This document shows, one piece after another, positions 1 to 64,000 of a stretch of 64,000 nucleotides of DNA. The notes under the pieces were generated by a model. The model was not told where the DNA came from. It worked only from the letters and a program-made list of their open reading frames with translations, and did no database searches. Source of the DNA: an uncultured Candidatus Binatia bacterium (GTDB lineage Bacteria; Desulfobacterota; Binatia; Bin18). The translations under genes were made by a program, and so were the position numbers. Each line of letters opens with the position of its first letter. The first letter of the stretch is position 1. The stretch spans positions 466,869 through 530,868 of the forward strand of contig OZ242288.1 in assembly GCA_965207575.1 (NCBI GenBank), written 5' to 3'.

Positions 1-1364
1 GGCGCAATCAGACCAAGTGAGGAGTGATGCTCGGCGTGCGGAAAGGAATGCGGTTGCTCAGGCGGATGGGCGGCCGGGGCGAAAAACGTTCCGTGAAAGA
101 AAATGAAAGAATACAAAAAAGTCAGACAACTGGCGGTGACGGCCAAGGTTGTGAGGAGCAGGTCTACTTCGAGAACACCCTCGTAGAATAATTCTTTACT
201 CAGGAAGCCGCCCAGGGGCGGCAGGCCGGCCATGGACAGTGAGGCCAAGGTCGCCGCCAGCGTTAAGGTCGGCATGAGGGGACGCAGGCCGCCGAGCCGG
301 CGCAGGTCGCGTGTTCCCGCTTCATGCTCGACCGTCCCGGCCGTCAGAAACAACGCGCCCTTAAACGCCGCGTGGTTGAGAATATGCAGGACGGCCGCAA
401 AGAGGGCGATTTCGGTTTGCAGACCGAGGAGGACGACGATCAACCCCAATTGGCTCACCGTTGAGTTGGCCAGCAGGGCTTTGAGATCGACCTGCTTACA
501 GGCCAACACCCCGCCCCACACCAGGGTGACTGTCCCCACGCTGGTCACCGTGGCGGACCAGATCGGATCATCCGCAAATAACGGCGTCAGCCGGGCGATC
601 AGATAGAGACCGGCTTTGACCATAGTAGCGGCGTGCAGATAGGCGCTCACCGGGGTCGGTGCCTCCATGGCCGACGGCAGCCAGATGTGGAACGGAAACT
701 GGGCCGACTTGGCGAAAGCACCAACCAGGAAGCACAGCCCTGCTGCCGTAGATATGGGGGTGGCATTTGCCAGCAGGGCCGACAGCTCGAACGTCCCCTG
801 CTCGGCATATACGGCCAAAATGCCGAACAGCATGACCAGACCGCCAATCGCCGTTAGACCAAACGCCTTGATCGCTCCCTCACACGCCGCGGCCCGCTGT
901 GAGCGGAACCCGATGAGCAGAAACGACGAGACGCTCGTCAATTCCCAGAAGACCAGCAATAAGATCAGGTTGTCGGCCAGCACGACGCCCATCATGGCGG
1001 CGTTGAACAAGAGCAGGAAACGGTAGAGGCGGGACAGCGTGGGATCGTCAGCCATGTAGAACGCGGCATAGATGAAAACAAAGACGCCCACGCCTGAGAT
1101 CAGACCGGTGAAGAGCCAGCTCAGGCCGTCCAGGCTGAAACTCACATACAGCCCCAGGCTCGGCGCCCACGGCCAGGAACACTGAATCCCTTCTCCGGCC
1201 TGGACCGTTGCCCAGAGCGAGATAACGACCAGCAGTTGAAGAATCGGGACCAGAGCGTAGGCCGGCGCCAGACGCTGGCGCCACCGCTCCGGCCAGGACA
1301 CCAGCGAGCCGAGTAACGGAAGCAGAATCAGGCTGATGATGAGGAACCCAGGCACTCCGTTCAC
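1..1364 (-). CDS. Proton-conducting antiporter large subunit, MrpA/MnhA-NuoL family (5' part; the gene runs off the left edge)
   Basis: Absent from the ORF track because it has no stop codon in the window. Reverse-strand translation from GTG at 1364 reads VNGVPGFLIISLILLPLLG ... FAKSAQFPFHIWLPSAMEAPTPVSAYLHAATMVKAGLYLIARL ... NHAAFKGALFL, which are hallmark NuoL/MrpA/MrpD motifs. It is the first gene of its unit (divergent from 1613), which favours Mrp over Nuo. Confidence 0.8.
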   Translation of the reverse strand, partial: MNGVPGFLIISLILLPLLGSLVSWPERWRQRLAPAYALVPILQLLVVISLWATVQAGEGIQCSWPWAPSLGLYVSFSLDGLSWLFTGLISGVGVFVFIYAAFYMADDPTLSRLYRFLLLFNAAMMGVVLADNLILLLVFWELTSVSSFLLIGFRSQRAAACEGAIKAFGLTAIGGLVMLFGILAVYAEQGTFELSALLANATPISTAAGLCFLVGAFAKSAQFPFHIWLPSAMEAPTPVSAYLHAATMVKAGLYLIARLTPLFADDPIWSATVTSVGTVTLVWGGVLACKQVDLKALLANSTVSQLGLIVVLLGLQTEIALFAAVLHILNHAAFKGALFLTAGTVEHEAGTRDLRRLGGLRPLMPTLTLAATLASLSMAGLPPLGGFLSKELFYEGVLEVDLLLTTLAVTASCLTFLYSFIFFHGTFFAPAAHPPEQPHSFPHAEHHSSLGLIA

Positions 1365-1612
1365 CTTTCCATGCTTACTGGTTGCAGAACAATCTGAGCA
1401 AGGGACCCGAATCCCCAACCCCTAATCCCTAACCCCCAATGAAATAGCCTGCCTCCTCGGATGTGTCTAACCCGTGTGCAACGACTCATGTCCCTGTTGG
1501 TGTCCAATATATTGTGGGCTTTTCTATCTTTCTGATTCTCTCTACAACTCAGACTTATACGCAAGGACCAAAACTTTGGGCCGATTATCTGTAATAAGCG
1601 GGAGATGATGAA

Positions 1613-2458
1613 ATGACCGATCAAACACGCATAGCCAGCTATGGCGACAACGAGAGTGTCCTCGTAGACGAAGTGAATGGAGGCGAGGGACTCTTTGTCG
1701 TCACAATGAATAATCCGCAGGAGTTCAACGTACTCAGCAGTGGCTTTATGCGCGCTCTCGCAGAAGCCTTCGACGGCATTACTGCCCTGCGCAATCCTGA
1801 TCCGAATAACGACAGAGTCCGAGCCGTCATATTACGCGCCGAGGGCCGTGCGTTCACCGTTGGTCTCGATATCGGAAAGCTCGATGAGTATCTGGAAGGG
1901 GGCATCACTCCTGCCGGCGACCCGTTTCGGGCAATGTGGGAGTGTCCCTTTCCGATCATTGGTGCGGTCAATGGTCCAGCGGTGACGGGTGGTTTTGAAA
2001 TCGCGCTGTGTTGCGATGTGCTTCTTGCTTCAGAGCGGGCAGTTTTTATGGACAATCACGCCAAATACGGCGTACACCCCGGACGGCGCATTTCACAGCG
2101 GCTTGCCCAGGTGTGCGGTATGAACAACGCTAAGCTGGCAACAATGGCAGCGTATCCGATCGACGCCCACCTCGCCTTCAACTGGGGGCTGGTACAACGT
2201 GTATTCGCAACCAACGAAGAACTTGATCGTGAGAGTCTGAACATTGCACGGCTCATGTCGCAGAACCACCCGGTCATGGTGAAACGTTATAAGAACCTAC
2301 TCGAACGCGGGGCGCTCGACAGCTACCGGGCCGGCCTGGCATTGGAAGAAAACTCTGAGACCACCTACTACGACGACCTCACCGATGTTGCAGTTACACT
2401 CAAGGACGGAGCGGAAAAATTTCGGGCCATGGTCCGTTGGGTTGCTGAGCGAGATTAA
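1613..2458 (+). CDS. Enoyl-CoA hydratase/isomerase (crotonase) family protein
   Basis: Contains AVNGPAVTGGFEIALCCDVLLASERAVFMDNHAKYGVHPG, the typical crotonase oxyanion-hole region. Length 281 aa. Confidence 0.85.
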   Translation: MTDQTRIASYGDNESVLVDEVNGGEGLFVVTMNNPQEFNVLSSGFMRALAEAFDGITALRNPDPNNDRVRAVILRAEGRAFTVGLDIGKLDEYLEGGITPAGDPFRAMWECPFPIIGAVNGPAVTGGFEIALCCDVLLASERAVFMDNHAKYGVHPGRRISQRLAQVCGMNNAKLATMAAYPIDAHLAFNWGLVQRVFATNEELDRESLNIARLMSQNHPVMVKRYKNLLERGALDSYRAGLALEENSETTYYDDLTDVAVTLKDGAEKFRAMVRWVAERD

Positions 2459-2713
2459 CACAATAGGACAGCGCCAGTGGTAGCTGGTGGCCTGAGCGCC
2501 CTCCAGTACCCGGAAGAGGACTGGCAAAGAAAGCATGGACGAATTGCACTCTTCCTTTGCGGAGTTGAAACAACTACATAAGCTGCTGGGGCGTGGATTG
2601 GTGGCCTATGAAGACCCGCGTGGAGAGTCGGCCGTCCAAAGCGCCATTGGTCTGTCTCCGGTGTGCCTATTTGATTCGTCAGGAACGCCGGGAGAGAAAG
2701 TAAGGGGTGTCGT

Positions 2714-3820
2714 ATGCCCATGAATATTCTTGGTATGATCGGCGTGTCCCCACCGGGTGGTGGAGCCACGGTGCACGTCATTGGAGGTGGTATTGATCGA
2801 GAATACCTACGCCGTTTTGCCCAGGCGCATGAGCACGCCGGTTTTGACTCCGTATTAGTCGGCTACACGTCTTCCTCTGCCGAAGGCTTTCAGGTTGCAC
2901 AATACGCTGCCGCCTACACCGAACAGCTCAACTTCCTCGTCGCCCACCGGCCTGGCTTTGTCATGCCGACCCTCGCAGCGCGGACGGCTGCCACGTGCGA
3001 TACGCTGACCGGCGGACGGCTGTGGCTACACATCATTTCGGGGACAGCCGATGCTGAACAACAACGTGACGGTGACTGGCTCAGTCATGATGAGCGCTAT
3101 GTACGGACAGAAGAATATCTGGAGATCCTGCGCCGGATGTGGACGGCTGACAAGCCATTCAACTTTGAGGGACGCTATTACTCAGTCAAGAAAGCTTTCT
3201 CTGAAGTCCGCTCCGCTCAGCAGCCCCATGTGCCCATCTATTTTGGTGGGGCCTCCGACGCTGCGATTCAGGTTGGAGCCAGGCATGCTGATGTATATGC
3301 CCTCTTTGGCGAGCCTCGCGTATCGGTGAAGGCCATGATGGACCGTATCTCCGCAGAAGCGGCACGGTATAACCGCCAGCCTCGTTTTAATGTGTCTCTC
3401 CGACCGATTATCGCGCCGACTGAGGGAGCAGCGTGGGACAAAGCACGTGGAATCCTGGCTCGTTTAAAAGAGTCTAACCCTCGATTACCTCTCAAGGTCG
3501 AGGCCGAGTTTAGTCGTCGCCTGACCCAGTTGGCTGACGAGCGAGAGGTCTATGATGAACGTCTGTGGATGGGCCTCGTGAAGATCTCCGGAGCAAGCGG
3601 TAATACCACGGCCTTGGTCGGGACTCCTGAGAAAGTCGCAGAATCCATCGCCGCCTATTACGACTTGGGCATGCGCGGTGTGCTTATCCGTGGATTTGAT
3701 CCGTTTAATGATGTAACGGAATTTGGCCAAGAGCTCATCCCGAGAATCCGGGCGCTTGTGGCTGAGCGTGAGGCACAAGCCGCCATTACCAGGACGGAGC
3801 CCGCTGGGCTCTTACTATAA
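2714..3820 (+). CDS. LLM-class (luciferase-like) flavin-dependent oxidoreductase
   Basis: 368 aa with FDSVLVGY ... LNFLVAHRPG ... GGRLWLHIISG ... HDERYVRTEEYLEILRRMW ... PIYFGGASDAA, a pattern like the SsuD/LLM family. Confidence 0.85.
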   Translation: MPMNILGMIGVSPPGGGATVHVIGGGIDREYLRRFAQAHEHAGFDSVLVGYTSSSAEGFQVAQYAAAYTEQLNFLVAHRPGFVMPTLAARTAATCDTLTGGRLWLHIISGTADAEQQRDGDWLSHDERYVRTEEYLEILRRMWTADKPFNFEGRYYSVKKAFSEVRSAQQPHVPIYFGGASDAAIQVGARHADVYALFGEPRVSVKAMMDRISAEAARYNRQPRFNVSLRPIIAPTEGAAWDKARGILARLKESNPRLPLKVEAEFSRRLTQLADEREVYDERLWMGLVKISGASGNTTALVGTPEKVAESIAAYYDLGMRGVLIRGFDPFNDVTEFGQELIPRIRALVAEREAQAAITRTEPAGLLL

Positions 3821-4552
3821 GAGAGACGCAGCGCGTCCGCGCTTGCCTATCCAGCGCAGATATAAGCCAGCCATACGCAGCATTGCGCCTATCCCAACGA
3901 AGTCTTCGCCTGCATTCTCGTATACAACTGTGCCATTTGGGGTTGACAGCTCTACTCCGACCCATGAAGGCCCTTCTTCTACGCACTGGTTAATGCCTAA
4001 CGCGCCGAAAAGGGTGTTCAGCTTGTCGGCGTTTGGGTGTTGCAGACGGAATGCCTTGAGCTGACATCGGCGGTCGACATCTTCACGCTCATGCTTCTTA
4101 CGCCACTCGATGACGCAGGGGCGCTGGGTGACAAAGCCCGGTCCGATAACGCCCCGTTTATAGTAGGTGTGAATGTCGTCCCGCATGAAATCAATGGTCT
4201 CGACTCGCTCCATCGGGACTCCAGCTTGCTTGAGTTGCTCCGTGAAACCGTCGAAATCGCCGGTTGCCACGTACCAGAACAGAACATGTGGTTTGGTATA
4301 GGACGAAATCAGCGTCCGAATTGGATGGAACCCTTTAAAATCCGGGTTGGGACCCAAGATCTCAAAGAAGGAGTCGGGGCCGAGTGCGAGCGCACCGCTC
4401 CAGTACCACTGTCCGGGCTCAGGCTCTGTTGCAAAGGGTGTCGCGCCGGTGTCGCTTGCAATCTGGTCAAGAGCAGCGGGCATATCAGGCACGCCCAGCG
4501 CGACATGATCGACGGCCAGACCGTGGGTCCTCGGGAGTACCAGACTGCTCAC
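3815..4552 (-). CDS. VOC/glyoxalase-like domain protein
   Basis: N-terminus reads LAVDHVALGVPDMPAALDQI, and a second beta-alpha-beta-like half follows (LKAFRLQHPNADKLNTLFGALGI). Assigned by resemblance only. Confidence 0.5.
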   Translation of the reverse strand: MSSLVLPRTHGLAVDHVALGVPDMPAALDQIASDTGATPFATEPEPGQWYWSGALALGPDSFFEILGPNPDFKGFHPIRTLISSYTKPHVLFWYVATGDFDGFTEQLKQAGVPMERVETIDFMRDDIHTYYKRGVIGPGFVTQRPCVIEWRKKHEREDVDRRCQLKAFRLQHPNADKLNTLFGALGINQCVEEGPSWVGVELSTPNGTVVYENAGEDFVGIGAMLRMAGLYLRWIGKRGRAASLL

Positions 4553-4759
4553 ATACAGCTCCCTGCCAGCAGATTTATTTGGAAAGCGACATCAAGCGTC
4601 CCCGTTCCGGCCCAATGTATACTGCTCCGGCAGCTGATGCCCGACCACTTGTCTGGTGACGAATTTGAACTCGTTGTTCCCGTGCAGTTTTTCATACGCG
4701 CACACACTCCCCGTTGCAGTTCATCTGGCAGGTGCACGGGGAGTGTGTGGCAGTCGAGT

Positions 4760-6283
4760 CTACAGCCCAATGACGACCGCTTTGGTTTCGGTGTACAGCT
4801 CCAGGACCTCATGTCCCATCTCCCGGCCCCAGCCGGACTCTTTATAGCCACCGAAGGGCAGAGCAGGGTCAAACACGTTGTAGCAGTTGATCCATACGGT
4901 TCCTGCTTGTAGCTTCCGGGCCATCTGGTGTGCCTTACTGACATCGCGGGTCCAAATACCAGCAGCGAGTCCATAGTTGGTATCGTTGGCGACAGGCACC
5001 ACCTGATCAAGATCTGTAAATCGCTCGGCTACCACCACGGGACCGAAGATCTCTTCCCGCACGACCTTCATATCCTGCCGGACATCGGCAAGCACCGTCG
5101 GCTCAACAAAATATCCGGTATTGCCAATCCGTTGGCCACCGCAGACTGCCGTGGCTCCCTCACTCAGCCCTGAGGACAGGTAGCCGGACACCCGCTCCAA
5201 TTGCTCCGAGGACACGAGCGGACCCATATCTGTCGCATCGTTCAGGCCCGACCCGACCGTGATATTCCGGGCATGCTCGCTGACCCCTTCGAGGACGCGG
5301 TCGTATATATCATGCTCGATGTAGAGCCGTGAACCAGCACAGCAGGTCTGGCCATGGTTGAAGAAGATCGCATTCGCAGCCCCGGCAATGGCGGCGTCGA
5401 GGTCTGGGGCATCTTTGAAAAGAACGTTGGGCGATTTGCCGCCAAGCTCCAGGCTGACCTTCTTGAGATTACCGGCCGCGGCCTTCACAATCAGTTTCCC
5501 GACCTCGGTCGATCCGGTAAACGCCACCTTATCCACGCCGTCGTGCGCGGCAATCGCCGCGCCGGCTGTTTCTCCGTAGCCGGGGACGACGTTCACCACG
5601 CCGTCCGGAATCCCGGCTTCTTGCATCAACTCACCAAGACGCAATGCGCTCAGCGGCGTTTGCTCGGCAGGCTTGAGAATGACACAGTTACCCGTTGTCA
5701 GCGCCGGTCCGAGCTTCCACGCGGCCATGAGCAGGGGAAAGTTCCACGGAATGATTTGACCTACCACGCCGACAGGCTCGCGCAGCGTATAGGTATGGTA
5801 CGCCTGATTGAATGGAATCGTGTTGCCCAAGAGCTTGGTTGCCCAGCCCGCCATATAGTGGAAGAGGTTGGCGGCCAGCGGGATGTCTGCGACCCGCGCG
5901 ATTTTTTTCGGCTTCCCGTTGTCAACGGACTCAATCTCTGCCAGTTCGTCGGCATTTTCAAGGATCAAATCGCCGAGTTTCCAGATAATCCGCGCCCGCT
6001 CCGCAGGCGTCATGCCCGACCAGGGTCCCGACTCAAAGGCCCGGCGAGCCGCCACAACCGCGCGTTCGATATCTTCCGTATCGCCTTCCGCCACCTGAGT
6101 CATCACGTCCCCCGTTGCCGGGTCATACACGGGAAACGTCTTGCCCGACGCAGAGTCTATCCATTTGCCGTCGATGAGCATCTTTCGTCGTGTCCCGAGA
6201 AAGTCCCGCACCGTCGGAGTGAGCTGGTTCTCCAGTGTCACCGGCGCGTCTGGGGTGGTCATATTTTCCTGCGTAACAGTCAT
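4760..6283 (-). CDS. NAD(P)-dependent aldehyde dehydrogenase
   Basis: Contains FTGSTEVGKLI, ELGGKSPNV, the CCAGSR catalytic Cys region and PFGGYKESG. I chose the ATG at 6283, which is preceded by GGAGGT; the track ORF extends to 6301. Confidence 0.9.
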   Translation of the reverse strand: MTVTQENMTTPDAPVTLENQLTPTVRDFLGTRRKMLIDGKWIDSASGKTFPVYDPATGDVMTQVAEGDTEDIERAVVAARRAFESGPWSGMTPAERARIIWKLGDLILENADELAEIESVDNGKPKKIARVADIPLAANLFHYMAGWATKLLGNTIPFNQAYHTYTLREPVGVVGQIIPWNFPLLMAAWKLGPALTTGNCVILKPAEQTPLSALRLGELMQEAGIPDGVVNVVPGYGETAGAAIAAHDGVDKVAFTGSTEVGKLIVKAAAGNLKKVSLELGGKSPNVLFKDAPDLDAAIAGAANAIFFNHGQTCCAGSRLYIEHDIYDRVLEGVSEHARNITVGSGLNDATDMGPLVSSEQLERVSGYLSSGLSEGATAVCGGQRIGNTGYFVEPTVLADVRQDMKVVREEIFGPVVVAERFTDLDQVVPVANDTNYGLAAGIWTRDVSKAHQMARKLQAGTVWINCYNVFDPALPFGGYKESGWGREMGHEVLELYTETKAVVIGL

Positions 6284-6664
6284 AATCTTTACCTCCGTCA
6301 TGAGAATACGTTGAGCAATAGGGACAGGCGGTTCCTAGCCGTATGGCAGAGAAGACCCTTCTGCCAATGGGCTGGGCTTACCAGCAGCATGCCTCTCCTC
6401 GGAGCGGGGGGCCTCGCCTAAAATGCGGCACGGCGCACTCACTTTCCCAAGAGAATACTGGACGAATTGAAGAAGGCTGCGGCTGCGCTGAGTTGCACCC
6501 GCATGGCAGCCGTCCGGTTGGAGTTGCTATATGCATAAAAACGCATAAGATATTGCGCTTCTACGGGCTCTGGATTGCCAACCGCTGGCCACTAATGAGC
6601 GTCTAGTTGAAATTGACAATCATTTTCAATTTTGAATGTCAAGAGCACAGAAGGAGACAGACCC

Positions 6665-7423
6665 ATGTCCCTGGCAGAGAAAGTGGCCCTCGTGACTGGT
6701 GCGTCACGGGGTATTGGTCGAGCCGTTGCACTCAAACTGGCCCAAGAAGGGGCGCATATCGCCATTCATTACAATCAAAACCAGGAAGCGGCCGAGTACA
6801 CCCTGGCGGCCTTACCTGACGGTGCGCATCATATCTTTCAAGCCGACCTTGCTGACGCACAGGCTGTGGAAGCGCTGATGTCTGCGGTGCTCAGCCAAAT
6901 GGGCGGGCTCCAGATTGTTGTGAACAACGCCGCCATCAACGAGTGGCAGCCGCCGCTTCGGGTTGACTACGAGGTGTGGAACGACGTGTGGCAACGCTCG
7001 CTCGACACCAACCTGGTCGGCCCGGCCAATGTGATGTTCTGGGCCGCCCGGCATATGGCGGAACACGGCGGAGGGCAAATGGTGAATATTTCCTCACGGG
7101 GCGCTTTTCGGGGAACACCCAAAGCGCCGGCCTACGCGTCGAGTAAGGCCGCTCTCAACGCTATGAGCCAATCGTTGGCCCAGGCATTCGCTCCGCATAA
7201 CATCTTTGTCTACGTGGTTGCGCCGGGCTTTGTGGAAACCGATATGTCGGCATCCATTCTTGCTAGTCCCCGGGGCGAAGCCATCCGTCAGCAAAGCCCC
7301 TTGGGTCGGGTGGGCAAGCCGGAAGAGGTCGCCGCCATCGTCGCCTTCCTCGCCTCAGGCGAAGCAAATTTTGCGACCGGGACCATTGTCGATGTGAATG
7401 GCGCTTCGTATATGAGGACGTAA
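6665..7423 (+). CDS. SDR-family oxidoreductase (FabG-like)
   Basis: Contains VTGASRGIGRA, NNAA and YASSKAAL motifs. The ATG at 6665 follows AAGGAGA; the track ORF starts at 6632. Confidence 0.9.
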   Translation: MSLAEKVALVTGASRGIGRAVALKLAQEGAHIAIHYNQNQEAAEYTLAALPDGAHHIFQADLADAQAVEALMSAVLSQMGGLQIVVNNAAINEWQPPLRVDYEVWNDVWQRSLDTNLVGPANVMFWAARHMAEHGGGQMVNISSRGAFRGTPKAPAYASSKAALNAMSQSLAQAFAPHNIFVYVVAPGFVETDMSASILASPRGEAIRQQSPLGRVGKPEEVAAIVAFLASGEANFATGTIVDVNGASYMRT

Positions 7424-7455
7424 TGCGGTATTGTATTCCTCCTGGGAGTTGAGAT

Positions 7456-7773
7456 GTGCTAGAAAGAAAGGCAATGGGCAACGATATTATCGAACTGCTT
7501 GAAAGCCATTCTGAAGCGCTCAGGGCTCATGGAGTGGAAAAAATAGGAATCTTTGGTTCGTATGCCAGAGATGAGGCCGACGTGAAAAGCGATGTGGATG
7601 TATACGTCGAGTTGAACGAGGCGCAGCGAACTTTTAGAAACTTCAACGCCATATACGAAATACTAGAAGCAGCGCTACAGCGACAGATCGACCTCGTAAC
7701 AGATCAGGCGCTCTCGGAGCGAAAGGCGAAGATTATTCTACCGACAGTTCGCTATGCCTCGCTTGGTCACTGA
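7456..7773 (+). CDS. MNT-type nucleotidyltransferase (antitoxin of an MNT-HEPN pair)
   Basis: Contains GIFGSYARDEADVKSDVDVYVEL, the minimal nucleotidyltransferase signature GS-x9-D-x-D. Confidence 0.8.
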   Translation: MLERKAMGNDIIELLESHSEALRAHGVEKIGIFGSYARDEADVKSDVDVYVELNEAQRTFRNFNAIYEILEAALQRQIDLVTDQALSERKAKIILPTVRYASLGH

Positions 7774-7870
7774 ACTCTTACGTGACATCCTCGAAGAAAC
7801 TGCGTTTCTGATTGAGCATGTGAATCAGCTCTCTTTTGCTGACGAACGAGAAACTTCTGATGTTAAATAA
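7754..7870 (+). pseudogene. Truncated HEPN/DUF86 toxin gene (38 codons only)
   Basis: An ATG overlaps the MNT 3' end, the usual arrangement for this pair. The reading MPRLVTELLRDILEETAFLIEHVNQLSFADE matches DUF86 N-termini. It stops at 7868-7870, well before where the R-x4-H motif would lie. Confidence 0.6.
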
Positions 7871-7899
7871 GTCTTATTTGACCATGAAAGAAATCCTTA

Positions 7900-8469
7900 A
7901 TGCCACATCCACTTGAACACGAATATGACCTAACAGCAGAGGAATTACTCGATGCCATCAATCGCCGATTTCGAGCAAAGGTCACTCTGGAAGGAGCCGT
8001 AGCGGAGGTTCATCTCGGAAAAAAGCTCAAGGCGTTGTGTGACGCGGGAATCCTGCATGACTTTGAAGAGCACGACTCAGATGGCTGCCCCGATTACACT
8101 ATCTGGTTACCGGGCGATGGCTCTGGGCAGCTCATTGAGTGCAAGAACATCCGGGATGCAGATGAAGCGTACAGAAAAGGCGGTGTTGATGTCGCCTACA
8201 AGGTTGAAACCCAAAAGACTCGCACCTCGAACAATGATCCAAGCTCCCGTTTTTATAATAACGACCATTTCGCCATTCTCGCCGTTTGCATGGGTAAAAA
8301 GACTCATAGATGGACTGACTTCATGTTTATTCGCTCTCGGCATCTTACGAGACACACCAAGTATCCTCACAAGCTTGCTGTCATGCACCGGGTGCCATTG
8401 CCGGATTCCAATTTTGGCCCTCCGTGGTATAGTTCTCTGAACGTCCTTCTTGAGAATGAGCCGCGATGA
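7900..8469 (+). CDS. Putative Type II restriction endonuclease (PD-(D/E)XK)
   Basis: Contains [22 protein letters not shown], which gives a PD ... E-C-K motif. Its stop overlaps the start of the methyltransferase (ATGA at 8466-8469). Confidence 0.6.
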
Positions 8470-9413
8470 AGAAGCATTACAAAACACCCCTTGGTACGGC
8501 TTACTGTTCTGATGCAATAGACACTCTTTCTGGTCTGAAGGATGATTCTGTTGACCTCGTTGTCACATCGCCCCCTTACGCTCTCCATTTCAAGAAGGAA
8601 TATGGGAATGCCGATCAAGACAGTTACATTGATTGGATAAGCCCGTTCTGTGAGCAGATCAGACGAATTTTGAAGCCAGAGGGAAGTTTTGCCTTAAACA
8701 TTGGTGGGGCATGGACGCCCGGAAGCCCGACTCGCTCTCTGTATCATTTCCGGCTTCTTCTGCATCTGTGCGATAATCTCGGGTTCAAACTGTGCCAGGA
8801 GTTCTTCTGGTATAATCCAGCCAAGATGCCGGCGCCTGCCGAATGGGTCAACGTCCGTCGGATTCGAGTCAAGGATTCTGTTGAATACATTTATTGGTTA
8901 GGGAAGACGGACTTCCCTAAAGCGTGTAACGCGGATGTTTTGCAGCCGTACTCCAAGGACATGCTACGGCTCATCAAGCGTGGCGTATCTGCAACCCGTC
9001 GCCCATCAGGGCATATCATTAAAAAAAGTTTTGCCGACCATAAAGGGGGCTCGATTCCGCCCAACCTCATTCGATGCGGCAACAATGAAAGTAACAGTGC
9101 CTATCTGAATGGATTGAAGGCGGCTGGGAGAAAGATTCATCCTGCCAGATTTCCCGCTGAACTCCCTCGATTTTTTATTAACTTCTGCACTGACCCTAAC
9201 GATTTGGTTCTTGACCCATTCGCTGGATCAAACACAACCGGCATGGTCGCCGAGGAACTTGACAGGCGCTGGATATCGATTGAGAAGAATGAAGAATACT
9301 GGGAGGATTCAAAACTCAGATTTTTCCAAGAAGAACAGGTTGCTGGCGAAAAGGGCGAGGATACGCAAACACAGTTCCGTTTATTGGAAGCATCTCCACC
9401 ATACGGAAAATAA
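8466..9413 (+). CDS. DNA methyltransferase, N4/N6 (beta-class order, motif IV before motif I)
   Basis: Contains [13 protein letters not shown] (motif IV) and later [34 protein letters not shown] (motif I). The S-P-P-Y form hints at m4C, but this is not decisive. Confidence 0.9.
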
Positions 9414-9427
9414 GGATACCTTCTTGT

Positions 9428-10252
9428 ATGAAGAGGTATCGAATTATTACTCTCGACTTTGATTCGCGAGCGAAAATCCTGAAAGAGGAAATAAAAGAGG
9501 ATTGGGAACCAAAAGTTAAAGAACTCTGGAGGAAGAACAAAATTCAGATTCAAGAAGGTCTACTCTCCGAGTATGGCCCATATGAAGGTTTCGAGAAAAT
9601 AAAAAATTTTGTTGAACTGGATGCTGCACCGTGGTCAATTATCTCCTTCCACAACAAATTCTTAGGACAATTACGTAGCGCGTTTGTCATCGGTGCTTAC
9701 TACCCTGCCTTAACAGCTACATGTGCATTAGGGGAACGGATTTTAAATCAACTAATACACAGCTTGCGCGACGATTACTCCTCAACACCCGAGTATAAAA
9801 AAGTCTATCGGAAAGATTCTTTCGATAATTGGGAACTCGCTATCGAAACCTTGATGAACTGGGATGTCCTCCTTCCCAATGTCGCAGAAGCATTCTGAGA
9901 ATTGATGCGCCTCCGTCACCATTCTTTGCATTTTAATCCCGAAACAGAAGACAATGACCGGAGCATTGCTTTGGATGCGATTCGAAAGTTATCGATGATC
10001 ATCGAGGGGCAATTTTCAGGTATTGGAGCTAAGCCTTGGTATATCCCAGGGACAATGGGTGCAACCTTTGTCAAGAAGTCTTATGAAGCATGTCCTTTTG
10101 TTAGAAAGATTATTCTTCCCAACTGCTGTCTCGTTGGACACCTCCATACATTGGAAATTAAAGATGACATCTGGCGAGTTCATGACGAACACGAATATGA
10201 GGAGAAGGAAATAACTGACGAGGAATTCGTGGAGCTATTCAATAATAGGTAA
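9428..10252 (+). pseudogene. Single reading frame split by an in-frame TGA (9896-9898); HEPN-like hypothetical protein co-oriented with the R-M pair
   Basis: Track ORFs 9428..9898 and 9902..10252 are in the same frame (both 2 mod 3). RLRHHSLH (R-x4-H) begins 3 codons after the stop. The ORF starts 15 nt downstream of the methyltransferase. Confidence 0.4.
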
Positions 10253-10263
10253 ATCTAAAGCAA

Positions 10264-10299
10264 GGGGAGAAAAGATATAGATTTCTATCTTTTCTCCCC
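10264..10299. terminator. Perfect 14-bp stem hairpin between convergent genes
   Basis: GGGGAGAAAAGATA (10264-10277), an 8-nt loop, then TATCTTTTCTCCCC (10286-10299). Confidence 0.6.
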
Positions 10300-10310
10300 A
10301 TCTCATCCAT

Positions 10311-12680
10311 TTAGGATTGGAGTGTTCTTCTCGCCTTTCTCACCAGCCGAAACAATTTCTCCGGGGTCATCGGAATCTCGTTGATCTCTATACCCAGATG
10401 AGCCAGGGCGTCGGAGACCGCGTTGGCAATCGCGGCCGGCGCCCCGATGGTGCCGCCTTCTCCCATGCCGCGAAATCCTCCAAGCGTGGTCGGGGAGGGC
10501 GTTTCAATATGATGGACTTCTATGGGCAGGAGTTCGGAAGCGGTCGGGACGAGGTAGTCCATCAGCGAGCCGGTCAGCAGTTGCCCCTCGTCGTCGTACA
10601 CTACTTCTTCATACAGAGCGGCCCCAATGCCCTGGGCCACGCCGCCACGGACCTGACCGTCAACGATCAGCGGGTTAATGATCCGTCCGCAATCTTCAAC
10701 CACAATATAGCGCTTGATTGTAACCTCGTAGGTCTCGGTATCGACCTCCACGGCCGCAACGTGAGTAGCACTCGAGGCCGTCCCAAAGAACGGATCGTAG
10801 AAACGCGTGACCTCCAGCCCCGGTTCCACGTCTTTGGGTAGCCGCCGCAGACCGGCATAGGCCGTCTTTGCGACATCACGAAAAGGTAGACGGCGCGCCG
10901 GCTTTTCACGCAGGAAAACCTGGTCGTCTCGAATATCCAGATCGGCCGGATTACTCTCCACCATGTGGCCGGCAATCTTCAGTGCCTTTTCCTTGAGCGC
11001 CTGGCCCGCCCGTATGGCCGCGCCACCGGCTAGTACGGCGCTGCGGCTGGCATAGGTTCCCGTTCCTTGGGGCGCGAGCGCGGTGTCGCCGCAGATCACC
11101 CGCACGCTGTCAAAGGAAACGCCCAGCGCGTCCGCCACCACCTGGGCCAGCGCGGTCTCATGGCCCTGACCCTGAGGGGCGACGCTGAAGGTAGCGGTGA
11201 CGGTCCCGGCCGGGTCGACGCGCAGGAAGGCAGCTTCCGTTCCGGTCGCGATCGGCATGCCCGGCGAGACAGGAATAGCCGACCCCACCCCGGTCAGTTC
11301 GATATAGGTGGCAAAGCCAACACCGACCCACCGCCCCGCGGCGCGTGCCTGCGCGCGCCACTGTGCGGTCGCCCCAGCATCCAGCACGTCCCGCGCCTTC
11401 TGCATGCATTCGGTCAGGCTGGCCTGATCCCACACAAGGCCGGACGGTGTCTTGTAGGGGAATTCGTCGGCCCGGATATAGTTCTTGAGCCGCAGTTCGA
11501 CCGGGTCCAGGGCCAGCCGGCGCGCGGCCCGGTCTATCAAACTTTCCAGCACAAAGGTCGTAATCGGACGGCCCACCCCACGGTACGGTCCCATCGGTGC
11601 CTTACACGTGGCCACCCCGCGATTGTGCCCCCGATAGTGTGGCATCCGGTACGGGCCGGACAGAAAGCTGATGGTCTGGACCGGTTCAACCGTGGCCGTC
11701 CAGGGATAAATGGAGTACGCGCCAATATCCGTTGTCACGTCTGCCCTGAGACCAATAATGGTGCCGTCGGCCTGGAGGCCCAGTTCGGCATCCACGATTT
11801 CATCCCAGGCCTGTGTCGATGTCTTGAGGTCTTCTTGTCGGTCGCTGATCCATTTCACGGGCCGTTTCAGCAGTCGGGCGACCGCACACAGAACAATCTC
11901 TTCGGGATAGAGTGAAGACTTGGCCCCGAACCCACCCCCCACATCAGCGGCGACCACCCGAATGCAATGCTCGGGCATGTCCAACAGGTCGGCCAAGGCA
12001 TCCCGGAGCAGACCCGGACATTGAGTGGCGGAGCGCAGCGTCAGCTCCCCCGTGCCGGCGTGATAATCAGCCAGACAGCCGCGATTTTCCATGCACACGG
12101 TGGCGTGTCGCCGAAACCGGAACCGATCGCGTACCCGCACGGCTGCACCGGCGAGGGCCGCATCCACGTCGCCTCGGGCAAACTCGCGCGACAGGAGGAC
12201 ATTAGTCCCGGCTTCATCGTGCAGCAGGGGCGCATCCGGCTGGGCGGCGTCCGGTGCGTTGGCCACGGTCGGCAGCGGGTCGTATTCAACGCGAATCCCT
12301 TCAAGTGCGTCTTCGGCGAGATAGCGGTTTTCGGCGATAACCACGGCGAGCGCTTCCCCGACGTACCGTACCTTGTCAACGGCCAACGGTGGGAAGCTGG
12401 TCTCTTTATACTCCCGCATTTTTGAGGCGGCGCGAACCGGTTTGACCAGCGGGACAAGGTCTTTGCTGGTGAGGACGGCGACAACGCCCTCATGTGTCTG
12501 TGCTGCCGAAGTATCGAGCTGGGTGATCCGCGCGTGCGCATACGGGCTGCGCAGGAAGGCGGCATGGAGCAGACCCGGCGGGTGATGATCATCCACATAC
12601 GCGCCCTGGCCAGTCAGCAGGCGGCGGTCTTCCCGTCGCTTCACCCGCGCACCAATGAATTTGGGCGTCAGCTCTTCCAC
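10311..12680 (-). CDS. Molybdopterin-binding large subunit of a xanthine dehydrogenase/CO dehydrogenase-family hydroxylase (CoxL-like, not form I)
   Basis: 789 aa. The N-terminus reads FIGARVKRREDRRLLTGQGAYVDD. The active-site loop reads GPYRGVGR, which resembles the form-II AYRGAGR motif and lacks the Cys of the form-I VAYRCSFR motif. Confidence 0.9.
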   Translation of the reverse strand: MEELTPKFIGARVKRREDRRLLTGQGAYVDDHHPPGLLHAAFLRSPYAHARITQLDTSAAQTHEGVVAVLTSKDLVPLVKPVRAASKMREYKETSFPPLAVDKVRYVGEALAVVIAENRYLAEDALEGIRVEYDPLPTVANAPDAAQPDAPLLHDEAGTNVLLSREFARGDVDAALAGAAVRVRDRFRFRRHATVCMENRGCLADYHAGTGELTLRSATQCPGLLRDALADLLDMPEHCIRVVAADVGGGFGAKSSLYPEEIVLCAVARLLKRPVKWISDRQEDLKTSTQAWDEIVDAELGLQADGTIIGLRADVTTDIGAYSIYPWTATVEPVQTISFLSGPYRMPHYRGHNRGVATCKAPMGPYRGVGRPITTFVLESLIDRAARRLALDPVELRLKNYIRADEFPYKTPSGLVWDQASLTECMQKARDVLDAGATAQWRAQARAAGRWVGVGFATYIELTGVGSAIPVSPGMPIATGTEAAFLRVDPAGTVTATFSVAPQGQGHETALAQVVADALGVSFDSVRVICGDTALAPQGTGTYASRSAVLAGGAAIRAGQALKEKALKIAGHMVESNPADLDIRDDQVFLREKPARRLPFRDVAKTAYAGLRRLPKDVEPGLEVTRFYDPFFGTASSATHVAAVEVDTETYEVTIKRYIVVEDCGRIINPLIVDGQVRGGVAQGIGAALYEEVVYDDEGQLLTGSLMDYLVPTASELLPIEVHHIETPSPTTLGGFRGMGEGGTIGAPAAIANAVSDALAHLGIEINEIPMTPEKLFRLVRKARRTLQS

Positions 12681-12842
12681 GCTACTTCCTCAACTCGATG
12701 CATCGTATGGTAGCCATAGGAACACCTGCCCCGCCGCTACGCGGTCCCCCTCTCCTCGGACGTGTGATGCAAACGAGGCGGCCGCGAACACAGTCCTATC
12801 GGCACGCTCGGTCTCTTCCATGGTGAGCAGGCCGGGCTTGCC

Positions 12843-13451
12843 TCAGTAGAGACGCTCTCGGTTGGTTTCTTCCTCGGATTGATCAATCTCCCTGGCGTCT
12901 GCCCCCTTGATCTGGTCAGCAAGGACCTGACCGTACGTAGGGTAGCTGGAGCGCTCAATCTGTACCTCGGGGTCCCAGAGCCGGGAGCGGAGCAGCGCCC
13001 GACCGCAATGGAGGAAGGCTTCTTCCACGGTAATCTGTAGCCCGGAGAGCGGGGCTCTCCGCTTCACGGTCAGGGGCTCAAGCAGCTTGGTGTCGGTGAC
13101 GACCTCCGCCTTGCCTTTCACCCGCAACGTCTCGTTCATACCCGGCACAAAGAACAACAGCCCAACACAAGGATTATCCACGATGTTCTGGAGCGAGTCC
13201 ACCTGATTGTTGCCGGGGCGATCTGGCAACAGGAGCGTCTTCTCGTCCAGTACCTTGACAAACCCTGGCGGGTCCCCTCGGGGCGAGGCGTCGGCGCGCC
13301 CATCCGCATCCGCAGAGCTGAGAATACAGAGGGGGGACAGGGCAATGAATTTCCGGCAGTGCCCGTCTAAGTGGTCAAGCACCTTTTGGGTCGCCCGCGC
13401 GGCCGGCTCACGGTACACGGTGCGGAGTTCTGTGTGATTGGTCACGTTCAT
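12843..13451 (-). CDS. Pyridoxamine 5'-phosphate oxidase (PPOX)-type FMN-binding family protein
   Basis: Contains ADASPRGDPPGFVKVLD ... LLLPDRPGNN ... NPCVGLLFFVPG ... ETLRVKGKA, typical of split-barrel flavoproteins. Confidence 0.75.
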   Translation of the reverse strand: MNVTNHTELRTVYREPAARATQKVLDHLDGHCRKFIALSPLCILSSADADGRADASPRGDPPGFVKVLDEKTLLLPDRPGNNQVDSLQNIVDNPCVGLLFFVPGMNETLRVKGKAEVVTDTKLLEPLTVKRRAPLSGLQITVEEAFLHCGRALLRSRLWDPEVQIERSSYPTYGQVLADQIKGADAREIDQSEEETNRERLY

Positions 13452-13574
13452 CGGAGACGCTCTTTCGTGTGTACGTCAGGCTAAGTATAGTGAACTTCTA
13501 CCTGGCGTTTCAACCCTGCGAGGGAGAAAGTCGGGCCACAGGGCACATGATCTTCTGCCTCACCCGCGTCGGGG

Positions 13575-13690
13575 CTACTCGGCCCCGACCGTCACCCGCC
13601 GTCCGGTGAAGATTGAGTCAAACTCCACCGCCGGCACCGCCTCCGGGTCCAGCGGGTCTTGACCGAGTGGAAGAATCTGATAGGAGGCCC
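13575..13690 (-). pseudogene. C-terminal fragment of a paralogue of the 18784..19440 secreted protein
   Basis: The minus strand reads ...YQILPLGQDPLDPEAVPAVEFDSIFTGRRVTVGAE*. A 32-bp stretch (13630-13661) is identical to 18839-18870. There is no start codon, and the fragment overlaps the RBS of the next gene. Confidence 0.45.
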
Positions 13691-13696
13691 CCGAGC

Positions 13697-13981
13697 ATGA
13701 GTGCCCTCGCGTTTGATACCCATAAAGCCGTCACCGCCCTCAAGCAGGCCGGCTTTGAGGAGACCCAGGCCGAGGCCGTCGTCACCACCATGGGCGAGGC
13801 CCTGGGCGGGAATGTCGCGACCAAAGCGGACTTGGCGGCCGTCCAGGCGAAGCTGGAGACCGATATTGCCACCGTACGAACCGAGATGGCCCAGGAGTTC
13901 AAAGTCCTCTACAAACAGCTCTGGCTCATGGCCGTGGGTATTGTCGGCCTGACCGTCACCCTGGTCAAACTCATTCCGTAG
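13697..13981 (+). CDS. DUF1640-like small coiled-coil protein with a C-terminal TM helix
   Basis: AGGAGG lies 8 nt upstream of the ATG at 13697. The reading is MSALAFDTHKAVTALKQAGFEETQAEAVV ... LWLMAVGIVGLTVTLVKLI. The upstream part of the track ORF is Pro/Arg-rich junk. Confidence 0.6.
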   Translation: MSALAFDTHKAVTALKQAGFEETQAEAVVTTMGEALGGNVATKADLAAVQAKLETDIATVRTEMAQEFKVLYKQLWLMAVGIVGLTVTLVKLIP

Positions 13982-14033
13982 GAGCGGGAACGGATGCGAG
14001 CAGCACAGAAACGGGGCGGGGAGCGCTACTGAA

Positions 14034-14864
14034 ATGAACAGATCAATTTCGATGTTTCTTATCCTTCGTCTCGGTCTTGTTGTCGGTCTCCTAGTTCCGT
14101 CCCTAGCTCACCCAGCGGTCCTGGAGAATCCGGGTCATGGAGGATCGTATTCCGGCATCGGGGTGGTCTCCGGTTGGAAGTGTGAGGCGGAGGGCGACCT
14201 GACCGTCGTCTTCAACGGTGATGGAAAACATATCCCCCTGCTATACGGCAGCGAACGGACCGATGTCCGGGACGCGGGGGCCTGTCGTGAGGCAAACGTC
14301 GGCTTTGTCACGATCTGGAACTGGGCCAACCTCGGCGAAGGGTCCCACACGGCGGTGGCCTATGACAACGGAAAGGAGTTTGCGCGGAGCACGTTTACCG
14401 TGGCGACCCTGGGAGAAGCGTTTGTGGAGGGGGCGAGCGGGGAGTGTACCATCGAGGATTTTCCCTCAACAGGGGAGACGGCGACGTTTGCCTGGAATCA
14501 GAATACCCAACATCTGGAGTTGGTGCCGGGCGAGCGGCCATCCGGCTTCGCCCCGGCAGACCAAGCAGCATTGGAGCGTCTGGTGGGCGGCAAGCGGGTC
14601 GTGAGTGTAGACGATCCCCGATACTATACCGATCTTCCCTCTGCTGGGCGCTTCGTGGAGGTGGAGCCGGGTGAGCGGTATTCAGGGACGTATCACTGGC
14701 GCAAGACGGGACCCAATACCGGCACGGTGACGCAGCACTATGATGACGGGAACATGTGTACGGCTCAATTCACCTTCACCTCAGCGACGACAGGACGCAC
14801 CCGCTATATCTGTGATGACGGAGATCACGGGGAAGGCAATTGGCAACTGATTGATATCCCATAG
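14034..14864 (+). CDS. Secreted protein; signal peptide plus unassigned LENP/SGWxCEA module plus C-terminal domain
   Basis: The signal peptide reads MFLILRLGLVVGLLVPSLAHPA. The module spans about 14115-14530 (see findings). Confidence 0.7.
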   Translation: MNRSISMFLILRLGLVVGLLVPSLAHPAVLENPGHGGSYSGIGVVSGWKCEAEGDLTVVFNGDGKHIPLLYGSERTDVRDAGACREANVGFVTIWNWANLGEGSHTAVAYDNGKEFARSTFTVATLGEAFVEGASGECTIEDFPSTGETATFAWNQNTQHLELVPGERPSGFAPADQAALERLVGGKRVVSVDDPRYYTDLPSAGRFVEVEPGERYSGTYHWRKTGPNTGTVTQHYDDGNMCTAQFTFTSATTGRTRYICDDGDHGEGNWQLIDIP

Positions 14865-15198
14865 AACGGCGGTGGGGGAGAGGTTCAGCATGACGGGCAA
14901 TGACGAGGCCACCCGGATAGGGGTTCCCCTTGTTGTCGTAGTCATTGAGGTATTTTCTCAAAGGAACGGTACGAACACCTTGCGACTCGACACTCTCCAA
15001 AACCATGACCCGATCAATTTTGTCCAGCCGCATCACGAACCCCACGTGGCTCCAGATGCTTTCTGTGGCCCACTGGATCAGACGAGAAAACCAACTGGAG
15101 CCAGCGCAGAGCAGCAGATCACCATTTTTAATCTGGCCCCGGTACTCCGAATAATTGGAGACGGAATTTGTGGGGAAGTTGTTCACATCTATACGCAT
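14776..15198 (-). pseudogene. Truncated YiiX/permuted-papain (C92)-like gene
   Basis: The first ~105 aa (GDLLLCAGSSWFSRLIQWATESIWSHVGFV ... GGLVIARH) look like the YiiX family. The last ~30 codons overlap the 3' end of 14034..14864 and read as junk. The Cys-bearing C-terminal half is missing. Confidence 0.45.
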
Positions 15199-15440
15199 GA
15201 CTCCTCGTCCATACGCTTTGCCCGGCGTTTCTATAGAACAGGCTAAGCAATGCTGGAGCCAAACACAAGGAAGCCAGGATACAGAGAAGCGGGGAAAAAA
15301 GTAAGTAGCAAAGGGAAGGGTCAGGTTGAAAAAGGGAGGGGGGAATTCTGGAAACTTCTTAACCTCGGAATCATTACCGACGCCAAAATCAGCCGGTCAT
15401 TGAGTCGCTCATTTCCAAGTACTTTATCCAGCGTGGTGTT

Positions 15441-15857
15441 ATGTGGGCGGACTTCAGGCGCGAGAGGGTCAAGCACTGCATCAGAAGTCTCCGCGACCTT
15501 CAGAAACTGTCTGAAACACAAGCGTCAGCATTTACAGAGACGAAGAAGCCCCAAGAAGACCAAATCGTCTCGTCTATACGACAGGCATGGGCGAACGAAT
15601 GCGATGAAGCAGCGAAGCGTCTGGAATCAGCAATTGAAGACGAGCGCGACCCTATAAATACAGGAATGGACATGAGCGCGCAGGAATCCATACCACCTGT
15701 GCTCAGTAAATTTCGTAAAGCGACGTATCCGTTCGTCCAAATGTTCATTGGTCTGCTGCCAAATACCAGCCCCGTAAAGGCTCAAGCTGCTGAACGTCTG
15801 CGGCGTGGCAAGGATATCGATGATTTGCCCTCGCCAGATATTGAAATAGAACCTTAA
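15441..15857 (+). CDS. Hypothetical protein (possibly 5'-truncated)
   Basis: The frame is open and protein-like from 15363 (NQPVIESLISKYFIQRGV precedes the first ATG). I recognised no family. Confidence 0.3.
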   Translation: MWADFRRERVKHCIRSLRDLQKLSETQASAFTETKKPQEDQIVSSIRQAWANECDEAAKRLESAIEDERDPINTGMDMSAQESIPPVLSKFRKATYPFVQMFIGLLPNTSPVKAQAAERLRRGKDIDDLPSPDIEIEP

Positions 15858-16280
15858 CAGAATGGATCTTATCAGACACAAATCGGGGGAAAATGAAACA
15901 GGCGCGTAAAGGGAAATGGCCCGTTTTGGCGAATGTTCGGCAAAAAACCCAGCTTGCCAAAAATAATTAGGTGGAGGATCGCCGATGGCCGAGGATCTCG
16001 GGCAGGTCGGGGCCGACCGCGCGCCGCGGCGCGCGGCTGGGCCGGGGCACTGCCTAACATTATTCGGCGGGTAGGGCCGGATGGCCAAACAAAGGGAAGT
16101 GATTAGCTCGTGGTGTTGATTTGCGCTTGGACGGCGTCCAACCGGCCTGCTATCTTGCCGATCTCCCGATTGAGAGTAATGAACTGCGAGTCAATGCGCT
16201 CAAATTTCCGGTCCAAATAAACGTGAGTTCGGGTTAAGCGAGGGGCAAGGTAGGCCAAGCACGGAGGGGGAGGGCGAGCG

Positions 16281-18656
<2,376 letters not shown>

Positions 18657-18783
18657 GGGAAAAAGGGGGGTGGTTTCGACCACGCTGAAACTCCACGGCG
18701 GATCATCCGCCATAAAGAGGGCGGGATACGTGTCATACAGGAACGCCACATACTCGACCGTCATCAAAGGGGCGGCGGCCGGA

Positions 18784-19440
18784 TTATCGTCTCGGCCCCG
18801 GCCATTCGAGCAGAACGACTTCTTCCCGAAGCTGCTCGGCCGGCACCGCCTCCGGGTCCAGCGGGTCTTGGTCGAGCGGAAAGACCCGTCCCCGCTGCGT
18901 GCCGGTGACGGACTGCAAGTCTTTGCTGAACCGTACCACATAGCGCACCCGCGCGATGTCCGTATGCACCCCGGTCACAGTGTCCAGATTGAAATCCAGC
19001 ACCTTCGCCGTAATCTCCCGCCAACCCGACCGCGCCCACACCCCGTGTTGGTCGCTGAAACGGGCCGGGTTGAAAAGAGTAGAGGGGTCGAAGGCGTCGC
19101 CATCCTCAAAGGGAACCGGGTCGCCGGAGAGAAAGGGATCGACCTCAAAGTCCTCGGTGAGAAACGGGACGCCAGGGAAATTGAAGAGGGCGTCCTGATT
19201 GGAATGGGTGCTACTCCAGTTCCCCCCGGCGGTTAAGGAAATCAAGCGGTAGGACCCCGGCGTGCCTTCGTCCGTGTGATGCCGGATCAGGTAGACACCC
19301 GCAATCCCTTGGGCAAAATTGCCCTCATCCGCCCGTTCCCGCCAGCTTTCCAGCCCAATCGCGTCATCCGCGAAGACGGGCGGGGCGAGTCCCCCTAAGA
19401 GAAGCAGACTCAGGGCGAATATACCGATTCTTCGTTGCAC
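18784..19440 (-). CDS. Secreted hypothetical protein with a chimeric C-terminal tail
   Basis: The signal peptide reads MQRRIGIFALSLLLLGGLAPPVFA. The last 15 codons (EQLREEVVLLEWPG...) are a near-copy of the methyltransferase 3' end at 23299-23340. Confidence 0.6.
   Translation of the reverse strand: MQRRIGIFALSLLLLGGLAPPVFADDAIGLESWRERADEGNFAQGIAGVYLIRHHTDEGTPGSYRLISLTAGGNWSSTHSNQDALFNFPGVPFLTEDFEVDPFLSGDPVPFEDGDAFDPSTLFNPARFSDQHGVWARSGWREITAKVLDFNLDTVTGVHTDIARVRYVVRFSKDLQSVTGTQRGRVFPLDQDPLDPEAVPAEQLREEVVLLEWPGPRR
18797..18882. repeat. Composite repeat: 18797-18838 matches 23299-23340 (42 bp, 1 mismatch); 18839-18870 is identical to 13630-13661
   Basis: Direct comparison of the three loci. 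The junction lies at GCCGGC. Confidence 0.85.
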
Positions 19441-19555
19441 AGCCGCACTCCTTTCTTTTCTTGCCCCAAGCAGCGGGTACTATCCAAAGGAGGACAAAAA
19501 TTTTGGTGATTATATATTTTACGAAGACGTTTAGGGGTCGTAACATGACGCAATT

Positions 19556-20059
19556 ATGCAGAAGCTCGGTCAGGGCATTTGCTTATTCTTCATCGGGTTG
19601 TTTACAGGCCTCCTGGTTGAGGCGTTCATTCCACCGTCACGGGAGTCTGTCGGTATGTTAGTGCTCGGGTTACTCTTCTTCATTACTCTGTTCCTGCTTA
19701 TCAGCCATCGCGAGTTGCGGGAAGTTGCACGAGATGTCAGATACCGTCTGCGATACAGACAGTGGAAGTGTCGGCGCCGGTTTTACGCCCTGAAAGTGAT
19801 CTCTGATCCGACGGTCGAAGGATTCCAGGCCGCAGATATGGATGACAAGGGATTGTACGATGTCGTTTGCCGTCCGAGTTCCTCAGACTATCACCGCCCT
19901 GCCGTGCGTAAGGGGGATATGGTCGTGGTAATTGGAACCGAAGAGCGGGTGATGTTTGGCTATCATAATCGCCTACTGGATTGTGTGCTGAAACGTGATC
20001 CCGCCTGGCCAAAGGCCAAAGACTTGCGGCAGATCGGGGTTGACGGCCTGCTTCCTTAA
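19556..20059 (+). CDS. Hypothetical membrane protein (2 predicted TM helices plus a soluble C-terminal domain)
   Basis: Hydrophobic stretches ICLFFIGLFTGLLVEAFI and MLVLGLLFFITLFLLI. I recognised no family. Confidence 0.45.
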   Translation: MQKLGQGICLFFIGLFTGLLVEAFIPPSRESVGMLVLGLLFFITLFLLISHRELREVARDVRYRLRYRQWKCRRRFYALKVISDPTVEGFQAADMDDKGLYDVVCRPSSSDYHRPAVRKGDMVVVIGTEERVMFGYHNRLLDCVLKRDPAWPKAKDLRQIGVDGLLP

Positions 20060-20158
20060 CCACCCCTCAATCCAAAAGATTTCTTCCCGAAGAGTTGACG
20101 TTTTTTCTCGTCCATTCTAGGTTCGATTCTGCTTTGTCTGGCGAAAGAGGGTATTTGT

Positions 20159-20707
20159 ATGGGGTGGAAGAAGAAACAACAGGGGAAGATTATGAAGGCG
20201 CTCTCGGCCCAAGCCGAAGCACGGGCAGCCTTAGCAGCATTGCCGGATGACACACCCCCCGCCACACGGGAATTTTTTACAACTATCGTGGCCGATGCCG
20301 ATGCTGCGGTTAAGAAAGAAAATGATCGCCTTGCCTTCCTAGAAAGCAGAGGAAAATACAATGGAGGAACCGCTCCTCGTCTCTTGGGTGTCTTCCTTCT
20401 CGTCGTTCTGGGCGGATGGTGGATGCTCAGCAGTTCCACGCCTGGGCCGTCTTCCCCATCTCGTGATCATTCTCCTTCAGTCTCATTGACCTTCTATCCG
20501 CGAGAGCAGAGTGCCTTTTCCCTCGGAGCCGGGGCGAATATTGCCTGCCAAAAGAAGGGTTATATCGGGGCAATCATTGAGGATTTTGTATGCGTTCCAG
20601 ACGCCTTGGGTGACTGTGCGAAAGCAGAAGTGACAATTGTCTGTACGCGCTCCAGACAGGAACAGGAAGAGAACCGGCGAATACTCGCAGAACTGAGCCG
20701 TCAATAG
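20159..20707 (+). CDS. Hypothetical protein with one TM helix
   Basis: Contains LLGVFLLVVLGGWWML, then a Cys-containing C-terminal region. I recognised no family. Confidence 0.4.
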   Translation: MGWKKKQQGKIMKALSAQAEARAALAALPDDTPPATREFFTTIVADADAAVKKENDRLAFLESRGKYNGGTAPRLLGVFLLVVLGGWWMLSSSTPGPSSPSRDHSPSVSLTFYPREQSAFSLGAGANIACQKKGYIGAIIEDFVCVPDALGDCAKAEVTIVCTRSRQEQEENRRILAELSRQ

Positions 20708-21094
20708 ACAAATCTACTCTAGGCCACCAGCTTCTTGTACTCCAGCGGCTTGGTCTGCACGACCCGGCGGAGCGTATCCAGGAAGATATGCGGGTTATTG
20801 CGGTTGTTGAACCGACCCATTAACGAAACGAGGTTCATGCTCATGGCTCACCCCCCAGCGAGAAGACGGAATACCTCCCCCACGATCTCACCACCCTCTC
20901 CGACCATGACTTGATGGAGATGATTGTGGGGAAACCGGCAATGGAAGAAATCGACCGTCTGTTGGATGAAGAGAAAGTCCCTGAATAATCGAGGCGTTCC
21001 GAAGTCATGCTAGGAGTGTAGCACTCCTAGCTCACTTCGTTAGGTACATAATCACCAAAATTTTCTCCTCAAATCGACTCTCGCTGCACGAGGC

Positions 21095-22327
21095 TTATCT
21101 CGGGCAGATAGGAGTAATATCTTCGCCCCGCACGACGGTGTGAATGTTTTGCAGCAGGGTGGTCAGGGTCTCAAGCACACGCGTCGGGAGGGTGATGGCC
21201 GCGCCCGTCCCGTTATCGTACGCTTTGACCTCTGTGATCCCTCCAATGAACCCACTGGCAAACAGGAGCCGCAAATTGAACAGAATGTCGCGCTGCTTCC
21301 CCTCGTCGTAATAGCTGGCCACCAACTCGAAGCTGTCACGCTTGATCGTGATATCTCCTATTCGGTGCACATAATACAGATAAAAGTAGAGGGATTCGTG
21401 AAGAGGGAGGTGCAGGATCACGTCCCAGCGCGGCAGCCCGTCCTCAACGATATTGCCATCGCGGTCGTAGTCAGCATAGGTGGAATAGAAAATCTCCAGC
21501 GTCAGCTTTTGGCGGAGGTCTGCACTGAAACCGCTTTTCGATTGACACGTCTCCGCATCATAGAAAAGCGCAAACCCGCTCACGCAACGCACCTTTTTCA
21601 CGGCGAATCCGGAGAAAGGGTCAGCATTGAAGTAGGCGAGCGCGTGGTCAGAGTTGACAGCATAGGAGAGAATATCCTCTTCCTCAATCATCGCGAATTC
21701 CCGGCTATATGTTAGCCTATCCACCTCGCCATACACGCGACACCCGTTCGCCGCGTCGTGGAGCACGGCATGGAGAGCGTCGGGTTCCTTGGGCCAGAAC
21801 GGACCGTACAGGCCCGGCGACACACTGAAGGACTCTCCTTCTCGCTCTTGATAGCCGATGATCGTAAAGCCCTGCGTCGTTTCCTCCCACTGAATCGCGG
21901 CGATGAGTCCATTCGAGAGGAGGGCCTGCCCCCCACCATGGACTCCTCGGAGAAAGTTGGTGCCTGGGGTTTGCACATTAAAAGTCACTTGGGTGACAAT
22001 CTCCCCATCGGCATAGAGCGTCATGGTATGTAGGCCGTCACCCAATTCATTGTAGTTTGTGAGCAACCCAAAGCCATTATCGGTATCCCCGCAGATGCTG
22101 GCGGTGTCGGTACGGTCCGAGCCATAGGGAACAAACAGTCGGGCGCCGCCATCGAGGCTGACCTCTAAGCGGTCGGCCTCACATATCCAGCCGGAGATCA
22201 GGCCGACCCCGCTCTTGAGGGCGCCGGAGGTCGGGTTCTCTAGCGTGGCCGCCGCCCAAACCGTCGAATGCAGGAAGGCCACACTCAGGATGGCTGCACG
22301 AAAATTGACGTGCTTGAATAGTCTCAT
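21095..22327 (-). CDS. Secreted protein; signal peptide plus LENP/SGWxCEA module plus a ~250-aa unknown C-terminal region
   Basis: The signal peptide reads AAILSVAFLHSTVWAA. The module spans about 21835-22252 on the minus strand. Confidence 0.7.
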   Translation of the reverse strand: MRLFKHVNFRAAILSVAFLHSTVWAAATLENPTSGALKSGVGLISGWICEADRLEVSLDGGARLFVPYGSDRTDTASICGDTDNGFGLLTNYNELGDGLHTMTLYADGEIVTQVTFNVQTPGTNFLRGVHGGGQALLSNGLIAAIQWEETTQGFTIIGYQEREGESFSVSPGLYGPFWPKEPDALHAVLHDAANGCRVYGEVDRLTYSREFAMIEEEDILSYAVNSDHALAYFNADPFSGFAVKKVRCVSGFALFYDAETCQSKSGFSADLRQKLTLEIFYSTYADYDRDGNIVEDGLPRWDVILHLPLHESLYFYLYYVHRIGDITIKRDSFELVASYYDEGKQRDILFNLRLLFASGFIGGITEVKAYDNGTGAAITLPTRVLETLTTLLQNIHTVVRGEDITPICPR

Positions 22328-22475
22328 TGCTCGTACTCCTCTGCTCTCCAGCCTAGCGAGAGATTACAGCGGTTGATTTCTTCCAACGGAAAAAGACAAG
22401 ATTATAGGGGATATCTCACTATGAAATTTTCTAACCAGTAATAAGAAAGCGCTTACAACTCGAACGGAGGCACTA

Positions 22476-23249
22476 TCAACCCGACAGGCGTTGTCGATAG
22501 GCTGCCAAGTCTTCGACAGTCACACCGTCCGGCGGTACCAGTTGATAATGCTTCTCCGAAACCACTCTCACATCATCACTCGTGTGCTCAAACTCGAAAA
22601 GCACAATCAGGTTGTCCCGCATGGGTTGCGCTCCAACGGGCCGGCAGATCAGAGACGGGAGTCTATTGGCGCACAGCCCGATGTCTTGCTCAATCTGGAC
22701 TCTGCTGAGCGTGTCCCTCTCCCCCTTGGCTTGGACAGGTATGACATAATGAGAGCCATGCTTGTCCACGCCCACGTATATCTCATCCGTCTCTACTTGG
22801 CCCATCTGAGGTACAGTCGTCCTCAAATGATTTTGGAGCGAATAACAGGTTATCCCCAAGAAGATGTCGATCAATCGGTTGTAACGAATACGGGCCAGGA
22901 TCGCTTGCTCATCGTTGAACGCATATTTCTCGATTATTCCAGGAGTTGCGTCCGGGACCTTCGTTACTGCAAGGTTCGGGTTGGGAATGAGCGGCCTGTC
23001 GGCCACCAGGACAAACTGGTATCTACTCCGCCCTGCGGGACGAATGATCCAGGTATCGCCTGCGGGGGCCTCGGCAAGAATGCTGGACGGGAGCGCCGTT
23101 CGATATCTGAAGCTGTAGACCAAGTCGCCCAGATTCTTGGGAAGTTGGATATTCAGTTGGGATGCGAACGTGACGATATCTTCTCGCTCGAACGTAACCA
23201 CCCGTTGTCCAGGTCGATACTTAGCGTGGAAAATCGCCTCAATGATCAC
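22476..23249 (-). CDS. Putative restriction endonuclease partner of the 23292..24635 methyltransferase
   Basis: It lies 43 nt downstream of the methyltransferase on the same strand. ETDEIYVGVDKHGSHYVIPVQAKG gives a D ... Q-x-K variant of the PD-(D/E)XK motif. The call rests on position and this motif only. Confidence 0.5.
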   Translation of the reverse strand: MIIEAIFHAKYRPGQRVVTFEREDIVTFASQLNIQLPKNLGDLVYSFRYRTALPSSILAEAPAGDTWIIRPAGRSRYQFVLVADRPLIPNPNLAVTKVPDATPGIIEKYAFNDEQAILARIRYNRLIDIFLGITCYSLQNHLRTTVPQMGQVETDEIYVGVDKHGSHYVIPVQAKGERDTLSRVQIEQDIGLCANRLPSLICRPVGAQPMRDNLIVLFEFEHTSDDVRVVSEKHYQLVPPDGVTVEDLAAYRQRLSG

Positions 23250-23291
23250 GACATAACGGTTCCGGGACGGAATAGCGCACCCCCCTCTCGG

Positions 23292-24635
23292 TCAGGAACC
23301 CGGCCATTCGAGCAGAAGGACTTCTTCCCGAAGCTGCTCGCCGGTCGCCGTTGACAGTCGGGTCCGAAACAGGTCAATGCCGATGACGGTGTAGTGCAAC
23401 GATTGCGCCAGTTCGGCAAGCAGATGACCTGTCCGAATCATGACCCTCAGATATGACGCTTGGTCGCCTACCACATAGGCAAGCCGCGCCCCCGGCTTGA
23501 GGACGGACCGGAGAGAAGCAAGATGCCGTGCCATACCGCCAAAGTACAGTCGGGTCACACGTGGATAGAGTCGCTCGAAGCCGGAGGTTTTCCCCAACTC
23601 AACCCGACGTTGCTCAATGGCTTCGGCGATATTCCGTATTTCGACATTGTCCGCAACCTCAAGGTCGTCCGTATCTGACTTGTACACGCCTCTCGTATTG
23701 GACCTGACCAAGCCCTGCTTGAGTGACCGTAAGTCCTGTTTGTCGCGTATCAACCCGAGAATGACGGACTCCAAGCGCGTCGTGCGCGTATAGTCCTTCT
23801 CGTTTGGGTATGGTGGGGATGTGATGACTGCATCGACCGATTGCGGCTCCAGAATCTGGTCAATCTGTCGGGAGTCGGCCTTAATGACTTGGGCAGGAAT
23901 ATCTGCCCGGTCTCCGACGAGGTTAATGTCGCTTGCCATGGACCGGACACAGTCAAGCCAGGCACCAAAGACCGGAGCGTCATCCTTTATCTTCCCTACC
24001 CCCACCTCTGGACCGAACTTTAGGTTGCCGATACGCCGCACCAGTGCACTGGCCAGTGCGAGCCGTCCGTATTGTTGCATCTGGCGGTCGCCCTGTCGGT
24101 CAATTATATCCAGCAACAGCAAGGTCTTATGCAGGGGGAGCGGACTGATCGAGTCCTTTAATAGCAATTTTAACTGCTCAGGACGTAGTTCGGCCAGCGG
24201 TGGGTGTTCCGGTCTAGTAGCGGTAAATAGCGGGAGGTCGGTCCATTCACTTATACCCTGTTGTGCCAGAGTCTTTCTCGCTGACGTGACGACCCGTTCG
24301 GCATAGTCCAAAAGTCCGGTACGATCGACCGACCAATCGATCTTGACCGAGCTTGCGAGGTGTGCCATCGGGTTCGACTCGATTCCGACACTACGGATGC
24401 CGAGTTTCTTACACTCGACTAACGTCGTGCCGGTTCCACAGAAGGGGTCGAGAACCGTCTTGGAGGGACCAACGCCAGACCGCCCCAGGTAGTCCCGGAC
24501 CAGATGGGGCGGGAATGACAGCACAAACCGATACCAGTCGTGAACTGGCCGGTCTTCGGGCCGGAGCTTGTTCTGGTCATTCCGGGTGCTACTCGTATCG
24601 GGAAGCGTTTCGGTTGCTATTGGCATTGGGTTCAA
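23292..24635 (-). CDS. DNA methyltransferase (motif I, ~200-aa insert, then motif IV)
   Basis: Contains VLDPFCGTGTTLVECKKLG (F-x-G-x-G) and DAVITSPPYPNEKDY (S-P-P-Y). Confidence 0.85.
   Translation of the reverse strand: MNPMPIATETLPDTSSTRNDQNKLRPEDRPVHDWYRFVLSFPPHLVRDYLGRSGVGPSKTVLDPFCGTGTTLVECKKLGIRSVGIESNPMAHLASSVKIDWSVDRTGLLDYAERVVTSARKTLAQQGISEWTDLPLFTATRPEHPPLAELRPEQLKLLLKDSISPLPLHKTLLLLDIIDRQGDRQMQQYGRLALASALVRRIGNLKFGPEVGVGKIKDDAPVFGAWLDCVRSMASDINLVGDRADIPAQVIKADSRQIDQILEPQSVDAVITSPPYPNEKDYTRTTRLESVILGLIRDKQDLRSLKQGLVRSNTRGVYKSDTDDLEVADNVEIRNIAEAIEQRRVELGKTSGFERLYPRVTRLYFGGMARHLASLRSVLKPGARLAYVVGDQASYLRVMIRTGHLLAELAQSLHYTVIGIDLFRTRLSTATGEQLREEVLLLEWPGS
23299..23340. repeat. Methyltransferase 3'-end segment duplicated at 18797-18838
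   Basis: 42 bp with 1 mismatch, in direct orientation. Confidence 0.85.
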
Positions 24636-24988
24636 CAGGATTTTGAAAGACGATCAAGGAACCTAATTGGTCGCTGATTTTTCTCTTGCGACTAGGCGAG
24701 GAGAGGGGAGGCCCCACCCCGACCCGGCTGGTGAGCGCTGGGTCATGGGAATACGCATCACACGTCCTCAGAGGGAATGATATCTTCAACCAAGTCCCCG
24801 TTTTTCAATTATTCGCTGAAAATTGCCTGGTCTTCTGCCGATGCCGACACAAGCGCACAACAGTACAACCGATATTGGAGGGGATAGGACTGCCAGGAGT
24901 CGTCGTTGTAGTAGGTGCCTACCCCTTTGACATAGGTGCCCGCAGGACAGGTTTGAGACTCGTTGTTTCAGGCCAGAAGCAATGGCTG

Positions 24989-25183
24989 TCATTCGCAGCC
25001 ATTGCTTTCCCCCTGCTCGATAGCGGAGCGCGCCTGTTCGAGGGCTGTGAGGCGCGCCTCTAATTGCATATACGCATAGGGGACAAGACTACTGAGCACG
25101 AGCAGAAGGAGGAGGGTAGCCCAGCTCTCCCATCGTCCGCGTTGCCGTTTTTCCTGCCCTCCTGTCAAATAGAAGTCCTCCAT
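24989..25183 (-). CDS. Small hypothetical membrane protein, start overlapping the coxS-like stop
   Basis: The ATG at 25183-25181 overlaps the TGA of the upstream gene. It has one hydrophobic helix (WATLLLLLVLSSLVPYAY). The support is weak. Confidence 0.25.
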   Translation of the reverse strand: MEDFYLTGGQEKRQRGRWESWATLLLLLVLSSLVPYAYMQLEARLTALEQARSAIEQGESNGCE

Positions 25184-25725
25184 CACTCTCCCTCTCTCCG
25201 GGCCCTGAGCGTCTCCGCCGCGACCTGAACTGCCTCAACAATCCCCTGATATCCCGTACAGCGACACAGCACCGCGGATAAGCCTGCGCGGATTTCTTCC
25301 TCACTCGGCGCCGCGTTTGTCCGGAGCAAATCATACGCGGTCATGAGCATCCCCGGCGTACAGAATCCGCACTGGAGGCCATGGTGTTCCCAAAAGGCTG
25401 CTTGCAGGGGATGGAGTTGGCCAGTCTTTCCTGGGAGCGCGGGCGGCTCGCCCGCTTGAGGGGCTAATCCCTCAACGGTCATCAACTCCGCTCCATCGGC
25501 CTGCACGGCCAGCATCAAGCATGAGCGGGCGGCTTCACCATTGATGAGAATCGTGCACACCCCACAGATGCCGTGTTCACAGCCGACGTGCGAGCCGGTC
25601 AGGTCCAGGTCTTCACGCAGAAAATCGACCAGCAGTTTGCGCGGCTCCACCTGTCCTCGGTGCTCCGTACCGTTGACGCGGAGCGTGATCGCTCTCGTCC
25701 GGCTGTGTTCGTTCGGCTCGCTCAT
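25183..25725 (-). CDS. [2Fe-2S]-binding small subunit of a molybdopterin hydroxylase (CoxS-like)
   Basis: Contains GCEHGICGVCTILINGEAARSC and CGFCTPGMLM ... CRCTGY, the two cysteine clusters. Confidence 0.9.
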   Translation of the reverse strand: MSEPNEHSRTRAITLRVNGTEHRGQVEPRKLLVDFLREDLDLTGSHVGCEHGICGVCTILINGEAARSCLMLAVQADGAELMTVEGLAPQAGEPPALPGKTGQLHPLQAAFWEHHGLQCGFCTPGMLMTAYDLLRTNAAPSEEEIRAGLSAVLCRCTGYQGIVEAVQVAAETLRARREGE

Positions 25726-26597
25726 GCCCGGCGCTCCTGGCCGCGCTCAAGTGCCCGCTGAATCGCCCGACGGGTCAGCACCTGGGTTAGATGACGCCGG
25801 AAATCGGCGGAGGCGTGGATATCGCTATCGGGTTCAACGAGTTCGGCTGCCTGGGCTGCCGCATGCTGAATGCTCTGTTCGGTCACACCCTGCTGCACCA
25901 GAATATCCTCTGCCGCACGTAGGCGGATCGGGGTTGGTCCGACTCCAGCGGCAACCAGACGTGCGGTCCGACACTGCTCGCCCTCCGTATCAATCACGCC
26001 GGCAACGCCCACCAGGGCAAAATCTCCGTGCCGCCGGGCCACCTCTTCGAACGCCCAACCGCTGGTCGGCGGGGCAGGTGAAAAGCGGATTTCGGTGACG
26101 ACTTCACTCGGAGCGAGAACGGTTGTCAGATAGCTCACAAAAAATCCTTCAGCAGAGATGCTTCGCTGTCCGCTCGGTCCCTGAAGGACCAGTTCGGCGT
26201 CTAAAACCAAGGCAACAGTGGGATACTCTGCCGCGGGGTCGGCATGAGCCAGGCTGCCGCCGATGGTGCCGCGGGTGCGGATGGGTAGATGACCGACTAA
26301 TGTGGTTGCCTCATACAGAAGCGGCAACTGGCGGCGCACCAGCTCCGAAAACTCAATCGTTCTCTGGCGGGTTAATGCGCCAATGCGGACCTGTCCGTTC
26401 TCTTGCCGGAGATACGATAAATTTGCCACGCGGTTGATATCGATCAGGGCGGACGGATAGCTCAGCCGGAAATTCAGCAAAGGCATCAGACTCTGCCCGC
26501 CGGCCAAGACTTTGGCGTCGTCTCCATAGCGCTCCAGGAGGGCGAGCGCTTCGTCAAGCTGCGTCGGTGCGTGATAGGCAAACGGCGGTGGCTTCAT
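25722..26597 (-). CDS. FAD-binding medium subunit of a molybdopterin hydroxylase (CoxM-like)
   Basis: Contains KVLAGGQSLMPLLNFRL and TRGTIGGSLAHADPAAE. It overlaps the CoxS-like start by 4 nt. Confidence 0.9.
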   Translation of the reverse strand: MKPPPFAYHAPTQLDEALALLERYGDDAKVLAGGQSLMPLLNFRLSYPSALIDINRVANLSYLRQENGQVRIGALTRQRTIEFSELVRRQLPLLYEATTLVGHLPIRTRGTIGGSLAHADPAAEYPTVALVLDAELVLQGPSGQRSISAEGFFVSYLTTVLAPSEVVTEIRFSPAPPTSGWAFEEVARRHGDFALVGVAGVIDTEGEQCRTARLVAAGVGPTPIRLRAAEDILVQQGVTEQSIQHAAAQAAELVEPDSDIHASADFRRHLTQVLTRRAIQRALERGQERRA

Positions 26598-26667
26598 TCT
26601 GCTCTGGCTTGTATCCGGTTCGGTTCAGGTGGTAAAGGGTGCAACGTTACACGCAGAAAGGAGTCTT

Positions 26668-27081
26668 ATGACAATGACAAACCAACACGAGGCAATCAAA
26701 CAATTCTATGCAAACTACCTGGATACGTTTCACTCGGGTGAGGCCAAGGCGATGGTACCGTTCTACCGCGCGCCCTGTCTTTTTATCGCGGACCAGGGCG
26801 TAACCCTGCTTTCAAGCGAAGCGGAGATTGAAAAGCTCTTCGCGCAGATTATCCAGGACCTCAACGGCCGGAATTACGGGCGCAGCGAAGTCACAAATAT
26901 TCAGATCAAGGAGATGACGGATCGTATCGCGCTCCTCAGTGGCCTCGCCGTCCGCTACACCAAAACCGGGGAAGAGTTGGAACGATTGGGAGCAACCTAC
27001 ACCCTGCGCAAAACCGACGACCGCTGGCAGATTGTCTCGGTCGTAGCCCACAGCCCGGAGACCGTGGTGCGGTCTGGGTGA
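26668..27081 (+). CDS. NTF2/SnoaL-like (DUF4440-type) protein
   Basis: AAAGGAG precedes the ATG at 26668. The length, the EAIKQFYANYLDTFHSGEAKAM pattern and the C-terminal DDRWQIVSVVAH are typical of the fold. Confidence 0.6.
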   Translation: MTMTNQHEAIKQFYANYLDTFHSGEAKAMVPFYRAPCLFIADQGVTLLSSEAEIEKLFAQIIQDLNGRNYGRSEVTNIQIKEMTDRIALLSGLAVRYTKTGEELERLGATYTLRKTDDRWQIVSVVAHSPETVVRSG

Positions 27082-27181
27082 GGGGGACGTCAATCCATTT
27101 AATCCCACTCCGGCCTTTCGGTTTGCTCATCTCTAGGGTGTGTAATAGACTGAAAGTTCATACGTAGGAGGTAGAGCCTAT

Positions 27182-27397
27182 ATGAATCGAGCCGTTCCGC
27201 TGACCCGTAAGAATGTCATGCTGGAAGAGGATCAGGTGCAGCGCCTCGTTAAACAGCTCAAAGCAAAAAGCGAATCTGAGGCGATCCGGATCGCTATCGC
27301 TGACCGCCTCTTTGCCGATGAGGTCATGCAACACGTCCAGCAACTCCGTCACCGAGGAACACTCCGGGATGCCTATAAGCGTACGAAGAAGGGGTAG
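27182..27397 (+). CDS. vapB: VapB-type antitoxin
   Basis: 71 aa, with RBS AGGAGG. It lies 5 nt upstream of a PIN toxin gene. Confidence 0.6.
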   Translation: MNRAVPLTRKNVMLEEDQVQRLVKQLKAKSESEAIRIAIADRLFADEVMQHVQQLRHRGTLRDAYKRTKKG

Positions 27398-27402
27398 AGA
27401 TC

Positions 27403-27849
27403 GTGGCGCAGAGCCGTGCTCTCCTCTTCGACTCTTCCGTGTTAATTCCCATCATTCGTGGGGAAACGGACGAAGCGCTCTTCCAACGGGCGCTTCGCAC
27501 CGGCAGAGCACGCTTGAGCTCGGTAGTCATGCAAGAACTCTATGCGGGGGCACGGACACGAGCCGATAAGAAGAATTACGATGGCATCAGCCAGGCGTTC
27601 GTAAGACGAGGATATATGGTGACTCCAAACCATGACGACTGGATATTGAGCGGGGTGCTTCTTGCTCGCTATCAGCAACGGTATGGAGAAGTGGAACCTC
27701 GGGATCATATCAATGATATTTTAATTGCCCTGTGTGCGGTGCGCACGAACGCTGCATTGGTGACCGAGAATGTCACGGACATGGAGAGATGGAGGAGGAT
27801 GCTCGGGCGCTCGGGCAAACCTTTTAGAATCCAGGCCGTCACGAGGTGA
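27403..27849 (+). CDS. vapC: PIN-domain toxin (VapC)
   Basis: Contains LLFDSSVLIPIIRGE ... MQELYAGA ... INDILIALCAV ... ALVTENV, a spacing of acidic residues typical of PIN domains. Confidence 0.8.
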   Translation: MAQSRALLFDSSVLIPIIRGETDEALFQRALRTGRARLSSVVMQELYAGARTRADKKNYDGISQAFVRRGYMVTPNHDDWILSGVLLARYQQRYGEVEPRDHINDILIALCAVRTNAALVTENVTDMERWRRMLGRSGKPFRIQAVTR

Positions 27850-27866
27850 GATGAGACCAGCGCAGA

Positions 27867-28628
27867 CTACTGGGCCAGCCAACCACCATCCGCCGACATG
27901 GTGTGGCCGGTCACAAAGGAGGCCGCGTCTGAGCTGAGCCAGACGACGGCTTCTGCGATTTCTCCCGGCTGACCCATCCGGCCGACCGGCTCCATTTCCG
28001 CGATCTTGTCGGCCATCTCGGGCTGACCCTCGGTCAGCCGACTGACCATGGGCGTCTCAATCGCGCCCGGACAGACGCAGTTCACGCGGATACCGCTCTG
28101 CGCGTATTCCAACGCCGCTGAGCGCGTAATCCCGACCACGCCATGCTTGCTGGCGATATAGGCCGGCAGACGGTAGCCACCCACTAAGCCATAGGCCGAG
28201 GAGGTGTTCACAATGGAACCGCCACCCTGTTTGAGCATCTGAAGAATCTCATATTTCATGCACAGCCAGACGCCCTTGAGGTTAATGGCCATGGTGCGAT
28301 CCCAGCCCTCTTCGCTGGTTTCGGCGGTCAACACGTTTTCTCCTTCGATCCCCGCGTTGTTATAGGCGCAGTCGAGGCGTCCGTACGTTTCGACGATCTG
28401 GGTGATGAGCCCCTCAACCTCAGCGGCCTGGGAGACATCGACTTGAAGAAAGCGGGCCTCTCCTCCCGCCGCCTTAACGAGTTGGACCGTCTCCTCACCC
28501 CCGTCAACAATAATATCGCTGACCACCACGGTTGCACCTTCTCGCGCAAAGGCGAGGGCCGAGGCGCGTCCGATCCCTGAACCGGCTCCGGTAATCAACG
28601 CAATTTTTCCCGCTAATACGCCTGCCAT
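27867..28628 (-). CDS. SDR-family oxidoreductase
   Basis: Contains ITGAGSGIGRA, NNAG and YIASKHGVVG. The ATG at 28628 is preceded by AAGGAGAG; the track ORF extends to 28709. Confidence 0.9.
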   Translation of the reverse strand: MAGVLAGKIALITGAGSGIGRASALAFAREGATVVVSDIIVDGGEETVQLVKAAGGEARFLQVDVSQAAEVEGLITQIVETYGRLDCAYNNAGIEGENVLTAETSEEGWDRTMAINLKGVWLCMKYEILQMLKQGGGSIVNTSSAYGLVGGYRLPAYIASKHGVVGITRSAALEYAQSGIRVNCVCPGAIETPMVSRLTEGQPEMADKIAEMEPVGRMGQPGEIAEAVVWLSSDAASFVTGHTMSADGGWLAQ

Positions 28629-28686
28629 CGTGCTCTCCTTTTTGCCTTTATTTTTGGGAATTATATACCTCAGTAACCATCTCAGT

Positions 28687-28941
28687 TCATGGCTTGCGGG
28701 TCTTCGCAAACGCCTTTCGTAATTTCTTTTCTTCTATCTGGGCTTCACGACACGCTCCATGTAAACGCCATTCGAGTTTTTCTACGACTGCTTCCGTCAC
28801 CCTCCCCTTCCCATGTACCGCCACGAGGTCTTTGGTGTCAGAGACAAAATCGCCCCGTGGCGTATCCGTCACGCGTCGTGTGAGCACCCAGTTCCAAAAG
28901 TCTATCTCGTAACGCATCTCGCCCTGAGACCGTTCTTCCAT
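28687..28941 (-). CDS. Hypothetical small protein (faint YozE/SAM-like resemblance)
   Basis: AAGGAGA lies before the ATG at 28941. DFWNWVLTRRVTDTPRGDFVSDTKD resembles YozE-type proteins, a weak match. Confidence 0.3.
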   Translation of the reverse strand: MEERSQGEMRYEIDFWNWVLTRRVTDTPRGDFVSDTKDLVAVHGKGRVTEAVVEKLEWRLHGACREAQIEEKKLRKAFAKTRKP

Positions 28942-28955
28942 GGCCGTCTCCTTTC

Positions 28956-29153
28956 CTACTCTTGGCAGTGCACCAGAATCTCCCATCGTCCTTTAGCCAC
29001 CTGGCGGACGATGGGATAGCTGCGTTCATCGAGACGGGCCAATTCGGCCTGTGCCTCTGCTGTGGTAAAGGTCTGGTTTTGCCACAAGATGGGCTGATCG
29101 AGATCGAAGGTACGCTCTCCCACGCGGGTAGGGACCGTGATAAGGTTGGCCAT
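28956..29153 (-). CDS. Hypothetical small protein
   Basis: AGGAG lies before the ATG at 29153 (MANLITVPTRVG...). I recognised no family. Confidence 0.3.
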   Translation of the reverse strand: MANLITVPTRVGERTFDLDQPILWQNQTFTTAEAQAELARLDERSYPIVRQVAKGRWEILVHCQE

Positions 29154-29363
29154 ATAGGTCTCCTGCAATCTGCGCGAAGTCCTGCGGGAACAGGCTCCGC
29201 GCGCTAAGGGTTGTTGGAATTGGATGCACCCCAGCCCCAGGGTGGTGGCCCTCGGCTGGAAGTGAAGCGGTGAAAAAAGTGTCCGCGCATACTTGACCCC
29301 TCATGCGCGGAGTGCTAGGGCAGGAGGTGTCAGCTTTCCGCCCGTGCATTCCGCGCGACAATG

Positions 29364-29390
29364 ACCCAGCTTCGGCTGGGTTTTTTGTTG
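29364..29390 (+). terminator. Rho-independent terminator-like hairpin with a T-run
   Basis: ACCCAGC-TTCG-GCTGGGT followed by TTTTTGTT. It lies just upstream of the IS1595 transposase gene. Confidence 0.6.
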
Positions 29391-29391
29391 C

Positions 29392-30470
29392 CTCATACTA
29401 GTCACCCTTCCTGCCTCCCGTCAACATACTTCTTGACAATCTCCGCCCGAATGGTTACTATATTTCTGAAAAGAGGGGATACTATGGCACACACCGGACC
29501 AGGGAAACACACCCGTAAGGGACTCACGCTGCTCGACATCACGCGCATGTTTCCCGACGACGCGACGGCCGCGGCCTGGATTGCCAAGATTCGGTGGCCG
29601 AATGGGGTGCAGTGTCCGCACTGCAAGAGTGACCATATCCAGGAGAAGACCACCCATCCCACCATGCCCTACCGCTGCCGGAGCTGTCGGAAGTTCTTTT
29701 CCGTCCGGACCGGGACGGCGATGCAGCACTCGAAGCTCGGCCCCCAGGTGTGGGTACTGGCCACCTATCTGCTGTCCACGGGCATCAAGGGCACTGCGAG
29801 CATGAAGCTGCACCGCGATCTCGGCATTACGCAGAAGTCGGCGTGGCACTTAGCCCACCGCATTCGGGAGTCATGGAAGCAATACGGCAGTCCCTTTGGC
29901 GGTCCCGTCGAAGTCGATGAGACGTATATGGGTGGCAAGGAGAAGAACAAACACAGTAAGAAGAAGCTCCGCGCGGGCCGGGGGACGGCTGGGAAGACGG
30001 CGGTGGTGGGCATGAAGGATCGGGAAACCAACAGCGTGAAGGCCGCCGTCATCAGCAACACGGATCGCGCCACGCTCCAAGGCTTTGTGACCGACCGCGC
30101 AGCCCCAGGGGCGACGATCTACACGGATGAGCACGCCAGCTATGTGGGGCTACCGAATCACGAATCCGTCACACACGCGGCGAAAGAGTATGTCCACGGC
30201 CAGGCGCATACCAACGGCATTGAAAGCTTCTGGGCGCTGCTCAAGCGCGGCTACGTGGGCACGTACCACCAGATGAGTGTGAAGCACTTAAACCGCTATG
30301 TGAACGAGTTTGCGGGCCGGCATAATGTCCGGCCCCTCAACACCATCACCCAGATGGAACTGCTCACACGCGGGTTGATTGGGAAGCATCTCCCCTACCG
30401 CGACTTAATCCGTTGACGATTCAGAGCCCAACTGGCACAACGGAAGAAAGGCCCCACAAGGGGGCCAATC
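29392..30470 (+). mobile_element. IS1595-family insertion sequence (ends not resolved)
   Basis: It contains the transposase gene below. I could not find convincing terminal inverted repeats or a target duplication by eye, so the boundaries are approximate. Confidence 0.35.
29484..30416 (+). CDS. IS1595-family transposase (N-terminal zinc ribbon plus ISXO2-like DDE domain)
   Basis: Contains IRWPNGVQCPHCKS ... YRCRSCRKFFSVRTGT and VEVDETYMGGKEKNKH ... IYTDEHASY ... HTNGIESFWALLKRG. The ATG at 29484 follows AGAGGGGA. Confidence 0.9.
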   Translation: MAHTGPGKHTRKGLTLLDITRMFPDDATAAAWIAKIRWPNGVQCPHCKSDHIQEKTTHPTMPYRCRSCRKFFSVRTGTAMQHSKLGPQVWVLATYLLSTGIKGTASMKLHRDLGITQKSAWHLAHRIRESWKQYGSPFGGPVEVDETYMGGKEKNKHSKKKLRAGRGTAGKTAVVGMKDRETNSVKAAVISNTDRATLQGFVTDRAAPGATIYTDEHASYVGLPNHESVTHAAKEYVHGQAHTNGIESFWALLKRGYVGTYHQMSVKHLNRYVNEFAGRHNVRPLNTITQMELLTRGLIGKHLPYRDLIR

Positions 30471-30763
30471 TCATAAGGGTGCCGCGCGATGCTGTAACAC
30501 CGTGCGGAGGAAGGAACGCGCTCTATGCGCCAGAATACTCGTCGGTCTGCACGTCGTCAACCGCCGCGCTTTGTGAACCTGCCAGACTGGGGCCTCCGGC
30601 TCGATACCCACCGGAATCATCTCTTGACCGTCACTGAGTTACAGGAAATCGGCGACTGGTTCGGAGAAGTGAGCCGTTTTCAGGTGTTTGGGGGCGCACT
30701 TGAGCCCCCTCCCCCGGCAGTGCTGAAACTCGCGGTCTGAACCTGGGCCAGTAAGCCTCCTGG

Positions 30764-31051
30764 TCACGGCCCGAAGATCTCGCCAATCACATCTCTTTCC
30801 CCGTGCCGGAGGCGGCGTGATTGGCGGTGGGCAGACGCAGGTCGCGTCGTGTGGGCATTGAATGCCTCTTCGAGATACTCAAACTCCTCCCACACCTCTA
30901 TGAGTTCTTCCTGCAATCCGTCAATCGTCTTCTCACAGCGTCCTACGTCTTGACGAACTGCGTCTATCTCCTGCTTGTCAGTCGGCCCGTGAGCGAAGAG
31001 GAGGACACCCACGACCCCACACCAAAACAGGTGAGTGAGGGTTGCCTGCAT
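30764..31051 (-). CDS. Hypothetical membrane-anchored coiled-coil protein
   Basis: Starts at M27 of the track ORF (MQATLTHLFWCGVVGVLLFA). I recognised no family. Confidence 0.35.
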   Translation of the reverse strand: MQATLTHLFWCGVVGVLLFAHGPTDKQEIDAVRQDVGRCEKTIDGLQEELIEVWEEFEYLEEAFNAHTTRPASAHRQSRRLRHGERDVIGEIFGP

Positions 31052-31062
31052 CGCGGCCCCCG

Positions 31063-31452
31063 CTAGTCGCACTCTGGTCGCCAGACGCCGAGCCCCGCGC
31101 AGCGCTGGCGCTGGAGCGATTCGCCCCACGCTTTGAAGTCCTCGCGGGCACGGTCATGAGACCGGTCCCACTTGTCCAATTCTCGCTGGAGCAACTCTTC
31201 AGAGGACGGGCCGGGGTCGCGAGCATAGGGCTGGGAGGGGTAATAGGGGTCTTCAGCCGCAGGCGGCGTATAGGCAGGCGGCGTATATACTGGCCCAAGG
31301 GGCTGCCAGTGCTCCAACGCCCGCATCTCGTCCCTGAAGCGACGGCCCCCATCATCACCCTGCCCTCCATCAAACGTGAAAAACTGCGCCCCCGCCGGGG
31401 CAGCCATGCTGAGGGCACACACCAGCACCACACTGAGAAGACGATATTGCAT
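31063..31452 (-). CDS. Small secreted Pro/Tyr-rich hypothetical protein
   Basis: The signal peptide reads MQYRLLSVVLVCALSMAAPAGA. Confidence 0.45.
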   Translation of the reverse strand: MQYRLLSVVLVCALSMAAPAGAQFFTFDGGQGDDGGRRFRDEMRALEHWQPLGPVYTPPAYTPPAAEDPYYPSQPYARDPGPSSEELLQRELDKWDRSHDRAREDFKAWGESLQRQRCAGLGVWRPECD

Positions 31453-31860
31453 AGGCGGAGACCTTGGCCCTTCCCCGCCTGACAGGAAAAATGGAAAGCC
31501 ACACCGACACCACTTGACCTATCAGGCGGTGTTGGGTCCCGCCTCGGAATGACACTCCGGGGCGGGACACGTTCACACAGCACCCCGGTCTGCGACCGAG
31601 GCCGTATCGTCAATGTCATCAGTGCGAGGATCAAACAAATAGAGGGGGACAGAAGCGGCAAGTGCTACAGGCAAGAGGGAAGCCGCTGCCCGGCTGATCC
31701 AGGTTGCCGGGCTGTTGTCAACGTCACTCTATGCTGGTGAAGTCTTGCTTATTCGCCGGAATGCGGCTCTCATATTCAGCAAGCAACCCGACGTAGCGGG
31801 TGCATAGAGAACGTTGACGGTGCGGATCGTAAAAAAGTTTGCGCCAAGAGTCAAGGGATA

Positions 31861-31876
31861 TTTATCTGTAGATAAA
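31861..31876. promoter_or_regulatory. Palindromic operator-like site 1 (TTTATCT-GT-AGATAAA)
   Basis: Perfect 7-bp arms. A sister site lies 41 bp downstream. Confidence 0.5.
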
Positions 31877-31901
31877 CGTTCCTGTTTCCCGTATAACGGG
31901 T

Positions 31902-31917
31902 TTTAGCTGTAGCTAAA
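31902..31917. promoter_or_regulatory. Palindromic operator-like site 2 (TTTAGCT-GT-AGCTAAA)
   Basis: Perfect 7-bp arms with the same architecture as site 1. It ends 22 nt before the ATG at 31940. Confidence 0.5.
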
Positions 31918-31939
31918 CGGAAGGGACGGAGCGGACAAC

Positions 31940-32107
31940 ATGAAGAAAAAGAGAGCCCCAGCCAAGCCCAAGCGCCCCCAGGGCCGCCCATCTAAGCCCA
32001 TGCCTGAGTCGATCCCCGACACGCCTGAGAACATCATGCGGGCGCTCATTGCTGGCCCGCCGAAAAAGGCCCACGAGTGGGACTACCTGAAAGAGCCGCA
32101 GCCATGA
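31940..32107 (+). CDS. Small basic hypothetical protein (55 aa; below the track cutoff)
   Basis: Reads MKKKRAPAKPKRPQGRPSKPMPESIPDTPENIMRALIAGPPKKAHEWDYLKEPQP. Its stop overlaps the next start (ATGA). Confidence 0.4.
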   Translation: MKKKRAPAKPKRPQGRPSKPMPESIPDTPENIMRALIAGPPKKAHEWDYLKEPQP

Positions 32108-32304
32108 CGAGCTTTGAATACTTGTCGATCTTCACGGGCTGGGTACAACTTGGGCTGATCTGGTATGGGTTACAGATAATGCGCGAGAGTGGGAAACGCC
32201 GCGATCAGCAGTTGGATATGATGGCAGAAGGCATGCACGAACTCATTGCGAGTAGCCGCTCACAACGTGAGGGGATGGAAAAGCTGCTGGAGCGCAGTGC
32301 TTAG
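32104..32304 (+). CDS. Small single-TM hypothetical protein
   Basis: Reads MTSFEYLSIFTGWVQLGLIWYGLQIM.... It is translationally coupled to the preceding ORF. Confidence 0.4.
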   Translation: MTSFEYLSIFTGWVQLGLIWYGLQIMRESGKRRDQQLDMMAEGMHELIASSRSQREGMEKLLERSA

Positions 32305-32315
32305 GGGCCGCTACT

Positions 32316-32639
32316 ATGTGTATGTGTGATGATGCTCACTATGTTCCGCCACAAGAAGTGACATCTCCCGCCGATTGTTGGGAACTGCATGAGGTTCTCT
32401 ATGATGGTGGCGCAGAGGGATGGTCAGCTGCGGAAGGAACGTGGGATGGAGAACCCTGTGTAGCCCTACGCTGGAACATCTCAGCGGCCGGGTCTCGGCT
32501 GGGGTTTCCGAATGCTTATAATCACCCAACGTGGTTCGTTATTCCTGACGATTTGGCAGACATCATACGTGCTGCCATCAAGCTCAAGCTGGATTACCCC
32601 CCCGTCCTTCCTGCCCTTCTCTCACCGCTGGTTACTTAG
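32316..32639 (+). CDS. Hypothetical protein
   Basis: 107 aa, third gene of the small operon. I recognised no family. Confidence 0.4.
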   Translation: MCMCDDAHYVPPQEVTSPADCWELHEVLYDGGAEGWSAAEGTWDGEPCVALRWNISAAGSRLGFPNAYNHPTWFVIPDDLADIIRAAIKLKLDYPPVLPALLSPLVT

Positions 32640-32760
32640 GTATGTAATTCCCTTATTTTTTCCAGGGTGTTTACATCCCTATATGATTTCACTTATGGTG
32701 AGCAAGGACCCCACCTGGGCGTGTGATATACGGCACAAGGAGGTTAAGGAGGAAAGCCCC

Positions 32761-33288
32761 ATGCAGGCGTATTTCGAATTTGTAAGTAGAGCGCCGGTTC
32801 TCGGCACGACCCTGGTTGCCGGTCTCCTGCTCCTCGTCGTCGTGTTTCCGGCCTTGCCCATCGGGGGCGACCTGCTCGATGTGAGGTCGAGCTACACCTA
32901 CGACGAAGCTGTCGCTGCTCTGGAAGGCTACGGCGAGCAGGGGCGTCGGGTCTATGCGTGGGCCAGCGCGACGCTGGATACGGTGTTGCCCGTAATTTAT
33001 GTCAGCTTCCTTGCCGGCCTCGTATATCGATTCCGCCCGAGCGAACGTCTGGGGTGGTTGGCCTACCTGCCAGTGGCGGCCGGCGTACTTGATCTGGGCG
33101 AGAACGTGCAGATCATCTGCATGTTGCTGCACTACCCCGACATATCCGCCGGGCAGGTGGCCAGCGCCTCGGTATTCACCTTGTCGAAGGGGTACGCGGT
33201 ATCGGTCTGTCTGGCGCTGGCGGTGATTCTTCTGGCGCTCTCAGCGGGTCGCCGTGTCGTGCACGGAATGCGCGGTCACGCCCTCTGA
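32761..33288 (+). CDS. Hypothetical integral membrane protein
   Basis: AAGGAGGAAAG lies before the ATG at 32761. It has about 5 hydrophobic segments. Confidence 0.55.
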   Translation: MQAYFEFVSRAPVLGTTLVAGLLLLVVVFPALPIGGDLLDVRSSYTYDEAVAALEGYGEQGRRVYAWASATLDTVLPVIYVSFLAGLVYRFRPSERLGWLAYLPVAAGVLDLGENVQIICMLLHYPDISAGQVASASVFTLSKGYAVSVCLALAVILLALSAGRRVVHGMRGHAL

Positions 33289-33370
33289 GCATGTGAACTG
33301 TTTATATCAATCGTGAACTCCTACATGAGACGTGTGATGCAAAGAGGGGACGTATCGAGGACGTAATCAT

Positions 33371-34000
33371 ATGGCAGAAAAAATATCAAAAGCCGATCAA
33401 TCCCGCAGGACGCGGTCTACTCTGCTCACCGCTGCCCGTGAACTCTTTGCCGAGCAGGGATATGCTCACACATCTACGGAAGAAATTCTGGCACGCACCG
33501 GGGTGACCAGAGGGGCGCTGTATTATCACTTTCGAGACAAAGTCGACCTCTTCCGAGCCGTTTTCTGTGAGGTTGAAAATTTTATGCAACAAGAAATTGC
33601 TCGGAGCACGGTAGAAACGGAGGGCGACCTCTGGTAGCGGTTTCGGGCTGGCGCTATCACCTTCTTCGGCCTCTGCACCAGACCTGACATTCAGCGCATT
33701 CTCTATATTGATGGACCGGCGGTCTTAAGCGCGGATACCTGGCACGAGACGACCACCGAGGCTGGAATCAGCACCGTTCGAAAGCACTTACGGCTGTTAA
33801 TGGATCAGGGTTATATCGAAGAACTCCCGCTTGAAGCGCTGACACACCTGTAGTTTGGGGCCTACTCCGAAGCGGCTTTACACATTGCCCGCGCCGAGGA
33901 TAAGGACGCGGCCCGGATGGAGATAGGACGGTGTGTTGGAGCACTTGGCGAAGGGGATGCGGCTCCAAGCCCAGGCCGCCCGAGAACGCAATCTGTATAG
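33371..34000 (+). pseudogene. TetR-family regulator with two in-frame TAG codons
   Basis: The N-terminal HTH reads TRSTLLTAARELFAEQGYAHTSTEEILARTGVTRGALYYHF. The same frame continues past TAG 33635-33637 (DLW*RFRAGAITFF) and TAG 33851-33853 (LTHL*FGAYSEAALHIA) as a typical TetR ligand-binding domain. Confidence 0.8.
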
Positions 34001-34033
34001 CACGCCCCGTGAAGGGGAGGGTAAGGAAGAGGA

Positions 34034-36745
34034 ATGTATATGAGAACATTGATAGCATGGCAATGCGGTCTCAAGCGTGAACATGTCCTTCCAATAGATA
34101 GGAGATGCTGGACACGTTTGCTCCTGCTGGTATCACTCTTCGTTTTGATTGGCGCGCTGCCAGCCGGCGCGCAGGAGGCTGACCAGGAAGGAACGCCGGA
34201 AGAACCCATCTTCGGGCTTGAGGACCTCCGCGTGGTCGGTTCCCGGGCGCCTGGCCGCTCCGCAGCGGACTCGCCCGTACCGGTGGACGTCATTGACGGC
34301 GACAGCTTCCAGCATTACGGCGTCCGCGACCTGAACAACCTGCTGGCCGCAACCGTTCCGTCCTATAATATCTCCCAGCACGCCATCGGCGATGCCAACG
34401 CCTTGGTCCGCCCGGCAAAATTACGCGGCCTGCCGCCGGACTCGACTCTGGTGCTGGTCAACGGCAAACGCCGCCACCGCTCGTCGGCGATCAGTATCTT
34501 CACCTTTGGGCAGGCCCAAGGGGCGCACGGGGTTGATATCCGCTCCATCCCGTCCATTGCCCTCAAACGCGTTGAGGTACTGCGCGACGGGGCCGGTGCC
34601 CAGTACGGCTCTGACGCGGTAGCCGGGGTGATGAACTTTGTGCTGCGCGACGCGCCCGAGGGCGGGACAGTCGAAGCCCGCTGGGGCCAGTATTATCAGG
34701 GTGACGGCGACCAGGTGAGCACCGCGGCCAATATCGGCCTGCCACTGACCGACGCCGGCTTTGCCAACCTCAGCTTTGAGTTCACCAACGCCGACTCGAC
34801 CGACCGCAGCTCTGAACTCGACATAGAAAGGCCGTTGAGGGACGCCGGGCTTCCCGTCAAGCATCGTGCGATGGTATGGGGCGCGCCGGACGTGCCGTAC
34901 GACTATAAGTTTTTCGGCAACTTCGGCCTTGACCTGGGCGACTCTCACCATGCCTATGCCTTCGGCAACTGGGCGGAACGCCAGATTCTGGACTCGTGGT
35001 ATTTCCGGGGCCCGCATCCGTCCGCGCCTACCGGTACGACCGGGGTGTATCTGGACGGCGAACGTCTCAAGGTCGCCGACCTGACACCCGACGGCACCGG
35101 CAACTGCCCGACAATCCTGGCACGCGATTATACGCAAAACGGCCTAGCCGCGCTGGCCCCGCTGGAGGGCAACCCGGACTGTTACGCGTTGGCTCAAAAT
35201 CTTCCGGGCGGGTTCACCCCGCGGATGCGTGGCGGCGTGGAAGACTGGGGCATCACCTTCGGCCTGCGCGGGACGTTGCAGAGCGCCTCTGCGCTGCTGG
35301 ACGGCTGGAACTACGACATGAGTGCCGCGTTCGGCCAGCACAGAACCACGTACTACATCTGGAACACCGTCAACCCGCAACTGCTCCGCCTCAAAGACGC
35401 CATGCCGACGGGATACTTCGGACGTGCCTACGAGCAGCGGGACAAGATGTTCAACCTGGACTTCTCTCGACCGTTCGACATCGGCCTGTTCTACTCCCCG
35501 CTGAATGTCGCCTTCGGACTGGAGTACCGTGAGGAAAAGTATGAAATCGAATCCGGTGACAAGGACGGCTGGTGCTCTGATGACACTGGAGAATGTGATG
35601 GGCAACGTAAAATGCGTGGTCTCGCCGCACAGGGGTTCAGCGTAGGCGGCCAAGCGTATCCGGCTATCCGCCCGGAGAATGCGGTGGAGGCCGAACGGGG
35701 CAGCTTCGGTGCGTACCTCGACCTCGAAGCCGACATCATCGAGAACGTACTGGTCACCGCCGCGGGCCGCTTCGAGCATCATGAAGGCATCGGCGAATCC
35801 CTGGACGGCAAGCTGGCCGCCCGCTGGAGTCTGCTTGAGGAGTATCTGGCGCTGCGCGGGTCGATCGGGACCGGCTTTCGCGCGCCGACCGTGGGACAGG
35901 CGAACTACCGGGACACGACCTACAACTTTGATCCCGACACAAATCAACTGGTCGAAACGCCGACGCTTCCGGGCGGCCACCCCATTGCGCTCCGGAAAGG
36001 GGCCAAGCCGCTGACACCGGAGACCTCCATGTCTTTTTCGGTCGGGGCGGTGCTCAGCCTAGATGCCCTGACCGTCACTCTGGACTATTACAATATAGAA
36101 GTGAGAAACCGTATTGGGTTGACCAGCGCCCAGGGGATCACCCCTGAAGATGTTGCCGCCCTGGCCGCTATCGGCGTCGATGCAAGTCGCATAAGAAGCG
36201 TGAGGTTTTTCACCAATGCTTTCGAATCGTACACGCAGGGCATCGATCTCGTTGCCACCTATCCGCTGGACTTGTTCGGCGGCAGCTTCGGCAGGACCAT
36301 GTTGACGTTTGCCGGTAACTGGAACGACACCAACCTCAATCTCGATTCCATCAACTCGCAGGTCATCAACTCGGTGCGCAAAGTGCAGGTCGAAGATATC
36401 GAGCCGGAGTTTCGCTTCTCGCTGATGGCGGACCACACCTGGGGATCATGGCGGTTCCTTTCCCGGCTGCACTACTACGACGGTTTCACCGAGCCGTATC
36501 AAGATTACAAGATCAACCCGCCCATCTATGCCCGTGCCCGTGCGTTACTCGACCTGGAAGCGTCCTACCTGTTCGATTTCGGGCTGGTCGTGGCTGCCGG
36601 AGTGGACAACCTGCTCGACACCTATCCGACCAAGGTCAAACGGGTGCATCGGAATGAATATGATGCCGGCCAGAAGTACCCGGTTGCCTCACCGTATGGC
36701 TACAACGGCGGCTTCTACTACTTCCGGGCGTCGTACTCGTTCTGA
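34034..36745 (+). CDS. TonB-dependent outer-membrane receptor
   Basis: The plug region reads DLRVVGSRAP ... SPVPVDVIDGDSF ... LRGLPPDSTLVLVNGKR. A long beta-barrel region follows, ending in the terminal YYFRASYSF. Confidence 0.9.
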   Translation: MYMRTLIAWQCGLKREHVLPIDRRCWTRLLLLVSLFVLIGALPAGAQEADQEGTPEEPIFGLEDLRVVGSRAPGRSAADSPVPVDVIDGDSFQHYGVRDLNNLLAATVPSYNISQHAIGDANALVRPAKLRGLPPDSTLVLVNGKRRHRSSAISIFTFGQAQGAHGVDIRSIPSIALKRVEVLRDGAGAQYGSDAVAGVMNFVLRDAPEGGTVEARWGQYYQGDGDQVSTAANIGLPLTDAGFANLSFEFTNADSTDRSSELDIERPLRDAGLPVKHRAMVWGAPDVPYDYKFFGNFGLDLGDSHHAYAFGNWAERQILDSWYFRGPHPSAPTGTTGVYLDGERLKVADLTPDGTGNCPTILARDYTQNGLAALAPLEGNPDCYALAQNLPGGFTPRMRGGVEDWGITFGLRGTLQSASALLDGWNYDMSAAFGQHRTTYYIWNTVNPQLLRLKDAMPTGYFGRAYEQRDKMFNLDFSRPFDIGLFYSPLNVAFGLEYREEKYEIESGDKDGWCSDDTGECDGQRKMRGLAAQGFSVGGQAYPAIRPENAVEAERGSFGAYLDLEADIIENVLVTAAGRFEHHEGIGESLDGKLAARWSLLEEYLALRGSIGTGFRAPTVGQANYRDTTYNFDPDTNQLVETPTLPGGHPIALRKGAKPLTPETSMSFSVGAVLSLDALTVTLDYYNIEVRNRIGLTSAQGITPEDVAALAAIGVDASRIRSVRFFTNAFESYTQGIDLVATYPLDLFGGSFGRTMLTFAGNWNDTNLNLDSINSQVINSVRKVQVEDIEPEFRFSLMADHTWGSWRFLSRLHYYDGFTEPYQDYKINPPIYARARALLDLEASYLFDFGLVVAAGVDNLLDTYPTKVKRVHRNEYDAGQKYPVASPYGYNGGFYYFRASYSF

Positions 36746-36788
36746 GACTTGGCGTACCGCTGAAGACATTCGGGCAATACGGTCTCAA

Positions 36789-36837
36789 GAGTGAACGGGT
36801 CCAGCGTCCCATGTCTATTGGAAGGACCCGTTCACTC
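36789..36837. other. Perfect 14-bp stem / 21-nt loop hairpin
   Basis: GAGTGAACGGGTCC (36789-36802) pairs with GGACCCGTTCACTC (36824-36837). It is homologous to a weaker hairpin inside the 5' end of the receptor gene (34077-34121), but with the loop inverted. Confidence 0.8.
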
Positions 36838-36912
36838 CTGCTGGTGTCGCTCCTGACCTTGATAGGCGCACCGCCGGGCGGGCGCGGCCAGAGTTTCATC
36901 TTCACATCCTAG
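36811..36912 (+). pseudogene. Remnant 5' end (signal-peptide region) of a second, paralogous TonB-dependent receptor
   Basis: MSIGRTRSLLLVSLLTLIGAPPGG matches RRCWTRLLLLVSLFVLIGALPAGA of the intact gene. DNA similarity runs from about 36774 to 36885 versus 34061 to 34170. It stops after 33 codons. Confidence 0.55.
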
Positions 36913-36945
36913 CGGGAGTGGGCCGAAGTCCCGTATACACATCGC

Positions 36946-39744
36946 ATGCGCCTGTCCTGGAATGAAATCCGTGTCCGCGCCGCCGCGTTTGCCGAAGAGT
37001 GGCGGGACGCAGCCTATGAGAAAGGCGAGACGCAGAGCTTCTATAACGACTTCTTCCATATCTTCGGTGTCAGGCGACGCACTGTTGCGCGCTATGAGGA
37101 GCATGTCAGGAAGCTAGACAATCGTTCCGGCTTCATCGACCTGTTCTGGCCCGGTGTCCTCCTGGTCGAACAAAAGAGCGCTGGCCGCGACCTGACCAAA
37201 GCATACGGACAAGCCGGTGACTACTTCGACGCCCTGTCCGAGCAAGACCGCCCGCGCTATATCCTGGTCAGCGACTTTCAGACCTTTGAGTTACATGACC
37301 TGGACGAGCGGGAACGCACGTTTTTCGCTCTGGCCGACCTGCCCCACAACGTCGAGAAGTTCGGCTTTATCCTGGGCGTACAAAAACGCACCTTCAAGGA
37401 TCAGGACCCGGTCAACATTCAGGCGTCCGAACTCATGGGCGACCTGCACGACGCGCTCCAACAGTCCGGTTACACCGGCCACGACCTCGAGCGCTTTCTC
37501 GTCCGTACCGTGTTCTGCTTGTTTGCCGACGATACCGGCATCTTCGAGCCACGCGACATCTTTCTTGATTTCCTGGAAACGCGCACCCGTGAAGACGGCT
37601 CAGACCTGGGCTTATGGCTCTCGCGGCTCTTTCAAGTGCTCGATACACCTGAAGATAAGCGTCAAAAGGCTCTGGACGAGGACTTGGCTCGCTTTCCGTA
37701 TGTGAACGGCGACCTGTTCCGCGGTCCGCTACGCATTCCCGACTTTGACGCTCCCATGCGGCAGGCATTGCTCGACGCCTGCCGGTTCGACTGGACCGCC
37801 ATCTCTCCGGCAATCTTTGGCGCACTGTTCCAATCAGTCATGAACCCTGGGCAGCGCCGCTCTCAGGGCGCGCACTACACCACCGAGCAGAACATCCTGA
37901 AGGTCATCGAGCCGCTGTTTCTGGATGACCTGCGAGCAGAGTTTGCTCGGCTGAAAGCCCGCAAGGACACACATCGACGGCTGGAACTGCGTCGCTTTCA
38001 GCGGCGCTTAGGGACGCTCCGCTTTCTCGATCCGGCCTGCGGCTGCGGTAATTTTCTCATCATTGCCTACCGCGAGTTGCGCGCCTTGGAGATTGAGGTC
38101 TTGAAGGAACTGCGCGCCTATCAAGATGACACGGAAACCGGGGAGTTCAACGTTGCAACCTTCTTGTCGGTCGTCAATGTAGACCAATTCTACGGTATTG
38201 AAATCGGGGAGTTCCCGACCCATATCGCCGAGACCGCGTTGTGGATGATGGACCACATCATGAACAACCAGCTCAGTCTGGAGTTCGGTCAAACCTTCGT
38301 GCGTATCCCGCTGACCCACTCGCCCCATATTCTGAATGCTGACGCCCTGGAAACCGGCTGGGCCAGCCTGCTGCCACCGGAGGAATGCTCGTATGTGTTC
38401 GGCAATCCGCCGTTTGTCGGCGCGAAATTTCAGAGCCGAGAGCAACGGGCGCAAGTCCGCAGTCTAGCTGGCCTGGGCGGTAGCGGAGGGACCCTGGATT
38501 ACGTCGCCGCCTGGCTCCTCAAGGCGGGAGCATATGTTACGGAGCAGACTCGTATCGGCTTTGTAGCAACCAACTCAACGACACAGGGCGAACAGGTCGG
38601 CCAGTTGTGGCCCCTGCTGTTTGACCGCTACCGGTTGGAGCTGTCCTTTGCCCATCGCACCTTTGCGTGGGGATCGGATGCACGCGGCAAGGCGCACGTG
38701 CATGTCGTCATTCTCGGGTTGGACCGGCGGGAGAATGCGAGGACAGAGAAACGCCTGTTTTCCTACTCCGATCTCAACGGCGACCCGGAGGAAACCCGCC
38801 ACACTGTGCTTTCACCCTATCTGTTCGACGCCAGCGGCTTGGCCGACTCACATCAAATTGTTCGAGAGGAGAATGAACCCGTCAATGGAATGCGTAGACT
38901 AAAGACCGGCGTTCAGATGATTGACAATGGTATTCTGACATTCAGTGAGGAAGAAAAAGAAGCCTTTCTTGCGGATGAGCCCTCCGCGTCCAGATTCTTC
39001 CGGCGGTACATTGGAGGCGGCGAATTTATCAACGACTTCCACCGTTGGATACTGTATCTTCGAGAAGCTAACCCAACTGATTTGAAGTCGTTACCAATGG
39101 TTGCGGGTAAGGTCACAGAAGTTCGTGCATATCGGGCAGCAAGTGCTCGTGCGAGTACGCGGCGGATGGCCAACTATCCTACCTTGGTTGGTGTAGATGA
39201 ACGGCTTAATGCTGATTATCTAGTTATTCCGAATACGAGTTCAGAGCGGCGCGAATATGTCCCAATTGGATGGTTGACGCCTGACGTGATTGCAAATCAG
39301 AAATTACGGATTCTTCCCGATGCCACCCTTACCGAGTTTGCCCTTCTCACTTCTGCCATGCACATGGCGTGGATGCGTACCGTGACCGGGCGCATGAAAA
39401 GCGACTATATGTATTCTGTCGGTGTCGTCTACAACACCTTCCCCACACCGCTCGAAAGCGCAGACCTGTCAAAGCTGGAACTGCTGGCCCAAGCCGTGCT
39501 CGACGCCCGCGCGGCCCACTCCGGTGCAACCCTGGCCGACCTGTACGACCCCGACCTGATGCCGCCCAACCTGCGCAAGGCCCACACCACCCTTGACCGC
39601 GCCGTAGACCGTCTCTACCGCCGTGGCGGCTTTACCTCGGAGCGCGAGCGGGTGGAGCACCTGTTTGGGTTGTATGAGAAAATGACTGCGCCGTTGGCGG
39701 TGAAGCCAACACCGAAGAGGAGACGGCGGCGCAATACATCCTAA
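36946..39744 (+). CDS. MmeI-family Type IIG (Type IIL) restriction-modification enzyme
   Basis: It is co-linear with MmeI as I remember it: LSWNEIR ... FIDLFWPGVLLVEQKS (D ... E-x-K nuclease) ... DGSDLGLWLSRLFQVL ... FPYVNGDLF ... AISPAIFGALFQS ... GAHYTTE ... FLDPACGCGNFL ... FGNPPFVG ... TNSTTQGEQV ... SERREYVPIGW. Confidence 0.9.
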   Translation: MRLSWNEIRVRAAAFAEEWRDAAYEKGETQSFYNDFFHIFGVRRRTVARYEEHVRKLDNRSGFIDLFWPGVLLVEQKSAGRDLTKAYGQAGDYFDALSEQDRPRYILVSDFQTFELHDLDERERTFFALADLPHNVEKFGFILGVQKRTFKDQDPVNIQASELMGDLHDALQQSGYTGHDLERFLVRTVFCLFADDTGIFEPRDIFLDFLETRTREDGSDLGLWLSRLFQVLDTPEDKRQKALDEDLARFPYVNGDLFRGPLRIPDFDAPMRQALLDACRFDWTAISPAIFGALFQSVMNPGQRRSQGAHYTTEQNILKVIEPLFLDDLRAEFARLKARKDTHRRLELRRFQRRLGTLRFLDPACGCGNFLIIAYRELRALEIEVLKELRAYQDDTETGEFNVATFLSVVNVDQFYGIEIGEFPTHIAETALWMMDHIMNNQLSLEFGQTFVRIPLTHSPHILNADALETGWASLLPPEECSYVFGNPPFVGAKFQSREQRAQVRSLAGLGGSGGTLDYVAAWLLKAGAYVTEQTRIGFVATNSTTQGEQVGQLWPLLFDRYRLELSFAHRTFAWGSDARGKAHVHVVILGLDRRENARTEKRLFSYSDLNGDPEETRHTVLSPYLFDASGLADSHQIVREENEPVNGMRRLKTGVQMIDNGILTFSEEEKEAFLADEPSASRFFRRYIGGGEFINDFHRWILYLREANPTDLKSLPMVAGKVTEVRAYRAASARASTRRMANYPTLVGVDERLNADYLVIPNTSSERREYVPIGWLTPDVIANQKLRILPDATLTEFALLTSAMHMAWMRTVTGRMKSDYMYSVGVVYNTFPTPLESADLSKLELLAQAVLDARAAHSGATLADLYDPDLMPPNLRKAHTTLDRAVDRLYRRGGFTSERERVEHLFGLYEKMTAPLAVKPTPKRRRRRNTS
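37034..37664. repeat. Direct repeat copy 1 (partner 42651-43258, roughly 95% identical by eye, with a 24-bp indel)
   Basis: Direct comparison of the two DNA stretches. Confidence 0.9.
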
Positions 39745-39815
39745 CTGTTGAGCAAAAAATTTGGGCGCTATAGTGCACTACCCAACAGGCGGGGCTACGA
39801 TTAACAGAGGCAGGC

Positions 39816-40967
39816 ATGAGCAGGCGGAATAAGGGCAGCAAGAACTGGCGAGAGACCCTTCGCAGGAGTCTTGAACCATCCGGGGGTGGGGGACTCACCA
39901 CGCACGGAGCCAAGGTTGGGGCAGAGCCCTTAGGCGGTAGGCCCGCAGAATGCACGATCACCGGACACTGCCGGACATTTGTGTTCAAATTTCCCGGTTC
40001 CTATCTGGCCGCGGAGGAACCCGTCAATCATCAGGTCATCTACTCGCACGGGAGTTTCAAGGCGTCAATCGTGTCAGACCTCCTGGCTTACTTCGAGCAG
40101 GATCCGGCCGAGTCGCTCCACTACTCCATCGACGTGTCCTTGCGTGTCGGTGTCCGCAGCACCTACGAGAAGACCGTCGAACAATCCAACAGGCAGCCTC
40201 ACTCGGAAGTGCCGCTCTTCGTCGTGATAGAGGAGCACATGGAAGTCCCTCCAACGGTGTTGAGCAGTGGCGAATGCTTCACAATCGACGAATGCCGCGA
40301 CGACGATGCCTTGATAGAGGGGGGCAGGGAAGGCGAGAGGGTCTTGCTTGCCTTTCGTACGATCGACGGTTCGTGGCCCGACTTCCACGCCGACATGTCC
40401 GTCGTGAACGTGGTGCTGGCAGCCGTAAAGGTGGAGCAAAACGTCACCAGTCATATCGAAAAGCTCTACAACTGCTCCTGTTTCGTCAGCAGCGAAGGAC
40501 AAGCTGTTTATACTATAATCCCAACCCTCGGTGCCACGCACGGAGAGTCGAGATCTCGCCTTGCACCGCCAGACCTCAGGGAAAAGGTGAACAGGATCAG
40601 GTCTATGCTTCAAGGAATGATGGCGGATTCGGAGCCGGTGGCGGCGGAACTATTCGACTCGATCCTGTTGGACAAGACAAAGGACGATGGCTACTTGCGG
40701 CTCTGGTATCTGCGGCTCTGGCAGGCGCTTGACGATGCGAAGAGATATCTGGGGTACCGCCAACTCGATAATCTCAACACGGTGATCGCAGGTGAAAGGA
40801 CACCGGCAGAACTCAGGGAGTATCGGCGCGACATAGCCCATTGGTATACGGGCAAGATAGACTATTCGTATCTGAGCGACCTCCAGCACACAGTGATGGA
40901 ACTGCTCCGCAGGAAGTACCGCCCGACCAAAGATGGCGAATCGGACCGATCCGAACGGCACCGGTAG
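39816..40967 (+). CDS. Hypothetical protein with a helical C-terminal region carrying an Rx4H (HEPN-like) motif
   Basis: It lies 72 nt downstream of the MmeI-like gene on the same strand. The C-terminus reads YLRLWYLRLWQALDDAKRYLGY ... LREYRRDIAHWYTGKIDY. I do not recognise the N-terminal ~240 aa. Confidence 0.55.
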   Translation: MSRRNKGSKNWRETLRRSLEPSGGGGLTTHGAKVGAEPLGGRPAECTITGHCRTFVFKFPGSYLAAEEPVNHQVIYSHGSFKASIVSDLLAYFEQDPAESLHYSIDVSLRVGVRSTYEKTVEQSNRQPHSEVPLFVVIEEHMEVPPTVLSSGECFTIDECRDDDALIEGGREGERVLLAFRTIDGSWPDFHADMSVVNVVLAAVKVEQNVTSHIEKLYNCSCFVSSEGQAVYTIIPTLGATHGESRSRLAPPDLREKVNRIRSMLQGMMADSEPVAAELFDSILLDKTKDDGYLRLWYLRLWQALDDAKRYLGYRQLDNLNTVIAGERTPAELREYRRDIAHWYTGKIDYSYLSDLQHTVMELLRRKYRPTKDGESDRSERHR

Positions 40968-41224
40968 CCAAGTATATCAAAAAAGTGGAGCTATCGAGCG
41001 GTCCGGACGATGAGTTCCCGTAGGGCTTCGTGCTGAACGTCTATGGCGCGCATGGTCTCGGTCCGGGTGGTCACGACGGGTTGGGGGGCTTCACGCACAT
41101 CGGTGATGGCGCTCCAGCCGTAGTTGGCTCCCACGTCGGTGGCACAGATGAGCCCGCTTTGACATTGGCTGGGCGTGGCTGGGTCACAGTCCCCGTGCCC
41201 GGCGATACACGGCCCATGGTTCTT

Positions 41225-41512
41225 TCAGTAGTCGGCGTGGCCGGGCGCGAGCAGGGTAATTGAGGTGGGCTGGAGGTGGGTGCGCACGGTGGGAGTGGGG
41301 CTCTGGTCCAGGGCAAGTACGACCCGTCTCATTTCTCCAGCCGTCAGGTTTCGCTGCAATTCCAGAAAAATCTGGAGCGGCATGTAAATCTGAAGGTCTG
41401 GGAGTTTGTCGAAAAGCAGGGTTTCGCAGGCAGGATAGGTGGGCTCTTTGCGCAGAGCAAAAATCCACACATTTGTATCTATAGCGACCGCCTCATCCCG
41501 GATAGAGGTCAC
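41225..41512 (-). pseudogene. PIN-domain toxin gene, only the N-terminal ~70 aa PIN-like
   Basis: AVAIDTNVWIFALRKE ... LQIFLELQRN is PIN-like. After about residue 70 the reading changes character and continues past the TGA, in the same frame, into an unrelated Cys-rich fragment. Confidence 0.5.
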
Positions 41513-41786
41513 GAGCGATCTGCTCCCGAAGGTCGCTGAGCTCTTGTCTCACAGCGTCGGCAGACTGGGACAGCTTCCCCTCTCGTACCAAGCGAGCACG
41601 GTAGTCTTGGGAAACCTGTTCCAGTATTTCCCGGGTGCTGGCATGGCTATCCAGCCCTTCGACAATCAAGCTGTCCAGGAGGTCTTCAACAGGACGATGT
41701 TCCATACGCGCGGCTTGTTGTATCTGCTCATACCTGTCTTTTGACAGCCGCAGAGTCACTTCCACTGTTTGGTCGCCGCTGCTCAT
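41493..41786 (-). CDS. Ribbon-helix-helix (CopG-like) antitoxin
   Basis: AAGGAG lies before the ATG at 41786. It reads VEVTLRLSKDRYEQIQQAARMEHRPVEDLLDSLIVEGL and its 3' end overlaps the PIN gene start. Confidence 0.6.
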   Translation of the reverse strand: MSSGDQTVEVTLRLSKDRYEQIQQAARMEHRPVEDLLDSLIVEGLDSHASTREILEQVSQDYRARLVREGKLSQSADAVRQELSDLREQIARDLYPG

Positions 41787-41961
41787 GGGACACTCCTTTA
41801 GATAGTAAGAGTCTCGCGCACACTTTTTCTCCATGATTGAGAAGTGAGGATACTGAGCACATCAAAAGCCGTCAAGCTGAATTGTCTTTGGGTACTGTCC
41901 TAATTAGGGCAACAACATACTTGCGTAACCAATCATAATTAGACCGTTCGGATTCAAGAGT

Positions 41962-42582
41962 TTATTGATTGAGGGGGATTAACTCGCCTCGCTGTTCGGG
42001 CCAACAGCCGTCCTGAGCAACCAGATACCGCCAGGTGGGAATATGCACCCCTTCTTGCTCAGGCCGACCGATCAAGAAGAGATATTCTGCTTTTGACACT
42101 CCTGGCCGTTGTACATCGATCTCTCTACCCATCTGAAACATTGTGGTCAGCTCCTGAGTGAGCCACTGCCGATGATTGGGATTGGGGTCGTATGCGGGCC
42201 AATCATAGAAAATCAGCACTTTTAACGACACAGGCCACATGAGCAGTTTGTACATTTCTTCTTCGGGATTATTCCCGTTTTCGTGTTCGATACACACCTC
42301 AAGACGGGCTGGATGGCCATACCTTTCCCCTAGACCAGGAACGGGGTTATTGGTCGGATCGAAATAAATGGCATCTAGAAGATACCATCCTCTGCGACCT
42401 ATTCTTACGTCCCTTTGCAAGCGCGTTGCTAAACGGTGTAGGAACGCATCGTCCGCTGTCAGCATCCACTCTGTCCACAGTGGGGCTTGTGGGTAGGCAT
42501 TCACAATTTCCTGTTGCCTGTCCTCCAAGTCATCATTCCACTGGCCAAGAAAGGCTTCACGAAAACGGCGTGCAGAAACCAT
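41962..42582 (-). CDS. Hypothetical protein with a possible nuclease-like acidic motif
   Basis: 206 aa. It contains YLLDAIYF ... RLEVCIEHEN ... KVLIFY, a D ... E-x-E arrangement that loosely resembles PD-(D/E)XK folds. I recognised no family. Confidence 0.5.
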   Translation of the reverse strand: MVSARRFREAFLGQWNDDLEDRQQEIVNAYPQAPLWTEWMLTADDAFLHRLATRLQRDVRIGRRGWYLLDAIYFDPTNNPVPGLGERYGHPARLEVCIEHENGNNPEEEMYKLLMWPVSLKVLIFYDWPAYDPNPNHRQWLTQELTTMFQMGREIDVQRPGVSKAEYLFLIGRPEQEGVHIPTWRYLVAQDGCWPEQRGELIPLNQ

Positions 42583-42634
42583 ATATGCAGCTCCTGTTCC
42601 ATCGGTTCCCTAAGAGTACACAGAAGGTAAAAAC

Positions 42635-43312
42635 GTGACAAGGCGGTTTGAGAGCTTCTACAACGACTTCTTCAATACCTTCGGTGTCAAGCGGCGCAGC
42701 GTTGCGCGCTATGAGGAGCATGTCAGGAAGCTAGACAATCGTTCCGGCTTCATCGACCTGTTCTGGCCCGGCGTCCTCCTGGTTGAGCAAAAAAGTGCTG
42801 GCCGTGACCTGACTAAAGCCTACGGACAAGCCGGCGACTACTTCGACGCCCTGCCCGAGCAAGACCGCCCGCGCTATATCCTGGTCAGCGACTTCCAGAC
42901 CTTTGAACTGTATGGTTTGGACGAGTGGGAATACACGTTTTTTGCTCTGGCCGACCTACCTCAGCAGGTGGAGAAGTTCGGCTTTTTCAAGGATCAGGAC
43001 CCGGTCAACATTCAGGCGTCCGAACTCATGGGCGACCTGCACGACGCGCTCCAACAGTCCGGTTACACCGGCCACGACCTCGAGCGCTTTCTCGTCCGTA
43101 CCGTGTTCTGCTTGTTTGCCGACGATACCGGCATCTTCGAGCCACGCGACATCTTTCTTGATTTCCTGGAAACGCGCACCCGTGAGGACGGCTCAGACCT
43201 GGGCTTATGGCTCTCACGGCTCTTTCAAGTGCTCAATATGCCGGAGGACACACGTCAACGAAGACCTAGGGCCAGACCCGCTGCTTTACGGAGGGCAATC
43301 AGCTTTATTTGA
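42635..43312 (+). pseudogene. Truncated duplicate of the MmeI-family nuclease/N-terminal region
   Basis: It is near-identical to residues ~30-240 of 36946..39744 and retains FIDLFWPGVLLVEQKS. It lacks the first ~30 codons and all methylase/TRD parts, and it diverges after ...RLFQVLNMPED. Confidence 0.85.
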
Positions 43313-43351
43313 TAACCTTGACAAGGATGACTCGTGGATATTCTGACGTTA

Positions 43352-43678
43352 CTACAACAACGACTCAAAAACACGGATCAGCCGGGGCAGCTCTCCATCC
43401 CGGGCCTCATTGACCATTTGGTCCAGCTTCCGACGGAGTTGGGCCGGCCGGTATCCTTCCTCCGGGTGATACTGAAACAATTCGGATAGCGGAACCTCCA
43501 GACCTGCGGAAAGACGCTCAAGCAGGGCCAGCGTCGGATTCGCCTCTCCCCGCTCAATGACAGCCAGATAATTGGCACTGATATCGATGATTTCCGCCAG
43601 CCCTTCCTGGGTATGGCCCTTTGATCTTCGCAGGCTTTTGATCCGCTTTCCCAACAGTTTTCGGTCGTCCATAACCAC
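43352..43678 (-). CDS. XRE-family helix-turn-helix regulator
   Basis: Contains LGKRIKSLRRSKGHTQEGLAEIIDISANYLAVIERGEANPTLALLERLSAGLEVPLSELF. Confidence 0.85.
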   Translation of the reverse strand: MVMDDRKLLGKRIKSLRRSKGHTQEGLAEIIDISANYLAVIERGEANPTLALLERLSAGLEVPLSELFQYHPEEGYRPAQLRRKLDQMVNEARDGELPRLIRVFESLL

Positions 43679-43802
43679 CTCGCCTCAAAGGCAGTATGAA
43701 TATGCCACCATGCTGAATGAATTAGCTGACAGATATAGATTGTCAACAAACTACATCCGTCATGTGGCAGTAAAATGCCTTAGCTATTCTGTTCGGTCGG
43801 CT

Positions 43803-44048
43803 TCATCCCCAATACCGTTGGTCAACGACGCGTTGCGAATACAACGCAGCGGTAAACTCGGCGAGGTCAGCGGGTGTCCACGTCACATAGCGACGCAAAC
43901 GGGTACGCCGAGTCTCCAGGTCCACCGCGTCTCGTAGGAGGGCCAGGACAGTGCGGTTCAGACTCTCTCCCCGTTCCTCGCTAATGGCGCGAAGCCGGCG
44001 TGAAAGTTCGGCATCGACATTCCGAAGCGTCATCTGTGTGACCGCCAT
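43803..44048 (-). CDS. RHH (FitA/VapB-like) antitoxin with no adjacent toxin gene
   Basis: MTLRNVDAELSRRLRAISEERGESLNRTVLALL parallels 54656..54898 (MTIRNVPAELASALDAERRRRGLSLNRTVLSLM). Confidence 0.6.
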   Translation of the reverse strand: MAVTQMTLRNVDAELSRRLRAISEERGESLNRTVLALLRDAVDLETRRTRLRRYVTWTPADLAEFTAALYSQRVVDQRYWG

Positions 44049-44082
44049 ACTGCCCCCCGCATAGCGTTATGACCGCATGAGG

Positions 44083-45087
44083 TCAAGAATGGGTCAGGGT
44101 CAGTTTGAGCAGCAGGGTGGCGGCTGGCACCGAGGTGTAATAGGTACCGAGATATTTTGCTTCGTGCAGCAGCCAGTGATAGATGCGCCCCATCAGGTCG
44201 TGGCGTAAGGCGGCCTGTTGTTCGCAAATGGCCTTCGCCTGCGTTAGTACTGCTGTCACTGCCCGCGTGGTGCTGAGCGCACTCGGCAGTTCATCCAGCA
44301 CGTGCTCACCAAGCTGGAAAATCGGCACATAGTTGATGTTTTCCCATATCCAGTGCCAATGCTTCGCAATAGCACCAACTAAATCGGTTTCCTTTTCCAT
44401 TTTGCGGAGCGGGGTGATACGGCCATCCGTTATCGCTAACTGTTCTTGAAAAATCAGTGCGTTAGCCAGCACCAGGGCCGAGACCTTGGCAGCCGTCTCA
44501 CGCCGGCCTTGGGCTTTGTCCGGCGTCTCACCTTTGGGTGGGGTGATCCCGAGAATTGTTGACAGCCGATCACACGCCCCTGTTTAGCCCAGCCAGAGTT
44601 GCGTCACGCTGACTAGGCGGCCATGCAGTGCTTTGGCTGTCCGCTCAACGATATCATCTTGACTCAGCGCTTCTTGCGCCCGGCGCAGGGCTTCCATCAA
44701 CGCCGCCGGATTCCCCTCGAACCATTCATCGCCCTCGGAGGTCTCGGTCATAATGCAGTAGCGCAGCCGCGCCCCGGTCAGTGCATTAAGCATCTCGGTG
44801 GTAGGCGTCGTGCGAAGCGGCTCGGGATAGACGGTTGCTGCTGCAATGTGGGCAATCCCGGCCCGGACGCGCTTGCGGGCGTCGTTCAGGACGATCTGTT
44901 CAGCGTTCGGTACGTCGGTAAACTTGCCTTCGATGACGGCCCGCAGACCACGCAACTGAAACAGCACGTCTGGCCGGTGCCTGCCGTGCAGGTGAATAGT
45001 TTCCGCATTGGCGGTGACGCCGAGCTTTGAGATCAACACGGCCAGTTGCGTATTGACGACTTCTTCACGATTGCGCGGCTTGGGCAT
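44083..45087 (-). pseudogene. Decayed nuclease-methyltransferase (Type IIG-like) gene: in-frame TAA and 3' truncation
   Basis: The PD-ExK motif reads HRPDVLFQLRGLRAVIEGKF. Track ORFs 44584..45267 and 44083..44472 share one frame and are separated only by TAA 44584-44586. The distal part has RHDLMGRIYHWLLHEAKYLGTYYTSVPAATLL, which resembles the region before motif I of gamma-class N6A methylases. No catalytic methylase motifs follow. Confidence 0.55.
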
Positions 45088-45701
45088 TATGGGGTCCGTT
45101 GGATCTATGGGATCAATGGAGTCTGTTGTGGCGGAGTCCGAAGCGCAACGCAAGGCCGGGGGGCGCTGGCAATCGGGCCCGGCCTTTGGCATACTGGCGG
45201 GAGTGATTTGACCCAAGGCGGGGGAGCCCTTTGCGACTTTGCCCATTCTTGTGCCCAAACTGCGCATTCCTGTGCGTTTTCAGCCATCCCTATGCGTTTT
45301 TACATACTTTTTCAATGCCTTAGATTGAATAAAAACAGGCACTTAGCTCCAAAAATACCCCCGCATAGAGGGTCCTGCGCAAAAATGGCCGGGATGGACG
45401 GGTTTACGCGGGGTGTAAACCCGACAAAACGCGCGATTATCTCGCCAAAATGCTTGCAACAGCTAGTGGCCCGCCGAAATCGGCCCAAAATCATTCGCAA
45501 GAGGGGCAGCGCAACAGATAAGAATAAGCTGGATAATCCGACTAAGTATTTGATTTTTCTAGTTTTATTTTCCAGCAGGCAGAAAAACAGGAAATCCTCA
45601 CCAAATCCCTACAAAATCCCTATTAAAATAGGCTAAATGGCTGAAATCATTAGAATCGGGGTAAAAAGGGAGGGGGGGTCAGAGAAAGGGGAGTATGACT
45701 G

Positions 45702-47363
45702 ATGGGTACGATACGCGGCGAAGAACTCATTGCACAGAGTTTCAAGCGAGAAAACGTCGATACCATTTTCTTTATGATGGGCGGGCCGACCAGCGGCACC
45801 GCGGCGGCCTGTCTCGACCTGGGCATGCAAGGCATCTATGTCCGCCACGAACAGGCCGCGGCCATGATGGCCCACGCCTACGCGCGGGTCACGGGCAAGC
45901 CCGGCATTTGTATTACGCCGTCCGGTCCGGGCACGGCCAACGCCGTGACCGGACTGGCCAATGCCTGGGCGGATTCCGCGCCGATTATTGCCATTGGTGG
46001 GTCCGCTCCCATGCGGGCGACCACGCTCGACGCCTTTCAGGAGATGGATCAGGTCGCCATGATGAAGCCCGTGGTCAAGGCGGCGTATCGTATTGATATG
46101 GCTCAGCGGGTGCCCGAATATGTCAGTATTGCCTTTCGGGAAGCCATGGACGGCAAGAAAGGCCCGGTGTATCTCGACCTGCCCGGCGATGTGCTGGCGC
46201 ATAAGGTTGACGAAGAGAAAATCTACTGGCCGGAGAATTATCGGACCGAAAGCCGGCCGGCCGGAGACCCGGCCCTGGTCAAACAGGCGATAGAGCTGCT
46301 GGCCCAGGCCGAGAAACCCCTCATTGTGACCGGCAGCGGTATCCTGTGGTCGGAGGCCAGCGCGGAGCTGCAAGGGTTTGTCGAGTCCACCGGCGTTCCC
46401 TTTTTCACCACTCCACAGGGTCGCGGCGTTATTCCCGAGGATCATGATCGCGCCTTTCCCGCGGCCCGGTCCATGGCCTTTCGCGAGGCTGACGTTGTGC
46501 TGGTCATTGGTGCGCGGGCAAACTCCATGCTGTCGTTTCTCCGCGCCCCCCGTTTTTCTCCCGCGGCAAAGTTTATCAACGTCAATCTGGACGGCAGAGC
46601 CATTGGTCATAACCGAGGGATAGCCGTCGGCATTGTCGGCGACGCCAAGCTTGTTTTGCAGCAGTTGACGGAAGAGGCCAGTGGCAAGTTCGACCCCAAT
46701 CAGGAAACCGCCTGGGTTGCCCAGCTTGCGGCCAAACAACGCTCCAATATGGAGCGCTCGGCTCCGCTGTTGCACTCGGACGCCACCCCGGTCCATCCGC
46801 TCCGCTTGTGCAAGGAAGTCCGCGAGACGATCAGCCGCGACACCATTCTGGTCGTGGACGGGCATGAAATCCTCAATTTTGCGCGCCAGTCCATTCCCGT
46901 GTACGACATCGGCGGCAGCCTCAATGCCGGCCCACACGGCTGTATGGGCGTAGGCGTACCGTTCGGCATCGGGGCCAAGGTGGCAGCGCCGGACAAACCC
47001 GTCCTGATTCTGTCCGGCGACGGCGCCTTCGGCTGGAACGGCATGGAGATGGACTCGGCCATTCGGCATAACATCCCTATTGTCGTCGTGGTCTCCAACA
47101 ATGCCGGTTTCACCTCGCGCCAGACCGGGTATATGACGGCCGGCGACAAACAGGGCCGGCAGAATGTCGGCCGCGAGCTGGGTCATCAGCGCTATGACAA
47201 AATGGTCGAAGCGCTGGGCGGCTACGGGGAGTATGTCGAGAACCCCGCCGACATCAAAGCCGCGATTGAGCGGGCGTTTGCCAGCGGCAAGCCGGCCTTG
47301 GTCAACGTCTGCACCGACCCGGACGCCCAGGCCACAACCGATATGGGGTTTGGGGGATATTAG
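45702..47363 (+). CDS. Thiamine-diphosphate-dependent enzyme (acetolactate synthase large-subunit family)
   Basis: Contains VRHEQAAAMMAHAYARVTGKPGICITPSGPGTANAVTGLANAW and, C-terminally, GCMGVGVPFGIGAKVA ... LSGDGAFGWNGMEMDSAIRHNIPIVVVVSNN. Confidence 0.9.
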   Translation: MGTIRGEELIAQSFKRENVDTIFFMMGGPTSGTAAACLDLGMQGIYVRHEQAAAMMAHAYARVTGKPGICITPSGPGTANAVTGLANAWADSAPIIAIGGSAPMRATTLDAFQEMDQVAMMKPVVKAAYRIDMAQRVPEYVSIAFREAMDGKKGPVYLDLPGDVLAHKVDEEKIYWPENYRTESRPAGDPALVKQAIELLAQAEKPLIVTGSGILWSEASAELQGFVESTGVPFFTTPQGRGVIPEDHDRAFPAARSMAFREADVVLVIGARANSMLSFLRAPRFSPAAKFINVNLDGRAIGHNRGIAVGIVGDAKLVLQQLTEEASGKFDPNQETAWVAQLAAKQRSNMERSAPLLHSDATPVHPLRLCKEVRETISRDTILVVDGHEILNFARQSIPVYDIGGSLNAGPHGCMGVGVPFGIGAKVAAPDKPVLILSGDGAFGWNGMEMDSAIRHNIPIVVVVSNNAGFTSRQTGYMTAGDKQGRQNVGRELGHQRYDKMVEALGGYGEYVENPADIKAAIERAFASGKPALVNVCTDPDAQATTDMGFGGY

Positions 47364-47379
47364 AAAACAGGGGAACGAC

Positions 47380-48537
47380 ATGAGCAGCAATAAGACCTGG
47401 GACGACCTCACGCTGGGCGTCGAGGAGGAATTCTTTCTCGTAGACCCCGTCTCGCGCGACCTGCTGGCCGACCCTGACCCCGGCATTTTCGAGACCTGCG
47501 AGCGCAACCGGGGACCGCACAAAGTCGTACACGAACTTTTCCGAACCCAGATCGAGACCAACACCCAGGTCTGTCACTCGCTGGCCGAGGTGCGCGCCGC
47601 CCTGTGCGAAACTCGCCGGCTGGTCATTGAGGCCGCGGAGGCATACGGAGCCACGGTCATGGCCGCCTCGACCCATCCGTTCGCAGAGTGGCGGGCACAG
47701 ATGACCACGCCCAAGGAGCGCTACGAGCGGTTCGCAATCACGTTTCAGGAGAGTATACGGCGTGGGCTCATCGCCGGCATGCACATTCATGCCGGCTTTG
47801 GCGACCCGGATGAGAGAATCCGGGTCATGACCGCGCTCCGGCGCTACCTGCCGCTGCTCCACGCCCTGTCCACCTCATCGCCGTTCAATTCAGGCCACCA
47901 GACCGGTTTCAAGTCCTACCGCCTCAACCTGTTCGGCGCTCTGCCGCGCACCAGCCTGCCCGGTCCACTGTATTCCCAGGCCGAGTACGACCGGCTCATA
48001 GCCGACTACCAGCGCATGGAGTTTATCACCAGCGCGAGCGAATTATGGTGGGACATCCGCCCCTCACGAGCCTACCCGACCGTGGAAATGCGCATCTGCG
48101 ACATCTGCCCACTCATTGACGACGCCGTATGCATCGCTGCCCTTTACGCGGCGTTGATTCGCCACCTGTTGCGGCAGGACCGGGAGGGCAATTTACCCCC
48201 CGAACCGCCCACCGAGATCATTGCCGAGAACCGCTGGCTCGCCCAGCGCTACGGTGTGCTCGCCTTCCTCGGCGATACAGGCCGGGGTGGACGACAGGAC
48301 ATCCAGGACTACGCGACTCAACTGATCGAAACCCTCGCCGATGACGCTCGCGCCTTGGGCTGCGAAGACGAGATGCGCCGCGCGCTCGCCATCATTCGTT
48401 CCGGGAGCAGCGCCGACCGGCAGCTTGACCATTTCCGCTTGCGCCTCCTTGAAGGAGACACTGAGCAAGAGGCCCTGCGTTCTGTCGTCGATCTGGTGTT
48501 AGCCGAAACCCGGCAGGGAGTCTGGGAGACCGGTTGA
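47380..48537 (+). CDS. Carboxylate-amine ligase, glutamate-cysteine ligase family 2 (YbdK-like)
   Basis: Contains LTLGVEEEFFLVD ... HELFRTQIETNT ... GMHIHAGF ... SSPF ... WWDIRPS ... VEMRICD. The ATG at 47380 lies 16 nt after the upstream stop. Confidence 0.85.
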   Translation: MSSNKTWDDLTLGVEEEFFLVDPVSRDLLADPDPGIFETCERNRGPHKVVHELFRTQIETNTQVCHSLAEVRAALCETRRLVIEAAEAYGATVMAASTHPFAEWRAQMTTPKERYERFAITFQESIRRGLIAGMHIHAGFGDPDERIRVMTALRRYLPLLHALSTSSPFNSGHQTGFKSYRLNLFGALPRTSLPGPLYSQAEYDRLIADYQRMEFITSASELWWDIRPSRAYPTVEMRICDICPLIDDAVCIAALYAALIRHLLRQDREGNLPPEPPTEIIAENRWLAQRYGVLAFLGDTGRGGRQDIQDYATQLIETLADDARALGCEDEMRRALAIIRSGSSADRQLDHFRLRLLEGDTEQEALRSVVDLVLAETRQGVWETG

Positions 48538-48862
48538 CCCTCGCAGATCAATCTCACCAGTGGGGCGGCTGACGCAGCCGAACAAAATAGTTGCGGAATT
48601 TGAGGGATTTTACCTGGTTTTGAGACAGTTTTGGGGCGGATTGAAGGGGGTTTGAGGCGACCATGATGCGCTCGCCTACTCCCTTTTCATTGTTGACCCC
48701 TTTTCTGGAGGATTTTTTACCCCCCCCCTCCCCCCCTTTTTGAAAGTGAGTGTTTTCAAGGGGTTAGACGGGAACTTGTCCCTTTGGTGTCCGGCGCTTC
48801 TTGGGGCCGGTTTTCCTCCTCTCTGAATATCCTACGCCCTTCGTTTTCCAGGCGCAAATCGC

Positions 48863-49012
48863 CTAGATCAGCCCACGCCAGAAGGTTGCGACGGCTTCCT
48901 TGTCGGCCTCGAAGAAGTCCTCGAAAAAGCCACGACCATTAAGCGGAGGAGGAGAGGCATAGCGTTCGCCATCTTCCCCAAATTCGGTGGCCCAAACGGA
49001 AGCCGTCTTTCT
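48863..49012 (-). pseudogene. 3' fragment duplicated from the 50119..50442 gene
   Basis: The minus strand reads ...WATEFGEDGERYASPPPLNGRGFFEDFFEADKEAVATFWRGLI*. The stretch 48876-48999 matches 50150-50273 (124 bp with a few mismatches). Confidence 0.65.
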
Positions 49013-49078
49013 GCTCTACATAGGCAATTGCTCGGCACGTATGATTTCTTTATGAAGAAACAATAGAGGCTAGGAGAC

Positions 49079-49363
49079 GTGGCGGAAAAGGCGACCCGCT
49101 GGAGGGCAGACCAAAAGATCAGGAAACAAATGAGACAACGTGGATGGAATGACGATTTAATAGCTGAAACAATAAGGAGTCCGTACCGTAGGGCAGTAAC
49201 AAGAGACACAAGATACAAGATGGATATTCCAGGTCAGAAACGTAATGACCCGGCAACCGCCTATATCCGTACAGATGGTAGTTATGTGGTGCGGAACGAT
49301 ATAACTGAGGATATCGTCCAAGTCAGTGATCGAAACGATCCCGACTGGCAGAGTCCGTTCTGA
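49079..49363 (+). CDS. Small toxin-like protein (resembles stand-alone C-terminal domains of polymorphic toxins)
   Basis: RGWNDDLIAETIRSP ... PATAYIRTDGSYVVRNDITEDIVQVSDRNDPDW resembles toxin modules that I cannot assign to a named family. It has a GTG start after TAGGAGA. Confidence 0.3.
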   Translation: MAEKATRWRADQKIRKQMRQRGWNDDLIAETIRSPYRRAVTRDTRYKMDIPGQKRNDPATAYIRTDGSYVVRNDITEDIVQVSDRNDPDWQSPF

Positions 49364-49378
49364 CGAGCGAGGTAGCCT

Positions 49379-49741
49379 ATGGGTACGATTGACCAACGCA
49401 TTGAGAGCCATGAGACCAAAAGGGCCGTTGGAAGAAAGGAGCGGTATCTTCCACTACATGAGGCAACTCGTATCGTTGAGGAATGCTCCGGTCAGGGGGT
49501 TGCGGTTATAGGAATAGACTTCGTGCATATCCGAGAGGGGAAGGTTCAGCCTCGTATTCCAATCAATTCGGCAGATTGGTCAGCTTTCCTGAAAGAATCC
49601 CGCTGGCAAGATATCGTTACTCAATGTAATGCAGCGTCCCTCCGAGTCCTTGAACGAGAAGAACGGGAAGACCCAGAGCAGTTGTGTTCCTTTGTCTTTT
49701 TTCGTGAAGAAGAATGGACGACGGGCAACCGGTCCCACTGA
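49379..49741 (+). CDS. Possible cognate immunity protein
   Basis: It lies 15 nt downstream of 49079..49363 on the same strand and is acidic. I recognised no family. The call is positional only. Confidence 0.3.
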   Translation: MGTIDQRIESHETKRAVGRKERYLPLHEATRIVEECSGQGVAVIGIDFVHIREGKVQPRIPINSADWSAFLKESRWQDIVTQCNAASLRVLEREEREDPEQLCSFVFFREEEWTTGNRSH

Positions 49742-49773
49742 GAACCCAGCACTCTTACATGACGCTCGCTCTT

Positions 49774-49866
49774 CGTCCTTCGACTTCAGGCGCGTTGCGC
49801 CTTACGCTCAGGACCGACGGCCTCTTCTCCGTTCGTCCTGAGCGTAGCGTAAGCGAAGTCGAAGGA
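49774..49866. repeat. REP-like imperfect palindromic element
   Basis: The outer arms GTCCTTCGACTTC / GAAGTCGAAGGAC and the inner arms CTTACGCTCAGGAC / GTCCTGAGCGTA..AG pair up. A half-copy (GTCCTGAGC-CCG-GTCGAAGGAC) lies at 58274-58295. Confidence 0.6.
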
Positions 49867-49911
49867 CCACACGGCCATAAGCTCACGCAGCAGTATCAAG
49901 GACCCAGAGAC

Positions 49912-50079
49912 TCATTCCTCCGACGCTGCCTTGTCCAGTTGGGCGCGTTGTTCTGCTATGGTGTCCACCCAAGCATCAATCTCGGGGTGGTCCTTCCAGA
50001 TTCCCGCAAAAGGCACCCAGGGATGAATCGTACCCGGATAGCGCTTTTTTGACGGGGCTTCTTGATTTGTCTCTTTCAT
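49912..50079 (-). CDS. Small hypothetical protein (55 aa; below the track cutoff), antitoxin-like
   Basis: Reads MKETNQEAPSKKRYPGTIHPWVPFAGIWKDHPEIDAWVDTIAEQRAQLDKAASEE. The FAGIWKD ... motif recurs in small antitoxin-like proteins. Confidence 0.35.
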   Translation of the reverse strand: MKETNQEAPSKKRYPGTIHPWVPFAGIWKDHPEIDAWVDTIAEQRAQLDKAASEE

Positions 50080-50118
50080 TGCTCTTTGTGCTCGCAGGGC
50101 GATGTTGCGGCTTATCTG

Positions 50119-50442
50119 TCATGCCGCGGCAAGACGCTGGTTCAGCACGCGCCAGAAGGTTGCGACGGCTTCCTTGTCGGCCTCAAAGAAGTCCTCGAAA
50201 AAGCCACTACCATTGAGCGGCGGAGGATAGGCGTAGCGTTCGCCATCTTCCCCAAATTCGGTGGCCCAATCGGCTGGTTCGCTTGGATTGACAACTTCAA
50301 AGAGCCGAGCAGGATACAGATACGGACGCCCCTCATCATTCAGGATACGAAGCGCATCAGCCTCAATCCCGATCACCATATACTGCTGGTGAGGGGAAAG
50401 ATCGGGATAACGGGCGTTCCGTCTGCGGAGCTTGACAATCAT
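50119..50442 (-). CDS. Hypothetical protein
   Basis: 107 aa with protein-like composition. Its 3' third is duplicated at 48876-48999. Confidence 0.5.
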   Translation of the reverse strand: MIVKLRRRNARYPDLSPHQQYMVIGIEADALRILNDEGRPYLYPARLFEVVNPSEPADWATEFGEDGERYAYPPPLNGSGFFEDFFEADKEAVATFWRVLNQRLAAA

Positions 50443-50502
50443 CTTTCAGTAGGGACAGGCAATCATAGGTGTAGGGGACACATCGCATAGTATAGAAGAC
50501 GC

Positions 50503-51237
50503 CTACTCCGATTCGGACAAGTTCAACCCTATGGGATTAGATTGGATTATGTCCAATGCTATTTTTATGCGAGTCGCAACGCTTATTCCAGCAGGAGTGT
50601 CGACTTTGAATCCTGTAGGAGTCTTCCCAACTATCCTCCCCTCCTCTCCGTATACAGGAGCATAGACATCACTTATCAGGTTTATGTTCCCACTCATGAC
50701 TCCAATCAAGGTCCACTCATTGTCATTTTCCACTAGAATGGGACTGCCTGAAAAACCTGGATTAGATATAGTATCAAGTATTATTCTCTCATCGTCTCCA
50801 TTGTACCCTGCTACAACCGTTTTCTTAGCTAGAGGAGGAGCTACATATTTATTTCCAACCTTCATCTTAGACTGAAAATTAGTGGAAGTGGGAAGGGGAA
50901 AACCTGCAACAAGAGCATCCTCACCCATCCTAAAAGATCCGACAGGAATACTGAAATTTGATATACGATACTCGGGAGATAGGACTGCAATATCAGCATC
51001 GCCGTCTGACCGCCCTACAATAACTACTCCAAGTTTGCGGAATGCTAATACATCACGACCGTCGTCAGGCCATTCGCTTATCCTGATTCCTATCTCATCC
51101 TTATCTTGAAGTCCTTCGACGCAATGTCTTGCAGTCACAAGGTATTGACGGCCATCAACATCAAAGGAAAATCCCGTGCAATAAGTGTCGCCAATCTTTA
51201 GTAGGAATGTGCTGTAGATTATGACGTGGGTTAGCAT
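50503..51237 (-). CDS. Trypsin-like (S1/chymotrypsin-fold) serine protease, no signal peptide
   Basis: Candidate catalytic triad: LVTARHCVEG (His), DIAVLSP (Asp) and NPGFSGSPIL (Ser). The N-terminus enters the protease fold directly. Confidence 0.8.
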   Translation of the reverse strand: MLTHVIIYSTFLLKIGDTYCTGFSFDVDGRQYLVTARHCVEGLQDKDEIGIRISEWPDDGRDVLAFRKLGVVIVGRSDGDADIAVLSPEYRISNFSIPVGSFRMGEDALVAGFPLPTSTNFQSKMKVGNKYVAPPLAKKTVVAGYNGDDERIILDTISNPGFSGSPILVENDNEWTLIGVMSGNINLISDVYAPVYGEEGRIVGKTPTGFKVDTPAGISVATRIKIALDIIQSNPIGLNLSESE

Positions 51238-51272
51238 TGAATAATTCCTTTCTTCCCCAACTCCGCCTTAAA

Positions 51273-51380
51273 TCATGCCTGACGCCTGTTCCCCTTCTTA
51301 GGGTTACAGGCGTTACACAGTGATTGCAGGTTCTCTAGCGCTTCGGTTCCGCCTTTCGACCTCGGAATAGCGTGGCCTGC
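51273..51380 (-). pseudogene. HNH endonuclease remnant (C-terminal 35 codons)
   Basis: The minus strand reads AGHAIPRSKGGTEALENLQSLCNACNPKKGNRRQA*, which matches the H ... N ... CN-x2-KG core of HNH nucleases. It has no start codon. Confidence 0.6.
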
Positions 51381-51393
51381 GGTAAAACTCCTT

Positions 51394-54300
51394 CTAACTA
51401 GAAAACTCCTCCGGCAGCCCTCGCACTATCTCCACTGTTTCCAGGCTGACGCGCACGACTTGGCCGACGAGGCGGACGATGTATTCTTCGTCGTCGGGGC
51501 GGTTGGGATCGGAGCGGATGCGGCTGCGTTTGTCGGTCTTGATGCGGTATTGATCGATGACCCATTCCAGGGCGCTACGGTTGCCGAGCCGATAGGCGAA
51601 TACGTCCGGGGGAATCCCGGCCAGGGTGAGCGAGTCGTTGACGATAAGGGCGGTCTTGTCTTTGCTGAGCTTCATACGGTCTACGCGGTACGACAATGGC
51701 ACGTCGGCCGATTCGATCCATTGCAGCTCATACGGCTCAAGGGTTTCGTATTCGAGATGCAGCCGGGCAAGCTGCTTGCCGGCGGAGGTAAACGCCTGAA
51801 AGTCCGGGGCAAACGGAATGCGTGGCAGCTCACGTCTCAGATTGTCGGCGAACTTTTCCCGGTAGCTAGGATGGTGAAGAAGCCCGTACACGTAATAGAA
51901 AATATCCCACTTTGTGATGTTCGGATTGTGGTAATAGTCTTGGAACTGTTTGAGTGACCAGTTGGTGATGTTTTCGCGCTTGTTACTTCCCTCTTGGCTG
52001 TACATATAAAAAGGGAAGGCTTGTGCAGCAGCCCCGGCTCCCACAAGGTGCAGGTCTAAGAGCTGATTACTAACCAATGCCATAAAGGGCTTCTCGGAAG
52101 CTATTCCCGTGAGACATATGACCCTGTTCTCTTCCTCCGTGACAGGATTTGGGAAAATCCGAGGCAATACGTATCTGCGCTCATTCATTACAGAGTCGAA
52201 GAATACGAACCGTTTAATAAACGGGCGGTAGAGCGCATTTCTGATTTTTGCCTTGTTAAACTCAGCATAAACATCACGCGCCACTGTGTTCTTGAGTCCC
52301 TCGCTCCACTTTATCTTTGTTTCATCGCTGTCTACGAAGCTATCTATGTCTTTGGGACGACCGACTCTTTTCCAGCGATCAACTTCACTGTTATAGGCTT
52401 CAATGCACTGTCTAGCTTTATCGGCTAGCTGCTCCTCGTCAAAGCAATATACCCACGCATCCCGGTTGGTCTTTACGCCGAGGGAGAAAATCTTGAAAAT
52501 TGTCTCTTCATTTATTCCCTTGTTCGCCCTCGTTTCCCGGCTCCCGATGGGAAGTAGCGCCCGGAAATCGTCAGCATATTCAGGAACGATCCAAGTGTGA
52601 TTGTCATCAGGCTGTAAGGTCTGCCATTCCATCGCCGCAACATTCTGCTTCTCTGCCAACCAAGACAGCTTTTCTTCCCTACGCCAGTCTTCGGGAACAC
52701 GGTGGTAGAGCAAGGAACGGGTCGCGTGTTGCGCTTTGCGAACGGCAACCGTGATTCCAACACCAACCTGAATACCAAACACATTATGAGTCGTACCGCT
52801 CAGCTTGGGGTTTTTGCGAACGTTGCCGTGCAGGTCAATATGATGAATCTTCGTGAAATCCTGCAAAAGGTTTTTCCGCATTCCGTCAAAGGCGGTCTGG
52901 TCTGTAAAGCTGTTATTGGTCACAAAGCATACAATCCCGTCTCGCCCTTCCAAGCGGTCTACCGCCCAACGAAAAAACTTTACATAAGCGTCGGACAGCG
53001 CGTTGACATTGCTCGCCGTGGAATCTTTGGCATACGTCGCCCGGATTTGCTTCTCGATAACCTTATACTTCCGATTCTTATTATTGTCGTTCTCGTTAAT
53101 CTGCCCCACGTTGTAGGGTGGGTTGCCGATGATAACCGTAATGGGTGCGGTTTTTTGGCGCTCTACCCGTGCGGTGTTCTCCTCGGTCATAAAGGCAAAT
53201 TGTTGCTCGCTGCCCTCTGCCAGTTCGAGCGTATCCACGAAGCATAGGCCGTCGAACCGTTCATACGCGCCGGTGCGTTCGTAATAGGCGTGCTCGATGT
53301 TGAGGGCGGCAATGTAGTACGGCAGCAGCATGACTTCGTTGGCGAACAACTGCTCGGTGTACATGCGTTTCAGGGCACGCTTGGGAATACGACGCAGCAG
53401 GTTCACAATGAAGTTTCCGGTTCCCGTGCAGGGATCAAGAATGTGCACGCTTGTGTCGCTGAGGGTCTTGCCGAACTCGTCTTGCAACACCTGCTCTACG
53501 CTCGCACACATGAAATCCACAATCTCCTGCGGCGTGTAGACAATGCCGAGCGTGTCGGCGGCCTTGACTGAGTAGCCCTGAAAGAAACGCTCGTAGACGG
53601 CGTTCAGGAAGTGCTGTTTCTCGCTGAAATTCTCGATGGTTTGGGCCGCTGACTCGATAGCCAGATAAAAGGTGTCGAGGGATTTGAGAAATTCGTGCCG
53701 GTTAAAGGCTTTGCTGACCAGCGCGTCAATAACCTTTTCCACCTCACGCGCAATCACGTTGCGGCGAATGAAATCCTGGCTGTCGAAGATCGTCCGAATC
53801 AGCCGCTCGGTCAAAAGGTGCTGCACCAGCATTTCATCAACTGCGGCCTCACTCAGGTTGGGGTTCAGTGACTCCCGACACAAAGTAAAGAAGCTCTTAA
53901 ATGCCTTCTGAAACGCCGTGTTGGTAGCGTGGGCGTCCTGAATGATCTGCACCAGGCCGCGTGCCAGGTCGGGCACCCGCTGCTTGAAATCTGCCACCGC
54001 GCTGCTGAAGTCCTCGTGGGCGGGTTCGGTGTAGGAAAAGAAGGTGATAAGCAGGTTGGTGAGTTGGACGCGCTGGGTCAGGTCGGCCTGCATGGCAACC
54101 TGCCCGTTCTGGTACAGGTAAGCGCGTTGGGTGTCTTCAAAGATGATGTTGGTGAGTGGGTAGCCTTTGTCGATTTTCTTCTGGATTTCGGCCTCAAGGT
54201 TGTCGTCGGTGTCCTTGGCCTCCCAGTAACCACGATTCAGGAAGTACTCATCCCGAAACGTTCCATCGGGCCGAATGGAACCGCTTGCCAATTCTGGAAT

Positions 54301-54462
54301 AAGCGTCCAGCCAGTCCGCCTACCTGTCTCGGCCAACAGGTTCTGAAATGCGGACCGTAGCGCCCCCTCGTGCGTGACGCCCTGTTTCTCGTACGCTTCG
54401 AGAGCGGCGTAGTAGTCGGTGAGGTCCTTTGATTTTGGTTTGACAGCGAGAACGGCGGGCAT
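51394..54462 (-). CDS. Type IIG / type ISP-like restriction-modification enzyme (nuclease-like N-terminus, N6A methylase and C-terminal specificity domain; no helicase motor)
   Basis: Contains IRPDGTFRDEYFLNRGYWEAKD (D ... E-x-K), ILDPCTGTGNF (motif I) and VIIGNPPYNVGQ (motif IV). The C-terminal YRLGNRSALEWVIDQY ... IRSDPN resembles type ISP C-terminal domains. Confidence 0.85.
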   Translation of the reverse strand: MPAVLAVKPKSKDLTDYYAALEAYEKQGVTHEGALRSAFQNLLAETGRRTGWTLIPELASGSIRPDGTFRDEYFLNRGYWEAKDTDDNLEAEIQKKIDKGYPLTNIIFEDTQRAYLYQNGQVAMQADLTQRVQLTNLLITFFSYTEPAHEDFSSAVADFKQRVPDLARGLVQIIQDAHATNTAFQKAFKSFFTLCRESLNPNLSEAAVDEMLVQHLLTERLIRTIFDSQDFIRRNVIAREVEKVIDALVSKAFNRHEFLKSLDTFYLAIESAAQTIENFSEKQHFLNAVYERFFQGYSVKAADTLGIVYTPQEIVDFMCASVEQVLQDEFGKTLSDTSVHILDPCTGTGNFIVNLLRRIPKRALKRMYTEQLFANEVMLLPYYIAALNIEHAYYERTGAYERFDGLCFVDTLELAEGSEQQFAFMTEENTARVERQKTAPITVIIGNPPYNVGQINENDNNKNRKYKVIEKQIRATYAKDSTASNVNALSDAYVKFFRWAVDRLEGRDGIVCFVTNNSFTDQTAFDGMRKNLLQDFTKIHHIDLHGNVRKNPKLSGTTHNVFGIQVGVGITVAVRKAQHATRSLLYHRVPEDWRREEKLSWLAEKQNVAAMEWQTLQPDDNHTWIVPEYADDFRALLPIGSRETRANKGINEETIFKIFSLGVKTNRDAWVYCFDEEQLADKARQCIEAYNSEVDRWKRVGRPKDIDSFVDSDETKIKWSEGLKNTVARDVYAEFNKAKIRNALYRPFIKRFVFFDSVMNERRYVLPRIFPNPVTEEENRVICLTGIASEKPFMALVSNQLLDLHLVGAGAAAQAFPFYMYSQEGSNKRENITNWSLKQFQDYYHNPNITKWDIFYYVYGLLHHPSYREKFADNLRRELPRIPFAPDFQAFTSAGKQLARLHLEYETLEPYELQWIESADVPLSYRVDRMKLSKDKTALIVNDSLTLAGIPPDVFAYRLGNRSALEWVIDQYRIKTDKRSRIRSDPNRPDDEEYIVRLVGQVVRVSLETVEIVRGLPEEFSS

Positions 54463-54655
54463 CGTCGGGATTGTCCTTCCACCAGGAACTTATATGCGCT
54501 TGACCGGCAGGAAGCACAAGGGCCAAGCCTCGGGGCCGGTGGCCCAAAAAGAGTGTTTCTCTTCCAGGCGTCTTGTTGACTGCATGGCAAAGCCTGCATA
54601 GACTGCATTGAATGATGGCATTCTGGAATGCTCGCAGGAGGCTCGGGTGAAAACC

Positions 54656-54898
54656 ATGACCATCCGTAACGTACCGGCAGAGTTGGCCTCAGCCCTCGAT
54701 GCGGAAAGGCGTCGCCGGGGGCTCTCCCTGAACCGGACCGTGCTGTCCTTGATGCAGGAGGCCCTCGGCATCTCGCCGAGCGGAAGCCGCAGCAACGGGC
54801 TTCGCCACCTGGCCGGAGCCTGGGATGCGGATGAATTCAGGCAATTCGAAGAAGCCGTGGCGCCGTTTGGAGAGATCGACAAGGACCTCTGGCAGTGA
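54656..54898 (+). CDS. vapB: RHH (FitA/VapB-like) antitoxin
   Basis: Reads MTIRNVPAELASALDAERRRRGLSLNRTVLSLMQEAL. Its stop overlaps the PIN gene start. Confidence 0.7.
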   Translation: MTIRNVPAELASALDAERRRRGLSLNRTVLSLMQEALGISPSGSRSNGLRHLAGAWDADEFRQFEEAVAPFGEIDKDLWQ

Positions 54899-55287
54899 AG
54901 CGGCTCTGCCTCGATACTTCGGCCTACAGTAACTTCCAACGCGGCGAACCACGTGTCGTTGAGCGTATGGACCGTGCGGAGTGGATTGGCATGCCGGCCA
55001 TTGTGGTCGGCGAGCTTTGGACGGGCTTCTTACTCGGTATGCGCGTTGACGAGAACATCGCCGCCTTGGAGGCATTCCTCCGACACCACGTTGTGGAGAC
55101 ATTGCCTGTAGATGGCGAGACGGGGCGTATCTTTGGCGAGATATTCCTTGATTTGCGCCGTAAGGGACGCCCGTTGCCCACAAACGACATTTGGATTGCG
55201 GCCACAGCAGCCCAGTCCGGCGCAAGCGTCCTCACCTTCGACGAGCACTTTCGAGAAATTGCTCGCGTCAGCGCGATTATCCTATGA
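54895..55287 (+). CDS. vapC: PIN-domain toxin (VapC)
   Basis: Contains LCLDTSAYSNF ... VVGELWTG ... TNDIWIAATAAQSGASVLTFDEHF. Confidence 0.85.
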   Translation: MKRLCLDTSAYSNFQRGEPRVVERMDRAEWIGMPAIVVGELWTGFLLGMRVDENIAALEAFLRHHVVETLPVDGETGRIFGEIFLDLRRKGRPLPTNDIWIAATAAQSGASVLTFDEHFREIARVSAIIL

Positions 55288-55316
55288 GACTGAGCGCGTC
55301 TATTTCCTTGTCGCCC

Positions 55317-56432
55317 CTATAAAAGCTGTACCGAGTGGAAAGCTATGGTCCGCTGGTCGGCCTCATCCATGGGGAAGTCCTTTCCGGTCCTGAACAGAAT
55401 GGTATTGTCTCCGGGACGAATCCAGTCGTTCGGAAGAGGAATGGTGTACTCACGCCAGCCTCTATACAGGAGCAGGCGCTGGGCGAGCTGTCCGTTCACG
55501 ATAATTTCAAGCGGGAAGCAGGTATACGCCTTTGATTTGACAAATGGCCGGGCAACAACGTAGAGGGCAGCTCCCTCTCCTTGCGGAACGGTCAGGGTAA
55601 TACGGGCGTCGCCCTGCCGAGCCCAGGAGATTGGGCCAATCGGCTCTTGGGTATGCCGACCCCAATCTCCGCTGAAGTTTTCCTGTGGCACGTTTTCCCC
55701 AAAAGAGAACTTGGCAAGTGGGGCAGTCTGAAGAGACCGGGCAGAGGGAAGCAGCACCCGTGTCTGCGGGAAAAAATAGAACATTTGATAGCAGAGCAGG
55801 GAGACGAGGCCCAGGCAGACGACATGGCGGGTGGACTGCAAGAAGGCGGGCGGGCGCAGCGCCACACTCAACAGCGCGCCGGCAATGAGGAGGCTGCCAA
55901 TGATATCAGTCGCCCAGTGATGTCCAAGATAGAGCCGCTGCCAGATGATCACCCCGGATAGACAGACCGCGACCCCACTACCCCACACCCTGAGCCATGT
56001 GGGAACGCCTTTGCGAGCCAGGAAAAAAATCAGGGTGCCAGTGATGAGGACCGCGCCGATCACATGTCCGCTGGGAAAACTATTGCCGACGAGCAACGCT
56101 GGCAGCGCGCTGGGTCGGGCACGGTCTAACCCGGTTTTCAGCAATTCCGAGAGAAAAGCCCCGCTCAGGACAATGAGCAAGGCGTGAGCGATATCTGTCC
56201 AACGCCGTTGCAGACCAAGCACGCAGACGCCCAGGCCACCGAACAAGATCAGATACCAGAGGGGAGAGTCTTTACACTGCATGCCGATGTGGACGAGATG
56301 ACACGACCGAGCCGACTGTAGCCACTGGTAGACGGCCGCATCCAGGGGAATGGTCGCCTCCATGTTCAGGAATTGGATAAGAATCAAGCTGCCCAGCAAG
56401 AGGGACAGGCGCTGCGTCGTTTTAGGGCTCAA
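55317..56432 (-). CDS. PAP2-family phosphatase with a C-terminal beta-rich extension
   Basis: Contains KTGLDRARPS, FPSGHV and LGHHWATDIIGS (the three PAP2 motifs), with multiple TM segments. Confidence 0.85.
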   Translation of the reverse strand: MSPKTTQRLSLLLGSLILIQFLNMEATIPLDAAVYQWLQSARSCHLVHIGMQCKDSPLWYLILFGGLGVCVLGLQRRWTDIAHALLIVLSGAFLSELLKTGLDRARPSALPALLVGNSFPSGHVIGAVLITGTLIFFLARKGVPTWLRVWGSGVAVCLSGVIIWQRLYLGHHWATDIIGSLLIAGALLSVALRPPAFLQSTRHVVCLGLVSLLCYQMFYFFPQTRVLLPSARSLQTAPLAKFSFGENVPQENFSGDWGRHTQEPIGPISWARQGDARITLTVPQGEGAALYVVARPFVKSKAYTCFPLEIIVNGQLAQRLLLYRGWREYTIPLPNDWIRPGDNTILFRTGKDFPMDEADQRTIAFHSVQLL

Positions 56433-56841
56433 GAGTCCGTATGGCTTCCGCGCGTGCCCACTCTACATTGTGTCGATGACGATTTGCCATCTCCCTGAGA
56501 AAGGCTGCGATATCTGGAGGAGGTTGTAAATCGAGCGCTTGTTCAACCTTGCGAGCGACCCACGCCTGGCCTCGTGACAAAAGGTCAATCTGACCCCGGA
56601 GGTCCTCAATCTGGAGGACTTTTTGCGCAAAATCTCCGGTCGCCGTTGACGGCGTTCCGCCGTGCAGCCGGATGAGTCCCTCCAGGACCGATACATCGCT
56701 GACCTCAACTTCGGTGAAGCTGGTAAATAAAGATTTGAGGCCTGAATCGGCAGTGGTCCGTATCAACGTATCAAGAAGCGCATGACCCGCGCGTTCCGCT
56801 TCCAACAGTCGATTCAGGAGATCTTCGAGCGCTGCTTCCAT
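56422..56841 (-). CDS. Hypothetical helical (ferritin-like/four-helix-bundle?) protein
   Basis: 139 aa of helical composition. It overlaps the PAP2 gene start by 11 nt. Confidence 0.4.
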   Translation of the reverse strand: MEAALEDLLNRLLEAERAGHALLDTLIRTTADSGLKSLFTSFTEVEVSDVSVLEGLIRLHGGTPSTATGDFAQKVLQIEDLRGQIDLLSRGQAWVARKVEQALDLQPPPDIAAFLREMANRHRHNVEWARAEAIRTLEP

Positions 56842-57017
56842 AGGCTGCCGTCCCTCTCACTATAATAAAAAAGAGGGAAGGAGAAGGCACCCGAACGTAG
56901 GATGGACACACGCCCCGGAAGACGCTGGCAGAATGGTAGCGGCGCATGCTACGCTCTTTGTCCTGGTGTTGATGATTTGTGAGGCAGGCCGGTACGGGAC
57001 AACGAGAGAGAAATAGT

Positions 57018-57392
57018 ATGCAGAAACTGGTATGGTCCGTCCTTGCTGCAAGCATCCTTTTCAGCCTGGCATGCGGCTCGACAAAGACCCCCACGCTCTC
57101 AGTGCCGTTTTTGAGTGCCAAATCCACGACCGACTCGCCAATTCGGGCCAAGCGTATGGAATTTGCCCGCTTTGAACTGGATTGGGACGGCATGAAGCCG
57201 CTGGGGAGGCGTCCCAAGGAAGAAGTGAGAGCAACATTATTGACCAGCATCGAGAGCGACTGCCCCAATTATCAGGTAGTCAATGAGGGAGAAAATTCCG
57301 AGGAAACTCAGAGCCAACAGCAGGACAGCGTTCAGCAGAACGCCAAAATAGTCAGGAATTACTACTGGATTCGCTACCGTTGCGGAGAGTAA
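57018..57392 (+). CDS. Lipoprotein (hypothetical)
   Basis: Reads MQKLVWSVLAASILFSLACGS, with a lipobox L-A-C. Confidence 0.6.
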   Translation: MQKLVWSVLAASILFSLACGSTKTPTLSVPFLSAKSTTDSPIRAKRMEFARFELDWDGMKPLGRRPKEEVRATLLTSIESDCPNYQVVNEGENSEETQSQQQDSVQQNAKIVRNYYWIRYRCGE

Positions 57393-57502
57393 GCGTATCC
57401 ATCTCATCTCCAGTGAGAAAGTGGGACCTGTTTACTCTTTGGGGACGGGAGCTGACCAGAGCCGACGAGATATACGAACAGAACAACATAAGGAGGTGTG
57501 CG

Positions 57503-57934
57503 ATGGCATCTATACTCGAAGAAAAGGATGCGATTCACGAGACGATCGCAAACTATTGCTATCATTTCGATGGTGGCGAGTTTAACCAGTGGGTCGATTT
57601 GTTCACTGAGGATGGCGTCTTTGACGGTGGAGAGGTCGCCGGTGTGCATACGGGCAAAGAGGCGCTACGGGCTTTTGTTGATACAGTTCCCGGTCGGATG
57701 GCGATGAAAGACGGTGCGCCCATGCTCAAGCATTGTGTGATGAACGAAATCATCAAAGTCGATGGAGAGCAGGCGACCGCAAAGAGCTATATCGTCGTAG
57801 TCCGCTCCAAAGGCGAGAGTGCGTTAGTCAACGGTATTGCCGGTCGTTATGAGGATAGGCTTGTCAAACAAGGCGATCGCTGGCTTTTCGCACACCGCAC
57901 AGTGCATTTCGACCTGATGGGCGACATGCAGTAA
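57503..57934 (+). CDS. SnoaL-like / NTF2-fold protein
   Basis: AGGAGG lies before the ATG at 57503. Contains IHETIANYCYHFDGGEFNQWVDLFTEDGVFD ... YEDRLVKQGDRWLFAHR. Confidence 0.75.
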   Translation: MASILEEKDAIHETIANYCYHFDGGEFNQWVDLFTEDGVFDGGEVAGVHTGKEALRAFVDTVPGRMAMKDGAPMLKHCVMNEIIKVDGEQATAKSYIVVVRSKGESALVNGIAGRYEDRLVKQGDRWLFAHRTVHFDLMGDMQ

Positions 57935-58004
57935 GCCAAAGAGTATGAAGGAATCCAGGCGGGGCGCAGTTCAGCGGCCTCGCCTGGTACAATTTTCATG
58001 ACCG

Positions 58005-58268
58005 ATGGCCACTATCGGGAGAAAGGCTATGCGCGCTGTCTTCTTAATGATGAAAGTGGAACCGGGGACCCTGGCCGAAGTCGCAGACCGGGTGACCGAT
58101 TTGGAAAGCTTCTCTGAGGCGTATTCCATCTCGGGAGCCTATGACCTGCTGGTCAAGTTATACGTCGATGACTTTGAAGACCTGTCACATTTGGTGACCG
58201 AGAAGATTCAGAAGATCCCGCACGTGCGGGAGACGTTCACCATCCTGACCTTTCACGCCTTTAAGTAG
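58005..58268 (+). CDS. Stand-alone Lrp/AsnC ligand-binding (RAM) domain protein
   Basis: Contains AVFLMMKVEPGTLAEVADRVTDLESFSEAYSISGAYDLLVKLYVDDFEDLSHLVTEKIQKIPHVRETFT. Confidence 0.7.
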   Translation: MATIGRKAMRAVFLMMKVEPGTLAEVADRVTDLESFSEAYSISGAYDLLVKLYVDDFEDLSHLVTEKIQKIPHVRETFTILTFHAFK

Positions 58269-58301
58269 GGCCTGTCCTGAGCCCGGTCGAAGGACGACGG
58301 A

Positions 58302-59456
58302 TCAGATCACCGCGTCTTTGCGAAGCTGCCCAATCGCTGCCTCATCAACCCCCAGCTCTCTCAAAATCTCGTCCGTATGCTGGCCTTTCTCCGCGGTCGG
58401 CGTGCGAATGCTGGCCGGGGTCCGACTCAGCGTTACCGGCAGACCAAGGATCTGGATCGGCCCAAGCGCCGGGTGCTCAATCGCGTGCGCGAGTCCAAGG
58501 TGCCGGACCTGTTCGTTTTCAAAAACCTGATCGATGGACAGAATGGGGCCGCACGGAATGCCGGCCGCGTTCAGCGTATCGATCCATTCGTCCGCAGTCC
58601 GGTCTTTGAGTTTCTCTTCAAGAATGGGAGTCAGCATGTCCCGGTTTTTCGAGCGCCGGCCCGGAGAGGAAAACCGTTCATCTTCGGCCAAGGTGGCATC
58701 ACCCAGTACTGCACACAGCCGCTTCCACATGTGGTTGGTGGTGGCAATGTTGATGTGGCCGTCCTTGACCTTAAAGGTTCCGGTGGGAATCACGGTTGGA
58801 TGATTATTGCCGGCCTGGGGCGGCACTTCTTTACCCATGAGCCAGCGCGTGGCCTGAAAGTCCAGCATGGCGACCATGGCTTCCAGCAGTGAGGTATGGA
58901 TCCACTGGCCTTCGCCGGACCGTTCGCGTTCGAGCAGGGCAACCAAGACTCCCTGGGCGGCCAGCAGCCCGGCGCTCAGGTCGGCCACCGGAATCCCGGC
59001 GCGGACCGGACCGCCTCCGGGCTGCCCGGTGATGCTCATCAGCCCTCCCATTCCCTGGGCAACCTGATCATAGCCGGGACGATCCTGATACGGTCCGGTC
59101 TGTCCAAAACCGGATATGCTGGCGTAGACGAGACGCGGATTCAGCGGCCTGAGCGATTCGTAGTCTATACCAAGACGTTTTTTGACATTCGGCCGATAAT
59201 TCTCCACCAACACGTCTGATCTTTTGACGAGCTGTTCCAGAATCCGCTTGCCGCGCTCGTCCTTCAGGTTGAGCACCATGCAGCGCTTATTGCGATGCAG
59301 GTTTTGGAAATCGAAGCCGTGGCGGCCCCATTCGCCCTCGTCCTGGGGCTGTTCGATCTTGATCACCTGAGCGCCCATATCGGCCAACTGGCGCACGCAG
59401 GTCGGTCCGGCACGGGCGCGGGTCAGGTCAATCACGCGGATGTGGGACAGTGGCAT
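58302..59456 (-). CDS. Family III CoA-transferase (CaiB/BaiF)
   Basis: Contains IRVIDLTRARAGPTCVRQLADMGAQVIKIE ... NRNKR ... SISGFGQTGPY ... GYDQVAQGMGGLMS. Confidence 0.9.
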   Translation of the reverse strand: MPLSHIRVIDLTRARAGPTCVRQLADMGAQVIKIEQPQDEGEWGRHGFDFQNLHRNKRCMVLNLKDERGKRILEQLVKRSDVLVENYRPNVKKRLGIDYESLRPLNPRLVYASISGFGQTGPYQDRPGYDQVAQGMGGLMSITGQPGGGPVRAGIPVADLSAGLLAAQGVLVALLERERSGEGQWIHTSLLEAMVAMLDFQATRWLMGKEVPPQAGNNHPTVIPTGTFKVKDGHINIATTNHMWKRLCAVLGDATLAEDERFSSPGRRSKNRDMLTPILEEKLKDRTADEWIDTLNAAGIPCGPILSIDQVFENEQVRHLGLAHAIEHPALGPIQILGLPVTLSRTPASIRTPTAEKGQHTDEILRELGVDEAAIGQLRKDAVI

Positions 59457-59614
59457 GGCAAGACTCCTTTTGAGACACAGCTAGGCCGCTTTCTAGCATA
59501 CTATCCACCTGCCCATCCAGCAGAAATTCCTTGATTCACGCGTTTCCACTGGACAAAGTCCGCCAAGGTGTGCCATGTCCAGAGGAAAGAATATGTCGCG
59601 AAAGGGAGGACAGT

Positions 59615-61129
59615 ATGCCACTGCGCAAACCGACCAAGGACGATTTCCACCGTTTGGCTCATGCCAGCCATTTCGAGTTGAGTGCGGAAGAGGCTGAGGC
59701 GTATGAAGCCATGTTGCCGGATATGTTTGCCGCGCTGGACGCGCTCGACCAGGCGCCCGCAAACCTGCCGGAGATTAGCTATCGTGAGCGCGAGCCCGGT
59801 AGCCGTCCGAGCCGTGCGGACGACCCGCTCAACGCCATAGTCCGGCGCTGTTCAATTAAGGGTGCATCTTCGGGCAAGCTGGCCGGGAAGCGTCTGGGTA
59901 TTAAGGACAATGTGAGTATTGCTGGCATTCCCATGACGTGTGCCTCTCTGGTGCTGAGCGGCTATGTGCCGGATATTGATGCCACTATTATCACCCGCAT
60001 CCTTGATGCCGGCGGTGAGATTACCGCCATCCTGAATATGGACAATTTTGCCTTCTCTGGTGGCGGCCATACCAGCGCCTATGGCCCGACCCGCAATCAG
60101 CATAATCCCGACCACATGGCTGGCGGTTCGTCCGGCGGCTCGGGGGCCGCCCTGTCGTATGATGACATTGACCTGACTATCGGCGGGGACCAGGGGGGCT
60201 CCATTCGTATTCCGGCATCCTGGTGCGGCGTCGTGGGGCTCAAGCCGACCCATAGCCTCGTTCCATACACGGGTATCGTCGGCATCGATAACACCTTCGA
60301 CCATACCGGTCCGATGGCGGAGACCGTGGCTGACACCGCCCTGCTGCTTGAAGTCATTGCCGGTAAGGACCCGCTCGACCCGCGCCAATACGAGGTTCCG
60401 GTGCAGCCCTACACGCAAGTCCTGGGTCAGAGCATCCAGGGTCTTCGCCTGGGTGTCGTCAAAGAAGGGTTTGGGACCCCCGTGTCACAGCCGGGTGTTG
60501 ATACCAAGGTCCACGCCGCCGTCAACGCCTTACAGGACCTTGGGGCGCAGGCAGAAGAAGTCTCTATTCCGGCCCATCTTGAAGCTGGTGGGATTACCTG
60601 GGCCTTAATTGCTGAAGGGATGACGGCTTTGGTGTATGGCAACGGCGTCGGCTATCATTGGAAGGGGCTATACAATGAAAGCCTGATGAATACCTTGGGC
60701 AAATCACTCAAAGCCCAGGCTCAGGACCTGCCCCATCAAGCCAAATTTGTGACCCTGGTCGGGAGCTATCTGAACCAGGCCTATTATGGCCGCTTGTATG
60801 CCAAGGCCCAAAATCAACGCCGCGCCCTCCAGGCCGCCTACGACCAGGTCCTCGAACGCTTCGACATCCTTGTCATGCCAACAACGCCGATGACGGCCCA
60901 CCGCTATGTTCCCAATATGGGACCGCTCGACTCGCTTCAATTCGGCTGGAATATGCTCGGTAATACGGCGCCGTTTGATATGACCGGTCATCCTTCGCTC
61001 ACCGTTCCCTGCGGACAGGTCGATGGTCTGCCGGCCGGCCTTATGCTGACCGGACGACATTTTGATGACGCCACCCTCTTGCGTGCCGGCCATGCCTTTG
61101 AGCAGCAGATGCCCTGGCAAGAGCGGTAA
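59615..61129 (+). CDS. Amidase-signature family amidase
   Basis: Contains GGSSGGSGAA and GGDQGGSIRIPAS. GGGAGGA lies before the ATG at 59615. Confidence 0.9.
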   Translation: MPLRKPTKDDFHRLAHASHFELSAEEAEAYEAMLPDMFAALDALDQAPANLPEISYREREPGSRPSRADDPLNAIVRRCSIKGASSGKLAGKRLGIKDNVSIAGIPMTCASLVLSGYVPDIDATIITRILDAGGEITAILNMDNFAFSGGGHTSAYGPTRNQHNPDHMAGGSSGGSGAALSYDDIDLTIGGDQGGSIRIPASWCGVVGLKPTHSLVPYTGIVGIDNTFDHTGPMAETVADTALLLEVIAGKDPLDPRQYEVPVQPYTQVLGQSIQGLRLGVVKEGFGTPVSQPGVDTKVHAAVNALQDLGAQAEEVSIPAHLEAGGITWALIAEGMTALVYGNGVGYHWKGLYNESLMNTLGKSLKAQAQDLPHQAKFVTLVGSYLNQAYYGRLYAKAQNQRRALQAAYDQVLERFDILVMPTTPMTAHRYVPNMGPLDSLQFGWNMLGNTAPFDMTGHPSLTVPCGQVDGLPAGLMLTGRHFDDATLLRAGHAFEQQMPWQER

Positions 61130-61145
61130 ATTGCTACGATGGGTC

Positions 61146-61180
61146 AGCAAGGAGGGAGCCGGGCTGCTCCCTCGCTTGCT
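61146..61180. terminator. Imperfect hairpin between convergent genes
   Basis: AGCAAGGAGGGAGC ... GCTCCCTCGCTTGCT. There is no clear T-run. Confidence 0.35.
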
Positions 61181-61195
61181 CCCGTTACCTGTTTG

Positions 61196-61993
61196 TCAAA
61201 CCGCTTTTCGCGCAGACACCACAAACTGCGGCAAACAGAAACAATATTCTTCGTTCTTCAGCCGCAAACGCACATCTTCCCGCCAAGCGTCCGCCTCGGC
61301 CTGGGTCACTTTGCCCGAGTCGCAGGCGTACTGGTGCCAGTTGTTCTCCAGCATGCGCAGGGCGTGCCCTTTGACGTCGGGGCTGGCGAATATCTTTACC
61401 CGGATGTCTTGGAGCTTGGCGAGGGTACACAACCGGCGCAGCTTGCGTCCGATACGCGGCTCGCGCATGGCGGTCGTTGTGATCGCTGCGAGTACGCGGT
61501 CGTGTAACGCTTCGTCACTCACGTCCAGGGCGAGCATTTCCCAGTCACTGTCGATGAGCACGATGACTCCGCCCGGTTGAGTGACGCGCGCAATATCTTG
61601 GACAGTCTGCTGGGCAGAGTCTACGTATTCGAGGACGTTTTTACAAAAGACCCGATCAAACGTTCCAGAATCGAATGGCAGGGGAGGAAAATCGGCTTGC
61701 TGGAAGCTGACCTGCGACAGGCCGACCTCCAGGGCTTTTGGGCCGGCTCGGGCGACAAACTCCGCGTTAATATCAACTCCAACGACTCTCCCTGTGGGAC
61801 CCACCCGTCGCCCCAGTTCCAGTGTGGTCGAGCCGGGACCAGAGCCGACATCCAGAACAGACAGGCCGGGCTGGAGATCAAGCGGAACAAGCAGCGGCTC
61901 CATGCGCGGCTCGTAGCGTAATAGAGACTCATAGACCGACAGGCGGGCCGCATCGATCTCAATCCAGTGCTGTTTATAATACGGAGTCGTCAT
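61196..61993 (-). CDS. Class I SAM-dependent methyltransferase
   Basis: Contains VLDVGSGPGSTTLEL (motif I) and RVFCKNVLEYV. Confidence 0.85.
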   Translation of the reverse strand: MTTPYYKQHWIEIDAARLSVYESLLRYEPRMEPLLVPLDLQPGLSVLDVGSGPGSTTLELGRRVGPTGRVVGVDINAEFVARAGPKALEVGLSQVSFQQADFPPLPFDSGTFDRVFCKNVLEYVDSAQQTVQDIARVTQPGGVIVLIDSDWEMLALDVSDEALHDRVLAAITTTAMREPRIGRKLRRLCTLAKLQDIRVKIFASPDVKGHALRMLENNWHQYACDSGKVTQAEADAWREDVRLRLKNEEYCFCLPQFVVSARKAV

Positions 61994-62028
61994 ACGCTTT
62001 ACCTTCTAGCTACCTTCCGGGCGATTTC

Positions 62029-62907
62029 TTATGGATGGTGCGGCACGCCAAGAATCTGCCTCGCTTCCTGAGGCGTGGCTGGTTCGCGTCCGTGTGCCCG
62101 GGCGACTTCGGTCACCCACGAAACGTAGTCGGCGTTGCTGCTCGCTACGGAGCCATCAAGAAGGGTGGCCCGATCCTCGAAACCCACCCGGACATGTGCC
62201 CCGGTGGTAATCGCCAGACTGGCAATGGTGAAGACGCTGTCCTCTATGCCGTGGGCAATCCAGGTCGCATTCGGAAAGACCTCTTTGACGCAGTCCGTTA
62301 TATAGGCATAGCTTCGCGGCGTGCCCGGCATGATCTGAAAGCCGGTACCAAATCGTCCTGAGAACTCAACCAGGAGATAGCGCGGAGCGGGCAGCAGGCC
62401 GTCTTCGACAAACATGGCGACATTGGACAAAAAACCCGTATCGAGGACGGTCGGCTCGGGTACTATGCCGCGTTCGCGACACACAAGAATGGTCTGGCGA
62501 ATATCCTCATAGGAGTTCGGAAGCGCCATCGTTTGTCGGGTGCCATTCACCAGCGGCGTATTGATCGCGATACTTCCGGTATTGAGAGAGATCATATCAA
62601 CCGGGTCAGGCGTTTCACGGAGATAGCGTAACACCTGATCAATCGATGCGTCCGGCAGGCGCGCGGTGGTGTGATTGATAATAAGAGCGGTCTGTTCCCG
62701 AATGAGGCGGTCGGCTTCCGCATACCACTCGGGATCATAGTTGATGCCACCATCATTTGCGCGGGCATGGATATGAACGATAGACGCGCCCGCCTCCGCG
62801 CAGCGCCTGGCCTCGGCCGCAACTTCTTGTGGCGTCCACGGGACGTTCCGGTTTTGCTCGCGACCGCGCATACCGTTCAGACAGGCTTTGATAACGATCT
62901 TGTCCAT
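62029..62907 (-). CDS. Beta-keto acid cleavage enzyme (BKACE/DUF849) family
   Basis: Contains IIKACLNG ... NVPWTPQEVAAEARRCAEAGASIVHIHAR. AGGAGAG lies before the ATG at 62907. Confidence 0.85.
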   Translation of the reverse strand: MDKIVIKACLNGMRGREQNRNVPWTPQEVAAEARRCAEAGASIVHIHARANDGGINYDPEWYAEADRLIREQTALIINHTTARLPDASIDQVLRYLRETPDPVDMISLNTGSIAINTPLVNGTRQTMALPNSYEDIRQTILVCRERGIVPEPTVLDTGFLSNVAMFVEDGLLPAPRYLLVEFSGRFGTGFQIMPGTPRSYAYITDCVKEVFPNATWIAHGIEDSVFTIASLAITTGAHVRVGFEDRATLLDGSVASSNADYVSWVTEVARAHGREPATPQEARQILGVPHHP

Positions 62908-62970
62908 CTGTAAACTCTCTCCTGTTTTTCGCCGCCCGAATCTGGCGCGCTGTGTTAGTGTCAATCTGGA

Positions 62971-63726
62971 TTACAGTTCAACCGCCGTCGCTGCTTCCGG
63001 GTCTACCCCCTCTTTCTGAGCGAAGTGCTCGCCAACAATGCCCGAAGAGACGATGAATGTGAACGCCTCTTCGACGGTATAATCGACGTCAACAACCTCC
63101 TCCGGCGGAACCATAACCAGAAACCCAGAAGTTGGGTTTGGTGTTGTGGGAATAAAGACGGAGAGGAGCTGCGGGGCAGAGGAGAGTCCTAGCGTGTCGT
63201 CCCGTTCCGTGGCAACCAGCCCCATCACCCACATCCCCTGGCGTGGATATTGGAGGAGGACGACGCGCTGAAAGCTGCCGGACGGCCCCTGAAAGGTCTC
63301 CACCATTTGTTTGACTGCACTATAGACGCTGCTCACAAGGGGCAGGCGCAGGATCAAAGTATTCACGGCATCCAAGATCTGTCTCCCGATAAAGTTCGTT
63401 CCCACCAGACCCAGGAGAAAGATAATAGCCAGAGCCAAGACAATATTGGCCACAGGCGTAATCGGTTCCAGCCACCAGAAGCTTTCAAGCTGCTGGAGCG
63501 GACCAAACAGGGTCCTCATGATGGGCGCGCCCGCGCCGCTGAGGAGGTCAAACAAAAAGGCGACCAATAAATACGTCGCAACCAGAGGAATAAGAATCAG
63601 CAGTCCGGTCAGGAAGGTGTTGCGAACAAAACGCGATGTGGCTCGTTTCCGCTTCACAGCGGTTCCTCCATCCATAGGCAACCCTCTTTCGTACAAATGG
63701 TAGAGTAAGAGTCCGGGGCTTCGCAA
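62971..63726 (-). CDS. DUF502-family membrane protein
   Basis: Contains FLTGLLILIPLVATYLLVAFLFDLL ... PLVSSVYSAVKQ ... FIPTTPNPTSGFL. The start could instead be M18 (63675). Confidence 0.75.
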   Translation of the reverse strand: MRSPGLLLYHLYERGLPMDGGTAVKRKRATSRFVRNTFLTGLLILIPLVATYLLVAFLFDLLSGAGAPIMRTLFGPLQQLESFWWLEPITPVANIVLALAIIFLLGLVGTNFIGRQILDAVNTLILRLPLVSSVYSAVKQMVETFQGPSGSFQRVVLLQYPRQGMWVMGLVATERDDTLGLSSAPQLLSVFIPTTPNPTSGFLVMVPPEEVVDVDYTVEEAFTFIVSSGIVGEHFAQKEGVDPEAATAVEL

Positions 63727-63741
63727 GAAAGGGGGGCGTGT

Positions 63742-63999
63742 TCACGCCTTTCGTTTGTGGAGAAACGCACTGACAGCAACAATGCTCCAGGTTCCTTCCA
63801 GCACGACAAAAGGGAGGAAGTCGATCAGATATGAGGCATAGCAGGCGATCCCGGCTCCAATGGCGTTGAGCGCTTGGTAGACTCTGGAATCGGTCTTCAT
63901 CCAGCCAAAGAGATTCAGGAAAAACGCCCCCAGCAATAGGCCAACCCCAACGGCACCGATCCATTCCGAGCTATTAGCGAAAGAAGTGAGTGTGGACAT
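63742..63999 (-). CDS. Small hypothetical membrane protein
   Basis: 85 aa with about 3 hydrophobic segments. Confidence 0.5.
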   Translation of the reverse strand: MSTLTSFANSSEWIGAVGVGLLLGAFFLNLFGWMKTDSRVYQALNAIGAGIACYASYLIDFLPFVVLEGTWSIVAVSAFLHKRKA

Positions 64000-64000
64000 A

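Follow-up and report, generated by a model that had tools for sequence, protein, structure and literature searches.

A candidate HEPN-type effector family linked to an MmeI-family Type IIG enzyme in Candidatus Binatia

MmeI enzymes are described as self-sufficient, minimal stand-alone restriction-modification (R-M) systems. By contrast, in the stretch of DNA analyzed here (the window, 64,000 nucleotides from an uncultured Candidatus Binatia bacterium), the gene for an MmeI-family enzyme has a conserved downstream partner, encoding a 383-aa protein referred to below as X. No conserved downstream partner gene of MmeI was found in the literature searched. This raises the question of what X is and whether it works together with the enzyme that it follows. 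An initial annotation, made from the letters of the window, had proposed that X is an abortive-infection effector coupled to R-M, with an RNase domain of the HEPN type at its C-terminus.

The MmeI-family gene and the block shared with X

The assignment of the upstream gene to the MmeI-family Type IIG enzymes was confirmed. The Pfam domains MmeI_N, MmeI_hel, MmeI_Mtase, MmeI_TRD and MmeI_C, i.e., nuclease, helical spacer, gamma-class N6A methylase, target-recognition domain (TRD) and C-terminal domain, were all matched with scores far over threshold (E 1e-78 to 1e-26), and the PADLOC model REase_MTase_IIG covered residues 2-916 with 1145 bits. The translation contains D-x9-EQK (FIDLFWPGVLLVEQK) as nuclease motif, plus DPACGCGNF and FGNPPF (NPPF) as methylase motifs, and we take them to be the catalytic motifs of the MmeI PD-(D/E)xK nuclease and SAM-binding methylase. 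Judged by its sequence, the gene encodes a complete, apparently intact five-domain enzyme, with the same full domain set and catalytic motifs as MmeI, itself a single-polypeptide Type IIG R-M enzyme. Its TRD (aa 635-835) contains the sole stretch of the gene, at ~38870-39220, without DNA-level homology to most sister loci in blastn comparisons; such variation of the TRD between loci is typical of the MmeI family. Further downstream, a truncated second copy retains only the nuclease and helical-spacer domains according to Pfam and shares 89% nucleotide identity with positions 37034-37665, and it is what remains of another MmeI allele.

Table 1. Features of the MmeI-X locus, with positions in the window.
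Feature	Position	Strand	Basis or remark
MmeI-family Type IIG R-M enzyme, 932 aa	36946..39744	+	Five MmeI Pfam domains, PADLOC REase_MTase_IIG
Spacer between MmeI and X, 71 nt	39745..39815	+	Sequence, alignment of six loci
Gene X, 383 aa	39816..40967	+	Member of an unannotated two-domain family, ~370 aa
N-terminal alpha/beta domain of X, aa ~40-250	39933..40565	+	AF2 secondary structure, conservation
C-terminal helical HEPN-like domain of X, aa 251-368	40566..40919	+	AF2 models, weak recurrent HEPN matches
[D/E]x3R motif, codons D291-G-Y-L-R295	40686..40700	+	Start of helix 291-308
Putative catalytic R-x4-H, codons R337-R-D-I-A-H342	40824..40841	+	End of helix 330-341
Tail after the X stop, 92 nt	40968..41059	+	blastn block boundaries
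Truncated second MmeI copy, 225-aa ORF	42635..43312	+	Pfam MmeI_N and MmeI_hel, tblastn, blastn

The 383-aa ORF was found on the same strand, as annotated, with a spacing of 71 nt instead of the 72 nt given originally. This spacing is 71-74 nt across loci and 7 nt in one of them (L022). When six loci were aligned, the spacer was found to be kept, with 68% mean column identity and long invariant runs; in the window, a GAGG at 39807-39810 lies 5 nt before the ATG of X. A promoter and terminator scan called no consensus element of either type in the spacer, and RNA structure was not significant either there (fold z-score 0.06) or in the tail behind X (z-score -0.57). In blastn comparisons, the DNA shared between loci begins at the ATG of MmeI, ends 92 nt beyond the X stop and lacks a third gene; the tail, common to the window and to loci L001, L002, L003 and L020, is the 3' end of the conserved block. 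Unlike in Type II toxin-antitoxin systems of the HEPN/MNT type, no conserved antitoxin gene adjoins X, as the shared block consists of MmeI and X only and the neighbors vary by locus. With only two genes in 4.1 kb, the module lends itself to cloning and testing.

The X family and its two domains

X itself matched nothing in Pfam, PADLOC or NCBIfam. We retrieved 230 homologues, which formed 186 clusters (one representative each) at 50% identity, with dN/dS values of 0.12-0.45; none was found in the phage and plasmid collections. By sequence criteria, X is a member of a real, conserved and unannotated family under purifying selection. The AF2 model of X was of high confidence (pLDDT 89.9, pTM 0.89), and conservation and Pfam matches were analyzed in 42 members, down to 20% identity.

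In line with the annotation, which had recognized nothing in the N-terminal ~240 aa, a segment of ~245 aa had no match in Pfam, PADLOC or NCBIfam. Near-invariant residues in this part are C46, T54, P60, C154, P188 and L201. Among the 42 members, neither a recurrent Pfam family in this domain nor any ATPase or P-loop family was matched, and Foldseek searches with the domain against PDB and BFVD returned no match. It is a novel alpha/beta domain insofar as it matches none of those in Pfam, PADLOC and NCBIfam, and it presumably serves as a sensor or regulatory domain.

The C-terminal part was expected to be helical over its last ~130 aa and to carry an R-x4-H motif, and both features were observed. 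Confident AF2 models (pLDDT 90 and 91) contain five helices (251-270, 274-283, 291-308, 330-341 and 350-368), with a 21-residue loop (309-329) after helix 291-308 and a second loop (342-349) before the last helix, while the motif is found as R337-x4-H342 within LREYRRDIAHWY (residues 333-344). Taken alone, the motif is not beyond chance, as a bare R-x4-H occurred at least once in 69% of shuffled X sequences; it is meaningful because it is invariant family-wide, R337, A341 and H342 being the sole invariant residues besides Met1 in the 42 members. R337 is followed by N in 22 members, by D in 10 and by H in 4 (36/42 altogether), whereas the window protein has R at this position.

The published HEPN signature comprises Rx4-6H with a polar N, D or H after the R, in a helical bundle whose helix 3 ends with this motif, together with an acidic Ex3[KR] motif in helix 2 (PMC3710099). 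In the X model, the third long helix ends with R-x4-H, which extends into the loop before the last helix. D or E, usually D, occupies position 291 in 40 of the 42 members and R occupies position 295 in 37, so that D291-x3-R295 reads as the counterpart of the helix-2 acidic motif. The modeled position of R-x4-H and the insert between helices 2 and 3 also agree with those published for HEPN, as far as the order of secondary-structure elements goes.

Profile searches pointed in the same direction at low scores. Sub-threshold matches to five HEPN families of Pfam, namely HEPN_MAE_28990 (PF18737), HEPN_RiboL-PSP (PF18735), HEPN_Cthe2314 (PF18730), HEPN_Swt1 (PF18731) and HEPN_DZIP3, numbered 20, counted per member, in a set of 40 C-terminal domains (best E 3.6e-4). 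They were short and centered on the motif, and every HEPN match overlapped the motif segment in the 10 members inspected singly; none exceeded the gathering score, the best being HEPN_Cthe2314 in one member with 21.0 bits vs. 27.1. Of 11 weak member-matches in PADLOC, 8 were to HEPN-containing models (CARF_HEPN, Cas13-ApeA, RTasHEPN and Cas13a), with Cas13-ApeA matched by one member only (1.1e-4); X itself matched no PADLOC defence model. A HEPN-like fold had been expected to emerge from structure searches and did not: neither full-length X nor its isolated C-terminal domain retrieved HEPN or anything else significant from PDB with Foldseek (best E 0.28 and 2.2), and profile searches of PDB sequences gave only spurious matches to ribosomal protein L20.

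The HEPN Abi2/Swt1-like group (PF18737, PF18735, PF18730, PF18731) received the only recurrent, though weak, profile matches of the family. X shares with this group the RNxxAH-type R-x4-H ending helix 3 with N, D or H after the R, the acidic-x3-basic motif of helix 2, the helix 2/3 insert, a domain size of ~120 aa and a neighborhood of defence or R-M genes. It differs in that no match reached the curated threshold, no similarity to solved structures was detected by Foldseek and none of the HEPN-associated N-terminal domains described in Pfam corresponds to its own of 245 aa. The kinship originally suggested, with ApeA, AbiU2 and DUF4145, was not the nearest one, since the weak matches were to the MAE_28990, RiboL-PSP, Cthe_2314 and Swt1 families and no Pfam match to any of those three was obtained in X or the 42 members. 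Proteins of the ApeA, AbiJ, AbiU2 and DUF4145 type resemble X as single polypeptides with an N-terminal domain followed by a C-terminal HEPN domain, often solo or beside R-M in defence islands. However, X had no significant match to their Pfam or PADLOC models and, on this comparison, belongs to a different family.

Genomic neighborhoods of X homologues

In 8 of 18 distinct loci (the window, L001, L002, L003, L013, L019, L020 and L022), the gene directly upstream of X is an MmeI-family gene, whether intact, split or decayed, with both genes co-oriented. The flanks of these pairs are of at least four different kinds, and the partner in L022 is only 26% identical to the window MmeI. In L013, a three-gene defence cassette is inserted between a 3' remnant of MmeI and X; in L002, both genes are decayed, and in L020 and L022, an intact X lies beside frameshifted or split MmeI genes, splits that errors in long-read assembly could account for. 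MmeI and X move between chromosomal sites as a pair, a small defence module that is mobile.

About half of the sampled homologues had no MmeI within 7 kb (L006, L009, L010, L011, L012, L015, L021 and L023), and several had no R-M gene of any type within that distance. The homologue in L012 lies inside a Type I R-M operon (hsdM-hsdS-hsdR), and others adjoin GmrSD, Mrr, CRISPR or toxin-antitoxin (TA) genes, integrases or insertion sequences (IS), one being on a conjugative element; TA pairs are found beside X in the window as well as in other loci. The anticipated proximity to R-M or defence genes was observed: in each of the 15 homologue loci with long flanks, genes of R-M, of other defence systems or of mobile elements lay no more than 7 kb away. 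Co-occurrence with MmeI, also anticipated, was found in the 8 loci mentioned, but the coupling is not obligate. A functional link between X and MmeI is unproven because X is intact beside split MmeI genes and often has no MmeI nearby.

What X may do beside MmeI

Taken together, X probably acts in abortive infection as an effector of the HEPN type; its N-terminal domain is novel, and it is linked to R-M although not obligately. As the best overall explanation, which we favor by a modest lean, X would be a self-contained two-domain HEPN RNase effector that forms a module with MmeI in a layered defence. Its C-terminal domain is predicted to be a metal-independent RNase with the catalytic dyad R337/H342, and in this clade, which has Candidatus Binatia MAGs as its nearest genome matches, X and the Type IIG enzyme constitute a compact, co-oriented two-gene module, mobile between chromosomal sites. 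MmeI would restrict incoming unmodified DNA as the first layer, while X would stay latent, probably restrained by its own N-terminal domain. Upon an infection cue, X may cleave tRNA, rRNA or mRNA of the cell and/or the phage; its active form would probably be a dimer with two juxtaposed R-x4-H motifs as in other HEPN RNases, and the resulting growth arrest would provide a second layer of the abortive-infection type.

A different role for MmeI is suggested by PrrC, a HEPN anticodon nuclease embedded in the Type Ic R-M operon EcoprrI (PMC3710099). By analogy, contact with MmeI would keep X inactive and a phage anti-restriction factor that inhibits MmeI would unleash it, so that MmeI would be both first-line enzyme and 'antitoxin' and the pair one obligate system. 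Besides the precedent itself (PMC3710099), the tight spacing (71-74 nt; 7 nt in L022) of co-oriented genes with no terminator detected between them, their movement as a two-gene block into differing flanks without a separate antitoxin gene, the recurrence of the linkage with a 26%-identical MmeI relative and the joint decay in L002 all fit such an arrangement. In both cases, a HEPN-type gene is physically linked to R-M under a layered-defence logic, and the L012 homologue even lies within an hsdM-hsdS-hsdR operon. However, the partner of PrrC is a Type I system and that of X a single-chain Type IIG enzyme; the linkage of X does not seem obligate, with about half of the sampled homologues lacking MmeI within 7 kb; X is intact beside the frameshifted or split genes of L020 and L022 (assembly errors being possible); three genes separate the pair in L013; and the alpha/beta domain at the N-terminus of X is unrelated to the ABC-ATPase regulatory domain that PrrC has there. 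We regard this obligate arrangement as unlikely. Equally doubtful is an integrated two-tier module in which X senses the state of MmeI, invading DNA or anti-restriction factors and, by means of a previously unseen sensor fold, would fire its RNase once restriction is subverted.

That X is no nuclease at all, with a helical bundle that binds nucleic acid or protein, R337 and H342 being structural or binding residues and the protein an accessory or regulatory factor, would be compatible with the absence of HEPN hits in Foldseek and of above-threshold profile matches, the frequency of bare R-x4-H by chance and the existence of inactive HEPN-like domains (PMC3710099). We consider this highly improbable, given that R and H are invariant although the family extremes are ~20% identical, that they occur in a canonical RNxxAH context and fold position together with the helix-2 [D/E]x3R motif, and that non-catalytic HEPN domains typically lose the motif (PMC3710099). 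Least probable in our view is an addiction module, where X, as a toxin-like RNase, would stabilize the mobile MmeI cassette or the defence island by post-segregational or stress-induced killing and not through phage sensing. HEPN toxins are common in TA systems (PMC3710099), and X is associated with integrases, IS, a conjugative element and other mobile contexts, with TA pairs adjoining it in the window and elsewhere; yet the two-gene block offers X no conserved small partner or antitoxin gene, X occurs as a single gene in varied contexts and a conserved N-terminal domain of 245 aa, like that of X, is less characteristic of minimal toxins than of Abi proteins of the sensor-effector type.

The linkage of HEPN genes to R-M is well established, with at least 16 clades reported (PMC3710099); the X family adds a new family to this pattern and does not amount to a new kind of system. 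As PrrC and the HEPN survey of 2013 had already made it known that HEPN RNases accompany R-M systems, the advance in concept is incremental. If the favored reading is confirmed, X would add a new family of HEPN effectors, whose N-terminal domain is unclassified, to the anti-phage genes missed by PADLOC, Pfam and NCBIfam, and MmeI-type enzymes, regarded as minimal, could travel with a dedicated second-line partner; the N-terminal domain could then reveal a new mechanism of infection sensing. If the two-tier module were true, it would be a PrrC-like guard made from entirely different parts and X would be the first partner protein known for the MmeI family.

Elsewhere in the window, at 7.9-10.25 kb, the annotation had described, in essence correctly, another R-M gene followed by a HEPN-like gene: an unknown ORF of 189 aa and an N6_N4 methylase precede a gene of a ~276-aa family whose IRNxSIH motif is invariant. 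In the window, this gene has an in-frame TGA at 9896-9898 replacing a conserved Arg.

The MmeI-family gene, X and their junction

As proposed in the initial annotation, an MmeI-family gene is followed on the same strand by the gene of a 383-aa protein (X), an arrangement borne out by the ORF listing and by Pfam and PADLOC matches. The 932-aa MmeI-family protein matched all five MmeI Pfam domains (MmeI_N, MmeI_hel, MmeI_Mtase, MmeI_TRD and MmeI_C; E-values 1e-78 to 1e-26) and scored 1145 bits against the PADLOC Type IIG model. Since D-x9-EQK, DPACGCGNF and NPPF are all present in its translation, the gene looks intact. The 71-nt spacer (39745-39815), with GAGG 5 nt 5' of the X ATG, was well conserved in an alignment of six loci. 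No promoter or terminator site was called in it, and a search for RNA structure in the spacer and in the 3' tail after X yielded nothing beyond chance. The spacer also holds the element TTGAGC-N15-TATAGT, together with CTGTTG...CAACAG, a short imperfect palindrome; speculatively, X might have its own internal promoter or operator here, but the fold z-score is about 0 and the element spacing is atypical.

Direct searches of Pfam, PADLOC and NCBIfam gave no match to X. X is a real gene family, with 230 homologues in a set of 5.8 billion proteins, nearly all of 365-390 aa, full-length and without a name or Pfam domain, and with 186 clusters in an exhaustive HMMER scan of 50%-identity representatives. 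The closest genome matches were Candidatus Binatia MAGs. Compared with sister loci, dN/dS was 0.12-0.45, which indicates purifying selection on X; the neighbouring MmeI gene (0.16-0.20) evolves more slowly. Neither viral contigs nor PLSDB plasmids contained X homologues, and a locus search with a closer X alignment returned six metagenome loci and no viral ones.

Features of the window and of the loci carrying X homologues
Feature	Location	Strand	Details
Low-GC island	Window 7900-10252	+	44-50% GC
Putative REase, 189-aa ORF	Window, within 7900-10252	+	No known family
N6_N4 DNA methylase	Window 8466-9413	+	
Gene of ~276-aa HEPN-like family	Window, within 7900-10252	+	Invariant consensus FRELKxIRNxSIHF; TGA at 9896-9898
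MmeI-family Type IIG enzyme, 932 aa	Window 36946-39744	+	ORF listing, Pfam, PADLOC
Gene X, 383 aa	Window 39816-40967	+	ORF listing
Ribbon-helix-helix ORF and 95-aa PIN-like ORF	Window 41225-41834	-	Directly downstream of MmeI-X
206-aa ORF	Window 41962-42582	-	
MmeI N-terminal fragment, 225 aa	Window 42635-43312	+	1.7 kb 3' of X; 89% nt identity to 37034-37665
HTH_3 regulator (108 aa), FitA-like RHH antitoxin (81 aa), adjacent 129-aa ORF	Window 43352-44472	-	129-aa ORF without Pfam match
Trypsin-like peptidase gene	Window 50503-51237		Adjoins Type ISP-like gene
Type ISP-like protein, 1022 aa	Window 51394-54462	-	Coupler, N6 methylase and Type_ISP_C specificity domains
MmeI-X pair	L003, L001, L019	co-oriented	Spacers 72-74 nt
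MmeI-X pair	L020	co-oriented	MmeI split, 609 + 284 aa
MmeI-X pair	L022	co-oriented	MmeI relative split, only 26% identical to window enzyme; spacer 7 nt
MmeI-X pair	L002	co-oriented	Both genes decayed
MmeI-X pair	L013	co-oriented	Three-gene cassette between (6368-9541); MmeI 3' remnant kept beside X
MmeI 3' remnant	L001 11319-11455		Right after X
MmeI 3' remnant	L013 9629-9850		Right before X
X without MmeI	L012		Inside hsdM-AbiEi-AbiEii-hsdS-X-IS-hsdR operon
X without MmeI	L006		Adjoins Mrr and IS elements
X without MmeI	L009		Adjoins ORF6N and GmrSD
X without MmeI	L010		Near GmrSD and MNT/HEPN TA pair
X without MmeI	L011		Amid integrases and DruA
X without MmeI	L021		Adjoins resolvase, HNH, HigBA, C5-methylase system
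X without MmeI	L023		Flanked by large unannotated genes; AAA_14/DUF4143 and AAA_15/21 ATPase genes within 7 kb
X without MmeI	L015		TrwB/TrwC conjugative element, beside HTH-M78 gene
HTH_3-M78 pair	L003 8614-10260		Downstream of X
HTH_3-M78 pair	L015 7875-9578		Upstream of X

Domain architecture of X

The C-terminal R-x4-H on which X had tentatively been read as a HEPN RNase is present as R337-H342 within LREYRRDIAHWY (residues 333-344). Because 69% of shuffled X sequences contain such a motif, it is by itself worthless as evidence. When 42 full-length members with identities as low as 20% were compared, only R337, A341 and H342 proved invariant besides Met1. In 36 of these sequences N (22), D (10) or H (4) follows the motif arginine; D/E occupies position 291 in 40 of the 42, and R occupies position 295 in 37.

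According to the 2013 survey of the HEPN superfamily (PMC3710099), four helices form an up-down bundle in which an insert separates helix 2 from helix 3. [quoted passage not shown] AF2 models of full-length X (pLDDT 89.9, pTM 0.89) and of the isolated C-terminal domain (pLDDT 91.4) both placed helices at 251-270, 274-283, 291-308, 330-341 and 350-368, with a loop at 309-329. By this helix order, the second long helix starts with D291-x3-R295 and leads into a 21-residue insert, and R337-H342 ends the third. In conserved residues and predicted topology, the domain thus displays all four features.

In line with this, weak Pfam matches among 40 C-terminal domains fell on HEPN_MAE_28990 (8), HEPN_RiboL-PSP (7), HEPN_Cthe2314 (2; the best, E 3.6e-4), HEPN_Swt1 (2) and HEPN_DZIP3 (1). 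Sub-threshold matches recurred when members were scanned singly, almost all to HEPN families, and in 10 members inspected individually each HEPN match overlapped the HRNxIAH segment and fell at the motif-bearing end of the model. The independent PADLOC library gave weak matches to CARF_HEPN models, Cas13-ApeA (1.1e-4), RTasHEPN and Cas13a; NCBIfam gave only noise. X does not belong to ApeA, AbiU2 or DUF4145, the families named earlier for comparison. The Abi2/Swt1-like group (MAE_28990, RiboL-PSP, Cthe_2314, Swt1) is nearest, but X falls in no curated family.

On the other side, no family member matched a HEPN model above the curated threshold and X itself matched none. A C-terminal profile searched against the 5.8-billion-protein set returned only same-family fragments, none of which connected X to annotated HEPN proteins. 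The structure search did not recover a HEPN-like fold: Foldseek found no significant neighbour, HEPN or other, for the C-terminal domain in the PDB, nor for the full model in the PDB and BFVD. We therefore call the region a HEPN-like RNase domain, which is probable rather than proven, with RNase activity predicted; that it is a non-catalytic helical domain appears improbable. Flavin monooxygenase and MavC matches from Foldseek (TM about 0.1) were noise, and in searches of PDB sequences, ribosomal protein L20 (single-sequence and profile) was spurious and an RNase H match (E 0.78) was rejected.

The N-terminal part had been described as unrecognisable, and so it proved: an alpha/beta domain is predicted with confidence for residues ~40-250, and neither a recurrent Pfam family among members nor a Foldseek neighbour of the full model (PDB, BFVD) was found for it. 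C46, T54, P60, C154, P188 and L201 are near-invariant. A catalytic cysteine (C46 or C154) was rejected because no His/acid partner is conserved. In P0195, a distant relative of 486 aa, the same domain precedes a different, longer C-terminal helical region without Pfam matches that bears another R-x4-H (KRSDVVHG), a hint that different HEPN-like effectors can be joined to the N-terminal domain. Reasoning from other single-chain HEPN Abi proteins, we infer a sensor or autoinhibitory role for this domain.

Genomic context and control of X

Genomic context was compared in 18 distinct X loci, the window included. In eight of them, X is immediately preceded by a co-oriented MmeI-family gene, whether intact, split or decayed; in L004 the MmeI gene lies 5 kb away on the opposite strand. 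The flanks of the pairs are of at least four different kinds, for example a TonB-dependent receptor (window), TPR and oxidoreductase genes, or a Gp49/HTH TA pair with Cas3-Cse2. L013 also has a TonB-dependent receptor upstream, but without DNA-level similarity to that of the window. The pairs share a DNA block that begins precisely at the MmeI start codon, ends 92 nt beyond the X stop and holds no third gene; within it, the MmeI TRD alone is exchanged. L013 represents a defence-cassette insertion inside the module (a GmrSD_N/DUF262 protein, an AAA_15/AAA_21/DUF3696 ATPase and a 323-aa unknown), with the MmeI 3' end partly duplicated. MmeI remnants around X, in the window, L001 and L013, resemble scars that recombination or cassette exchange would leave at the ends of MmeI genes.

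Other X homologues have no MmeI within 7 kb, yet defence or mobile surroundings. In L003 and L015, loci otherwise unrelated, X adjoins a pair made up of an HTH_3 + Peptidase_M78 gene (~380-390 aa, ImmA/IrrE-like) and an unknown gene of ~170 aa.

Linkage of HEPN genes to R-M systems is documented, as in PrrC/EcoprrI, and R-M neighbourhoods contain HEPN genes of at least 16 clades (PMC3710099); PrrC's ABC-ATPase is absent from X. A strict PrrC-like model, with MmeI holding X in check, is kept alive by the linkage recurring with a 26%-identical MmeI relative. However, X also does well where MmeI is missing, where the R-M system is of Type I and where the neighbouring MmeI genes appear broken, so autonomous control of X is favoured and the strict model is unlikely. 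X as a stabilising toxin seems improbable. We lean, if only slightly, towards a layered module as a whole: MmeI would restrict DNA as one layer, while X would be a latent HEPN RNase under the autonomous control of its own N-terminal domain, activated by infection to cause translation arrest and an abortive-infection-type outcome. Of the initial annotation, the gene pair is confirmed, whereas its interpretation as an R-M-coupled HEPN effector is supported only in part. A full-text literature search found no paper linking MmeI with HEPN. We class X as a new family of HEPN effectors whose N-terminal domain is unclassified, and whose R-M partner is of a new type; MmeI-X is a moderately interesting experimental candidate, not a new kind of system.

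Other R-M and possible toxin-antitoxin genes in the window

A second R-M locus with a HEPN-like gene, noticed earlier at 7.9-10.25 kb, was corroborated: a methylase precedes a gene of an IRNxSIH family. This ~276-aa family has more than 1,500 unannotated homologues, in which IRNxSIH is invariant. As the TGA in the window copy replaces a conserved Arg, the gene is a nonsense-mutated copy or carries a sequencing error. In hhalign, the X C-terminal domain and this family gave no significant alignment, the motif alone aligning; at the sequence level they are not detectably related beyond it.

Downstream of MmeI-X, the ribbon-helix-helix and PIN-like ORFs are possibly a degraded VapBC-type TA pair, with weak Pfam matches only; the next ORF (206 aa) matched nothing in Pfam, PADLOC or NCBIfam. 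The HTH_3/FitA-like group may be another TA-like cluster in an apparent defence island. The Type ISP-like protein, which showed neither a nuclease nor a helicase domain, may be truncated or split.
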